DNA of 47,649 nucleotides from a virus. Lineage: Duplodnaviria; Caudoviricetes. The notes below the pieces were generated by a model, which worked only from the letters and a program-made list of their open reading frames with translations, searched no databases and was not told the origin of the DNA. A program made the position numbers and the translations under genes. This document shows, in pieces, positions 1 through 47,649 of the stretch (the first letter of the stretch is position 1; each line of letters opens with the position of its first letter). Location: IMG/VR virus record IMGVR_UViG_3300048080_000347, positions 1 through 47,649 of that record; one strand, 5' to 3'.

Positions 1-12
1 CCTTCGTACACC
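1..12. repeat. Left copy of 12-bp terminal direct repeat (putative cohesive end, cosN)
   Basis: CCTTCGTACACC at 1-12 is identical to 47638-47649; the flanks resemble lambda cos; a gpA-type terminase is encoded nearby. Confidence 0.85.
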
Positions 13-30
13 CGCAAGGGGGTGGGGCCC

Positions 31-40
31 GGAAGAACCT
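31..40 (-). promoter_or_regulatory. cosQ-like element
   Basis: Minus strand AGGTTCTTCC lies about 20 nt before the 12-mer, compared with lambda GGGTCCTTTCC upstream of cosN. Confidence 0.55.
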
Positions 41-69
41 ACGGCCGGCGGGGGTGGGGGGCTGTCCCC

Positions 70-627
70 TCACCTCACCTTGTCGAGCTCGAGGGGGAGC
101 AGGCGCACGTACGCCGAGGCAAAGATCTCAGTTGCACGCGTTTGCACCTCGTGGATGAACCCCCCGTCCGCGAACACGTCGCTGACCTTCGTGCTGAAGA
201 TCTCTTCGATCGGCAGGCGCTCAGGTCCTCGACGACGGAACACCCCACGGTGCCCACTCTTCAGGATCGTGATGAACGCGGACTTGATGAGCTTGCGCTT
301 TCCGACGTTGACCTGGACGGACACGCCCTTCGCCGTCTGCCGCGCGGGGTATTCGGAGATCGCGATCGGTCGCCCGCTGACGTCCATGCGCCAGACGAGC
401 GCGGTGATTTCTCGCTTGTCGCCCGGATACGCGAGGGGCAGCGCTCTGTTGAGCTTGCCGAGCTTCATCCTCTTGCGCCCGCGGATCTTCTTCGTGCTCG
501 CGATCCGCATCGCCTTGATCGCGTCGTTGCCAGCCTTGCCAAGGGCGCGCACGATCGCGCGCTCGATCTTTCGATTGCGCCACGGCTCGAGGTCGCGCGA
601 GTCGATGGTGAACTCGAGGGAGATCAC
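70..627 (-). CDS. Lambda gpZ-like minor tail / tail completion protein
   Basis: Basic 185-aa protein with GVSVQV..GKRKLIKSAFI...GHRGVFRRRG.ERLPIEE pattern; GTG start overlaps the upstream stop (GTGA). Confidence 0.7.
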   Translation of the reverse strand: MISLEFTIDSRDLEPWRNRKIERAIVRALGKAGNDAIKAMRIASTKKIRGRKRMKLGKLNRALPLAYPGDKREITALVWRMDVSGRPIAISEYPARQTAKGVSVQVNVGKRKLIKSAFITILKSGHRGVFRRRGPERLPIEEIFSTKVSDVFADGGFIHEVQTRATEIFASAYVRLLPLELDKVR

Positions 628-893
628 CTCGCACACTCCCGCGCGCCGCTCGGACGCGGACCGCTCGAGGCCCACTGCCACTGGATCACTTTGCCCGGCA
701 CGGGTGGAGCATCGCGAGGTAGCACGTAGCAGGTCAACGTCTTGCCCTTCACCTTCGTCACCAAGTAGCGCCGCCCGCTGATCGTTCGCAGTTCGTCGCC
801 CGCGTCGGGCGGTAGTCCCCAAGCGAGGCGCAGCTTCACTTCTTCGCCGGCTTGTCTCACGAGCGCGCTCTTGGTGGGTCGCCCGGTCGGCAT
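624..893 (-). CDS. Hypothetical protein
   Basis: 89 aa, translationally coupled to both neighbours. Confidence 0.65.
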   Translation of the reverse strand: MPTGRPTKSALVRQAGEEVKLRLAWGLPPDAGDELRTISGRRYLVTKVKGKTLTCYVLPRDAPPVPGKVIQWQWASSGPRPSGARECAR

Positions 894-1492
894 CAGAACT
901 CAATCAGCGCCGCTGGATCGTGCTCGAACTTCAGGCAGGCGCAGGTGAGGCAACCGAACTGCTTGTGAGGGTCGCGCTCGTCGTCGTGCTCCTGCTCGTA
1001 ATGCCCGCAGACGCACCGGCGCTCGGGCTCGACGTGCTCGACGACGGCCGTCGAGATCGTCTGAGGCTCGGCTGCAGGAGCGACGGTCCCGAGATCGGCG
1101 AGCACCTCGCGCAGGTTCTTCGTGAGGTTGTGCGCGTCGAAGGTGCTCTGCGGGTGATCGCTGGTCGGCTCGCGTTCGGAGTGCTTGGTGAGCTTCCGGA
1201 TCACCTCGCGCTCGCGCATTGTCAACCGAGCGATCTCGGCGCGCAGTTGGTCGCGCTCTGCCTCAACGCCGCGGATTGGGTGCTGCTCGCACTCGCCGAT
1301 GTGGGCGAGCACCTCTTCGTGCGTAGCGTTGCTGACGATCGCCTTGCAGAAAGAGCAGCGGCCTTGCGGGGCGGGAGCGTTCCCGAGCTCGACGCCAACG
1401 TACCTCAGGAGCGCGGTGAGCCTGACCACCTCGCGCTCGAGGCGATCGAGGCGTTGTTCGGCGGTGAGGGGGAAGCCTTGGGGTCTGGCCAT
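893..1492 (-). CDS. Hypothetical protein with coiled coil and two Zn-binding motifs
   Basis: RBS AGGAG; CSFC..H...C..HP motif and C-terminal CVCGH...H...CLTCAC motif. Confidence 0.75.
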   Translation of the reverse strand: MARPQGFPLTAEQRLDRLEREVVRLTALLRYVGVELGNAPAPQGRCSFCKAIVSNATHEEVLAHIGECEQHPIRGVEAERDQLRAEIARLTMREREVIRKLTKHSEREPTSDHPQSTFDAHNLTKNLREVLADLGTVAPAAEPQTISTAVVEHVEPERRCVCGHYEQEHDDERDPHKQFGCLTCACLKFEHDPAALIEF

Positions 1493-1586
1493 GTGCGGAT
1501 CTCCTGTTAGTGTGACAAGTGGGTGGGCGCTCGCGTTCGCCTGAGCGCCGCGCGCCGATTTCGTTTCCCTGGTCGGCGTGTGGTGC

Positions 1587-2183
1587 TCACTTTGGGCACC
1601 GCTCGATCAACCAGCGACGCACCGGCGGGCGCGTGCCGAGGTGGAAGTGGAAGATCACCGCGCTCGGGAAAGGCGCATTCGCCGCAGCCTTGCTCCCGGG
1701 CTTGGGCTTGAAGTCCTTCGGCGGATTGAAGCCGAGCCGCGTCGGCACCGAATGGATCCCGGTGATCAGGTGGGCCCAGCGCAACCAAAGGACGCGGTTC
1801 TTCTCGTCGTAGAAACTCGACCGGAGCTTGCCTGCCTCGCCATCCTCGGAGAGCGCGCCGATCGACCACCAGTGAGTTTCCGGGCGGTACGGCACGAGGC
1901 TCGCGCTCATGCACGGGAGGTTGAGCGCGGAATCGCGCGCTTTCGGCACCCAGAGGTTGCAGAAGCGATACTCGGGATTGCTGAAGACGCGCAGCCCGCG
2001 CCAGCTGTAGTTGAGCCCATCGGCTTCGATGAAGTGCGGCAGCTTCGCGTCGCCCGCGGCCGCGCATCCGTCGGTGGTGAACCGGCAGACCTCGTGGAGC
2101 CGGGCGAAGTAGTCGTCCGGCGTGCCCCAGTTCTGATGCTTCGAGGTCATCAGGGCGCGGAGGTTCTTCGCGATCGTGGTCAT
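1587..2183 (-). CDS. Phage Dam-type N6-adenine DNA methyltransferase (variant)
   Basis: NWGTP, DGL...W, VFSNPEY (NPPY equivalent), LVPYRPET.WW, RL.F and APFPS motifs; ATGA overlap with the upstream gene. Confidence 0.8.
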   Translation of the reverse strand: MTTIAKNLRALMTSKHQNWGTPDDYFARLHEVCRFTTDGCAAAGDAKLPHFIEADGLNYSWRGLRVFSNPEYRFCNLWVPKARDSALNLPCMSASLVPYRPETHWWSIGALSEDGEAGKLRSSFYDEKNRVLWLRWAHLITGIHSVPTRLGFNPPKDFKPKPGSKAAANAPFPSAVIFHFHLGTRPPVRRWLIERCPK

Positions 2184-2413
2184 CGGCAGCCCCGGCACGC
2201 GTCGATGTGAGATTGAGCGTCGCGCAGGATCGCTTCGATCTCTTGGTCAACCGAGACCGCGGTATCCGCCTCAACACGCGCGCGGGTCCGGGCTTGATCC
2301 ATCCATCGGCATTCTTCGCAGATGTAGTGTCCGTCGGTCTGGCACGCCCCGGCCGGTATGCCTTCTTCGAACACCGCGCACGACTCGAGCCGATCGGCGA
2401 AATCCTGTCTCAC
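2180..2413 (-). CDS. Hypothetical Cys/His-rich protein
   Basis: 77 aa, coupled overlaps at both ends; C.TDGHY.C.EC motif. Confidence 0.65.
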   Translation of the reverse strand: MRQDFADRLESCAVFEEGIPAGACQTDGHYICEECRWMDQARTRARVEADTAVSVDQEIEAILRDAQSHIDACRGCR

Positions 2414-2631
2414 GGCTTCCCCGCTTCGGCCTCAGCCGCGGCACGCTTGTCGGCCTCGATCTGGTTGCAGCGTTCCTTCCAGAGCCGATCGCGGAAATCG
2501 GGCTCGCTCGAGGGCCTGAGGTGTTTGCCCTCGGGCGATGCTTGGAACTCCATCTCGTGCGCCAGGCAGAAAGGGCGAACCTTGCCGTTGACCAGTTGGC
2601 GCGCGCCGCACTGGACAATTCCGCAGATCAT
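2410..2631 (-). CDS. Hypothetical protein
   Basis: Starts MICGIVQCG with ATGA overlap; C..C...C..H motif. Confidence 0.6.
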   Translation of the reverse strand: MICGIVQCGARQLVNGKVRPFCLAHEMEFQASPEGKHLRPSSEPDFRDRLWKERCNQIEADKRAAAEAEAGKP

Positions 2632-2876
2632 CGACGGCCCCTGGCGAAGTGGGTTCTGCGCCGTTCCTTGTCGGCTTCGGCTTCGTCGGCCTGCCTCGAG
2701 CCCACCATCGCGTCGGGCGTGCGAATCCCAGAGCCGTTGCACATCATGCACTCGCCGCCGGCTTGCCAGAACCCGTCGAGGCGCTGGCCCCCGGCGCAGG
2801 TCGGGCACGGGTCATCCCGCACGAGGGCCTCGAGCTCGTTTCGTTCGTCGCAGCTGCTCTGGGCGACGGTGCTCAT
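2628..2876 (-). CDS. DnaJ-type zinc-finger small protein
   Basis: CPTCAG...CMMCNGSG; ATGA overlap. Confidence 0.6.
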   Translation of the reverse strand: MSTVAQSSCDERNELEALVRDDPCPTCAGGQRLDGFWQAGGECMMCNGSGIRTPDAMVGSRQADEAEADKERRRTHFARGRR

Positions 2877-3337
2877 GGTGCTGGCGCCTCGAGCACCACA
2901 AGACCGCGGCGAATGCTCCGGGGCGAGCCCTCGACTACGCGCCAGCCCGCGCGAAGGAAGCACCGCCCCGGGTCGCGCTTGGTGCGCGTCTTCCCCGGGT
3001 CGACCTCGGTGCGCAGCGGCACCTCAGGCAGCCGCCCGTGGCGCTGGCGCCAGAACTCGTAGGTGCGGGCAGTCGCCTCGCGCACCAGGTCAGAGGACAA
3101 GCCCCCCCCTTCGTTGCGGAAGATCGCAACGCGCCAGTGGAGCCCGCCAACAGGATCGAGGTTCTCGATCACGCCCCAGACCGCGCGGGCGCAGTCGGTG
3201 AGGAGCACCAAGGTCTTCCCGTTCGCCATGAAGTCGCGAGCGCCGACGGTCTGCCGCGAGTAGTGGCGATCGGCTAACACCCGAGCGCGGGGATCGGTCC
3301 GTTTGACCTTGTGCCAGCGGCCTTCGAGGAAGTTCAT
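2873..3337 (-). CDS. Putative Mom-like (GNAT-fold) DNA modification protein
   Basis: ADRHYSR, IFRNE, LSS.LVREA and T.VD...PGRCFLRAGW occur in an order resembling Mom-like families. Confidence 0.55.
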   Translation of the reverse strand: MNFLEGRWHKVKRTDPRARVLADRHYSRQTVGARDFMANGKTLVLLTDCARAVWGVIENLDPVGGLHWRVAIFRNEGGGLSSDLVREATARTYEFWRQRHGRLPEVPLRTEVDPGKTRTKRDPGRCFLRAGWRVVEGSPRSIRRGLVVLEAPAP

Positions 3338-3528
3338 TCGCCCGGCCCTGGCTCAATCAGCCGCACCAGCTTGCCGCAACGCCGGCACACCGCGACGAGC
3401 GGGATCACCGCCGACCGCATGCCCCCGTCGTAGCGCCAGTTGTGCCCGAGCACTTGGCACCACAGCCGGCGCAGCCCTTCCTCGAACTGCAACCACCGCC
3501 ACTGGAGTCGCTCGCGCCAGTTCACCAT
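3334..3528 (-). CDS. DUF1660-like small prophage protein
   Basis: LWCQVLGHNW...CRRCG. Confidence 0.55.
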   Translation of the reverse strand: MVNWRERLQWRWLQFEEGLRRLWCQVLGHNWRYDGGMRSAVIPLVAVCRRCGKLVRLIEPGPGE

Positions 3529-4109
3529 GGACTCCCTGGGCGAAGGCTCGCGCGAAAGCGCACCTCGGCCGCGCCGACATGTGCGAGCGCCACTGCGTCA
3601 GAGGCATTGTCGCCGACCTTGCCGGCCGGAATCAGCGCGGCCGCGTTCGGGTAGATCCGCTCGACGGCCGCGCGCACCTCGTCCTTGTCGACCTTGCGCC
3701 TTGCTCCGCTGTTCGCCAAGCGCTTGATCGCCGATGGCTGAACGGTGTGGAGCGGCACCAAGAGCGAAGCCGCAACCCCATCGATCAATCCGAGGCAACG
3801 GCCTTGGGCGCACGCCGTCGTGAAGCGGTCACCGAACACGCCGAGGGCCTCGACGAAGAACGTCACGGGCTCCTCGTGCGACGGGTTACCCGTTTGGGCT
3901 CTTCGGTGTTCTGTCGCGCGCAGCTGCTCGACGAGTTCGACCAGGCACCGCGAGATAAACCCGAAGCGGTCGGCGTTGTCGTCGGAGACCATCAGGCCCT
4001 TTGCGTGGCCCTTCTCGGTGCTCCACACCCCGCAGCGCTCAAGCACCTCGTCGCGGATCACCGCCCAGCCGAAGCCTCTCACGCTGGGGTCGAGGCCCAC
4101 TGCGATCAA
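3522..4109 (-). CDS. ruvC: RuvC-like Holliday junction resolvase
   Basis: GLDPSVRGFGWAVI, FVE, P.AIK, KVDKDEV and DNASDAVALA; TTG start overlaps the upstream stop. Confidence 0.85.
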   Translation of the reverse strand: MIAVGLDPSVRGFGWAVIRDEVLERCGVWSTEKGHAKGLMVSDDNADRFGFISRCLVELVEQLRATEHRRAQTGNPSHEEPVTFFVEALGVFGDRFTTACAQGRCLGLIDGVAASLLVPLHTVQPSAIKRLANSGARRKVDKDEVRAAVERIYPNAAALIPAGKVGDNASDAVALAHVGAAEVRFRASLRPGSPW

Positions 4110-4399
4110 GATTTCACCTCGCGGAACTTCCTCGCCGCGGTGAACTTGAGCTTGCGCTGGGCTGGCACCTCGACCCAGACGCCGCGCACAGTCCTCGAGC
4201 GCCGCGGCGCGTGCGTGACGTAGCGGAACGTTCCGATCGGCAGCCGCACCGCGTGCTTCCGCGCGAGCACCTCGATCTGCTCGAGGAACGCGTGGAGCAA
4301 GAGCCGCGCGGCCGGCTCGGTGAAGAGCCCAAGTCGCCGAGCCCGCTTCGTCTCCGCGAGCGTCGCTGCGAGCAGTTGGTCGAAGTGTCGCGCCATCAT
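4106..4399 (-). CDS. HU/IHF-like histone-like DNA-binding protein
   Basis: 97 aa; VRLPIGTF...PRRSR...VPAQRKLKFTAARKFRE matches the HU/IHF arm and C-terminal pattern. Confidence 0.75.
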   Translation of the reverse strand: MMARHFDQLLAATLAETKRARRLGLFTEPAARLLLHAFLEQIEVLARKHAVRLPIGTFRYVTHAPRRSRTVRGVWVEVPAQRKLKFTAARKFREVKS

Positions 4400-4758
4400 C
4401 GGTCCCCTTGTTTCGTTCGCTCGAGGATCGCGCGGTCGAACGCGGCGAGCAGTTCCACACGCACGCCCTTCCACCCGCGCCCGCGGCGCTGATCGAGCCA
4501 GACGTCGAGCGTCACCGCTGCCCCGGGCGCCTTCGCGAGTTCCACCGCGCGCAGCCCATCGGCGTTGTCCTGGCTTTCGGCCCAGCGAAGGATCGCGCGC
4601 TTGCACCGAGCCCATGCCGGCGTCGCCGACGCCTCGAGCGCGTCGAGCGTGTCGGCCGCCGCGTCGCCCTTCGCGTGACGCTCGATCGCCGCGTAGAGAT
4701 CGCGCTCACCGTCGGCCACCGCGGCGCGGGCACGCTTGAGGATGGCTCGCACGCTCAC
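4396..4758 (-). CDS. Hypothetical protein
   Basis: 120 aa, coupled overlaps. Confidence 0.65.
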   Translation of the reverse strand: MSVRAILKRARAAVADGERDLYAAIERHAKGDAAADTLDALEASATPAWARCKRAILRWAESQDNADGLRAVELAKAPGAAVTLDVWLDQRRGRGWKGVRVELLAAFDRAILERTKQGDR

Positions 4759-4976
4759 GGCTTGCCCTCGCGAATCTTCTTCGCCACCGACACAATGTCC
4801 GCGACAAGGCGGCCCTGCTCTTGCTCATAGAACCACTCGTTGTCGAGCTCTTCGAGGTAGCGATCGGCGTCGATGGCATAGGCGCGCAGCACGCGGAATA
4901 GCCTTGCGCGCCACAGCAACCGAAGCAGGATCACGTTCAGGTAGACCTCGGTGTCGGTCCAGTCTGCGCAGTTCAC
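4755..4976 (-). CDS. Hypothetical protein
   Basis: 73 aa, coupled overlaps. Confidence 0.6.
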   Translation of the reverse strand: MNCADWTDTEVYLNVILLRLLWRARLFRVLRAYAIDADRYLEELDNEWFYEQEQGRLVADIVSVAKKIREGKP

Positions 4977-6565
4977 GGTTTGGCCTCGAGCAGATCGAGT
5001 TGAGGCGGCTTCACCTCGGCGGGCTTGGGCAGAGCCGCGACGAGCTCGCCGCGGACACGAAGCCGCTCGAGCCGGCGCTTCTCGCCATTCATGACGATCG
5101 CGGATTCCTTCGAGGCCTCGCGCGACGCCTTTTCCTCGCGCGCTTCCTGCTCGAGGTTCACGAGCCGCCCGCCATCGACGTCGAGCATCGCGGCCTCAAC
5201 GTGCGCTTCGAGTTCGATCGTCTCGCCGGTGCCTGGGCCCTCGGTGTTCTTCAGCACGGTCCCGCGGAGTGCGCGGCCCTTCGTTTTCCACAACCCGAAG
5301 GCGAAACGGCAGACTTTCCCGATCCCGCTCGACTCGGCGATCTCGGCCAGGCGCGGCGGGCGGTGTTCGTCGCGCTCGCTGTCTGGCCGCGTGGTGTGGG
5401 CCGCGGCGATGATGGGGATTTCGCGACGGTCGGCGAGTTCAGCGAACCCTTCCGTCGCCTCAGCTACGGCTTCGTTCCGCTTTTCGTTGATCCACTGGCG
5501 CCGGAAGTTCCCGCCAAAGGGCGCCGGCCGGGTGTCGAGGTGGGTGAGGTTGTCGAAGAGGATCTCACGCACGCCGAAGTGGTGAATCCAGACCCTCGAC
5601 AAGTGGATCATGTCCGGCGCGCGGATGCGCCGGTAGCGGTAGACCTGCACCCGCGAGAGGAGCCGGTGGTACTCGGGCTCGAGGGAGCGCAAGAGCGAGC
5701 GCTGATCTTCAGTCAGGCGCACTGAGCCCACCGCGCCGACTGGCAGCCCGAGGTCAAGGGCCGTCCACCGCTTGAGCAGCCACTTCGATCCGTCCTCGAG
5801 CGCGAAGAGGCCGACCACGAGTTCCGGCTCGGCGAGCAGCTGAGCCTTGATCATCCCGGCGAGGAGGATGTTCTTTCCCACTCCGGGCTGGCCTACCAGC
5901 ACCCCGAACTTCGGCGGGAAGCCGCCGATCCCGTTGTGCGGAGTCGTCACCTGGTCGAGCAGTTTGATTCTCGTGAGGATCCCCGGGGTCGTGCCGGTCC
6001 TCTCGCGGCGCTCCCAGTTCTCCGCCTGCTCCACCACGTCGCTCGCGGCTGTTTGCCCTTGGACGTCGGAGCGCGCGAGGGCGTTGCTCGCTTGGTCGAG
6101 TTCGGCTGCGACGGAGGCTGCGTTGAAGTTCCCGTTGCGGAGATCGCGCGCGGTGCTCTCAAGCCGTTCGGCGATGGCGCGCCCGAGCACGCCGCGGCGG
6201 AGATCGCCCGCCACCTGGGCGAAGCTCTCTCGGCTCAGGGTGTTCGCAGCTGCAAGCGACGCCAGCCAATCGCGGTCGGCCTCGCAGAACATTCCGAAGG
6301 GCGGGTTCTTGCCGGCGCTGTGGACCGTGGCGATCGTGGTGAACTTTCCGTGCTCGGCGAGATACGAGACGACCCGCCACGCCGATCGCACCTTCACGTC
6401 GCGGAGATCGTCCGGGGTGAGGCCCGACACCTCGAGCAGATCCTTGGCGGTGCTGGCCGACGTCGCCGGCGCCTGGTCGCAGAGCTCCAGCACGCACCCG
6501 AGCAGCGTGCCCTCGACGATGCTCGGCACCTGGGCCGGGCGCAGCTGGCGGATCGGCTCGCTCAC
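4973..6565 (-). CDS. dnaB: DnaB-like replicative helicase (divergent motifs)
   Basis: N-terminal E..LLG domain, Walker A GQPGVGKN, FALE, ILFDNL, PRLAEIAES, KNTEGP; directly downstream of the initiator. Confidence 0.8.
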   Translation of the reverse strand: MSEPIRQLRPAQVPSIVEGTLLGCVLELCDQAPATSASTAKDLLEVSGLTPDDLRDVKVRSAWRVVSYLAEHGKFTTIATVHSAGKNPPFGMFCEADRDWLASLAAANTLSRESFAQVAGDLRRGVLGRAIAERLESTARDLRNGNFNAASVAAELDQASNALARSDVQGQTAASDVVEQAENWERRERTGTTPGILTRIKLLDQVTTPHNGIGGFPPKFGVLVGQPGVGKNILLAGMIKAQLLAEPELVVGLFALEDGSKWLLKRWTALDLGLPVGAVGSVRLTEDQRSLLRSLEPEYHRLLSRVQVYRYRRIRAPDMIHLSRVWIHHFGVREILFDNLTHLDTRPAPFGGNFRRQWINEKRNEAVAEATEGFAELADRREIPIIAAAHTTRPDSERDEHRPPRLAEIAESSGIGKVCRFAFGLWKTKGRALRGTVLKNTEGPGTGETIELEAHVEAAMLDVDGGRLVNLEQEAREEKASREASKESAIVMNGEKRRLERLRVRGELVAALPKPAEVKPPQLDLLEAKP

Positions 6566-7476
6566 CCGCTGAGCCTCGCGAGCAGGCCGGGCTGGTTTTT
6601 CTCGGGCTTGCCGATCAGTTGCACCTGCTCAGAGGCGAACGCGCTGAACGGGAACGGCGGGATCATCTTCGCGGCCCAGGGCTGATCGAACCACAGCGTA
6701 AGAAGCCGATCCCACCCGCTCAGCGGTGGATCACCGGGATTCAGGAGCGCCGGGCGGCTGAAGCTCTCTGCCTCGACGCTCTTGAGGATCGGACTGATCG
6801 CCATCGTGACGTAGGCCCAGTTCGGCTCCTGGTCGGGCACGAAGGGGATCTGCAGTTCGTCCAGGACGATCCGCCGGGTCAATTGGTACTCCTCGTAGGC
6901 GAAGACCTGGGGCGACTTCGCGCGGGGGGCGGGCGGGGGAGCAGGCGGGATCGCTGGAAGGTCTGGTTGCCGTTTTCCGTTCTTCTTCGACCGATGACCC
7001 CTCCTCGATCCTCGATCCTCGATCCCTGATCCTCGATCCCTTCCCTGATCCTTGATCCCTTCCTCGATCCTCCCGGAATTTTTCCGGGCTCCTCCGGAAT
7101 CACTCCGCAGTTCCTCCGGAGAAACGAGTATCGAACTCTCGGGATCTTGGGGGCTTGGGAACTTGCTCGCCGCTGGGTGGCTGATCCTTTGATGATTCGG
7201 CCACCCTGTCACAACCCCGAAAGTGTCTCCCCGATTGCGGAAGAGCACGATTTTACCCTCGCAGACCAAATCGGGGAGCACCCGGAGCAGGGTCCGGGTT
7301 GCGTCTGCATCGAACGGAAGCACCCCAGACGCAAGCGAGCGGAGCGATCCGCGGAAGCGCCCGTGGTCATCTGCCAGGCTAATCAATCCGAGAAAAACAA
7401 GGCGCCCGTCGCGGGTCAGCCGGCCGTTCGACTCGCTCGTCCAGAACTCCGGTTTCACCGTTCGGATTCGTGGCAA
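6562..7476 (-). CDS. Phage replication initiator protein
   Basis: RIRTVKPEFW..., LISLADDHGR, WPNHQRI N-terminal family pattern; GGAGG RBS before TTG at 7476; internal repeats. Confidence 0.8.
   Translation of the reverse strand: MPRIRTVKPEFWTSESNGRLTRDGRLVFLGLISLADDHGRFRGSLRSLASGVLPFDADATRTLLRVLPDLVCEGKIVLFRNRGDTFGVVTGWPNHQRISHPAASKFPSPQDPESSILVSPEELRSDSGGARKNSGRIEEGIKDQGRDRGSGIEDRGSRRGHRSKKNGKRQPDLPAIPPAPPPAPRAKSPQVFAYEEYQLTRRIVLDELQIPFVPDQEPNWAYVTMAISPILKSVEAESFSRPALLNPGDPPLSGWDRLLTLWFDQPWAAKMIPPFPFSAFASEQVQLIGKPEKNQPGLLARLSG
7004..7125. repeat. GATC-containing heptamer array and CCGGA repeats; candidate origin of replication
   Basis: GATC at 7007, 7014, 7021, 7028, 7035, 7047, 7054 and 7066, followed by CTCCCGGAAT/CCTCCGGAAT/CCTCCGGAGA repeats, inside the initiator gene. 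Confidence 0.6.
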
Positions 7477-7584
7477 ACGCCCTCCGCAAAAACAGCCCCC
7501 GCGCGGCCTGGACGCCGCGGCGGGGTTCGCCGGTGCCTTGGCAAAAGTGGTGGAGATCGTTCCGGGTCCAGCCGGTGCGCGCGC

Positions 7585-7614
7585 AAGATGCCGTAGCCGA
7601 CGGGCAGAAGTCAA
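7585..7614 (-). promoter_or_regulatory. Possible sigma70-type promoter for the replication operon
   Basis: Minus strand TTGACT-N18-CATCTT in the divergent intergenic region. Confidence 0.3.
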
Positions 7615-7786
7615 GCGTCGCGGCTCGAGCAACGACGGACTCGCGCTTGTCGCCCCTTCGTGCTACCACCCGCGCGTCGCTCGGGTTCTCAGCCGATCGT
7701 TTTCCAACCCTGTGCGCGCCTTCGGGCTCGCCTCGCCGCGCCGCTGCCTGAGAACAGCGCGCGGCGGCAGTTTGGAGGAGACCAGC

Positions 7787-8089
7787 ATGGGCACGAGGCA
7801 AAGCGAGATCCCTGGCACCGAGCGGAAGATCGATCGCAAGGTGACTGCGGCGGCCGAGTTGTTCCACGGGGAGTTCATGAAGTGGAAAAAGCTCGGGAAG
7901 AAAAAAGACGAAGCGAAGGACGCGCTGATCGCGGTGATGCACGAGAAGGGGCTGACGATCTACTTCGACGACACGGTGATCCCGCCGCTCGTGGTGCGCA
8001 CCACCGACAAGACGACGGTGAAGGTCGAGGCGAAGAAGAAGCCGGAGCCGGCCGAGGACGACGGGAAGAAGACGGGCGGTGACGCGTGA
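7787..8089 (+). CDS. Hypothetical Lys-rich protein
   Basis: Strong RBS GGAGGAG before ATG 7787; 100 aa. Confidence 0.75.
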   Translation: MGTRQSEIPGTERKIDRKVTAAAELFHGEFMKWKKLGKKKDEAKDALIAVMHEKGLTIYFDDTVIPPLVVRTTDKTTVKVEAKKKPEPAEDDGKKTGGDA

Positions 8090-8493
8090 GCCGCGAGCCG
8101 AAGCCGGTGGAGCCGCGCGCCGCGATCGAAAAGCCAGGCGAGAAGCACCCGGCCATGTCGGCCGCGCTGGCATTGGCTCAAGACAAGCTCAAGGTGACCG
8201 AAGCGGCCACCGCGCTCCGGGTTGCGACCGCGGCGATCGAGAAGCTCGAGGGGGAGCGCACCGGACTCAGGCGCCACCTCGAGCAGTTGGAGAGCGATCT
8301 CCGCACCGGGATGGCGCGGGCCGATCGCGAGCGCAACGTGCTGGCCCACGAGCTCGCGGCCAGCGAAGAGCGGAGCGCGGCGCTGGCGAAGCGGCTCGAG
8401 GTGCTCGAGACGAACCCGCCGCGCCTGCTCGGGCGGGTCGAGGCAATCGAGGCGCTGATCGAACTGCGCCCGTCGAAGTCGGCGAAGGCCTGA
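8086..8493 (+). CDS. Coiled-coil hypothetical protein
   Basis: Heptad-rich 135 aa; GTGA overlap. Confidence 0.7.
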   Translation: MSREPKPVEPRAAIEKPGEKHPAMSAALALAQDKLKVTEAATALRVATAAIEKLEGERTGLRRHLEQLESDLRTGMARADRERNVLAHELAASEERSAALAKRLEVLETNPPRLLGRVEAIEALIELRPSKSAKA

Positions 8494-8494
8494 C

Positions 8495-9331
8495 GTGGCC
8501 GGCCCGATCGCCAACGGGATTCACCACCTCACCCGCGCGGAGTACGACGCGATCGACCGGATGAATTTTTCCAGACTCAAGCTGCTCGAGAAGAGCCCGG
8601 CGCACTTCAAGTGGGCGCTCGATCATCCGAACACGGGCGACACCGAGGCGAGGATGCGAGGGCGGGCGGTGGCGCTCGCCCTCTTCGAGCCCGACGTCTT
8701 CGAGCAGGTCGCCGTTTGGCGCGGCAAGTCCAGGCGCGGCGATGCCTGGGAATACTTCGTCCGCCGGCACCCGGGCGACGAGCACCTCACCGCGGAGATC
8801 TACGATCTGGCTCGGGCCATCGCCAAGGCGGTGCGCTCGAACCCGCAGGCTTCGAACCTGCTCAAGCCCGGAACGCGCGGCGAGGTTTCGATCCTCTGGA
8901 CGCACACCGCGCCGGCGATCCCGGGCTGGGGCGAGCCATACCGTTTCGAGTGCAAGGGCCGCGTCGACTACCTCGACCAGCTGGCGATCGTGGATCTGAA
9001 GAACGCGATCGACGTGAGCCCCGACGGCTTCGGGCGTGCGGTGGCCACGTATTCGTGGCACGTCCAGGCCGCGTTCTACTCCGACGGGGTTGAGGCGGTG
9101 ACGGGGCGCGCGCTGCCCTACTTCCTGCTCGCGGTCGAGCCGGATCCGCCCTTCGTCGCTCAGGTATACGCGGTGCCGCAGTGGGTGATCGATCTCGGGC
9201 GCGACACGTACCGCACCTGGCTCGATCGCCTCAACATCTGCCGGCAGACCGACGAGTGGCCGGGCTACGCGTCGAGCCAGCTGCAGTTGGAGCTACCGCG
9301 CTGGCTGACCCCGGATCTGATTGACGGTTGA
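8495..9331 (+). CDS. RecE/exonuclease VIII-like PD-(D/E)XK nuclease (DUF3799-like)
   Basis: NFSRLK...SPAHF, CKGRVDYL, IVDLK, WHVQAAFY, VEPDPPF and WPGY motifs. Confidence 0.85.
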   Translation: MAGPIANGIHHLTRAEYDAIDRMNFSRLKLLEKSPAHFKWALDHPNTGDTEARMRGRAVALALFEPDVFEQVAVWRGKSRRGDAWEYFVRRHPGDEHLTAEIYDLARAIAKAVRSNPQASNLLKPGTRGEVSILWTHTAPAIPGWGEPYRFECKGRVDYLDQLAIVDLKNAIDVSPDGFGRAVATYSWHVQAAFYSDGVEAVTGRALPYFLLAVEPDPPFVAQVYAVPQWVIDLGRDTYRTWLDRLNICRQTDEWPGYASSQLQLELPRWLTPDLIDG

Positions 9332-9359
9332 AGCAAACGCAAAACAGGGAGACGAACCG

Positions 9360-10193
9360 ATGAACGCGAACGTGCTGATTGAGTCGAAGATGATGGTGAG
9401 CGCGGAGTTCGGCGTTGGCGCGATTCCGCGCGAGCCGCTGGTGACGATCGACAGGATCGCGATCGAAGCCCAGGATAAAGACGGGAAAGAGAAGTGGGCG
9501 GTGTTTTTTTTTCGCGAGCCTTGGGCGAAGCCGCTCAAGATGAATCGCCACTCGCAGAAATGCTGCATCGCCATGTTCGGCACCGAGACGGATCACTGGA
9601 TCGGCAAGCGCCTGGCCCTCACCGCGGTGGCGGGGGTCTACTTCGGCGAGCGCGGCACCGCGGTGCGGATCAAGGGTTCGCCTGATCTCGCCTCGCCGCT
9701 CAGCGTCTCGGTGAAAAAACGCGGGAGCAAACAGCCAGACGTCTACAACCTGATTCCGATCGGCAGAACTCCGAGCGCGCCGGCGCCGCGCGACACCTCC
9801 GCGCCGTCGCCGGGGCACAACCCGTCGCCCTCAGCTGCGCCGACGTCCCCAGCGACGGGCCAGGGCGCGCCGTCGCCCGCCGCGGCCGGCGACGTCTCGA
9901 AACCCTCGAGCCCAGCTGCAGCAACGACGGCCGCGGGACCGTGCTTCACGTTCGGGGCGCACAGAGGCAAACCGATCAGCACCGCCGACGATGGCGCGCT
10001 GCTCGAGACGATCGGCGAGGCCGAGAAGAAACTGCTCGAGGAACCGAACGCCAGCTGGGCGAAGGGGGTCAACGATTGGATCGGCTTCTTCCGCACCGAG
10101 CTCGAGAAGCGGGCCATGGCGAGGATGGCGGCGGAGCAGGCGCGCGAACCTGGGTCGGACGACGGGTCGGTCGACGACGTGCTGCTCCTGTGA
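9360..10193 (+). CDS. Putative ssDNA-binding/annealing protein
   Basis: Follows the exonuclease; KPLKMN...FG.ETD.WIGKRL.L...VRI domain, Pro/Ala linker, FTFGAHRGK motif, acidic tail. Confidence 0.55.
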   Translation: MNANVLIESKMMVSAEFGVGAIPREPLVTIDRIAIEAQDKDGKEKWAVFFFREPWAKPLKMNRHSQKCCIAMFGTETDHWIGKRLALTAVAGVYFGERGTAVRIKGSPDLASPLSVSVKKRGSKQPDVYNLIPIGRTPSAPAPRDTSAPSPGHNPSPSAAPTSPATGQGAPSPAAAGDVSKPSSPAAATTAAGPCFTFGAHRGKPISTADDGALLETIGEAEKKLLEEPNASWAKGVNDWIGFFRTELEKRAMARMAAEQAREPGSDDGSVDDVLLL

Positions 10194-10194
10194 T

Positions 10195-10440
10195 CTACGC
10201 GGCCCGGCGCGCGCGATCGGCCGGCACGTTCGCGCGCACCACGGCTTCGGCGCACTCGGGGCAGACCGAATTACCCACGAGCCGGTGTCGCGTGTTCGGG
10301 TGGTTCGCCTTGTGGACGGCGAGCGCGATCGGATCGTGGTTGATCGCGACGTCGATCGGCTTGCCCGTCGCGGCCTCGACTCCCACCGATGCGCCGCCAC
10401 CACCGGCGAAGAGATCGACGTCGATCGGCTTGAGCCTCAC
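10195..10440 (-). pseudogene. Internally deleted C5-cytosine DNA methyltransferase (81-aa in-frame mini-protein)
   Basis: Motif I DLFAGGGG...AINHD...H..NHP joined directly to motif X GNSVCP..AEAVVRAN; no PC or ENV catalytic motifs. Confidence 0.8.
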
Positions 10441-11192
10441 GGGCCACCGCCGAACGGGCCGCCGTCGGTCACCTTGTCGAACGCTCCGGCGCCGAACACC
10501 TTGTCGAACGCTTCGGCCGACCACTTCGGGATGCGCGAACGCGCTTCGGCCTTCCGATGCGCTCGCCGGCTCTTCTCTTCGGCTTCTTCGTCGCAGGTCG
10601 GCGAGCAGGAGATCGATCCGTCCGGGGCGCGGATCCCAATGTCCGACGGGTAGAGGTGCTCGCCGCACTGCCCGCACTGGATCTCTACGACAGGAGGCGC
10701 GATCTCGACCTCGCGCGTATCCGGGTCCGGCCACGGTTCCCACTTCGCCTCGATCTCGTCGAGCCCGCGCTCCATGATGCCAGCGAGCGCGCGCACCCGC
10801 GCCGACTCGAGCGCCTCGACCCGGCGCGCCGCGTCCCGTTCGGCTTCGTCCTCCGCGATCTGATCTGAGAGCATCGCCGCGGCTTCGTCGGTGAGCCGGC
10901 CGCGCGTCCGGATCGCGGCGGTCAGTTGGCTCGCCGGGATCTCAATCGCGGCGGCGCGGTACGCGGCGAGCACGGCGATCCCGCGCGCGGTCAGCCTCAA
11001 CACCCCGTCGCGGCCATGAGCCCGCCGGGTGCCGATCGCGAGCCCGGCCTTGAGGCACCGTCGAAGGTGCGGCAAGTCCGTTGCCGGGAATCGGTTGGCA
11101 GTGGAGGTCCGGCCCACCGGGAAAATTTGGGCCAGGACCCAGATGTTCGGGTCGGTGGGCGTGCCTTTGCGCGGTCGGTTCGGATTCTTCAA
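10437..11192 (-). CDS. Hypothetical protein with C-terminal Zn-binding motif
   Basis: GGGAGG RBS, TTG overlapping the upstream stop; CGQCG...CSPTC; AFDKV repeated twice. Confidence 0.6.
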   Translation of the reverse strand: MKNPNRPRKGTPTDPNIWVLAQIFPVGRTSTANRFPATDLPHLRRCLKAGLAIGTRRAHGRDGVLRLTARGIAVLAAYRAAAIEIPASQLTAAIRTRGRLTDEAAAMLSDQIAEDEAERDAARRVEALESARVRALAGIMERGLDEIEAKWEPWPDPDTREVEIAPPVVEIQCGQCGEHLYPSDIGIRAPDGSISCSPTCDEEAEEKSRRAHRKAEARSRIPKWSAEAFDKVFGAGAFDKVTDGGPFGGGP

Positions 11193-11590
11193 GTGGCCTC
11201 CCAGTCGACCGCAGGCCTGAGAGCGAGCGCGACGAGAGAGGCAGCCTCGCGCGTCGGCACTGCGCAGATCTCTTCGGTGCTGCCGTGCCAGCCGACGCGG
11301 ACACTCCACCACGAGCCCACCGGCACCACCGAGGCGCGGGCGAAATAGCTGGGCTGGCGCGGCTCGCTGTCCCGCAGCGTCCGGGCGATGCCGCGCACCA
11401 CCTGGCCGACCCGCCACGCGGACTCGCGGTGCCAGCGGTTGTCCACCGCCACCTCAATTCCGCTGTCCTCGAGGTCGCCAGCCTCGAGGCCCAGCGCCGC
11501 CGCGTGGTCCCGGCACCACAGCCACGCGATGGTGAGGGCGAGTCCGCCCTCAGGCGTCTCGGCCCAGCGGTAGCGCGAGTAGGGAGGCAC
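11189..11590 (-). CDS. Hypothetical protein
   Basis: 133 aa, coupled with neighbours. Confidence 0.6.
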   Translation of the reverse strand: MPPYSRYRWAETPEGGLALTIAWLWCRDHAAALGLEAGDLEDSGIEVAVDNRWHRESAWRVGQVVRGIARTLRDSEPRQPSYFARASVVPVGSWWSVRVGWHGSTEEICAVPTREAASLVALALRPAVDWEAT

Positions 11591-11593
11591 GGG

Positions 11594-11821
11594 CTAGTAG
11601 CTCTCCGCGCGCGCCCAGAGCGCCTCACCCTCAGGAGCGTCAAGCGGCTCGACGCCAAGCACCTCCTCGTGGCGCCCGTTGGAGTTCACGTGCCGGCGCT
11701 GCCAGTAGCCTGTGCGCGTGCGCCGCACCTCGTGGAGCACCACGCCGCCCGCCGCCCGCTGGTCCTGTCCGCCGCCGGTGTATCCGCTGATCGCATAGGT
11801 GCTCCACGTGGTCCGATTCAT
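11594..11821 (-). CDS. Hypothetical protein, first gene of the leftward early operon
   Basis: AAGGAG RBS before ATG at 11821; 75 aa. Confidence 0.65.
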   Translation of the reverse strand: MNRTTWSTYAISGYTGGGQDQRAAGGVVLHEVRRTRTGYWQRRHVNSNGRHEEVLGVEPLDAPEGEALWARAESY

Positions 11822-11924
11822 TTGCTGCTCCTTTGGTGCCGCGCCCAGGAGCGAGCGCGGTGCTGCATGGTGCCGGGTAGCGCCCGGCAGTCGCGCTGTA
11901 TGGCCCGCCCGCGAATTGATAGAT

Positions 11925-11940
11925 AGCACGCGATGTGCCA
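11925..11940 (-). promoter_or_regulatory. Leftward sigma54 (-24/-12) promoter
   Basis: TGGCACATCGCGTGCT = GG-N10-GC, close to the TGGCAC-N5-TTGCW consensus. Confidence 0.7.
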
Positions 11941-11977
11941 GCGGCCGGGACGGGTGTCGCGGCCGGGCGCCATGTGA

Positions 11978-11990
11978 TATCAGCCGATTA
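11978..11990 (+). promoter_or_regulatory. IHF-consensus site
   Basis: TATCAGCCGATTA matches WATCARNNNNTTR exactly. Confidence 0.6.
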
Positions 11991-12170
11991 CGTCAGCGCG
12001 CAAACAGGGTGCGCCCGGCCATTCGCGCGCTATCGACCGATATTAGGCCGGCGATTGACACGAATGTCCGAACCGTAATCGACCGATATCACTCGAAACC
12101 GTGATCCGGGTGTCGCGGCGTCGCGACCGATTTGTCAGGGGAACACGGGCCGGCGGCGAACCGTGGCCCG

Positions 12171-12183
12171 CAATCGGCTGATA
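12171..12183 (-). promoter_or_regulatory. IHF-consensus site
   Basis: Minus strand TATCAGCCGATTG matches WATCARNNNNTTR; about -44 to -56 relative to the rightward sigma54 promoter. Confidence 0.6.
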
Positions 12184-12200
12184 TCACCAGCCGGGGCCGC

Positions 12201-12216
12201 TGGCATATCGCGTGCT
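12201..12216 (+). promoter_or_regulatory. Rightward sigma54 (-24/-12) promoter
   Basis: TGGCATATCGCGTGCT = GG(12202-3)-N10-GC(12214-5). Confidence 0.7.
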
Positions 12217-12229
12217 ATCTATCTATTCC

Positions 12230-12298
12230 ATGAACGCGACCCCGAAGAGCCCGAAGATCCAGACCCTCACTGCCCGGGATCGTAGCTTGGAGGAGTAG
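12230..12298 (+). CDS. Possible 22-aa near-leaderless peptide MNATPKSPKIQTLTARDRSLEE
   Basis: ATG about 3 nt after the predicted sigma54 start; the stop is followed immediately by the repeated hairpin element. Confidence 0.35.
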   Translation: MNATPKSPKIQTLTARDRSLEE

Positions 12299-12301
12299 CA
12301 G

Positions 12302-12377
12302 CACCAGCGCCCCGGCCCCTCACGGACCGGGCGGGGCGCCCTGAAGTAAACCCGCAGCCAGGAGAATCCCATGAGCA
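12302..12377 (+). repeat. Repeated intergenic hairpin/leader element, copy 1
   Basis: CACCAGCGCCCCGG...GGCGGGGCGCCCTG...ACCCGC...GGAGAA..CCATGAGCA; second copy at 12744-12823. Confidence 0.8.
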
Positions 12378-12736
12378 CTCAGACCGCCCCCGCCCCCGCC
12401 CCCGCCACCGTGCAGGTGTCGTGGATTTCCGCTGGCCTCCCGCCGCCGGAGAGCCTCCTCGACCTGGTGATGCAGGGCGGGGTCGGCATCCTCACTGCCG
12501 CTCACGCGAGCAGCAGCTACGGGCTCCCTGTCGTGGTGGTCGTCTGGGCCCCGGGCCGTGCGCCTGGGTCCGCACTCGGCCCCGCCGAGGTGGGCGCGCT
12601 CCGGGCCTCGCAGCTCAATCCCGACATAGATGACGGTGGCCCGGCCGAGCTGCCGCTGTCCGCCGCCCAACTCGCGCTCGTCGAGGCCGCGCGCCGCGCT
12701 GGGTACGATGTCGACGTGATTCCGCCGCGCCGCTGA
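12371..12736 (+). CDS. Hypothetical protein (SSYGxPV motif)
   Basis: AGGAG RBS; 121 aa. Confidence 0.7.
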   Translation: MSTQTAPAPAPATVQVSWISAGLPPPESLLDLVMQGGVGILTAAHASSSYGLPVVVVVWAPGRAPGSALGPAEVGALRASQLNPDIDDGGPAELPLSAAQLALVEAARRAGYDVDVIPPRR

Positions 12737-12743
12737 GCCTCAC

Positions 12744-12823
12744 CACCAGCGCCCCGGATCCCGCGCAAGGAACCGGCGGGGCGCCCTGTTCCACCCGCCA
12801 CACCCGGAGAAAAACCATGAGCA
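12744..12823 (+). repeat. Repeated intergenic hairpin/leader element, copy 2
   Basis: Two 14-bp blocks identical to copy 1, with the same RBS and ATGAGCA start context. Confidence 0.8.
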
Positions 12824-13044
12824 TTCGCAATCCGAAATTTTCGCGGCACACCAACGGAGAGGCGGCCGCCCATGCCGCGGTGGCCGCCCATGCCGCGGCG
12901 CTGGTGCCCGGGACACGAGTCGTCAGCACGCGAGGAGTCACGGGGACCATCCTCGGAGAGGGGCCGGGACTCGAGGTGCGGCTCGAGGGCGACGACGGCC
13001 TGCGGTGGTCGATCGATTTGCGCGACCTCGAGGCGTCGCCGTGA
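12817..13044 (+). CDS. Hypothetical protein (possible SH3-like barrel)
   Basis: GGAG RBS; PGTRV....GVTGTI...VRL.....W...DL pattern. Confidence 0.65.
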   Translation: MSIRNPKFSRHTNGEAAAHAAVAAHAAALVPGTRVVSTRGVTGTILGEGPGLEVRLEGDDGLRWSIDLRDLEASP

Positions 13045-13071
13045 GCCGCAACGAATCGACAAGGTGCTGAG

Positions 13072-13494
13072 GTGATCCTCTTCTTTGGCTGCCGGAACGA
13101 ATCCAAGGGGCACTACCTCTTCGATCGGCGCATGGACACTCCGCGCTACCCTGATCCCGAGGGCCACGGGTTCCTCCAAGGGTTCAGAATCATCCCGTGG
13201 AACGTGAACATCGACAGCGGACTTGCCCCGCGCACGAGCAGCAAGTCCGAAGCACCGAACGGCGTCGCCGGCTTCCACCAGAACGTGGCGTGGGTGGGCG
13301 CACCGGGCGAGGTTGTCTGGAGCGCGCTCGCGTGGTGGGACAACTCGGTAGACACGAGGCCCGGCTCCAACTGCGCGTTCCTTGTTGACCGGCGTTGTAC
13401 ACCTGCCGAGTTGCTCGCCGAGGCACGCGCCGCCTTCCCGCAAATCTTCGCGCGCTTCAAGTACGAGGTGGTGCTGCCCGGAGGTAGGTTGTGA
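13072..13494 (+). CDS. Hypothetical phage protein
   Basis: GAGG RBS; FFGC...GHYL...WSALAWWDNSVDTRPGSN.AF pattern. Confidence 0.7.
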   Translation: MILFFGCRNESKGHYLFDRRMDTPRYPDPEGHGFLQGFRIIPWNVNIDSGLAPRTSSKSEAPNGVAGFHQNVAWVGAPGEVVWSALAWWDNSVDTRPGSNCAFLVDRRCTPAELLAEARAAFPQIFARFKYEVVLPGGRL

Positions 13495-13943
13495 CGCGCG
13501 GCGATATCGAATCCAGAGCGCTCATTTATCTGCTCGAGATCATGCGCGAGTTCCAAGTCTCTCACGGAGTTGTCGAGCTGCAGCGTCACGACCTCCCTCT
13601 GGCAATCGCCCTCCTTCGCATTCAGAGGTTTGACGAGGCGATCTTCAACTTCCAGACGCCCCCCAACCCATCGTCATCCGCTGGCTCGCTCCTGACGCGC
13701 CTCGAGCGACTCGAGGCCGAACTCAACTCGTCGAAGGCCCTCATCCAGGTCGCAGAGGACAGGCTCCGAGAAGTCGGCCTCTCGTTCGAGTCGCTCGCCC
13801 ACCTCGAGAACGCCCAACTGAAGGAGCGTCTCGGCAAGATTGAGCGGGGCGAATGGGCGCCCAAGACCTTCACCACCACCGCCAGCACCATGGCGAAGGC
13901 TCTCATCCCATTGGCGAGCGACGAAACGGAGAAGCAGGTATGA
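13491..13943 (+). CDS. Hypothetical coiled-coil protein
   Basis: 150 aa, coupled overlaps. Confidence 0.65.
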   Translation: MTRGDIESRALIYLLEIMREFQVSHGVVELQRHDLPLAIALLRIQRFDEAIFNFQTPPNPSSSAGSLLTRLERLEAELNSSKALIQVAEDRLREVGLSFESLAHLENAQLKERLGKIERGEWAPKTFTTTASTMAKALIPLASDETEKQV

Positions 13944-14113
13944 GCCTCGAATCCGATCAGATGCTCCGTCGCACCGGCATCACTGCGCGCGAGGCAGTCG
14001 CCCTGGCCGGCCTCAACCCGTGGGCCTCGCTGACCGCCATCTACGACGCGAAGGTGCTCGACAAGCCGTTGCAGCTCGAGCCCCGCGTCGACCACCAGGT
14101 GCTCCGGGCTTGA
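13940..14113 (+). pseudogene. Truncated YqaJ-like (lambda exonuclease family) gene remnant
   Basis: RRTGITARE.VALAGLNPWAS...IY..K resembles the YqaJ N-terminus; ends after 57 aa with no PD-(D/E)XK core. Confidence 0.6.
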
Positions 14114-14203
14114 GGCCGCGCGCTGGCTCACCCTCAACGGCCACGACCTGCCCGCCGAACTCGAGGCGCTCGCCGAGTCCGTGACCGAGTAGCCCAGCAG
14201 GGT

Positions 14204-14252
14204 CGGGCTCGAGAGTCGAGCCCGTGCCCCGCCCGCCCGAATTCTCGGGCGG
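14204..14252. promoter_or_regulatory. Two tandem perfect hairpins/palindromes
   Basis: CGGGCTCGA-gag-TCGAGCCCG (14204-14224) and CCGCCCGA-attc-TCGGGCGG (14233-14252). Confidence 0.5.
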
Positions 14253-14267
14253 CAACAGGAGACCAGC

Positions 14268-14471
14268 ATGAGCAAAAAGAAGAGCGACGGGCGCAGGAAC
14301 AACGGGAAGGCGCAGCTGAAAATCAACGACGCGAAGGTGCTGGTGCGCGGGCCGGCCGCACTGATCGCAGCGGTGGCCAGCAAGGGCGCCGAGACCGGGC
14401 TCACTCAGGCGGAGTCATGGCGCGCGGCGGCGACCCTGTTCACCTCGCGGGACTTCGACGCGCCGGCCTGA
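14268..14471 (+). CDS. Putative ribbon-helix-helix DNA-binding protein
   Basis: Basic N-terminus, strand VLVRGP, helix, G-L-T turn, second helix; AGGAG RBS. Confidence 0.5.
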   Translation: MSKKKSDGRRNNGKAQLKINDAKVLVRGPAALIAAVASKGAETGLTQAESWRAAATLFTSRDFDAPA

Positions 14472-14555
14472 GCGTTCGCGGGTGCTCGCCGATGCCAGCA
14501 CGGATCGGCGGGCGGCCCGCGGTGCTTGTACCGCCACAACAGGAGCGACTAAGCG

Positions 14556-15299
14556 ATGGCGAAGAACACGACGACGAAGAACCTTGGGCGGCTGTTGGAG
14601 GCCGCGCTGCAGTTGGACACCGCGCTCGAGACGATCGAGGAGATGGGCGAGCGCGATGGTTTGGCCGGGTTGATCGGCGCGCCGCCGGAGGTGGTCCGCG
14701 AGGCGTCGCACGACTTCCGCTGCGACGTCTTGCGCGACTGCGCCGACGAACTTTGCGAGACCTTCCTGAAGATCTCTGAAGGCTCGACCCCGATGGGTGC
14801 GGCCAGGGAGTCGATCTGGGCGAAGGTGAGGACGATCCACGGTCTGCTCGGGTGGCCGGTCGACGCCATCGCCTACTCGCTCGACGTCGCCCGCGATCAC
14901 CTCGACGATCTCGCCGAGCCCAGCGCCGCGCCGGTCGACGTCAAGTTTCCGGCCGACCCGTGCCCCACCCGCATTGATTCTGAGAGCCTGATCGTCAAGC
15001 TGATCTGCCACGGCTGCCCCGACGAGAAGATCCCGGGCACAGAGAAGGATCCGCGCGGCTTCCCGGGTCTGCTGTGCGAGACCTGCGCGGCAGAAGCCCT
15101 GCTCGATCTCCGGCGCGGCGCCGCCGAACTCTGGCCCGGCTACGTCTACGAGTTCGAGGAGCCGGTCTGGATCGCGGTCGAGGGCAAGGAGTGCGGCAAT
15201 CCGCTGCCCGGCTGCGCGGAGGTCGGCTGCCCGCTGAAGCGCGAGCACGACGGGATCTGCCAGTGGCCTTCCGACGCTCGGCGCGAGGCGCGGCCGTGA
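14556..15299 (+). CDS. Hypothetical Cys-rich protein
   Basis: AGGAG RBS; CHGC, CETC and C...C...C.L...HDG.C motifs. Confidence 0.7.
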   Translation: MAKNTTTKNLGRLLEAALQLDTALETIEEMGERDGLAGLIGAPPEVVREASHDFRCDVLRDCADELCETFLKISEGSTPMGAARESIWAKVRTIHGLLGWPVDAIAYSLDVARDHLDDLAEPSAAPVDVKFPADPCPTRIDSESLIVKLICHGCPDEKIPGTEKDPRGFPGLLCETCAAEALLDLRRGAAELWPGYVYEFEEPVWIAVEGKECGNPLPGCAEVGCPLKREHDGICQWPSDARREARP

Positions 15300-15601
15300 T
15301 CGCCCCGTCCTGGGCGGAGGCCGCGGTCGAGCAGATGAAGCGCGCAACGGTCGAGGCGACGAGCAAGCCGAAGATGGCGAAGCGGACCCGCCGCGCGAAG
15401 TTCGCGGTCGACTGGAACTTCGACGGCTCGCGCGCCGCGACCCTGGTGATCAACATGGGCGCGGGCACGATCGCGGTCCGCCCGTTCCGGCGGCGCCGCT
15501 CGTACGAACTGCCGCTGGCCGACGTTGCGCTGATGATCGCTCAGCGGGTTGCGCGGGCCGACGCGAAGTCGAAGATTAAGGCGCGGGGGGCTCGCCGGTG
15601 A
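15296..15601 (+). CDS. Hypothetical basic protein
   Basis: GTGA overlap; VRPFRRRRSYELPL. Confidence 0.6.
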   Translation: MIAPSWAEAAVEQMKRATVEATSKPKMAKRTRRAKFAVDWNFDGSRAATLVINMGAGTIAVRPFRRRRSYELPLADVALMIAQRVARADAKSKIKARGARR

Positions 15602-15783
15602 CTCCGCTCTTCGTCGCCCGATGCAACACCTGCGGCACCAGTTACACCGCCGAGCGCTGGGCGGCCCTCGAACTCAAGGGCGAGCAGAAGGTCGAGGCCG
15701 ACGAGACCGGCCCGGCTGAGACCCTCGAACTTCGCAACTGCGGTTGCGGCTCGACTCTCGCGATCCCTCTTGCGCCGAAGTGA
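15598..15783 (+). CDS. Small Zn-ribbon protein
   Basis: CNTCG...W..L...ELRNCGCGSTL. Confidence 0.65.
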   Translation: MTPLFVARCNTCGTSYTAERWAALELKGEQKVEADETGPAETLELRNCGCGSTLAIPLAPK

Positions 15784-15827
15784 CCAGCCGACGTAGACGT
15801 GCACCTCGCAACAGGGAGACGGACCCG

Positions 15828-16088
15828 ATGAATTCAGAGAAGAGCACCCCGGGCGCGGCGCGCTCGATCCGATCCGCGGTTGAAACCGTCGTCGTCACAG
15901 ATCGAGGCATCCAGTACGAGGTCACGCGATCGAGGCGCTCGATCGCTTGCACGGCCCGGATCGCGCCGCTGAAAGAGCGGCGCGTCCGCGCGTGCGGTCG
16001 CCCGGCCGTCGGTGAGCGGGTCGACGGCGAGCCGCGCTGCCCGCTGCATCTGAAGAATGCGAAGCGCTGGCCGAAGGTGGCGCGGTGA
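15828..16088 (+). CDS. Hypothetical protein
   Basis: GGGAG RBS; C...CGRPA...C..H. Confidence 0.55.
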   Translation: MNSEKSTPGAARSIRSAVETVVVTDRGIQYEVTRSRRSIACTARIAPLKERRVRACGRPAVGERVDGEPRCPLHLKNAKRWPKVAR

Positions 16089-16303
16089 AGACGTTTCCAA
16101 GTCGAGACCCCCAGCCCGGTCGCATTCCGAGTGGTCCAAAGATCTCCCCGATCGTCTTGTGGGTGCTCCGCCAGCGCGAGCCGTTTGAAACGATCGACGT
16201 CGAGGGGCGCTACGGATCGCGCGCACGCCTTGCCCTCGCGCGCCTGGTGCGCGCCGGCATCCTCCGCCGGCTTGCCCCGGGCCGCTACGAGGTGGCGCGG
16301 TGA
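16085..16303 (+). CDS. Small winged-helix DNA-binding protein
   Basis: LARLVRAGILRRLAPGRY wHTH-like pattern; coupled overlaps. Confidence 0.5.
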   Translation: MKTFPSRDPQPGRIPSGPKISPIVLWVLRQREPFETIDVEGRYGSRARLALARLVRAGILRRLAPGRYEVAR

Positions 16304-16749
16304 AGGCGCTCACCCTGATCCGCCCCTGGGCCGAGTTCGTGATCGACGGCGACAAGCCGATCGAGAACCGGACATGGGCGCCACCCGAATCCCTGCTCGG
16401 CGAGCGGTTTGCGATCCACGCCGGACAGGGGTGGGATCCGAAAGGCGTGCTGTGGATTCGGAAGCTGCTCGGCGTCGGCGTTGCCGATCCGGATCCGGCC
16501 GATCATCACCAGGGCATCGTCGGGACCGTGCGCCTGATCGGGTGGTGCTCAGCCGACGGGAGGCTGCTTCAGGTCTATGGCGGGAAGTTCCTCGCGCAAT
16601 TGATTGGGCCGGCCGAGCGTGCCGCGCTCTTCGGGCCGGTTGGCTGGATCTTGCGCGAGCCGCGCGCGCTCGCGAAGCCGGTCCCGTGCCGCGGGCATCA
16701 GAGGCTCTGGAACGTGCCGCACCACTTGCTCAGCCAGGTGGCCCCGTGA
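16300..16749 (+). CDS. ASCH domain protein
   Basis: MKALTLIRPWA...GDKPIENRTW...IHAG...GIVG...W.L...P.PCRG.Q.LW. Confidence 0.85.
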   Translation: MKALTLIRPWAEFVIDGDKPIENRTWAPPESLLGERFAIHAGQGWDPKGVLWIRKLLGVGVADPDPADHHQGIVGTVRLIGWCSADGRLLQVYGGKFLAQLIGPAERAALFGPVGWILREPRALAKPVPCRGHQRLWNVPHHLLSQVAP

Positions 16750-16961
16750 CGGTGGAGCAGATCACCAAAGAGCGGAAGCGCGACGCGTGCCGCGGGTGCG
16801 GGCGCGAAGTCACGCACGTCCAGGTGGTTGAGTTCGTCGGCCCGCAGCGCTTCAAGTCCTACCGTTGGGTTCCCGTCGCGCATCGGCGCGGCGATGGGGC
16901 GCCCTGTTCCCACCTCGCCGATCTCAGGAACGAACTATGGACGCGACACGCCCAGTGCTGA
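16746..16961 (+). CDS. Hypothetical Zn-binding protein
   Basis: GTGA overlap; CRGCG...H......C. Confidence 0.5.
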   Translation: MTVEQITKERKRDACRGCGREVTHVQVVEFVGPQRFKSYRWVPVAHRRGDGAPCSHLADLRNELWTRHAQC

Positions 16962-18913
16962 CCCCGCCGAACTTTGCCGAGCAGCTGTCGGCGATGGGAG
17001 GCGGGCCGACCCCGGGTGAGCAATCCGCGCTTGCCGAACGGAACGAAGCGCGGGCCGACGCGGTGCCGGCGCCGAGCACCTGGGCGCGGAAGATCCCGAC
17101 GGCGCAGTTGATCGAGTCGAGCACCAACCCGCGCAGGCGGTGGAAGCACCTCGACGAGCTCGGGGAGTCGATTCTCACGGCCGGTGTGCTCGAGGCGCTG
17201 GTGGTGCGGCCACTCCCGCCCGGCTCGACCGCGGGCCGCGAGCAGACGGGCGTCGAGTGGTTCGAGATCATCTGCGGGGCGCGTCGGTTCCGCGCCGGCA
17301 AGGCGGTCGGGCTCACCGAGTTCCCGTGCGACGTCCGCCAGGTGAGCGACGATCACGTCCGCGAATTCCAGATCATCGAGAACATCCAGCGCGAGGGACT
17401 CCACCCGATGGAAGAGGCTGAGGGCTACGAGGCGCTGATGGAGACCGGCTACACGGTCGAGGTGCTCGCGAAGCGGGTGGGCAAGTCCACCGGCTGGATC
17501 TACCTCCGCCTGCAGCTGCTCAAGCTGGGGCCCGAGGCCCGGGGCGCCTACTTCGATGACAAGTTCCACGTGTCCGTCGCTCAAGTACTCGGGCGACAGA
17601 CGCACGCGAGCCAGGCGGCGGCCCTGCCCAGGCTCGAGCAGCTGGCGACGGCCCGCGAGCAAATCGAGTTCCTTCAGAATGAGCACGCGAAGAACCTCAA
17701 GGGCGCGCCGTTCGACTTGAAGGACGGCACCCTTCCGCGCCTGGGCCAGACGCCGGGGTTCGGCGACTGCCACGGCTGCCCGAAGAATTCAAACAACGCG
17801 CCCCGAGAGCTCTTCGTCGACTACTCGAAGATCGAGCGCGTGGGCGTCTGCTCTGACGTCGAGTGCTTCGCCGGCAAGTGCGCCACGGTGGTGGAGCGCC
17901 AGGCCGAGAAGGCTCGGGGCCGCGGCGAGAAGGTGCTCACCGCGGCCGAGACGAAGAGGGTCATCAGCTACGGGGCCCCGGTGTCGGGCTCGCCCTACGT
18001 CAACTCGCTCGACGTGCTGAGCGACGATCCGAAGCGCCGCACCTGGGCTCAGCTGCTCGAGAAGCTTCCGGCCGGCGAGCGCCCCGAGGTGGTGCTCGCT
18101 CCGAACGATCAGAAGCCCGGCGAAATGTTCCGGCTCTACGAGCGCAAGGCGGCGATCTCCGCGGCGGCGAAGGTGGGCGCCAGCTGGGCGAAGAAGCAGG
18201 AGCCCGAAGAGAAGATGGTGGAGCGCTCGAAGAAGAAGCGGCGCGAGGCCGATGACAAGGCGCGGCTGGTGGCGGAGGTGACCCGGCTCGCGATGCCGAA
18301 GCTGATCAAGCGCTGGCGGGACAAGACGGCGCTGCCGGAGCTTCGCGCGCTGGCCAACGCCAGCCTCGACAGCTTGGGCGCCGGGGAACTGGCGGTCGAG
18401 GTGCTCGAGTGGTTCGGAGTTAGGACGCCGGGCTTCGCGGTGAAGGGTGCCGAGAAGGCGCTCGAGGGCTTCAGCGGACGGGACTTGCTGGCCTTCGTGC
18501 TCGTCAGCACGCTCTTCCCGCGGTGGGACGAAGAGCAGGCCGGCGTTGGCGAGTTCGACGCGGAGTTCTCGGCGTTCGCGAAGGGCGCGGGGGTCGACCT
18601 CAAGGCGATGATCCGGGCTCAACTCGAGGCGTCGCGCGCAGCTGAGGCGCAAGAGAAGCGCGCGAGCCAGGTGGCGATCATCTGGACGAAGGGCGAGGTT
18701 GGTACGACCGGCGCTGGCGGGCTCGAAGGCAAGGGGCCACAGGGGCGCGCCTACAGCGTGAGCTACAACGGCGGCGGCTACTTCGCCAAGTGGCACACGA
18801 AGAAGTCGAAGGGCGGCGAGGCGGTCAAGACGGTCGAGGCCGGGCGCGCGCGGTGCGAGGAGATCGAGGCCAGCTTCCATCCGGTCGCCGCGGCGAAGGC
18901 GGTGCGGTCGTGA
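16937..18913 (+). CDS. parB: Large ParB/RepB/Spo0J-family protein
   Basis: NPRR, ELGESI...GVLE.LVVRP, EIICGARRFRA, IENIQRE.LHPMEEAEGY, HTH and a CHGC...C...C motif; 658 aa. Confidence 0.85.
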   Translation: MDATRPVLTPPNFAEQLSAMGGGPTPGEQSALAERNEARADAVPAPSTWARKIPTAQLIESSTNPRRRWKHLDELGESILTAGVLEALVVRPLPPGSTAGREQTGVEWFEIICGARRFRAGKAVGLTEFPCDVRQVSDDHVREFQIIENIQREGLHPMEEAEGYEALMETGYTVEVLAKRVGKSTGWIYLRLQLLKLGPEARGAYFDDKFHVSVAQVLGRQTHASQAAALPRLEQLATAREQIEFLQNEHAKNLKGAPFDLKDGTLPRLGQTPGFGDCHGCPKNSNNAPRELFVDYSKIERVGVCSDVECFAGKCATVVERQAEKARGRGEKVLTAAETKRVISYGAPVSGSPYVNSLDVLSDDPKRRTWAQLLEKLPAGERPEVVLAPNDQKPGEMFRLYERKAAISAAAKVGASWAKKQEPEEKMVERSKKKRREADDKARLVAEVTRLAMPKLIKRWRDKTALPELRALANASLDSLGAGELAVEVLEWFGVRTPGFAVKGAEKALEGFSGRDLLAFVLVSTLFPRWDEEQAGVGEFDAEFSAFAKGAGVDLKAMIRAQLEASRAAEAQEKRASQVAIIWTKGEVGTTGAGGLEGKGPQGRAYSVSYNGGGYFAKWHTKKSKGGEAVKTVEAGRARCEEIEASFHPVAAAKAVRS

Positions 18914-19221
18914 GCCCCACCACTCTGTTGCCGTGGGTTTCACTCGGTGCACCGTCAGCGCGGCTGGTGCGCGGAGGGTATGTCGGCCCGGCCGGCGGTG
19001 TGGCGATCTTTGCGAGCCCAGCGGATGCCGACTTCGCGGCGCTGGCTGCGAACTCCCACGCGGACTTGGTGACGGCGCTGGTGGAAATCGAAAGGATCGC
19101 GTGTCGCTCGGCGGCCAGCGGCCGCCACCCCGAAGACGAGCCAGAGCCCGCCAACCGCGACGGCGAGGAGCTGGCCACGATCGCCCGCGCAGCCCTCGCG
19201 AAGGCTCGAGGTGGCCAATGA
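18910..19221 (+). CDS. Hypothetical phage protein
   Basis: ADADFAALAAN...LV.AL...ARAALAKARG tail typical of small phage proteins; coupled overlaps. Confidence 0.65.
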   Translation: MSPTTLLPWVSLGAPSARLVRGGYVGPAGGVAIFASPADADFAALAANSHADLVTALVEIERIACRSAASGRHPEDEPEPANRDGEELATIARAALAKARGGQ

Positions 19222-20519
19222 ACGGCGCCGAGGGACGGGGCGGGCGTATCGTTCGGCTCGAGGTCGAGGGCGTGAAGCGGGTCACCGCGGTCACGCTGGA
19301 GATCGACCCGAAGACTTCGCTCGTGAAGGTCCGCGGGCGCAACGGCGAGGGCAAGAGTTCGACGATCGACACGATCATGTACATCCTCGGCGGCAAGCGG
19401 ACGCACCCGCCGAAGGTGATCCACGAGGGCCTCGAGCATGCGCGCGGGCTGATCGAAACCACCGGGCAACTGATCGCCGAGCGGCGGTGGACGAAGAACG
19501 ACGCCGGGCAAGAGGTGAGCGTCGTAGAGGTGCGCTCTACCGACGGGCAGAAGTTCCGCGGCCCGCAGGCGATCCTCGACGCGCTGTGCGGGCCCGAGAC
19601 GTTCGACCCGGACCACTTCCTCAAGAGCGATCCGAAGGCCCAACTCGATGTGCTCCGCCGCGTGGTGGGGATCGATTTCTCGCAACTCGACGGGCGGCGC
19701 CTGAAGTTCTACGACGACCGCACCGCGGCCAACCGTGAACTCGCCCAGCTGAAAGCCCGGCTCGTTTCGATGCCGGACGAATCCGGCAAGCTCGAGCGGG
19801 TCGACGTTGCGGCGCTCCTCGAGCAGGAGAAGGGCTACCAGGCGTCGGCGACGCGCCGGGCGAGCCTCGAGGGGGCCGCGACGGCGGCGAAGGTTGCACG
19901 GGTGGCGCTCGAGGTCTCGGTGCGCGAGGCGGAGACGGTGTGGCGGAACGCGCTGGCGAAGCTCGGCGTCGCGAAGTCGGGCGAGGCCGAAGTCGCGAAA
20001 GCGCTCGAGGTTCAGCCGGCGCTCGACGAAGCGGCGCGGGCTCAAGTGCTGTCGAAGATCGCCAACGGTTCGGATCTCAATCTCCGCGCCGCGAAGCAAG
20101 AGGAGCGTGGCCACTTGGCGCTAAAGGTGAGCAACGCCGAGGCGCTCGTGAAGAAGCTCGACGCCTCGATCGCGGCGATCGACGACGAGAAGCAGAAGAC
20201 CGTGGCCGCGGTGAAGTTTCCCGTCGAGGGCTTGGGCTTCGGGGAGCACGGCCCGTCGTTCAAGGGCTTCCCCCTCGAGCAGGCCAGCGACGCCGAGCGG
20301 ATTCGGGTCGCCGTGGGGATCGGCCTCGCGATGCACTCCGAACTTCGGGTGTTGCGCGTGCGCAACGGCTCGCTGCTCGACGATCGGAGCCTCGCCCTGC
20401 TCGACCAGGCCGTCACCGAGCTCGACGGCCAGTGCTTCGTGGAGGTGGTCGGGACTGAGGGCGACGGATTCCTGATCGAGGACGGCGCGCTCAAATCCGT
20501 CAACGGAAGCCCTCCATGA
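19218..20519 (+). CDS. SMC/Rad50-like AAA ATPase
   Basis: Walker A GRNGEGKSS, long coiled coil, C-terminal QASDAE...GSLLD. Confidence 0.8.
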   Translation: MNGAEGRGGRIVRLEVEGVKRVTAVTLEIDPKTSLVKVRGRNGEGKSSTIDTIMYILGGKRTHPPKVIHEGLEHARGLIETTGQLIAERRWTKNDAGQEVSVVEVRSTDGQKFRGPQAILDALCGPETFDPDHFLKSDPKAQLDVLRRVVGIDFSQLDGRRLKFYDDRTAANRELAQLKARLVSMPDESGKLERVDVAALLEQEKGYQASATRRASLEGAATAAKVARVALEVSVREAETVWRNALAKLGVAKSGEAEVAKALEVQPALDEAARAQVLSKIANGSDLNLRAAKQEERGHLALKVSNAEALVKKLDASIAAIDDEKQKTVAAVKFPVEGLGFGEHGPSFKGFPLEQASDAERIRVAVGIGLAMHSELRVLRVRNGSLLDDRSLALLDQAVTELDGQCFVEVVGTEGDGFLIEDGALKSVNGSPP

Positions 20520-20785
20520 GAGGCGCGGCCTGCTCGACCTGTAAGGCGCTGATCGTCTGGGCCGCCACCGAGAAGGGCAGCGCGATTCCTGTGGATGCGA
20601 AGCCGGTGGCGAACGGGAACCTCGACCTGGTGGCCCAGAACGATCCACGCGAAGCGCCGATCGCCTTCATGCTCGACAAGCACGGCGAGCGGCTGATCGG
20701 CCCAGGGGTGAAGCACTCGCCGATGCTCCGCTACCAATCCCACTTTTCCAGCTGCCCCCAAGCCGACCAGCACCGGAAAGGCTGA
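20516..20785 (+). CDS. Phage Zn-binding hypothetical protein
   Basis: CSTC.A.IVW..T..G..IPVD...SHF.SCP.A..HRK. Confidence 0.7.
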   Translation: MRGAACSTCKALIVWAATEKGSAIPVDAKPVANGNLDLVAQNDPREAPIAFMLDKHGERLIGPGVKHSPMLRYQSHFSSCPQADQHRKG

Positions 20786-20789
20786 GCCA

Positions 20790-20957
20790 ATGGAAGACGA
20801 GAACCCGGAAGAGGTCGCTGCTCGAATCCGTCGCGCGCAGCTGCTCACCTGTCCCTGCTGCTTGCTCAAATGGGCGACCGTCGGGCAAGCGCGGCTTCAC
20901 CTTTCGATCATGATCGAGAGAATCAAGGCGAAGGACAGGGAGCTTTCGAGGTCGTGA
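20790..20957 (+). CDS. Small hypothetical protein (55 aa, CPCC...H)
   Basis: Fills the gap between genes; its stop overlaps the methylase GTG; below the ORF-track size cutoff. Confidence 0.5.
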   Translation: MEDENPEEVAARIRRAQLLTCPCCLLKWATVGQARLHLSIMIERIKAKDRELSRS

Positions 20958-21679
20958 AGCTTTGCGCCTGGTGCCACCTTCGCCCGTGCGCGCCACGGCA
21001 GAAGTATTGCCGCCGGCGTTGCCGACAGGCGGCGTACCGGGTGCGGAAGCTGCGCGGGCTCGGGCCGTCGTTCGGGCCCGGGCTCGAGCCCGGGGCGCTC
21101 TTCGCCTACGCGGACCCTCCCTACGTCGGCCTCTCGGCGCGCTTCTACCGCGACGAGCCGAGCTTCAACGGCGAGGTCGATCACCGCCAACTGCTCGCCG
21201 ATCTCGAGCGCGCGGGTTACGCCGGCTGGGCGCTCAGCTGCAGCGTCAAGTCGCTCCGGGTGCTTCTGCCGATGTGCCCCGCGGGCGTGCGCGTGTGCGC
21301 CTGGGTCAAGCCGATCGGTGTGCCACCTGCCACGTTCGGGATCCACGGCACCTGGGAGGCCGTCGTTGTCCGCGGCGGGCGACAGTGCCGGCCTGGAGTC
21401 CGCGACTGGCTCAGCGCGCAGCCGGCCCGGCTCGGAGGAGAGCTACCGGGCCGCAAGCCGATCGCGTTCTGCGCCTGGCTCTTCGATCTGCTCGGGATGG
21501 TGCCGGGCGATCTGCTCGCGGATCTGTTCCCAGGCTCTGGCGCGGTCGGCCAGGCATGGGAGGAACTGTCGCGCGGAGCTGAGCACCGTGCGGGCGACAA
21601 GCGCCGGCTCTTCCTTCCGTCGCGCGTGGAGGAGCGCGTTACCGCCTTCTCAGCATCGCCTCGACGGCGAAGCGTTTGA
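20954..21679 (+). CDS. Amino-DNA methyltransferase (beta-order) with N-terminal Zn finger
   Basis: CAWC...YC...CRQAAYR, AYADPPY, WVKP, KP..F and DLFPGSG. Confidence 0.8.
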   Translation: MKLCAWCHLRPCAPRQKYCRRRCRQAAYRVRKLRGLGPSFGPGLEPGALFAYADPPYVGLSARFYRDEPSFNGEVDHRQLLADLERAGYAGWALSCSVKSLRVLLPMCPAGVRVCAWVKPIGVPPATFGIHGTWEAVVVRGGRQCRPGVRDWLSAQPARLGGELPGRKPIAFCAWLFDLLGMVPGDLLADLFPGSGAVGQAWEELSRGAEHRAGDKRRLFLPSRVEERVTAFSASPRRRSV

Positions 21680-22043
21680 GTCGCGCCGAAGGTGGTTCGA
21701 ATTTGGTCTTCGCGACGAAGCCGAAGATCGTGGCTTGCGCTACTGGCGCAACTGCTTCCACCGAAACAGCCGCCCCGATGGTCACGTTGCAGGAGGACCA
21801 AGCGACCGCAGTGGTGCTGACGGCGTGCGTACCTCTGGCCGAACTGGCCGCCACCGGCGCCGCGACCTTGATCGCCGCGTGCACTGGCTTGAGTTCGAGG
21901 GTTGTTGTCGCAGAGAGAAGGGCGCCAACGCCAATGGCGGCCTCGAAGGCGGGGCTCGCTACAAGGGACTCCGCTGCGATTGTCACGGCGACGCCATGGG
22001 CGGCGCTCACGAGGGCAACCGCGGTCGGAGCGAGCGCGCTCAC
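21639..22043 (-). CDS. Ala/Val/Thr-rich putative structural protein
   Basis: Last gene of the late operon; beta-rich composition; overlaps the convergent methylase by 41 bp. Confidence 0.5.
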   Translation of the reverse strand: MSALAPTAVALVSAAHGVAVTIAAESLVASPAFEAAIGVGALLSATTTLELKPVHAAIKVAAPVAASSARGTHAVSTTAVAWSSCNVTIGAAVSVEAVAPVAQATIFGFVAKTKFEPPSARLKRFAVEAMLRRR

Positions 22044-22051
22044 GTCGTCGT

Positions 22052-22453
22052 TTATGCGCCGCCTTCGGTGAAGGACCAATCGTTGATTTGAACAGGGCCA
22101 CCGATCACTAGCGCGATCGTGTTGAGATTCATGTCGGCGCCAGAGGCTCCCACGCTGCCCTGGATCACGCAGGTAGTACCGTCAGCCAGGTAGACCCGCC
22201 AGTAGCCAGCGATCCCGGTGGCAAGCACATTCGCATTCGCGGGAAGAGCCGGCGACTGGACGCCAGCCACAGCGGCGGGGGCGAACGGTGAGCCGAGCAC
22301 TTGCTCTGACAGCTTCGTGCCGCTCGCGGCAGTCGCGCAGTCTACCGGCACTGCGCCCGTGTAGATCCTGAGCAGCCCAGCGTTTCCAACGATCGCTGCG
22401 ATCCCTGCATCGGCGCGTGCGTTTCTCGCTTCCACTGAATACTGGAGACTCAT
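22052..22453 (-). CDS. Putative virion structural protein
   Basis: ARNARAD...LLRIYTG.VP...TG.AGYWR...VIQGSVG..GAD pattern seen in phage tail-associated proteins. Confidence 0.65.
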   Translation of the reverse strand: MSLQYSVEARNARADAGIAAIVGNAGLLRIYTGAVPVDCATAASGTKLSEQVLGSPFAPAAVAGVQSPALPANANVLATGIAGYWRVYLADGTTCVIQGSVGASGADMNLNTIALVIGGPVQINDWSFTEGGA

Positions 22454-22890
22454 GGGCGCGGGCTCTCGAGCGCTTTAGTCGTGACCAGCACCGCGATTGC
22501 AGCCGAGGCCACGGCCACACCGAGCACCAAGGCGATTGCCACCGGCGTCCTGATGATCACGTTCCCCGCCTTCAAGTCGTTGAGTGAGGCTTCGTTCCGC
22601 GCGTTGATCTTCCCGCGGCGCACCTGCTCCTGCTCGTCGAGCAGCCGGCCATTGAAGGGGGCGACGTCACCGGCCTTGATCTTCATCGAACGCCCCGGGG
22701 CGACCCGGCCGTCCGCCTCGAGCACCAGGTCAAGGGCCGGTGGCGCGAGCGGGGCATCCGTCGGCGGAGTACCGGCATCGGTCGGCGCCGCCAGGCGGTC
22801 CCACCACGGGTCCGGGTCCTGGGCGACGGCCGGCCCGGTGGTGAGCACCAGTTGGGCGACCAGTATTGCGGCGAGGAATCGTGGAATCAT
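22450..22890 (-). CDS. Exported membrane-anchored protein (spanin-like position)
   Basis: Signal peptide (AVA|Q) and C-terminal TM helix; no lipobox Cys. Confidence 0.6.
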   Translation of the reverse strand: MIPRFLAAILVAQLVLTTGPAVAQDPDPWWDRLAAPTDAGTPPTDAPLAPPALDLVLEADGRVAPGRSMKIKAGDVAPFNGRLLDEQEQVRRGKINARNEASLNDLKAGNVIIRTPVAIALVLGVAVASAAIAVLVTTKALESPRP

Positions 22891-23120
22891 CGGCGGTTCC
22901 GTTCGGCCGCTTCGGCCTGGTCGGCGGTGGTGATCGCATCAGCCGCGGCCTTACCCGCCGCGACCGCCCGCGCCTGGGCCTGCCCGGTGAGTACCCCCAG
23001 GAAAGCCACGGCGCCCTCGGCGATCGTCGAAATGGCGGCCGCCGGGAGGCCACTGAGGTCAATCCCGGCAGCCGCGGCGAAGTTCCGCAGACCCTTCTCG
23101 ACTTCTGCCTTGTCGCTCAC
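22887..23120 (-). CDS. Small Ala-rich protein in the lysis cassette
   Basis: GTGA overlap; amphipathic/hydrophobic centre. Confidence 0.6.
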   Translation of the reverse strand: MSDKAEVEKGLRNFAAAAGIDLSGLPAAAISTIAEGAVAFLGVLTGQAQARAVAAGKAAADAITTADQAEAAERNRR

Positions 23121-23950
23121 GGCTTGGCCTCGGTGTCCTTCTTCAGGCCGGCCAGCACGATCGGATCGAGCGGCCCCACCTTCACCCCGAAGAGAGCGAA
23201 CAGCTGGGCAGCCCGGCCCGGGTAGCGCTCCACCCACCACCCCCAGAGATCCTTCGCCCAACCGTAGAGCGTCGAGGCTGCGAAGGTGACAGCGAGGATC
23301 GGCTTCACCAGCGCGAGATCGATCCGCTCGCCCATGAGCCAAGCCCCGCCCACTCCAGCCGCCGACGTGGTGAGCGATAGGGCGAGCACCCGGCCCGGCT
23401 TCGTGTCGAGCAGGAACCACAGCGGCTTGTCGAGGATCGAATCGTCTGCAAGCCAGTCGTGCAGCTTCTTCCCGCCAAGCCGGAAGCCGGCGATCAGGAA
23501 GATGGCGAGCAGGGCCGCCGCCTCAAAGTAGTCACCACCGCGCACGGCCCGCCAGAAGCCGCGCAGGAAGACCAACGGGTTGTCGAGACTCTCGAGCTTG
23601 GGCGGGGCGGCCGTCGGCGCTGCAGCTGTTACGTCCAGAGCCGGAAGCCGGGTCAGCACGACGAGCTCCCCATCGCCTCGATCCTCGAGCACCGCGCCGG
23701 CCCGGTTCCGGATCTCGTAGGAGCGGCGAACGGTCCCCGCGCACATCTCGGCCGCGAAGCCTGGATCCGCGGTGGCGCAGGCCGCGGCGATTTCGCACTC
23801 GACGTTCCCGCAGCCCGTCGAGGGTGGCGCCCAATCCTCATTGGCGCCCGGGAGGAACTCAGGAGGCAGGGCCAGCGTGAGCCCGAGGGCGACTGAGCCG
23901 AGCCCGGCGATCGGCGCGTTGAGGAAGGCGAGTAAGAGAGCGATTCGCAT
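23117..23950 (-). CDS. Multi-TM membrane protein (holin candidate)
   Basis: Hydrophobic N-terminus, 4-Cys domain, three C-terminal TM segments; adjacent to the endolysin. Confidence 0.6.
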   Translation of the reverse strand: MRIALLLAFLNAPIAGLGSVALGLTLALPPEFLPGANEDWAPPSTGCGNVECEIAAACATADPGFAAEMCAGTVRRSYEIRNRAGAVLEDRGDGELVVLTRLPALDVTAAAPTAAPPKLESLDNPLVFLRGFWRAVRGGDYFEAAALLAIFLIAGFRLGGKKLHDWLADDSILDKPLWFLLDTKPGRVLALSLTTSAAGVGGAWLMGERIDLALVKPILAVTFAASTLYGWAKDLWGWWVERYPGRAAQLFALFGVKVGPLDPIVLAGLKKDTEAKP

Positions 23951-23960
23951 TTGCCGGACC

Positions 23961-24593
23961 CTACGCGTGGCCCCACAAATCGACAAGCCTGACGCCGAAC
24001 CCGCGGGTGAGGCGCCCGCGGTTGAAGCAGTCCCGCCCGGCCTGGGCGATCCAGAGCAGCCCGTCGTCCGGCGCCGGCGGGGAAGCGTCGGGGTCGGCCG
24101 CTGGGATGGCCAGCGCGACGTGACTCGAGCCGAAGACAAAGTGGACGCACCCGCAGCGCGCGGTGCCGTCCGCCTTGCACGGTCCGCCAGCGTCGTGCGA
24201 GCCCTGAGGGTGACCGCACCGGCAGTCCTGATTGAGCCAGGCCGGCACCACCACTTCGCCTCGAGCAGCCGCCGCGCGCGCGTCTGCGTAGGTTGTCTTC
24301 GCCCAGCCGGCGTCGGCAGCCTCGACGCCGCGAAGCCAAAGCACCTGGTTACGCGCGCTCACCAACTTCGAGACGTCCGACGAAGGCCCGCCTGGCATCG
24401 TCACGCCGAGTTCGAGGCACGCGTCCGCGACGAAGTGATTGCACCGGGTTTCTTGCGTGCCGGTCAGCCGGTTGTTGTCCCCGTCGGCGTTGTCGAGGTC
24501 GGCCGGTCGGTAGTTCTTCTCCGGGTCGAGCCGGAGCACCGTCGCGCGCAGCTGCTCGGGGCTCCGCGGCATACAGGCGAGTGGCTCAGTCAC
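23961..24593 (-). CDS. Putative endolysin, CHAP/NlpC-P60-like cysteine amidase
   Basis: TRCNHFVAD (catalytic Cys), SHVA (His) and IAQAG; lysis-cassette position. Confidence 0.65.
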   Translation of the reverse strand: MTEPLACMPRSPEQLRATVLRLDPEKNYRPADLDNADGDNNRLTGTQETRCNHFVADACLELGVTMPGGPSSDVSKLVSARNQVLWLRGVEAADAGWAKTTYADARAAAARGEVVVPAWLNQDCRCGHPQGSHDAGGPCKADGTARCGCVHFVFGSSHVALAIPAADPDASPPAPDDGLLWIAQAGRDCFNRGRLTRGFGVRLVDLWGHA

Positions 24594-25003
24594 CGGCCAC
24601 CGTCTGTTCCACTCGGCGCAGCTGGCGCGCGCTCGAGGCGGTCGCTCTTCCGACCGTCACGCACCACCCGGTACAATTCCCGAATGTCGACCTGGGTTTC
24701 GAAGGTGGCGCGGCCCTGCTGAACCGCCACCTGCTCGAGGAAAACAACCCGTTGCTCGATGGCCTTGACCCCTGCGTCCGCTGTCGCCTTTGCTTCAATG
24801 CGCGCCACCTCCTGAGCCTCAGCCCTCAGCGCGCGGACGCCGACCGCTCCGCCACCCAGCCCCAGCACTGTCGAGACAGAGCCGACGAGAACGCGGAGCC
24901 AGGCGTGCGGCTTCTTGCGGAGTCGCGCGCGCCTGACCTGAGAGTCTTCCTCGGGCCCAAGCGACGGAACCAGGGGCGAGACAAGCGGCGGAGGAACAGG
25001 CAC
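24590..25003 (-). CDS. Single-TM protein with coiled coil (holin/antiholin candidate)
   Basis: WLRVLVGSVSTVLGLGGGAVGV TM followed by coiled coil; upstream of the endolysin. Confidence 0.55.
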   Translation of the reverse strand: MPVPPPLVSPLVPSLGPEEDSQVRRARLRKKPHAWLRVLVGSVSTVLGLGGGAVGVRALRAEAQEVARIEAKATADAGVKAIEQRVVFLEQVAVQQGRATFETQVDIRELYRVVRDGRKSDRLERAPAAPSGTDGGR

Positions 25004-25012
25004 GCCGGAAGC

Positions 25013-25372
25013 CTACTCGATCAGCAGCCAGTGAAACCTGGTGGTGGCGGTCGCGTTCGCGGCGCAGGTCACGGTGAAGCTCCCCGCCGCGTTCACCGAG
25101 TTGACCAGCGCGAGGCACGTCACGTCCCGGTTGATCGCGGTGAGGAGAACGTGGCTCGAGATCTTCGCCCGGCTGTTGGTGATGACGACGGTGGCCGCGC
25201 CGAGCGCGATCGCGCTCTTGCCTGAGCCCGTGTTGAGGGTGGCGTTGCCGGGCGTTCCGGTGCTGTCGCCCTTGGTGATGACGCCGAGCTGCTCGGTGTG
25301 CGTCTCGTCGTTGAGTTGGTAGGGCGCGGCAGCGAGCAGCAGCAGACCAACGATTGGGAACAGGGGTTTCAC
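25013..25372 (-). CDS. Small exported beta-rich tail-like protein
   Basis: Signal peptide MKPLFPIVGLLLLAAA; G...IA.GA.TVVITNS...S.VLLT...AGSFTV...F.WLLI resembles fibre-tip domains; 2 Cys. Confidence 0.6.
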   Translation of the reverse strand: MKPLFPIVGLLLLAAAPYQLNDETHTEQLGVITKGDSTGTPGNATLNTGSGKSAIALGAATVVITNSRAKISSHVLLTAINRDVTCLALVNSVNAAGSFTVTCAANATATTRFHWLLIE

Positions 25373-27078
25373 AGGCGGCAGATTCTCGAGCCCGTCGCGG
25401 TCGAGGCCAGGCAGGAGTAGATGGCCGCGAGCGAGCCGAACGAGGCGGTACTGGTGCCGTTGTCAATGTTGAGGTCAGCCGTCCCGCTGGTGATGGTGAT
25501 GGCGCTCGGGAGCCAGAGCGAGCCGCCAAGCGAGACGAAGGCGGCGTTGCTGAGGGCGTTGCCGCTGAAGGTGTTGGTCTGGCCGAAGCCCACGGTGCCG
25601 GTGCCGCCGACCGCAACCCCGTAGGTGCAGTTCGTCACATCCATTCCGGTGATGACCTGCGCAGATGAGTACGTCGCCGGCGAAGTGACAGACGTACCTG
25701 ACGCAACAGATAAACAAGCTGATGTTGATGCCGAATTGCAATCACAGCGACTTTGTGTAAGTGATGCGATCCCACCTGCCGAAGTGCGTACTGCAGCACT
25801 ATTTACAGACGCAATAATAAGTTGGTTCCGCACTGAGGAGACGGTTGCGAACGCCGATCCAGCAATAGCTCCTAACGGACCAGAAGGACCAGACGCGGCC
25901 ACATTCATGTACGAGTCTATCAGCGCCAAACTCGTCCCGGCACCACTCGCTGACATGGTGCTGAGAAATGAACTGGAAAAGATATTCTCCACAGAATTAT
26001 TCGCGAAGACTCCAATCCCAGTTCCCGTTGACACTACCTGCGAAAGGTTGACAATCTGCGGCCCAGAGAAGGCGAGTGAACCGCCAGTTCCAACGGCAAT
26101 CCCGATGTTTCTAATGGTGATCCCGCTCGCCGTGCTGTTATTGACGATCTGGATTCCGGCAGCTCCAATCTGCTGGACACCAAGTGCGGTCGGGATGAGC
26201 GGCACGGTCGAGGTGATGATCGAACTCGGCGACTGGATCGCATAGGTCGAGGTGCCGGTCGGCGCCGTCCACGTCCCGGCCACCGTGATGACCGTCGCGG
26301 TGTTAGCCGTGATTATCTTCACCTGCCCAGAGCCGAGGCCACCCGTGATGGTGATGAGTCGCCCACGGAAATCGTTGACGGTCCACGTCGCGGCCGTGTC
26401 GGTCAGCGTGCCGAAGGTGGTGCCGCTGCCAGCCGTGCCGGAGGTCGCGGTGCCCGTCGCGCTCCCGGTCGTCGGCACCACGTTCGCGAGCACGCCGTCG
26501 ATGAGGATGCCGCCCGTCGTCTTCTGCACGCTCGGGTCGGTGGTGAAGCCGGAGACGACGAAGCCCGCGTAGTTCCCCGCCGCGAGGTTCACCGTCAGCC
26601 GGTGGCGCAGTGCCTTTGGAGGCTTATTCACCGCGCCCTGAATCGTCAGGCAGGCGTTGAGCCCGCTCGCGGTGCAGGCGTTCGAGTCGCTCCCGATCGG
26701 GTCGACGTAGAGCACGACGTCAGCCGAGCTCGAGGTGTTCGGCGCTGGCGAGCCGGCGAAGATCCGACAGGTGAAGCCCGCTCGCGCGACGCCGTTGATC
26801 ACGCTGATCCGATCGTTCGCCGCGTCGAGGTAGATCGGGAAGCCCAGCGGAAACCGGACGAAGTTCACTTCCAGACTCGTCGCGCTCGCCACCGGCGGCG
26901 AGGCGGCGCTGCCTTGAACGAACTTGACGATCTGGCCCGGACACTGAAGCAGGAGAGAGGCGCCGGCGGTCGCTGTGTAGGTCGCCGGCGTGTAGCTGGT
27001 GGTCGTCAACGTCGTCAGCAGCTGCGCCGACGCGGAAGTTGCGAAGAGCACAGCGGCGAGCAGGGCAACGCGTTTCAT
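25369..27078 (-). CDS. Tailspike/beta-helix-like protein with a Sec signal peptide
   Basis: MKRVALLAAVLFATSASA|Q; LYVDPIGSDSN...TIQGAVN...TVNLAAGNY beta-helix cap motif; Ser/Thr/Gly-rich; 10 Cys. Confidence 0.7.
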   Translation of the reverse strand: MKRVALLAAVLFATSASAQLLTTLTTTSYTPATYTATAGASLLLQCPGQIVKFVQGSAASPPVASATSLEVNFVRFPLGFPIYLDAANDRISVINGVARAGFTCRIFAGSPAPNTSSSADVVLYVDPIGSDSNACTASGLNACLTIQGAVNKPPKALRHRLTVNLAAGNYAGFVVSGFTTDPSVQKTTGGILIDGVLANVVPTTGSATGTATSGTAGSGTTFGTLTDTAATWTVNDFRGRLITITGGLGSGQVKIITANTATVITVAGTWTAPTGTSTYAIQSPSSIITSTVPLIPTALGVQQIGAAGIQIVNNSTASGITIRNIGIAVGTGGSLAFSGPQIVNLSQVVSTGTGIGVFANNSVENIFSSSFLSTMSASGAGTSLALIDSYMNVAASGPSGPLGAIAGSAFATVSSVRNQLIIASVNSAAVRTSAGGIASLTQSRCDCNSASTSACLSVASGTSVTSPATYSSAQVITGMDVTNCTYGVAVGGTGTVGFGQTNTFSGNALSNAAFVSLGGSLWLPSAITITSGTADLNIDNGTSTASFGSLAAIYSCLASTATGSRICRL

Positions 27079-27149
27079 TGGGCTGGCTCCCGGGAAGGGT
27101 TCGGCCGAAGACCCTATCAGCTGTCCGGCAGGAAGAGGCGGAGCGTTCG

Positions 27150-28184
27150 TCAGACGTTCACCCAGGCGCTTCCGTTAAAGATCCGCAGAATCCCGGTCCC
27201 GGAGTTCACGTACATGTCCCCCTGCACTGCCGAGGTTGGGTCGGCGTTTTGCGGAACGATGCGGAAGGCCGCCGTGCTCGGTGAGGTCGAGTCACCAGAA
27301 GCGGCCACGACTCCGCGTCCGTTGATTCCACCCGTTCCGACGACGCCGCTTCCGGCGCCCTGGCCGACCGCGCTCACACCCTCACCATTCGATCCGCCGC
27401 CAAGAAATACCCCGCCGAAAGAAGTGACACCGCCACCGACGCCAACAACGCCAGCACCGCTTCCGACACCCTCGCCGCGAAGACCACCGCCGTTCGGCGC
27501 GCCACCAATACCGAAAAGGCCGTTCGCACTGGCAGCGCCACCGGTGCCCTTCACGCCTTCGCCGCTTCCATTCCCGAGGCCATTCAGGCCGATTCCGTTC
27601 GCGTCGCCTCCAGCGCCCGAGACGCCAGCCCCGGTGCCATCGCCGCTTCCGAAAACGCCGATCCCGTTGGCGACACCGCCGAAGCCGGCTACTCCGATTC
27701 CGTTTGTTCCACCGCCGGTGCCTCGGATGCCGACCCCAACTGTGGACCCAACGCCGATCACTCCATCGCCGACCCCGACCCCGACTCCGCGCACACCCAC
27801 CCCGTTGGTGGTTCCGCCGGTGCCGTGAACGCCGTAGCCGTCGGAGGCTGCCCCTCCGATACCGACCACGCCACTACCACTCGAGCCTCCGGTGAAGACA
27901 CCGCCATTCCCGATCCCGTTCGTTGCGACGACACCGGCTGTAAAAGACTTCAGGCCGGTGATGGTTTGCGCGCTCGCCTTGTCGACGAACTTCGCGAGCA
28001 GGGCGATCCCCAACTGAGTGTTGGTTCCCTTTACGAGTGCGACGCCAGCCGACTCGATGAAATTGCAGATTTCCTCCTGGACGGCATTGAGCCAGTCGTC
28101 GTCGACCTGGGTTGCGACCTGGACGCCGGGAGTCCCGTCGGTGAAGAGGTTTGCAACGTGGCCATCGGTATCTACGCGGTGCAT
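27150..28184 (-). CDS. Tail fibre protein with Gly-rich repeats
   Basis: Mu-like N-terminus MHRVD...FTDG.P...AT.V...WLNAVQEEI...AG...QL; repeated GxGVxGxGG units. Confidence 0.8.
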   Translation of the reverse strand: MHRVDTDGHVANLFTDGTPGVQVATQVDDDWLNAVQEEICNFIESAGVALVKGTNTQLGIALLAKFVDKASAQTITGLKSFTAGVVATNGIGNGGVFTGGSSGSGVVGIGGAASDGYGVHGTGGTTNGVGVRGVGVGVGDGVIGVGSTVGVGIRGTGGGTNGIGVAGFGGVANGIGVFGSGDGTGAGVSGAGGDANGIGLNGLGNGSGEGVKGTGGAASANGLFGIGGAPNGGGLRGEGVGSGAGVVGVGGGVTSFGGVFLGGGSNGEGVSAVGQGAGSGVVGTGGINGRGVVAASGDSTSPSTAAFRIVPQNADPTSAVQGDMYVNSGTGILRIFNGSAWVNV

Positions 28185-28195
28185 GGTGCCCCTTC

Positions 28196-29119
28196 TTACG
28201 TCGGGTTCGAGTAAGCGAACAGGGTGATCGAATGGCCGGGTGCCGCCCGGGTCATGATGCACTCGAAGGACAGCACCCGAGCCGGCAGCGGGGCAACCCA
28301 TGCGGTATTGACTGACGGGAGCGCGCCGAACGGGGAGCCCCAGATAGTCAGGCTCCCATCGTCGACCCAAAAGTTCGTCGCCCCTACCTGGACGACGAAG
28401 CGCTCGGCACCGCCGGATCGATGGGCGTAGATGCGGTAGCCGGTCGCGCCGAAAAGCGACGCCCACGTGAGTTCGATCTGATTCGTCGCCCCGCTCGCCG
28501 GCGTGTGCGACCGCCGCGCGTTCGCCAGCGTTTCGCCGTTCGCGTTGATCGCCGACACCCGGTAGTTGTGCTGGGTGGTCCCGAGCGTTCCGCCAACGGT
28601 ACTGAAGAGCGTGGCGTTTCCCTCGACCGGGGTCGACTCAAAGGACATCCCCAGGAGAAGGGCGTTGATCGTGTCGAGTCGCCAGGTGTGGACCCAGGCG
28701 ATCCCGTTCACTCGGTCTCCAGACCGGAAGCCCGAGCGCAGGACGTCCGAGTAGAACTCGGAGATCGTCGAGGTGAATCCGAGGGCCAGCGCCGCGGCGA
28801 TGAAGAACGGGCGCGACTGCCCACCTCGGGCTGCGATCTTCCCGGCGACCGCCAGCCGTCGATCCGCCAGCGTCGCCGGGAGCTCGAGCACGCACCCGTC
28901 GGGGAGCCCGAGCACGCGCTCCCAGTCGGTGATCAGCTCGGCGGTGGTGCGCGGGTCGGCCTCTTCGATCAGCGCTTCCCCGCGCGCGTCGAGCCGGGCA
29001 AGCTCTTCGGCAATGGCCTCGAGCGTGTCCTCGATCGTGCTGTCGCGAATGAGCAGGGCCGCGCCCGGAGGGAGCAGTCCTTTCAGCTGGCGGGCGTAGG
29101 CTGGTGCCCCGATGGCCAC
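28196..29119 (-). CDS. Baseplate wedge protein YmfQ/DUF2313 (Mu gp48-like) with an inserted domain
   Basis: LLPPG, E.DPRTT.ELI.DWERVLGLPD, GGQSR.FFI..A..LG and FEC...RAAP.H. Confidence 0.85.
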   Translation of the reverse strand: MAIGAPAYARQLKGLLPPGAALLIRDSTIEDTLEAIAEELARLDARGEALIEEADPRTTAELITDWERVLGLPDGCVLELPATLADRRLAVAGKIAARGGQSRPFFIAAALALGFTSTISEFYSDVLRSGFRSGDRVNGIAWVHTWRLDTINALLLGMSFESTPVEGNATLFSTVGGTLGTTQHNYRVSAINANGETLANARRSHTPASGATNQIELTWASLFGATGYRIYAHRSGGAERFVVQVGATNFWVDDGSLTIWGSPFGALPSVNTAWVAPLPARVLSFECIMTRAAPGHSITLFAYSNPT

Positions 29120-29131
29120 GACTCGCTCCTC

Positions 29132-30181
29132 CTACGTCCAGGTGATGACGCCCAGGGTGGCGAGCAAGCCGGTTGCGTTCGGCACGTTCGCGGCCGGCGT
29201 GGTGAGGGTGTAGTCGCTGATCCCCTCGGTGTCCCCGATGGCTTGCCGGATGTGGCTAAGCAGGATCGTTCCGCCTGGCTCGGCGTCGCGCAAGATCATG
29301 TCGGTCAGCGAGGCAGCCACCGCGAGTCGCAGCGCGGCGGTGTCGGGGACGATGTGGATTGTATGGGCGATCGGAGCCGCCACCGGGGCGACCGCGGTGA
29401 ACGTGGCTGTCACAGGGCGGAGCGCGTCGATGTACGTCTGCACCACCGCGACCTCGCCAGCATCGGGGATCAAGCTCGGGTCATCGTCGCGCACGAAGCG
29501 GACTACCACGGTGCCGGCGCCCAGCTCGAGAGGGTAGACCCAGGCCCGCGTCACCCCGGCCACCTCGAGCGCCCACGCGATGTAGTCGGCCGCGTTTCCA
29601 CCGTGGGGCGGCGACTGCATACGGGCGGTGAGCCGGGCGCGCAGCTGGTCATACGTCTCTTCGTCGCTTCCATTGACCAGACCGCCGATCGCCACGGTGG
29701 CCGGATCGTCAATGCCGGCGATCGGCGTGACGAAGGCAAGCAGAGAGCCGGCTGCGAGGTTGCCTTCGTCACCGGCGAGCACGGCGGTCACCGTGCCGGA
29801 AGCCACCCCTGCGACGATGGTCAACTCCACGTCGAGCGCGTATTCGCGCCCGTCGTTGACGAGGAGCGTGCCGGCCGGGATCACCGTGGTGTTGATCCCG
29901 GTGAAGTTGACCGTGCCGATCGCGAACTCGGCCTGCTTTCGGGTCAGCCCGAAGAGGGTCGCCCATCGCACCAGGTTCTCGGCGCTCGCCGTGTCGGGGA
30001 ACAGCTGAAGCGAGAGGAAGTCGAGGTGCCCGTGCATCATGTGGGCGGCGCCGGCGATCACCAGCGAGAGGACGTAGACCATCGAACGGCGGAGGATCGC
30101 CACGGTGAGATCAAGCCGCGAAACGAAGTCGGCCCGGATGCGCTCGGCGAGCTCGTCGAGGGTCGGTCGTTGGAACGCCAT
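29132..30181 (-). CDS. Baseplate J-like protein (Mu gp47)
   Basis: F.RPTL, PDTA..E.L, G.DEET..QLRARL, PPHGG...DY..WALEVAGVTRAWVYP. Confidence 0.92.
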   Translation of the reverse strand: MAFQRPTLDELAERIRADFVSRLDLTVAILRRSMVYVLSLVIAGAAHMMHGHLDFLSLQLFPDTASAENLVRWATLFGLTRKQAEFAIGTVNFTGINTTVIPAGTLLVNDGREYALDVELTIVAGVASGTVTAVLAGDEGNLAAGSLLAFVTPIAGIDDPATVAIGGLVNGSDEETYDQLRARLTARMQSPPHGGNAADYIAWALEVAGVTRAWVYPLELGAGTVVVRFVRDDDPSLIPDAGEVAVVQTYIDALRPVTATFTAVAPVAAPIAHTIHIVPDTAALRLAVAASLTDMILRDAEPGGTILLSHIRQAIGDTEGISDYTLTTPAANVPNATGLLATLGVITWT

Positions 30182-30648
30182 CAGGCCCTCCGCGCTTCCT
30201 GCGCCAGCCAGTTGTAGTTGAAGCGGAACAAGATCGGGTCCACCTTCGGGCGGTGAATGGTGATCACCAGGAGCAGCACCCCTTTCTGGAGCACCGAGGG
30301 CTCGACGTCAACTCGCTCTGCCACCCCGTCCTGGGCCATCCACTCGAGCGCCTCGCGCGCATACTCGCCGGCGCGCACGACAATCTTCGGCGATTCCTTT
30401 TCTCTGGCGAGCAGCCAGAGGCGGCTGCCTATCTGATCTCCCTCGATCGGCGAGAGCGGATCAGCCCACCACCCGCGGCGCTCTGTCTCTTCCGGCGGCA
30501 GTGTGTCTTCGGCGCCGACCCGGCGATCGGTGAAGAGCGAGAGGACTACCGCAGTTTCGAAGGTGGCGTCCGTCTCGAGATCGTTGTCCACGATCGAGAA
30601 GTCGGCGCCGCCCTTCTGCGTATCCCACGTCAGCCGGATATCGCTCAA
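30181..30648 (-). CDS. Baseplate protein (Mu gp46)
   Basis: TAVVLSLFTDRR, RRGWWAD, GSRLWLL.REK, YAREALEW. Confidence 0.92.
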   Translation of the reverse strand: MSDIRLTWDTQKGGADFSIVDNDLETDATFETAVVLSLFTDRRVGAEDTLPPEETERRGWWADPLSPIEGDQIGSRLWLLAREKESPKIVVRAGEYAREALEWMAQDGVAERVDVEPSVLQKGVLLLVITIHRPKVDPILFRFNYNWLAQEARRA

Positions 30649-31301
30649 TTGGGGGCCCCAGTGTTGCCGCCGATCGTGCCTGGCGGTGGTGAGCCGGTGA
30701 CCGTCGCTGTGGTGGTTAGCGTGCTGCCTGGGTGCGTGTGGTTCTTCAGGCTCTTCCCGCCGCCGACAACATCGGTAGTCCCCGTGATCGTCGCGTCGCT
30801 GTCAATGTTCCCCGTGACCGTCAGCGTTTGGCCGATGGTGACGTCCTCGGTGATCTCGAGCAAGGGCGTTGCGATCTTCACCTTCGTCGAGGCCACGAGT
30901 TCGATCGTCGGGGCGGTCATCAGGATCTTCGTGGGCGCGGTGACTTCGATGTTCCCACCACGCTTGAGCACCACCTTCGAGCCGAGGTCGTCGAACATCG
31001 CGACCTCGCCTTCCGCGAGCGCGAGCAGCCGGTAGCGGCGATCATCGACAACGACGATGAGCCCGTGGTCGCGGGCCCCACCGACGAACGCAACGACTGC
31101 CTCAGCGCCGGGGTGTGGGTGGCTGGTGAAGCCGTAGTTCTGAAACCGCTCGACCCCTTCGCGTGTCTCCCCCTCGAGCAGCGACAGTTGGATCGCCTGC
31201 ATCTTCTTCGCATCGTCGACCACCTTGACGATGCCGCGGGCGATCATGTTCGCCACCCGGGTGCGAATCGACGCGAGGAGTAGCTGCAGCTGTCGGAGCA
31301 T
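30645..31301 (-). CDS. Baseplate spike / assembly protein V (Mu gp45)
   Basis: VERFQNYGFTSHP..GAEAV, DDRRYR, GEVA.FD and C-terminal SLKNHTH metal motif. Confidence 0.92.
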   Translation of the reverse strand: MLRQLQLLLASIRTRVANMIARGIVKVVDDAKKMQAIQLSLLEGETREGVERFQNYGFTSHPHPGAEAVVAFVGGARDHGLIVVVDDRRYRLLALAEGEVAMFDDLGSKVVLKRGGNIEVTAPTKILMTAPTIELVASTKVKIATPLLEITEDVTIGQTLTVTGNIDSDATITGTTDVVGGGKSLKNHTHPGSTLTTTATVTGSPPPGTIGGNTGAPN

Positions 31302-32392
31302 CAGGCGCCCTTCGCAAGCTCTTTATAGAGGCCGGTGCTGGCCTTGGTAATCACCGGCTCGGGAAGGTATGCGTCCGGGCGCTCGAGGGAAAGGGCGGTC
31401 AACGTTCCGCTCTCGGCGCTGATCGTCCGGGTGACTTCGCTCACCAGCATGGAGCCGTTGATGCCCAGGAACGGGGAGCGCAAAGGCACCAGCGCGTTGA
31501 CAGGCCAGAGCGAGCGGTCGCCCTGGGTCCATCCCTGAACCGTGATTGTCACCGCGTCCGCCCTCGACGCCCGCACCTTCGCCTCCCAGCCAGCGCGCTG
31601 TGCGGCTTGCGCCTTGGTGAGTGCGTTCTCGCCGCGAATGAGGAGCACCCGTTCAGCCCGGCGCACGTTCTCGTCGGTCGCCTCGCCTTTCGACACGAGG
31701 GCCTCACCGAAGAACTGATCGGTCCCCGGGCGCGTCGCCAGCACGACGTAGCGCCGGAAGCGCGCCGAGCCATCGAAGGTGCCTGAGGCGGACTTGATGT
31801 TGACCCCCTCGACGAGCGCCGTCTGGCAGCGGTCGATCCCCGGGCGCATCAGTTCGACCCCGCCGTCGCCGTCGGAGATCGCCAGCACCCCGGCGTGCCG
31901 GCAGGCGCGCTCAAGCACGTCGAAAGAAGAATCCCCGGGCTCCACCGAGAACTTCGGCGGAGGCGTCGGCAGCTCCAGGTTGGCCTGCAGCGCCACGAGG
32001 ATTCCGTAGGGCTCGGCGAGCCTCTTGGCCAACGTGAGTAGAGGAACCCCGGCGAACTCCCACTCGGCTTTCCCGTTCTTCGTGAGCATCGCCGAGCAGT
32101 CAACCATCGCCGCGGCCTTGTCTCGCCCCGCTACGGTGAGGGTGTGCGAATCCGCGTCGTAGGACACGGTGCGGCGGTCAACGAAGCCGGTGATCACCGT
32201 CACCCCGTCGATCGACACCTGGCACTCGTCTTCCTCGAGAATCGGCCACGGCTTCGCCTGGGTCGCCCACTTCTCATTGATGCTGAGCTCGAAGGCGCCG
32301 GCTACCGCGCGGATCCCCTGGGTGATCGAGATGGTTTTCCAGCCCAGGTATTCTTTCCCGGCGACCTTCAGCCCCACCTTCGGATCAGGCAT
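31301..32392 (-). CDS. Baseplate hub protein (Mu gp44/gpP)
   Basis: Y.GW...I, VITGFVD, GRDK...VDCS, L.EGVNI and GW.Q...LW.VN. Confidence 0.9.
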   Translation of the reverse strand: MPDPKVGLKVAGKEYLGWKTISITQGIRAVAGAFELSINEKWATQAKPWPILEEDECQVSIDGVTVITGFVDRRTVSYDADSHTLTVAGRDKAAAMVDCSAMLTKNGKAEWEFAGVPLLTLAKRLAEPYGILVALQANLELPTPPPKFSVEPGDSSFDVLERACRHAGVLAISDGDGGVELMRPGIDRCQTALVEGVNIKSASGTFDGSARFRRYVVLATRPGTDQFFGEALVSKGEATDENVRRAERVLLIRGENALTKAQAAQRAGWEAKVRASRADAVTITVQGWTQGDRSLWPVNALVPLRSPFLGINGSMLVSEVTRTISAESGTLTALSLERPDAYLPEPVITKASTGLYKELAKGA

Positions 32393-33581
32393 GGCTCAGC
32401 ACCTCGAGCACCCGCCCGCCCGGGATGAAGCCGGGGTGCCGGACGTGGTTGCGCTCGAGGAGATCGGCCTCGCCGTCGAGGTTGCCGTACAGCCGGTAGG
32501 TGATTACCAGCGACGGCACGGTAGCGATCGGCGTGTACGAAACCAGGCGCGGCAGATCCGCGCTCGCGCCCGGCATCGCGTTCACCAGGTCGGCGCGCAG
32601 CTGCGTCAGGGAAGGGAAGGCGCTGTCCGTTGACACCTCGAGCAGGTCGTCGATCTTCTCGGTGATTGCCTCGCGCGCGGCGACCGCATCCTCGAAGCTG
32701 CCGAAGAAGCTACTGCCCGCGACGGCCACCAGGGTCGCCTGGCTTAGCACCAGCCCCCGGAAGAGATCGCGGGTCGCATCCCAACTGGCCTGCTCGCGCA
32801 CCCGCCGCGGGGTTGTCGCCGGCGGTCGCACGCCTGGGTTGAAGTCGTAGGCCGCGAGGATGGCGGCCACGTGCCGTCGCGGGTCCGCCGTCGTCGCCAG
32901 CTGCTCGAGCACGCCCAGAAAGGCGGCGGCAAGAGCGGCCGGCGCAGTCACCAGTTGCAGCGAGTTGTCGACCAGGTTGGAGATCTGCGCCTTCACCGAG
33001 GCGAGCGCCTGAGTGCCGACCACCAATGGGGCGAGCAGGCGATCCATCTCGCGACCCGCAGAGCGAACGATGCCGGCGAGCCCGTTGACGGCGGTCGCGG
33101 GGAGATCCAAGAGCGAATAGACCTCCTGAAAGGCGGCGTCCGAAGCCGCCTTCGCCGCGGCACCGGAGGCCCGCACCGCCGCCGCCGAGTCGAGGGCGGC
33201 GGCGGGGAAGGAAGGGAGCGCGTCCGTCTGCTCGAACTCGATCGAGAACGTGGCAATGCCGCCGTCGCCCCGCGTTTCGCGCAGCCGGTAGCGGGGGCAG
33301 ATGACCCGCAGCGCACCGTGGTAGGGGTGGAGCAGTTCACCGGGGCCCGGCGCCTCGAGCGCATTCACCAGGAGATCGCGGGCCGCGAAGTAATTTTCCC
33401 CGAGGACGTAGCCCTCGATCGGGAAGCTGCGCGCGGCCCGTCCGAGGTCTTCGTGGAACGGCTTGTCCTGCCCGAGGAACTCGTGCTTGACGGTGCGCCG
33501 CCCGCCGGATCGCTCCGAGGACTCCACGAAGAAGGGCACGCCGCGGAACGACGCGGGGCCCAGTGTGTCGCGCCAACTCAT
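32385..33581 (-). CDS. DNA circularization protein (Mu gpN/gp43)
   Basis: ASFRGVPF.V, GRR...HEF, EDLGR, GPGELLHPYHG and C-terminal PSLV..Y.LYG...RN..RHPGF. Confidence 0.92.
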   Translation of the reverse strand: MSWRDTLGPASFRGVPFFVESSERSGGRRTVKHEFLGQDKPFHEDLGRAARSFPIEGYVLGENYFAARDLLVNALEAPGPGELLHPYHGALRVICPRYRLRETRGDGGIATFSIEFEQTDALPSFPAAALDSAAAVRASGAAAKAASDAAFQEVYSLLDLPATAVNGLAGIVRSAGREMDRLLAPLVVGTQALASVKAQISNLVDNSLQLVTAPAALAAAFLGVLEQLATTADPRRHVAAILAAYDFNPGVRPPATTPRRVREQASWDATRDLFRGLVLSQATLVAVAGSSFFGSFEDAVAAREAITEKIDDLLEVSTDSAFPSLTQLRADLVNAMPGASADLPRLVSYTPIATVPSLVITYRLYGNLDGEADLLERNHVRHPGFIPGGRVLEVLSHA

Positions 33582-35206
33582 TGTTGCAGAGCGTACCCGA
33601 GCGAGAGATCGATCTCCCCTTCGCCCTCAGCCCGCACCCGGGTGCCCTTCGGCAAGTTGCTCATCTCGACCACCAGCTTGTTCTCGGTTCCGGGCTTCGG
33701 GGCGATTGGCGGGCGAGCCGCTGCAGCTCCGGCTGGGCCACCGAGGCCGCCCAGAAGAAGGCTCGCCACGCCGAGAGGCAGGCTGCCTGGATCATGGACC
33801 GCCCTGCTCGCGTTGGTGGTTGCGACGGCGGCCTCTTTCTTCGCCAGCGCCAACTGATCCGCCAGCCACTCGAGTTGAGCCGGGCCTGCTGCTTCCGACT
33901 TCATCGCGGCGTTCAGTTGCTCCTGGGCGAACGTCACGTTGTCGAGTGCAATCCGCTGCTCACCGAGCGCCTTCGTGCGTTTCTGTTGCGCGATGGCGAG
34001 CGCCTCATCCTTCGCCAGCGCGAAGGCGGCGGCGCCGGCCACGAGGGCAAGCAGGGCGAGCGCCCACCCGAGCGGCGTGGCGAGCATCGCCACCCCCACC
34101 GCTCCGAAGGCGGCGGCCAGGCTGAAGAGCGCACCGACGAGAGGCCCACCCAGGATGGCCGCGGCGAGCCCCCCGAGCACCGCCGGCCAGCCGCCGAGGC
34201 GCTCGACGATCGGCGAGATCGTCTTGAAGAACTCGCGGAAGCCCTCGGTGAGCCGCTGAATCCCGCCGCCTCGCACCCACTCGCCGAACGCCGCGGCCGT
34301 CTCGCGCGCCCACTTCGAAAGCCCTGCCCGGTTCGCGATGAGGAACTCTTTGAGGACGCCGGTGAGTTCGATCAGCGCCGGGAAGAACTCGGTTGCGATG
34401 GCCACCTTCACGCCGAGGAAGGCGGCCTCGGCGTCCCCCATCGCGTCGTTGAGGATTTCCGACTGGCGGGCGAACTTCTCCTGCGAGCCGGCGATGCGGG
34501 CGTACTCGGCGCGCAGTTCCGAGATCTCGCCGCGGCCGTTCTGGACCATCGCCCCCATTTTCGCGCCCGCGCGCCCGAAGGCGGCGACGGCGAAGGCGGC
34601 CCGCTTGCTCGGATCCTTGAGCTTGTCGAGCGCGGAGAACATCAGGTCGAGGGCTTCCTCGGTGCTCTTCGCGGCGACCACCTGTCGGCCCAGAGTCGGG
34701 CTCACCTTCTTCAGGAACTCGAGCAGTCCCCCGGTGCCTGCCTTCGCCTGGCCCAGAGACTTGTTGAAGAAGTCGAGCGAGGTCGTGAATTCGTCCTGCG
34801 AGATTCCAGCGCGGCCGGCGACGAACGACAGCTGCGCGTAGGCATCGACTGAGAGGCCCACTCGATCCGCGTTCTTCGCGAGCGCGTCGCCCGCATCGAC
34901 CGTCTGTTTGATCAGCGCGAAGAGGGCGACGCCTGCAACGGTGGTGAGCGTCAAGAGCCGCTGCCCCAGGGCGAGGGCCTGGCTCCCGACGCCGCCGAGC
35001 GCGGTGCCCATTCCCTGGAACGCCGCTACCAACTTCGGCCCGCCGATTGCCTTGCCAAAGTTGGCGAACGCAAGAGAAGTCCTCTGACTCAGCTGTCGGA
35101 GAGGAAGAGTGAGGCGATTCAGGCCAACCGTGAATGCCCGTAGGGGGCCGGTCGCCTTGTCGACGGCTCGGATGACCAGGCTTAAGGGGAATTCTTTACC
35201 GGCCAT
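33578..35206 (-). CDS. Tape measure protein
   Basis: IRAVDKATGP N-terminus, Ala/Gly-rich helical body; follows the tail chaperones. Confidence 0.85.
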   Translation of the reverse strand: MAGKEFPLSLVIRAVDKATGPLRAFTVGLNRLTLPLRQLSQRTSLAFANFGKAIGGPKLVAAFQGMGTALGGVGSQALALGQRLLTLTTVAGVALFALIKQTVDAGDALAKNADRVGLSVDAYAQLSFVAGRAGISQDEFTTSLDFFNKSLGQAKAGTGGLLEFLKKVSPTLGRQVVAAKSTEEALDLMFSALDKLKDPSKRAAFAVAAFGRAGAKMGAMVQNGRGEISELRAEYARIAGSQEKFARQSEILNDAMGDAEAAFLGVKVAIATEFFPALIELTGVLKEFLIANRAGLSKWARETAAAFGEWVRGGGIQRLTEGFREFFKTISPIVERLGGWPAVLGGLAAAILGGPLVGALFSLAAAFGAVGVAMLATPLGWALALLALVAGAAAFALAKDEALAIAQQKRTKALGEQRIALDNVTFAQEQLNAAMKSEAAGPAQLEWLADQLALAKKEAAVATTNASRAVHDPGSLPLGVASLLLGGLGGPAGAAAARPPIAPKPGTENKLVVEMSNLPKGTRVRAEGEGEIDLSLGYALQQ

Positions 35207-35345
35207 TGTTGACCCACTCCGCGCGCTTGACCCAGAACCTCAGGTCGTCTTCGTCCATCGCCCACAAGTCGCCCGGCGCAAAGTGAAAGGTCGCCCCGAT
35301 TGCAGCTAGGCAGTCTTCCCAGTCGGTTGGCCAGGCACGAAAAAA
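35196..35345 (-). CDS. gpE'-like extension reached by -1 frameshift
   Basis: WEDCLAAIGATFHFAPGDLWAMDEDDLRFW in the -1 frame after slippery TTTTTTC (35345-35339). Confidence 0.7.
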   Translation of the reverse strand, partial: FFRAWPTDWEDCLAAIGATFHFAPGDLWAMDEDDLRFWVKRAEWVNNGR

Positions 35346-35653
35346 TCCATCGCCGCACGCGCTACCTCCGCCATGTCGCGGGCGTCCATCTTGTCGAGCA
35401 GCTGGGCGGGCTGCCCCGCGAGCTTGAGCCCCAGCGCCGCGAGCTCGTAGGGCTGAAAGAGGACTCCACCTTCGGCGGTCATCGGAAGCGAGAAGCCCCG
35501 GAAGGCCCTCGCCGACGGCCGAAGCACCAGCACCGAGATCGTGTCCCCGCCGAACTCGATCGGCACCGAAAGCTTGATCTCCGTCGGGGGCCTGCGCCCG
35601 GCGTCGATTCGCTCGATGTCGGTGAGCGGCACCGGCTTCGCTTCGGGCTCCAT
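35306..35653 (-). CDS. Tail assembly chaperone (Mu gp41/P2 gpE-like)
   Basis: IKL..PI, LRP, LDKMDARD...MDFF; lies between tube and tape measure genes. Confidence 0.8.
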   Translation of the reverse strand: MEPEAKPVPLTDIERIDAGRRPPTEIKLSVPIEFGGDTISVLVLRPSARAFRGFSLPMTAEGGVLFQPYELAALGLKLAGQPAQLLDKMDARDMAEVARAAMDFFVPGQPTGKTA

Positions 35654-35655
35654 CG

Positions 35656-36021
35656 TCAGGCAACCTCGACCGCGCTGAGGCCCTCGAACCGGACTTCGAT
35701 GTTCCCTTCGTCGGTGTTCCCCGTGCCTTCGCTCGCGTACCAGGCGTCGCGAAGGGAGATCACCTTCCCGTTCGCGAGCGCGAGAACGATGGTCGCGTCC
35801 TTGGTGTTGACCAGCGCCTCGAGATCGAGCGCGGCGCGGTCGGTGAACTCGCCCTCGATGAAGGGAACCTGCGGCGTCTCTTTGTAGCCGTGAACGCCGT
35901 CGGCGCCGATGATCGCCTCTCGCATCGGCTGGCCAAGGTTGTAGGTGAACTCCCCCTTGGCGTCGTGGATCTCGCCGTTGACCTGCACCTGGATGATCCC
36001 GCCGCGCCGCTGATTCGCCAT
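35656..36021 (-). CDS. Tail tube protein
   Basis: G.DGVHGYKETP..PFIE, LANGK...L..AW, FEG. Confidence 0.9.
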   Translation of the reverse strand: MANQRRGGIIQVQVNGEIHDAKGEFTYNLGQPMREAIIGADGVHGYKETPQVPFIEGEFTDRAALDLEALVNTKDATIVLALANGKVISLRDAWYASEGTGNTDEGNIEVRFEGLSAVEVA

Positions 36022-36049
36022 GTGGTGCTCCTCCGAAGTCGATCGACGC

Positions 36050-37531
36050 CTACAACCGGAACTGGATCGAGGCCGCCCCGACGATGAATCCGTTCATGAT
36101 GTCAGGCGGCAGCACCCACTCGAGCCGGTTGGGATCCGTGATGCTGCGCTCGCAGATCAGGTCCGCCTTGAACTGCGCGAGCCCCTCGACGAGCCCGAGC
36201 TTTTCCATCTCCTCGAACCAACCGAGCGCCTCTGCCTTGCCGACCTTCGGCGTGATCACCTTCTGCCCCGAGCCGAAGCGCGTGCCATCGTTGGCGAGCT
36301 TGTGGCGGGGGTAGCGGGTCAGGATGCGCGCCCTGAAACTGAACCGGAGGTACAGCAGGGTGAGCATCGTCGTCACGTCGAGATACGAGGTGTCGCCGGC
36401 GCCGGCCGCGTTCAGCTGGTACGTGGTCACCAGCCGTTCGATCTGAACCTGCGCACCCGCGGCGATCTTGCTGGTGCCGATGCCGTCGAAGAGCAGGAGG
36501 TTCCGCTCGCTCAGGGTGAAGAGATCCACCTCGGCCGGCGACAGCACGCCCACCAGCGCGAGCGTCTGGAGCGGGCGCGCTGGATCGATGTTCGCGTGGA
36601 ACGCGGTGGTCGCCGCGATGGCCGCGGCGAATTCCGACGGCGGGGTCAGCGGGTTCTCGCCGGCCTGGGCCACGATGCACGAGTGCGGGCTGTTCCGGGT
36701 GTCGCCCAGGGTTCCGAGTACTGCCTGCGAGCCCTTCGCGGAGGTGATCGCCACCCCGTCGATCATCGTCATGGGCCCGAAGCGCCGCACCATCTCCGCC
36801 TCGATCGCGGTGAGGCTGGTCGCGTCGGTGTAGGGGTGGGTGATGATCTGGTACCAGGTGTCGCCCAGCGCGGCGATCAGGGTGGTGAGGACCGGGTTGG
36901 TGGCGCCCGCGCTCATCGCGACCACCACGAGCGTCACCCCGGCCGGGAGCTTCTCGCCGTCCTGGTAGTTCGCCCGCATGTCGAAGTCGTTGCCGACGGT
37001 CCCCTTGTGGCGATGGGTGACGGTGACAATGTGATCTGAGGCACCGATGCCCTGGGTAGCGATCACCGGAAGATCGAGGTTGGCGTTGATCGCCGCCGTG
37101 ACGGCCCCTGCGATTATGGTCGCGCTGTCCACGCTCGCGACGGCGACCTGCACCAGGTTGCCTCCGAGCCACAGAGAGAGCGTCCCGGCGGCGGTCGCCG
37201 GGCCGGTGAAGGTGAGGGTGCCGGTGGCCGCAACGCCGGCGCCGTTGTCGGCCAGCGCCGCCACCCAGAGTTCAGTGAATTGGTTGTTCTGGAACCACTT
37301 GATCGCCTGGCGGTGGAGCATCGAACCGCGGCCGAAGAGCGCGATGGCCTGGTCCGCGTCGGTGATCTTGGTGATCGAGTTGGCCGCCGCCGAGCCGGCA
37401 GGGAGCTTCTGCCCGATGATGAGCGCCCGGTAGGCGAGCAGGGCTGGGCCTTGCTGGGCGCGGCTCGCGTCGAACTCGACGGCGAGGAAAGGCACGCGGA
37501 GGTTCGTCGGGATCAGGTCGAAGGAAGGCAT
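36050..37531 (-). CDS. Tail sheath protein (Mu gpL-like)
   Basis: LRVP...VEFD.S.A, LFGRGSML, HKG..GN, DPARPLQTL, ERN.LL.DGI, YPRHKLA. Confidence 0.95.
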   Translation of the reverse strand: MPSFDLIPTNLRVPFLAVEFDASRAQQGPALLAYRALIIGQKLPAGSAAANSITKITDADQAIALFGRGSMLHRQAIKWFQNNQFTELWVAALADNGAGVAATGTLTFTGPATAAGTLSLWLGGNLVQVAVASVDSATIIAGAVTAAINANLDLPVIATQGIGASDHIVTVTHRHKGTVGNDFDMRANYQDGEKLPAGVTLVVVAMSAGATNPVLTTLIAALGDTWYQIITHPYTDATSLTAIEAEMVRRFGPMTMIDGVAITSAKGSQAVLGTLGDTRNSPHSCIVAQAGENPLTPPSEFAAAIAATTAFHANIDPARPLQTLALVGVLSPAEVDLFTLSERNLLLFDGIGTSKIAAGAQVQIERLVTTYQLNAAGAGDTSYLDVTTMLTLLYLRFSFRARILTRYPRHKLANDGTRFGSGQKVITPKVGKAEALGWFEEMEKLGLVEGLAQFKADLICERSITDPNRLEWVLPPDIMNGFIVGAASIQFRL

Positions 37532-37536
37532 GGGCG

Positions 37537-37800
37537 CTACTCCTTATCCGGTGTTGCAGACGTGTGCACCTTGCGGGGCGGCGCTGAGCTCCGGGCGACG
37601 GGCGTCGCGGCTCGAGGAGCGACGGCGGCGGACTCTGCCGAAGGCTCAGCTGCAGGAGCGACGGCGAGCACCACGTCGCCGGATCGAAGCCGCCGGTGCC
37701 AGAACGGGTCGGTGTCTGGCACCTCGCGGCCGGACTCGGGAAGGTGAGTCTTCGACACCGGGTCGCGGACCTTCACTCCGGGGGCTGGCTTCACGAACAT
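37537..37800 (-). CDS. DUF2635 protein (Mu gp38-like)
   Basis: MFVKPAPG.KVRDP...LP..G..VP...FW.RRL..GDVV. Confidence 0.85.
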   Translation of the reverse strand: MFVKPAPGVKVRDPVSKTHLPESGREVPDTDPFWHRRLRSGDVVLAVAPAAEPSAESAAVAPRAATPVARSSAPPRKVHTSATPDKE

Positions 37801-37819
37801 GCAGATCACCTTATCCGTT

Positions 37820-38359
37820 TCACAGGTGGAGGTCTTCCAACTCGTCTTCGGCCTGGTTGTCGGGGTGCTGACCGGGCTCGAGGTTCTCGCGAATGTTCGC
37901 GGTCTTCAGATCGTCGAGCGGCGTGTCGGCTGCCTCGGGGGCTCCGGTGACGAAGTGGACCTGGTAGGTGAGCCGAGCGTTGCCCACCACCTGATCGGAG
38001 TTGCCCACGAGATCGAGCTCGGTAGTGCGCAGCACGGACCATGAGCAGGCGCCCCCAAGGCTGTCGTCCCGGTGCATCGCGCGTTCGATCTCTTCGCAGA
38101 TCGCGTCCATCGCGTCGTCCACGTTTTCGCCCGCCTTCACCACCGCCTCGATCGCGAGGCTCAGGTCGCGCTCGAGTTCCATCGGGGCGCTCTTGCGGCT
38201 TTCGGGATCGACCGCATCCTCGAGCGTGTAGACCGAGATCGCTGGTAGCTCGCTCGACTTCCACGCGTAGACCCGCGACTCGAAGACACGGGTGCCAGCC
38301 GCGGTGGCCCCGAGCAGGGCTGTCTTCACCGCCTGCCGGATGATCTGTCGCTGGTGCAC
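37820..38359 (-). CDS. Tail terminator / neck protein
   Basis: H.RQ.IR.AV...L, ELPAI.VYT, D.MD.I..EIE; position between head and sheath genes. Confidence 0.7.
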   Translation of the reverse strand: MHQRQIIRQAVKTALLGATAAGTRVFESRVYAWKSSELPAISVYTLEDAVDPESRKSAPMELERDLSLAIEAVVKAGENVDDAMDAICEEIERAMHRDDSLGGACSWSVLRTTELDLVGNSDQVVGNARLTYQVHFVTGAPEAADTPLDDLKTANIRENLEPGQHPDNQAEDELEDLHL

Positions 38360-38362
38360 GCG

Positions 38363-38686
38363 TCAGTCCTTCTCGAGCAGGCAGATCACCCCGCCCTGCC
38401 CGTCCTTGTGCACCTCGGCGACCGTGTAGCCGATCCCGTTCACCACCACGGCGATCTCGCCTTCGTCTTCGTCGGGATCGTTCGGCAGATCCTCGAGCTT
38501 GAAGAAGACGGCCGGGCCCCCGCCAGAGACAGCGGCAACAGAGCCAGGCGTCGCCGGGGTATAGACCGCATCGAAAATACCGCGGACCGATACGGTGGCA
38601 CCACCCGGCGGGGTGTAGTCGACCGGCGCGCCGAGCTTCTCGAGGGCGTGCCGGACCACCACCATGAGCAGATCCGCGAAGCCCAC
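38363..38686 (-). CDS. Head-tail joining protein (lambda FII-like)
   Basis: G..V.Y.P..G....V.GIFD...Y.V.EV..DG.G...LL. Confidence 0.75.
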   Translation of the reverse strand: MGFADLLMVVVRHALEKLGAPVDYTPPGGATVSVRGIFDAVYTPATPGSVAAVSGGGPAVFFKLEDLPNDPDEDEGEIAVVVNGIGYTVAEVHKDGQGGVICLLEKD

Positions 38687-38694
38687 GGCTTAGA

Positions 38695-39213
38695 TCAGGT
38701 ATCGAGGATGCCGGCGATCCGAAGCTTCGCGAGCAGCGCGTTGATCTTCACGAGCACCGGAGCAACGGTGTTCGTGATCCCGGTGTCGACCTGCGCCGCG
38801 GTCGGGGTCGCCCCGCCCTGGGTGTTCGGCGCGGTGATCACGATGTCGGCTTCGGCCGCCTGGGCGCCCTCGAACAGTTCGGACGTCGCGCCGCCGTTGA
38901 GCTTCACGAGGCCGGTGCTCGAGGGGTTGGCCGCGACCGCGGTGGCGGACCCGATCAGCATCCCCACGGCGCTGTCGGTGTCGCAACGCTTGTTCGCATC
39001 GTCCCAGTAGACCCGCTCACCAGCCACCCACGCCTGCGCGGATGTCTTCGCGAGCGAGAAGACGCCCTCGGTCTTGAACTCGCCGGAGACGTTGATCAGC
39101 GTGTCACTTTCGGCGACGCCGAAGATCGCCCCCCTCTTCGCGCCAGCGCCCGAGAGCACCGTGTAGGGTGCGACGAGAGTGAGCACGTCGCCCGGCTGCT
39201 TGTAGTTCTTCAT
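38695..39213 (-). CDS. DUF2190-family capsid cement protein (long copy)
   Basis: MKNYKQPGD.L...AP, GVFSLAK, G..VYWD, VKLNG plus a C-terminal extension; AGGAG RBS. Confidence 0.85.
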   Translation of the reverse strand: MKNYKQPGDVLTLVAPYTVLSGAGAKRGAIFGVAESDTLINVSGEFKTEGVFSLAKTSAQAWVAGERVYWDDANKRCDTDSAVGMLIGSATAVAANPSSTGLVKLNGGATSELFEGAQAAEADIVITAPNTQGGATPTAAQVDTGITNTVAPVLVKINALLAKLRIAGILDT

Positions 39214-39278
39214 TGTCGTTTCTCCTCCTGCTGGCCCGGTGACAACCCGGGCGTGTTGTAGATCATGGTGCTGCCTAA

Positions 39279-39626
39279 TCAGGGAGGCGCGTTGCCATTG
39301 AGCCGAACCTTCCCTGGGCTCAACGGGCTCGCGGCGATTGAGGTGGCCTCGGTGGCGACGCCGATCAGCGGGCCGACCATGCTGCTGTTGTCGGCCCGAA
39401 AGTTCATCGTATCCCAGTAGATCTTCTGGCCCTCGGTCCATAACTGGCCAGCAGTCTTGGGGAGTTCGAAGACGCCGACCGCCTGGCCTTCGAACGACGC
39501 TCCGGCGGCGACAGTGCTTTCCGCCACAACCGCGAGTCCGCCGACGAGGTAGAGATTCCCGCTGACCACCCCGCCGAGTGGTGCCGTGAAGCTGAGCACG
39601 TCACCCGGTTGTTTATAGTTCCTCAT
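39279..39626 (-). CDS. DUF2190-family capsid cement protein (short copy)
   Basis: MRNYKQPGD...AP.GGV.SG, GVFELPK, IYWD, VRLNG. Confidence 0.85.
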   Translation of the reverse strand: MRNYKQPGDVLSFTAPLGGVVSGNLYLVGGLAVVAESTVAAGASFEGQAVGVFELPKTAGQLWTEGQKIYWDTMNFRADNSSMVGPLIGVATEATSIAASPLSPGKVRLNGNAPP

Positions 39627-39634
39627 GCGGTTCT

Positions 39635-41689
39635 TTAGACGCCGGCGTTGGTGACCGCGCCCTTGTGCTCGACGGCGGCGACGCCGAAGTCGAGGCGCAC
39701 CTTCCATTCGGTGCCGTCGATCGTCCAGCCGAGCCGGTTCTCCATGAACGGCTCCTGCATCCCGTCGAGGAAGGCCACCTCGATCGCCGGCGCGATGTTC
39801 GGATCAGCGAAGCTGTAGCGCCGGGTGCCGGAGATCCGCGGCGTGTCGACGATGGTCGAGTAGAGCCCGACCACCTTGTTCGGCCGCTGAAGCTTGTTCG
39901 CGGTGTCGGGGTCGAACTGCGCCTGGTTGATCACCCGGGCGGTTCCGCCCAGGCCGATCGGCACCAGGAGGATCACGGGCCGCAGATCGAGGAACTCATT
40001 CCCGTCCTGATCCAACTGGCTCGCCATCAGCACCCGATCGCCGTCGATCGACTCCACCGAGATCGCCGCGGGCGCCCCGATGTTCGCGTGCGCCGCATCG
40101 AAGAGCGCGAACCCGTCGGCCAAGAGCGGGCCGAGTCCGCCGTTCTCCGCGAGCAGGGCGTAGACCGCCGCCTCGATCGACAGCTTCGCGGCGCGCCCGA
40201 GCATCTGGGCGAAGCTGGCGAAGGCGCCCATATCGTCGTTGATGATCGCCTGCCGGGTCAGCGCGATCAGGTTGCCCTTCGTGCTCGCGGTGATCGAGGT
40301 CTTGGTGGCGTCGGGCAGGGTCTTGCGCTTGAACTCCCCTCCCTCGAGCACGGTGTCGAGAACCGAGAGGCTCCCAAGCCGGTAGCGGTTGTGGGCCCGG
40401 AAGTCGCTCACGCTGCCCGTCTTGCAGAAGCGGTTCCAGGTGTCGGGCGCGGTCTGGAACGCGGCCAGCAGGATCTTGTGGAGCGCCTGCTCGAGGATGA
40501 TCGGGAAGTCGCTGATCGAGTGCGCGCCGCTCACGCGTTGGGTGAGCGCCTTGCCGACCATCTGCATCTTCTCGCCGTGCGCGCCCTTGAAGCCGCTGCG
40601 CTCGAGGCTCGCGCGCGCGAGGTCGACCAGGCTGAAGCCTCGGAACTGCCCTGGGTCGAGCACCACGTCGGCGAACTTCTCGGGCGCGTCCTTCTTCGCG
40701 CGGGCCACCAGGTCGGAGAGCCCCGCCTTCGCGATCAGCCACGCCACCTGGGCGCGGGCGAACTTGTCGGCCGCGTCGTCGGTGATGGTGACGTGGCCGT
40801 CGGTGCGAACGGCGTCGGTCGCGGTGGCGAGCTTGTCGAGCACCAGCTTGCGCGCCTCTTCGATCGACGGGTTCTTCGCGAGCAGATCCGCGGTGAACTT
40901 CGGATCGCTCGAGTCGAGCTTCACCGAGCGGAGGATGGCGCCCACCCCTTCCGCGCGGGTGCGCTCGGCGGTGGTGGCGGCTTCGGTCGCGGCGCGGGCG
41001 GCGACGTCGATCCCGTTCTTCGTGGCGTCGGCGCGGGCCTTCTCGGCAAGGGCGGCGGCGGCGATCTCAGCTTCGGTCATGGCGTTGTCCTCGGGCTGCT
41101 CACTTCGGGTGACCACCTCACAGCGATTCGATTCGACCCGCTCGGCGCGGAAGCCCGCCCCGGCGTCGGCGCCGATGGGGCAGGGGGAAATCTCCATCGG
41201 CTCCCAGTCCACCACGCGCATCACGGGCACCTGGTTGGAACCGTCCTCAACCTTCACCATCTTGTGCACCCGGTAGCCCACCGAGACGTTCGCGATGATG
41301 CCGTCGCCGATCTTCCGGAACACCTTGTCGGCTTCGGGATCGTCGGCGGGCTTCGCGAACCGCAAGGTGGCGATCCCGCGCTTGCCGTCCACAGAGGCAC
41401 TCTGCACCACCCCGAGCACCCCGCCGACTCCGCCCCAACTGGCGTGCGAATCCAGCACCGGCGCGCGGCCAGAGTTGAGCCGGCCCATGCGCACCGCGGC
41501 GGGCTCGAGAGAGAGCTCTTCGTCGAACGGCTCCCAGAAGCCCCGCCGCACCCGGGCCCCGGTGCTGAAAACCACGTCCACCGTCCGGGCCTCGACGTCG
41601 AAGCTGTCGAGCTTCACTTCGGCGCGCAGCTGGAGCGGGGGCGCGTCGCGCGTCTCGGTCCGCTCTTTCTGCGCTGCCCGCTTCTTCAT
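39635..41689 (-). CDS. Prohead protease-major capsid fusion protein
   Basis: N-terminal protease (PVLDSH, VSVGY, WEP.EIS...GAD); C-terminal capsid (SDFP.IL, TRQAIINDD, KVRLDFG). Confidence 0.9.
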   Translation of the reverse strand: MKKRAAQKERTETRDAPPLQLRAEVKLDSFDVEARTVDVVFSTGARVRRGFWEPFDEELSLEPAAVRMGRLNSGRAPVLDSHASWGGVGGVLGVVQSASVDGKRGIATLRFAKPADDPEADKVFRKIGDGIIANVSVGYRVHKMVKVEDGSNQVPVMRVVDWEPMEISPCPIGADAGAGFRAERVESNRCEVVTRSEQPEDNAMTEAEIAAAALAEKARADATKNGIDVAARAATEAATTAERTRAEGVGAILRSVKLDSSDPKFTADLLAKNPSIEEARKLVLDKLATATDAVRTDGHVTITDDAADKFARAQVAWLIAKAGLSDLVARAKKDAPEKFADVVLDPGQFRGFSLVDLARASLERSGFKGAHGEKMQMVGKALTQRVSGAHSISDFPIILEQALHKILLAAFQTAPDTWNRFCKTGSVSDFRAHNRYRLGSLSVLDTVLEGGEFKRKTLPDATKTSITASTKGNLIALTRQAIINDDMGAFASFAQMLGRAAKLSIEAAVYALLAENGGLGPLLADGFALFDAAHANIGAPAAISVESIDGDRVLMASQLDQDGNEFLDLRPVILLVPIGLGGTARVINQAQFDPDTANKLQRPNKVVGLYSTIVDTPRISGTRRYSFADPNIAPAIEVAFLDGMQEPFMENRLGWTIDGTEWKVRLDFGVAAVEHKGAVTNAGV

Positions 41690-41757
41690 TTCGTGGTGAC
41701 TATCTCACGGTTTTGGAAACTGCAAAGCGTCTCGGCTGGATCCGCCGTGGCTACCCC

Positions 41758-43332
41758 TCAAGCGTCCGGCTCTTTCGCGGCGTCGTCCCCAGCTGGCGGC
41801 GGTGGCGCTCCGCCGCCGCCCTTCGAGAAGTTGCGCTCCTGGGTCAGGCCCGCCTGGCTCACCTTGCGCGCGTCGGAGTCGAGGATGATCCCCTTCTCGT
41901 CGAGTTTCTTCAGGTCCGCCGCGTATTCTTCCCAGTGATCGTCCGGGTCGAACCCCTGCTCGCGAACCATTTCGCTCGGGGTCATCGCGCCGGTACGCAC
42001 CAGGCGCGCGAGGGCGAGGCCTTCTTTGTCCGGCTCGATCATCGGCATCGGAGGCGGGGTCCAGGTCGCCCCGGGCGCGTCCCCCGCTGGGAGTTCGCCA
42101 GCCACCTGAGCGGCCTCCATCGCCCAGCGCCACACCGGCGCGCAGAAGAGCGGCACCAGCACGCGCCAGCGCCACGCGTGGACGTTTCCGTAGAAGGCGA
42201 TCCGGCTCATGCGCGCGCTCGAGAAGTTCACCTGACTGAAGTCCCCACTTAGATCCTCATAGGTGGTGCCGATCGACGCGGCCACCTGACGGAGGTTGAT
42301 CGCCGTGTACGAGCCGTGATCATTCACGCCCGGCGGGTTGGCGAAGGTGATCGACTTGCCGGGCGGGAGGTATTCGAGCATCCCGGGCTCGAGGCCCTCG
42401 AGCAGATCCGCCGCGTCGCCTTCGACTTCGGCCCCGAGGTGCGGCGAGGTCAGCCCCTCGGTGTCCGTCACGAAGGCGGCGAAGCACGCGGCGATCTTCT
42501 GCCGCATCAGGGTCGCGTCGTCGTATTCGTCGAAGTCCTTGAGCTTGACGATCGCGGCGGAGTACCAGGACACGCCGCGCACCTGCCCCGGCCGCTCAGA
42601 GCGGAAGACGTGGAGCACATCCTCGGCGCGGACCCGCTTGCTGAGCAGGCTCGAGCGCGGCGAGACGACAAGGCCGCCAGAGCCCGGGTGCTCTTCGAAG
42701 AGCCAGTAGGCCCGGCGCCGGCCGAGGAGATCGAACTCGACGCCCTGGATGGTGGGCCCGCCACTGAGCCCGACGAAGCCGCCCTTGGTGATATCGAGGA
42801 AGTCGGCTTCAAGAACTTGCAGCTGCAGCGGGAGAGTGAGGCCATCGCTTGCGCGTCGCCAACGCCGGCGGATCAGCACCTCGCCGTCGGCCGCAATCGC
42901 TTTGATGATCAGCGCCTGCATCGCCGCGAAGGTACTCATCCCGTCGGCGTCGCATTCGGTGAGGTGGTTCTCGTCGGCGCCGCTCCACTTCTTCCAAAGC
43001 TCCTGGGCCTTCGGCGACGCCTTCGCCTTCGCAATCAAACCCCAGCCTACGGTGTTGCGCTCGATCACCCGCTGCCCGTTCTGGGCCCAGCCGTTGTTGC
43101 GAATCAACTCCCGCGCGTGCTCGCGGAGAATTCCGAGCGCACCGTGGTTGGCCATGTTCGCGTCGGTGGAGTGCCGCGGCCAGCCGGCGGTGCGGCGGCC
43201 CGGGGAGGCGGCTTCGAAGTGGCGCTGCAGCGTGAGCGCCGCCGCGCGCGCCCGCACCCGGGTGAGTGCCCACTTCGGCGCGATGGCGAGCAGCACGCGA
43301 TCGAGGGCGTTCGGCTCGAGCTTCGAGGCCAT
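41758..43332 (-). CDS. Portal protein, lambda family
   Basis: DGEVL.R, LQ.LEAD, QGVEFD, RPGQVRG, GDFSQVNFSSAR; start MASKL coupled to the gpW stop. Confidence 0.93.
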   Translation of the reverse strand: MASKLEPNALDRVLLAIAPKWALTRVRARAAALTLQRHFEAASPGRRTAGWPRHSTDANMANHGALGILREHARELIRNNGWAQNGQRVIERNTVGWGLIAKAKASPKAQELWKKWSGADENHLTECDADGMSTFAAMQALIIKAIAADGEVLIRRRWRRASDGLTLPLQLQVLEADFLDITKGGFVGLSGGPTIQGVEFDLLGRRRAYWLFEEHPGSGGLVVSPRSSLLSKRVRAEDVLHVFRSERPGQVRGVSWYSAAIVKLKDFDEYDDATLMRQKIAACFAAFVTDTEGLTSPHLGAEVEGDAADLLEGLEPGMLEYLPPGKSITFANPPGVNDHGSYTAINLRQVAASIGTTYEDLSGDFSQVNFSSARMSRIAFYGNVHAWRWRVLVPLFCAPVWRWAMEAAQVAGELPAGDAPGATWTPPPMPMIEPDKEGLALARLVRTGAMTPSEMVREQGFDPDDHWEEYAADLKKLDEKGIILDSDARKVSQAGLTQERNFSKGGGGAPPPPAGDDAAKEPDA

Positions 43333-43535
43333 CAGAACCCCTTCTTCGTCTGGGCGAGCCGGTAGGCCGGCGGCGCCGCGGTGGCGCGCTCCATCGTAGC
43401 GAGCAGGGAGCGCATCGCGTCGAGCGACTGGTACGTGACGGATCTCCGCGGCGGCCCGTCGTAGACGACCTGCAGCACGCCCGATGCTACCGCGGCTCTG
43501 AGTGCGTCGATCTCCGCCTGGGTCCACGTCGCCAC
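43332..43535 (-). CDS. gpW-like head completion protein
   Basis: WTQAEIDAL.AA.ASG.L.V.Y...VTY.SL..M; lies between terminase and portal. Confidence 0.85.
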   Translation of the reverse strand: MATWTQAEIDALRAAVASGVLQVVYDGPPRRSVTYQSLDAMRSLLATMERATAAPPAYRLAQTKKGF

Positions 43536-43537
43536 GG

Positions 43538-45487
43538 TCACCTCTTCCGGTTGAGCCAACTATCACGCCTCGCGCCCCGCCCGCCAAGCCAGTTCCCGCG
43601 GCGGCCTGGAATGGGCGACGGCGCAGAGGTGTCGCGCGGCGGCCTACGGCCCGTCGCTGGGGACGTCGTGGGCGACGGACTGGTGCGCGCTCGAGCAGCG
43701 GCCGATAGCCGGTCGAGCCCGGCCACTGCGGCCGCCGCGCGCGCGTAGACCCGGCAGTCGAGGAAGTGGTTTTCGCGGCCGGGGATCAGTTGCCACTCGA
43801 GCAACACGAAGCCGCTCTTTTTCTGGTGCGCCACCAGGTGCTCGGCGGTGATCTGAAGGAAGTAGTCCTCGCCGTATTCGGGGAAGTGGCAGAAGCCCGG
43901 GGGTGCAGCGCCGAGCACGCCTTCGACGATCGGCCGCTCCTGTCGCAGCCACCCGTAGAACTCTGACTTCGCGATCCCCACGCCGACCGGCCACACCTTG
44001 TAGCCGCGGCCGATCTTCTTCCCGCTGGGCTTCACGTCGACCGACGACGGTGCGCCGACAAGCACCCGCGCGGTTGCAACGCCCTTCATCGCCACCACCC
44101 GGTTGAGCGGGTGGCGCATGGCCCAGCTGTAAACCGTCTGGGTGTTGTAGCCGGAGTCGATCCCGAGCAGGACGATCCCGTAGCCGATCGAGTCGGGCCC
44201 GAGCCAGGAGTGCGCGAGCAGTTCGTCGAGCCTTGCCCAAACCGGCTCCGCGGAGGTGTCCCCCGGAAACACGCCGGCGTCGATCGACCAGCTTTCGCGA
44301 TTCTCGCCCCAGCCGACCACCTCCCAGACAAGCCGATCGCGTTGCACGTCAACCCCGGCAGTGAGGAAGAGAGCGCCCGCCGGCACAGTGCCAATCGGGT
44401 AGCGCTCGCGCCGATCGTAGAGCCGCCGCCACTCTGGCGCGTCGCCGCGATCCTTCCACGTCTCGCCGAGGGTCGTGTTGACGAAGACCTTCAGCTTCTC
44501 GGGTCCGCCCGCGTTCGCTTCGAGGAACTCGGCGGCGATGTGCCCCCACGTCACGTTGGGCCCGAAGCTGTAGGCGGCCCAGATGTGGAAGCTAGCGTGC
44601 CCGGTGAAGCGCTCGCGCGCGCGCCACTCCCCCCGCCCAACCATCGACCGCTTGTCCTTGTGTTCGATCACGCAGCCGTTCTTCGAGCAAACGAAGTGCG
44701 CGCCAGCGGGGTGCTTCTTCTCGAACTGGAAGAAGTGCCCACCGAGCTCGCCGCCTTCTTTGAAGACCAGGTGGTCGAAGTGGCCGCAGTGGGGGCAGGG
44801 AACGAAGAAGCGCCGCTGGTCTCCCTGCTCGAAGAGTTCGGCAATCCGACTGCGCCCGGCGATCCCCGGCGTGCTCGCCACGTAGGTTTTTCGATCCCAG
44901 TAGTAGGCGCTGCGCTGCATCCCGAGCTTCACCGGGTCCCCTTCGTTGCCGGCGCTCATCGGGTAACCGTCGGCTTCGTCGAAGATCACCACCTTGCGCG
45001 AGACGCGGCGGAAACCTCGAGCCGAGTTCGCGCCGACCATCGACAGCGAGCCGCCCGGGAACTGCTTGTGGAGCAACGTGTTGGCGGAATCCTTCGCGCT
45101 CGTCTCGGGCACCAGCGCGGCGAGCACGGGGCAGTCGCGGATCATCGGGGCGATCTCTTCTTTGCTGTAGCCCTTCGCGTCCTCAACCGTCGGCTGGACG
45201 ATCATGATCGGGCACGGGTCCTGGTGCATGTAGTACCCGATCGTCGCGTTCATGATCTTCGTCGCGCCGATGCGCGCGGACTTCATCAGCGTCACCTGGC
45301 GCACCGCCGGCTCGGTGATCGCGTTCATCACGCCGCGCTGGTATGGGAGCGAGTGCCAGGGGCCCGGGTCCGCCGCCGACTCAGCGCTCAGGTAGAAGAA
45401 CTCTTCGGCCCAGTCGGACAGATCGCGCCGCGGCGGTGGGCGCCAAAGCTCGAGCGTGTCAGTCGAGAGCTTCTCAACCGACGCCAT
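43538..45487 (-). CDS. Terminase large subunit, lambda gpA family
   Basis: KSARIGAT, FDEADGY, EGDP, STP, VPCPHCG, NTTLGE, GVDVQ, IDSG and RENHFLDC. Confidence 0.95.
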   Translation of the reverse strand: MASVEKLSTDTLELWRPPPRRDLSDWAEEFFYLSAESAADPGPWHSLPYQRGVMNAITEPAVRQVTLMKSARIGATKIMNATIGYYMHQDPCPIMIVQPTVEDAKGYSKEEIAPMIRDCPVLAALVPETSAKDSANTLLHKQFPGGSLSMVGANSARGFRRVSRKVVIFDEADGYPMSAGNEGDPVKLGMQRSAYYWDRKTYVASTPGIAGRSRIAELFEQGDQRRFFVPCPHCGHFDHLVFKEGGELGGHFFQFEKKHPAGAHFVCSKNGCVIEHKDKRSMVGRGEWRARERFTGHASFHIWAAYSFGPNVTWGHIAAEFLEANAGGPEKLKVFVNTTLGETWKDRGDAPEWRRLYDRRERYPIGTVPAGALFLTAGVDVQRDRLVWEVVGWGENRESWSIDAGVFPGDTSAEPVWARLDELLAHSWLGPDSIGYGIVLLGIDSGYNTQTVYSWAMRHPLNRVVAMKGVATARVLVGAPSSVDVKPSGKKIGRGYKVWPVGVGIAKSEFYGWLRQERPIVEGVLGAAPPGFCHFPEYGEDYFLQITAEHLVAHQKKSGFVLLEWQLIPGRENHFLDCRVYARAAAAVAGLDRLSAAARARTSPSPTTSPATGRRPPRDTSAPSPIPGRRGNWLGGRGARRDSWLNRKR

Positions 45488-46004
45488 TGGCCAGGTCTTC
45501 GAGAGCTTCCTCGACCAGTTGCTGAATCGCTTTCACCTGATCGATCGTCAGGTCCGGGATCCGATCCTTGATTCGGTGTGGGATGCCGAGGATCTTGTTC
45601 CGCGAGATCGTGACGATCTGCGCCCAGCGCGCCTTCACCTCAGCGGCCTGCACCAACTCCCCCGTGCGCTCCTGAACGTCGAGCCGCGCCAACTGCGCGC
45701 GAAAGCTCTTCTCGATTGCCGAGGCCCTGGCGAGGTTGACCGTATCGGTCGGCGCCGCGGCGGCCGCGGTGGGCCCCGGCGACGCCTTCGCCTTCGCGGC
45801 TGCGGCCTGCCCGAGGTTGCGCTGGTGCGCTTCCGAGGTGTTGTCCGCCCAGGCCTTGTCCGCCACCGCGGTGTCGATCAGCTTCTCAGCGTTGAGTTTG
45901 ATTCGCCCACCGAGGAGCGCCTTCTGGACGGCGCGGTGCGTGGTGCCAGAGAGCCCGAGTTGAGCTCGGTGCCGGGCGTACGCGCGCTGGCTCACCAGGG
46001 GCAC
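45474..46004 (-). CDS. Terminase small subunit (Nu1-like)
   Basis: N-terminal HTH (SQRAYARHR...AVQKA...GRI), GELV...V, LGIP.RI; overlaps the TerL start. Confidence 0.85.
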   Translation of the reverse strand: MPLVSQRAYARHRAQLGLSGTTHRAVQKALLGGRIKLNAEKLIDTAVADKAWADNTSEAHQRNLGQAAAAKAKASPGPTAAAAAPTDTVNLARASAIEKSFRAQLARLDVQERTGELVQAAEVKARWAQIVTISRNKILGIPHRIKDRIPDLTIDQVKAIQQLVEEALEDLANGVG

Positions 46005-46007
46005 GCG

Positions 46008-46274
46008 CTACGTGCCGATCGGCCCGGGTGGAACTCCGGTCGGGTAAGGCTTCGGGGTGGGTCGGCTGACGTGCTCCTCCTCGCGCGCAGCTTCCTGTTC
46101 CACCTCGAGGCGGTCGTCCTTGCGAAGATTCCGGTAGCCCTCAAGCTCGGCGAGGAGGTCGCGCTTCTCGACCAGCAAGGCGGCGATCTGCTTTGTCGCG
46201 CCAGCGAGATCGACGCGGGACTGCTTGAGAGCCGCGCGCAACTCCGCCGGCGATGGGTGCTCGGCGGCGATCAC
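46008..46274 (-). CDS. Hypothetical coiled-coil protein
   Basis: GTGA overlap with the methylase stop; 88 aa. Confidence 0.55.
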   Translation of the reverse strand: MIAAEHPSPAELRAALKQSRVDLAGATKQIAALLVEKRDLLAELEGYRNLRKDDRLEVEQEAAREEEHVSRPTPKPYPTGVPPGPIGT

Positions 46275-47482
46275 GCGCTCACCTCGATCGCCCTCTTCCC
46301 GGTCAACCGTTGCCACCGCTCGATCGTGATCTGCGCGTTCGCCGGCTCAGCCTCACCGGCGTAGCAGACGCGATCGAGCTTCTCCGCGGCGATCAGCGTC
46401 GAGCCCGAGCCGGCGAATGGTTCCCAGATCTTCTGGCCGGCGTCGGTGCTGGCCTCGACGAACTCAGAGAGCAGCCCGACCGGCTTTGCGGCGTTGTGGA
46501 GCCGCTCGGCGCCGCTGGGCCGGTTCGCGCGAATCAGGTTCGGCTTGTTCACCACGCGGATCCCTGCCCTGTCCTGCCCCTTCATCACGCGCTGAGGTTG
46601 CAGGCGGTGCGCGAAGACCACCTCCTCGTAGGTGTTCGACCAGTTCGAGCCCAGCCCGCTCCTGCCCTTGTCCCAGACCAGCTTGTTCTTCAGGGTGAGC
46701 GCCGGCACCCGGGCGAGCGCGGTGTAGATCGCCCCCAGGCTGCGCCAGTCGCAGAAGCAGTAGAGGTGCGCGAACTCGCGGAGCACATCAGCCGCGGCTC
46801 GGAAGAAAGTCTCGAAGAACGGGATCACCATCTTGTCGTCGGCGATCGAACTCGAGACCCCGGAGCTCGAGCCGTAGATCGCGTAGGGCGGGTCCGTCAC
46901 CACCGCATCGATCTTCGCGCCGTCGAGCAGCTGGGCGCGACACTCCGGCACCAGGGAGTCCCCGATCAGCAGCCGGTGGTGCCCGAGCGCGTAGAGCCCG
47001 CCCCGCTTCACCCACGGGGCAGGCGCACTGTCCGTGAGCGGTGGCGGTGCTTCCTCTTCGGCGTCGTTCTCGGCCGAGCCGCCCGTGGCGCCGAGGCGGC
47101 GCTCGAGGTCGTCGAGTTCGAAGCCGAGGAGCGAGAGGTCGAAGTTCTCGAGCTTGAGCCCGGCAAGCGCTTCGGCGAGCAGCTGGTCGTCCCAACTGGC
47201 GCCGTTCGTCGATTCGTTGTCCCATACCAGGAGCGCGCGACGTTGCACCGTGGTGAGGTGCCCGAGCACCAGCACCGGCACCTCGCGGAGCTCCGCCAGC
47301 CGCGCCGCCTCGAGCCGCCCGTGCCCGGCGATGATCTGGCCGGCGGAGTCGACCAGGATCGGTGAGGTGAAGCCGAACTCTTTGATCGCTCGCGCGAGGC
47401 GCTCGATCTGGTCTCGCGGGTGCCGCCGCGGATTCTTCGGATCCGGCTTGAGGCGCGCTAGTGGCCAGGACTCGAGGGGCAC
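46271..47482 (-). CDS. ParB-N domain / N6-N4 DNA methyltransferase fusion
   Basis: NPRRH...I.EFGFT.PILVD...IAGHGRL.AA, then TDPPY, H.AAKP and EPFAGSGSTLIAA. Confidence 0.9.
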   Translation of the reverse strand: MPLESWPLARLKPDPKNPRRHPRDQIERLARAIKEFGFTSPILVDSAGQIIAGHGRLEAARLAELREVPVLVLGHLTTVQRRALLVWDNESTNGASWDDQLLAEALAGLKLENFDLSLLGFELDDLERRLGATGGSAENDAEEEAPPPLTDSAPAPWVKRGGLYALGHHRLLIGDSLVPECRAQLLDGAKIDAVVTDPPYAIYGSSSGVSSSIADDKMVIPFFETFFRAAADVLREFAHLYCFCDWRSLGAIYTALARVPALTLKNKLVWDKGRSGLGSNWSNTYEEVVFAHRLQPQRVMKGQDRAGIRVVNKPNLIRANRPSGAERLHNAAKPVGLLSEFVEASTDAGQKIWEPFAGSGSTLIAAEKLDRVCYAGEAEPANAQITIERWQRLTGKRAIEVSA

Positions 47483-47637
47483 CCGGGCACCCTACCCGAC
47501 CCGGCTACCCGGTAGCCACCACCGGATCGTTCAACGCTGCCCGCCCGATCAGGTCTCGACGGGAGGGGTCGCCATGGCCGCGCGGTCTACTCCTGGCGGC
47601 GACTCCCGGCAACCCCGGTTCCTACGCGCTTTTCGCG

Positions 47638-47649
47638 CCTTCGTACACC
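47638..47649. repeat. Right copy of 12-bp terminal direct repeat (putative cosN)
   Basis: Identical to 1-12. Confidence 0.85.

What the first reader, a model, noticed from the sequence alone, without database searches (positions are those of the whole stretch)
11914..12227. Mirror-symmetric switch with two sigma54 promoters and IHF sites driving both early operons
Seen: a 29-bp inverted repeat (11918-11946 / 12195-12223) in which each arm is a GG-N10-GC element (TGGCACATCGCGTGCT leftward, TGGCATATCGCGTGCT rightward). Inside it, a perfect 16-bp inverted repeat has arms matching the IHF consensus WATCARNNNNTTR (11978-11990 +, 12171-12183 -). Two weaker copies of that motif lie at 12030-12042 and 12076-12088. 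There is also a 13-bp direct repeat CGGGTGTCGCGGC (11951, 12107) and a palindrome GTCGCG-N4-CGCGAC (12112-12127), both candidate enhancer sites. Established: sigma54 promoters need a bacterial enhancer-binding protein (bEBP) and often IHF bending. Inference: this region sits where a lambdoid cI/cro switch would be expected, yet I recognise no repressor and no bEBP in the genome. Early transcription may therefore be gated by a host bEBP through one shared central enhancer, linking infection to host physiological state.
Basis: partly seen in the sequence, partly recalled or inferred. Interest (0 to 1): 0.85.

Follow-up and report, generated by a model that had tools for sequence, protein, structure and literature searches.

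The report
Back-to-back sigma-54 promoters in a phage
An uncultured phage carries two outward-facing copies of a sigma-54-type promoter sequence, each with a matching IHF-type bending site, but no activator gene was found in its genome, so these two gene clusters likely switch on only when a host signalling protein is active, a strategy rarely reported for phages.

Summary
The repeats are real. The two arms (28 of 29 identical) are by far the best sigma-54 matches in this 47.6-kb phage (22.1 and 21.4 bits, next 8.2). Their IHF-consensus sites have the orientation and helical phase seen at bacterial promoters of pilin, hydrogenase and rpoN genes. No bEBP, integrase, resolvase or HTH_3 repressor was found, so the activator likely comes from the host. 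The best enhancer candidate is TGTCGC-N6-GCGAC at 12111-12128; a degenerate copy is exactly the 20 bp that make the left arm longer. The perfect palindrome precedes sigma-54 promoters in four bacterial genomes, once beside a kinase-bEBP pair, but is not enriched over controls. Corrections: this is not the lambdoid switch position (replication and recombination genes diverge at 7477-7786), nothing shows switching, and the phage encodes its own HU/IHF-family protein. A structurally related phage has five tandem sigma-54 cassettes. Host, activator and start sites are unknown. Known precedents: phage YuA; Desulfovibrio orp operons. This scan has noted similar layouts in other phages several times. 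Verdict: new variant of a known kind, interest 0.5.

The parts
11925..11941 (-). Left sigma-54-type -24/-12 element (GG 11939-11938, GC 11927-11926); start predicted near 11914
   Evidence: 21.4 bits
12200..12216 (+). Right sigma-54-type -24/-12 element (GG 12202-12203, GC 12214-12215); start predicted near 12227
   Evidence: 22.1 bits
11913..11956 (-). Left arm of the long inverted repeat (38 of 44 identical to the right arm)
12185..12228 (+). Right arm of the long inverted repeat
11974..11992 (+). Box A: exact IHF consensus at 11978-11990, about -64 to -76 from the left start; also fits the dyad WATCRNNYGATW
12169..12187 (-). Box D: exact IHF consensus at 12171-12183, about -44 to -56 from the right start; also fits the dyad
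12030..12042 (-). Box B: 2 mismatches to the IHF consensus, exact dyad; 64 bp (6.1 turns) from box A
12074..12092 (-). Box C: 1 mismatch to the IHF consensus, exact dyad; 95 bp (9.05 turns) from box D
12111..12128 (.). Candidate activator site, TGTCGC-N6-GCGAC(C), about -99 to -116 from the right start
11954..11973 (.). The 20 bp present only in the left arm: a degenerate copy of the candidate activator site, between box A and the left promoter
12056..12069 (.). Second candidate site, GAC-N6-GTC dyad; a partner at 12125-12136 overlaps the main candidate. Weak
   Evidence: 17 GAC-N6-GTC in the genome, 2 here, 0.08 expected
12230..12298 (+). 22-codon ORF whose ATG is the 15th base after the -12 C, so likely leaderless; no family
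10195..11821 (-). Left gene cluster: three unknown ORFs (75, 133, 251 aa) and a truncated C5 methyltransferase; converges on the recombination operon
12371..22071 (+). Right gene cluster: many small unknown ORFs, phrog_3193, ParB-like protein, SMC-like P-loop protein; converges on the late region
4106..4399 (-). Phage-encoded HU/IHF-family protein (97 aa) in the replication operon; candidate second ligand of the boxes
   Evidence: PF00216 at 23.9 bits, cut-off 22.4; weak PDB sequence match E 0.077
7477..7786 (.). The real replication/recombination divergence; no sigma-54 or sigma-70 consensus match found, no repressor gene found

Best explanation
The region holds two outward-facing copies of one promoter module (sigma-54-type -24/-12 element plus an in-phase IHF-consensus site) that likely work as enhancer-dependent promoters, fired by a host enhancer-binding protein because none was found in the phage. 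Shown in sequence: the two elements, the two IHF-consensus sites, their orientation and phase, the lack of a bEBP match, and the 20-bp asymmetry. Inferred: host sigma-54 RNA polymerase sits on both elements as closed complexes; host IHF bends the DNA at boxes A and D; a host NtrC-family response regulator bound at the central TGTCGC-N6-GCGAC site loops over and opens the promoter. The right promoter has textbook geometry (activator near -107, IHF near -50) and would make a nearly leaderless transcript. The left promoter would be reached from about -205, and carries a weak copy of the activator site at -41 to -58, where a bound protein would more likely dampen than activate. The result would be signal-dependent, graded co-activation of two accessory early clusters, not a lysis-lysogeny switch. 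Replication and recombination genes are transcribed from elsewhere.
For: Weight matrix from 38 sites in other records: arms 22.1 and 21.4 bits, next site 8.2. Scan of GTDB genomes with box-gap-promoter: 69 hits, 63 after removing 6 duplicates; 16 of 63 also meet IHF positions that the pattern did not ask for (3.7 expected, P 2e-6), and their gaps are phased (R 0.59, mean 6.2 modulo 10.5, P 0.003; the other 47: P 0.09). The phage's gaps, 16 and 36, give 5.5 and 4.5. Genes after such hits include pilin-type, two NiFe hydrogenase small subunits, rpoN and two PEP-CTERM proteins. No PF00158 match, control positive in 14 of 14 genomes. No sigma-70 consensus promoter in 7300-17000. A phage with 54-55% identical terminase, portal, sheath and baseplate proteins (G006) has 6 matches against 1 control, 5 of them as repeated cassettes with a start codon at +14/+15 after the C, and no bEBP match; the window's right ATG is at +15 (chance 1.3%). 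TGTCGC-N6-GCG.C occurs twice in the genome, both here. In genome G649 the perfect palindrome lies between two divergent sigma-54 elements next to a histidine kinase and a REC-Sigma54_activat-HTH_8 gene; 4 of 5 perfect-palindrome matches have a full TGGCACG-N4-TTGC. Precedents: YuA (PMC10914365, PMC5053324, passages); divergent orp operons need sigma-54, a bEBP and IHF (PMC3897727, passages).
Against: No start site, binding or RpoN dependence is measured. No close relative carries this region: 0 hits for the arm in viral contigs, none in cultured phages, so there is no conservation test of the element itself. The matrix was trained on sites fetched with patterns partly drawn from these arms, so it is partly circular; the IHF criterion was chosen after seeing the hits. 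The candidate enhancer plus promoter is not enriched over reversed controls: 1 of 201 genomes against 1 control, 1 of 151 against 1, 9 matches against 14; both phage copies are imperfect. All four boxes share a dyad and, for A, C and D, flanks beyond the IHF consensus, which IHF alone does not explain. The -12 element is GTGC, not TTGC. 49 of 50 related records show only background (9 matches against 18 controls), so the layout is not general in this phage group. The host is unknown.
Confidence: 0.68

Rival explanations
1. The four boxes are operators for one homodimeric protein, such as the phage's own HU/IHF-family protein or an unrecognised repressor, which wraps the region and shuts or opens both sigma-54 promoters. 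The IHF match would be secondary.
For: The dyad WATCRNNYGATW occurs 4 times in the genome, all here; boxes A, C and D agree over 17-18 of 19 bases. The phage encodes a PF00216 protein over the cut-off. A-B and C-D are in phase, the two pairs out of phase.
Against: The two outer boxes match the asymmetric IHF consensus exactly and sit in the phase used by bacterial promoters. The phage protein lacks the arm-tip proline in the alignment to HU (role of that proline recalled) and has no homologue found. No HTH_3 match and no regulator family among 150 further ORFs, apart from a weak AbiEi_4 match at E 0.003.
Confidence: 0.14
2. One promoter cassette was duplicated and inverted; only the right copy is an efficient promoter, and the left is a decaying or silenced copy. 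The mirror symmetry is a by-product.
For: G006 carries such cassettes in tandem. Only the right copy has a start codon at +15 and textbook enhancer spacing. The left copy has a 20-bp addition, and its cluster ends in a truncated methyltransferase.
Against: The left element is the better consensus match (2 mismatches), its IHF site is exact, the added length keeps the helical phase, and three ORFs follow with no other promoter found.
Confidence: 0.1
3. The arms are recombination sites of an invertible segment, or ends of a small mobile element.
For: 44-bp inverted arms around a 228-bp spacer with internal repeats.
Against: No tyrosine or serine recombinase match. Inversion would leave both -24/-12 elements facing outward. 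No further copy of the arm in the genome or in viral contigs. No target-site duplication seen by eye. The one available assembly shows the same orientation and no joint (contigs drop rare variants, and this run may be the source of the window).
Confidence: 0.04
4. The box array is a partition site or replication origin.
For: Regularly spaced dyads (46-53 bp for A, B, C); a ParB-like gene 4.7 kb away; no integrase.
Against: The region is only 38% A+T. The rep gene has its own internal repeat tract near 7000-7075, the usual lambdoid origin position (recalled). No ParA family match. This reading leaves both sigma-54 elements unexplained.
Confidence: 0.04

Closest known systems
Desulfovibrio vulgaris orp1/orp2 divergent operons (OrpR/DVU2106, sigma-54, IHF); PMC3897727, passages read
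   Same: Two divergent sigma-54 promoters, each with a WATCARNNNNTTR-type site between promoter and activator site; one bEBP co-activates both.
   Different: Chromosomal, with the bEBP gene in the locus and its own activator site for each operon (-131 and -88); here a phage, no bEBP found, near-identical arms, and a site copy at -41 to -58.
Pseudomonas phage YuA sigma-54 promoter P015; PMC10914365 and PMC5053324, passages read (Ceyssens 2008 not read)
   Same: A phage that uses host sigma-54; described as strictly dependent on it and as rare.
   Different: One mapped sigma-54-like promoter; the passages I saw give no IHF site, enhancer or divergent pair.
E. coli glnAp2 'governor' sites and quenching by proteins bound inside the loop; PMC4740811, passages; Atkinson 2002 seen as a reference title only, details recalled
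   Same: A protein site between enhancer and sigma-54 promoter that can lower output, as proposed for 11954-11973.
   Different: Measured there, only inferred here; a different activator.
Lambdoid cI/cro (PL/PR) switch (recalled)
   Same: Divergent transcription in a phage with lambda-type head genes and a lambdoid replication block.
   Different: No repressor or integrase found, sigma-54-type not sigma-70 promoters, and it does not lie between the replication and recombination operons.

Membership tests
Sigma-54 enhancer-dependent promoter | GG-N10-GC element close to YTGGCACG-N4-TTGCW | tested here: met
   2 and 3 mismatches; 21.4 and 22.1 bits against 8.2
Sigma-54 enhancer-dependent promoter | Intergenic, pointing into genes | tested here: met
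Sigma-54 enhancer-dependent promoter | Start 11-14 nt after the GC; RpoN dependence | not testable with these tools
   No RNA holder listed. Indirect only: ATG at +15, as in G006 cassettes
Sigma-54 enhancer-dependent promoter | Upstream site of a cognate bEBP | tested here: inconclusive
   Palindrome type found at bacterial sigma-54 promoters and beside a bEBP gene, but not enriched over controls
IHF-assisted sigma-54 promoter | WATCARNNNNTTR between promoter and enhancer | tested here: met
   Exact at 11978-11990 and 12171-12183, the only 2 in the genome
IHF-assisted sigma-54 promoter | Orientation and helical phase as in bacterial promoters | tested here: met
   criterion chosen after seeing the hits
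IHF-assisted sigma-54 promoter | IHF binding and requirement | not testable with these tools
   needs gel shift and an ihf mutant
Lambdoid cI/cro switch | Divergent HTH repressor and Cro genes at the junction | tested here: not met
Lambdoid cI/cro switch | Lies between the replication and recombination operons | tested here: not met
   that junction is 7477-7786
Lambdoid cI/cro switch | Sigma-70 promoters under the operators | tested here: not met
   0 consensus matches in 7300-17000 (a strict scan)
Invertible promoter segment | Site-specific recombinase nearby | tested here: not met
   PF00589 and PF00239: 0 matches; a host enzyme is not excluded
Invertible promoter segment | Both orientations present | tested here: inconclusive
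   one orientation in contigs of one run that may be the source; raw reads not available

The most novel reading that the evidence does not exclude
A phage with no repressor or integrase reads a host two-component signal as its decision device: one host bEBP site between two sigma-54 promoters turns on both accessory early clusters, the 20-bp site copy silences the left cluster when the activator is high, and the phage's own HU/IHF-family protein later occupies the four dyad boxes and remodels the loop. That would be an enhancer-built, dose-dependent switch in place of cI/cro.
Probability: 0.15. Interest if true: 0.8.

Novelty: new variant of a known kind. Interest (0 to 1): 0.5.

Why it matters
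Sigma-54 promoters cannot fire without an ATP-driven activator, so a phage that uses them without encoding one ties part of its programme to a host signal. In the searches I ran, the only phage precedent in print was YuA, with no enhancer described in the passages seen. This 316-bp element is compact and can be tested in E. coli reporters with a promiscuous bEBP, and it names a candidate activator site. Its weight is limited: it governs accessory genes, the host is unknown, and this scan has already noted several phages with the same kind of layout.

Tried and rejected
Close relatives: blastn of the region against cultured phages, no match; arm pattern in viral contigs, 0; exonuclease VIII 2 distant loci, DnaB 0, P-loop protein 0, ParB 18 loci at 28-37%. 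The capsid-profile scan covered 12 of 64 parts of the collection and kept 80 loci; I passed 28 of these 80, with 18 ParB and 2 exonuclease loci plus L107 and L139 counted among the capsid loci to make 50 records in all. Box-plus-promoter pattern in viral contigs: 12 hits, none with the window's architecture, 8 of them one repeated sequence. Promoter pattern in metagenomes: 47 loci, none shares window genes. Host: not resolved. Terminase in a sample of G002's phylum, best 42%; capsid best 35-38% in G003's phylum, 34% in the Desulfomonilaceae record's phylum, nothing at 1e-100 in G610's phylum or in the Planctomycetaceae record's phylum, and 64% over the C-terminal 291 residues in a prophage remnant from the Terriglobia record's phylum: a weak hint at Acidobacteriota, no more. 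Cluster look-up gave no names. Expression: no RNA holder listed. Atlas searches for the first right ORF and the 251-aa left ORF gave nothing usable. The single-sequence model of the HU-like protein was low in confidence (pLDDT 59) and its fold search found nothing at E 0.001. Leader hairpins at 12295-12375, 12735-12820, 11815-11914 and 16860-16940 fold no better than shuffles; 14195-14270 does (z -4.4). A PilR-type reading of the GAC-N6-GTC dyads was considered: the pilin promoters show TGACA-N5-TGTCA-type spacing, one base longer, so I did not adopt it. No paper held TGTCGC with 'enhancer binding protein' and 'palindrome'; one search listed nothing on this site; the main text of PMC4641369 lacks both half-sites, but its motifs may sit in figures or supplements that I did not see. 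A second, finer laying of contigs on the region was not obtained, so rare joints remain untested.

Full report
Setting. The window is a whole virus record of 47,649 bases, classed linear and 100% complete, about 67% G+C, held in one sediment-metagenome run that may be its source. Family scans of 69 ORFs give a lambda-type terminase and portal, a Mu-like contractile tail, a replication block (initiator, DnaB, RuvC-like, Dam-like), exonuclease VIII, a ParB-like and an SMC-like protein. Six-frame searches found no PF00158 bEBP, PF00589 integrase, PF01381 HTH_3 or PF00239 resolvase, with controls positive in 14, 14, 14 and 12 of 14 genomes. A further 150 of 152 ORFs outside annotated genes gave no regulator over a cut-off; the two left out lie in the tail-fibre region. 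That scan did reveal an HU/IHF-family protein at 4106-4399, which passes the PF00216 cut-off when read from its own start.

Observation. The arms are 28 of 29 identical, with a chance expectation near 1e-7. The two exact IHF-consensus matches of the genome are the arms of the 16-bp repeat. All four boxes fit the dyad WATCRNNYGATW, found 4 times in the genome and only here. The symmetry is broken by 20 bp: 33 nt between box and promoter on the left, 13 on the right.

Are the arms sigma-54 promoters? By plain consensus the left arm is the best site in the genome and the right is one of ten next-best. A matrix from 38 sites in other records scores them 21.4 and 22.1 bits against 8.2 for the next site; the training sites were fetched with patterns partly drawn from these arms and include some chance matches, so this is not fully independent. 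No sigma-70 consensus promoter was found in 7300-17000. The right element has an ATG as the 15th base after the C. Record G006, 54-55% identical in terminase, portal, sheath and baseplate J, has 6 matches against 1 control; 5 of the 6 have a start codon at +14 or +15 (one opens only 9 codons), as do 4 of 4 in a metagenome contig, but 0 of 4 in L201. The chance rate is 1.3%. The other 49 records were at background (9 matches, 18 controls).

Are the outer boxes IHF sites? I scanned 185,579 species genomes for box, 10-40 nt gap, promoter: 69 hits, 63 after dropping 6 duplicates. Sixteen of 63 also met three IHF positions not asked for (3.7 expected, P 2e-6); their gaps cluster at 16-17, 27-29 and 37-39 (R 0.59, P 0.003), the other 47 less so (P 0.09). 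Of 11 downstream proteins scanned, a pilin-type protein, two hydrogenase small subunits, RpoN and two PEP-CTERM proteins stand out; that such genes are often sigma-54-dependent is recalled. The phage's gaps of 16 and 36 fall in the same phase and orientation. I chose the IHF criterion after reading the hits.

Which enhancer? The 13-bp direct repeat is the start of an 18-bp dyad, TGTCGC-N6-GCGACA. The central copy (12111-12128) differs at one position and lies about 107 bp before the right start, beyond the IHF site. The other copy differs at one inner position and makes up the 20 bp found only on the left, between box A and the promoter. With a promoter downstream this dyad was found in 1 of 201 and 1 of 151 genomes, each with 1 control match, and 9 times against 14 controls in 91 genomes of one order: no enrichment. 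But 4 of the 5 perfect-palindrome matches there carry a full TGGCACG-N4-TTGC, and in G649 one palindrome lies between two divergent elements beside a kinase and a REC-Sigma54_activat-HTH_8 gene. So the motif can be a bEBP site in GC-rich bacteria; that it is one here is inferred. A weaker candidate is the GAC-N6-GTC pair at 12057 and 12125, which lie 11.8 and 6.9 turns from the left and right promoters.

What is controlled? The left transcript would cover three unknown ORFs and a methyltransferase remnant and meets the recombination operon head-on near 10195. The right would cover a 22-codon ORF, many small unknown genes and, if read through, the ParB-like and SMC-like genes. Replication and recombination genes diverge at 7477-7786, where the best sigma-54 score is 5.2 bits.

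Mechanism. Most likely (0.68): host sigma-54 holoenzyme waits on both elements, host IHF bends boxes A and D, and a host response-regulator bEBP at the central site opens the right promoter and, less well, the left; the site copy at -41 to -58 would damp the left side. Proteins bound between enhancer and promoter can lower output in a phase-dependent way (PMC4740811, passages), and IHF sites make looping depend on IHF (PMC2709558, abstract). Rivals: operators for a homodimer such as the phage's HU/IHF-family protein (0.14), a duplicated cassette with one working copy (0.10), an invertible or mobile segment (0.04; one orientation and no joint), a partition site or origin (0.04).

Comparison. 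It works like the Desulfovibrio orp1/orp2 pair, where sigma-54, one bEBP and IHF co-activate divergent operons (PMC3897727, passages). Phage use of sigma-54 is called rare but known from YuA (PMC5053324 and PMC10914365, passages; the 2008 YuA paper not read). Searches listed no paper on a phage with a full enhancer-IHF-sigma-54 layout or a divergent pair; the library lacks most subscription papers. Searches did not name the candidate site; supplements were not read. Earlier notes of this scan describe similar layouts in other phages, among them a divergent pair; they are unchecked, and I count them as a sign that this recurs, not as support. One (e1-5898862) prompted the search for the site in bacterial genomes.

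Verdict. Observation confirmed; interpretation partly supported. New variant of a known kind; interest 0.5. Host, activator and start sites remain open.

Noticed in passing
window 4106-4399 (-): Divergent HU/IHF-family gene between dnaB and ruvC; passes the PF00216 cut-off, lacks the arm-tip proline in the HU alignment, no homologue found.
   Followed up: partly
window 10195-10437 (-): C5 methyltransferase remnant: the N-terminal motif runs almost directly into a C-terminal motif, as after an internal deletion.
   Followed up: no
window 9784-9872 and 43614-43668: Two inverted matches (28 nt at 96%, 32 nt at 84%) between the recombination-region gene and the terminase/portal junction, 34 kb apart; unexplained.
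   Followed up: no
window 12299-12343, 12741-12788, about 16895-16915: A repeated intergenic motif ending in GGGGCGCCCTG precedes three genes of the right cluster; three of these stretches do not fold better than shuffles, but 14195-14270 does (z -4.4).
   Followed up: partly
G006:C1:5882-13057 (IMGVR_UViG_3300037424_001249; L188, L190): Five tandem sigma-54 cassettes with a shared bipartite upstream box (GCACCCAC ... TGACCC type), an IHF-like element one base shorter than the consensus in three of them, and start codons at +14/+15; no bEBP match in the record.
   Followed up: partly
L201 (IMGVR_UViG_3300033145_000192, 177 kb) 730-3020: Four sigma-54 matches with repeated TGAGAC/GTCTCA half-sites upstream; no bEBP match in the record.
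   Followed up: partly
L220 and L227 (Ga0209172_10000449, 114 kb): Four sigma-54-type elements, each with ATG at +14/+15, directly behind the previous gene with no evident enhancer; not shown to be a phage.
   Followed up: partly
G649:C94:23970-24140 (L287, L301): Bacterial locus with one perfect TGTCGC-N6-GCGACA palindrome between two divergent sigma-54 elements, next to a histidine kinase and a bEBP gene.
   Followed up: yes
window 7000-7075: Tract of short CCTCGAT/CCTTGAT-type repeats inside the replication initiator gene; likely origin iterons.
   Followed up: no
whole window: Lambda-type terminase and portal with a Mu-like contractile tail, three methyltransferase genes, a ParB-like gene but no integrase, resolvase or ParA match: lifestyle unclear.
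   Followed up: partly
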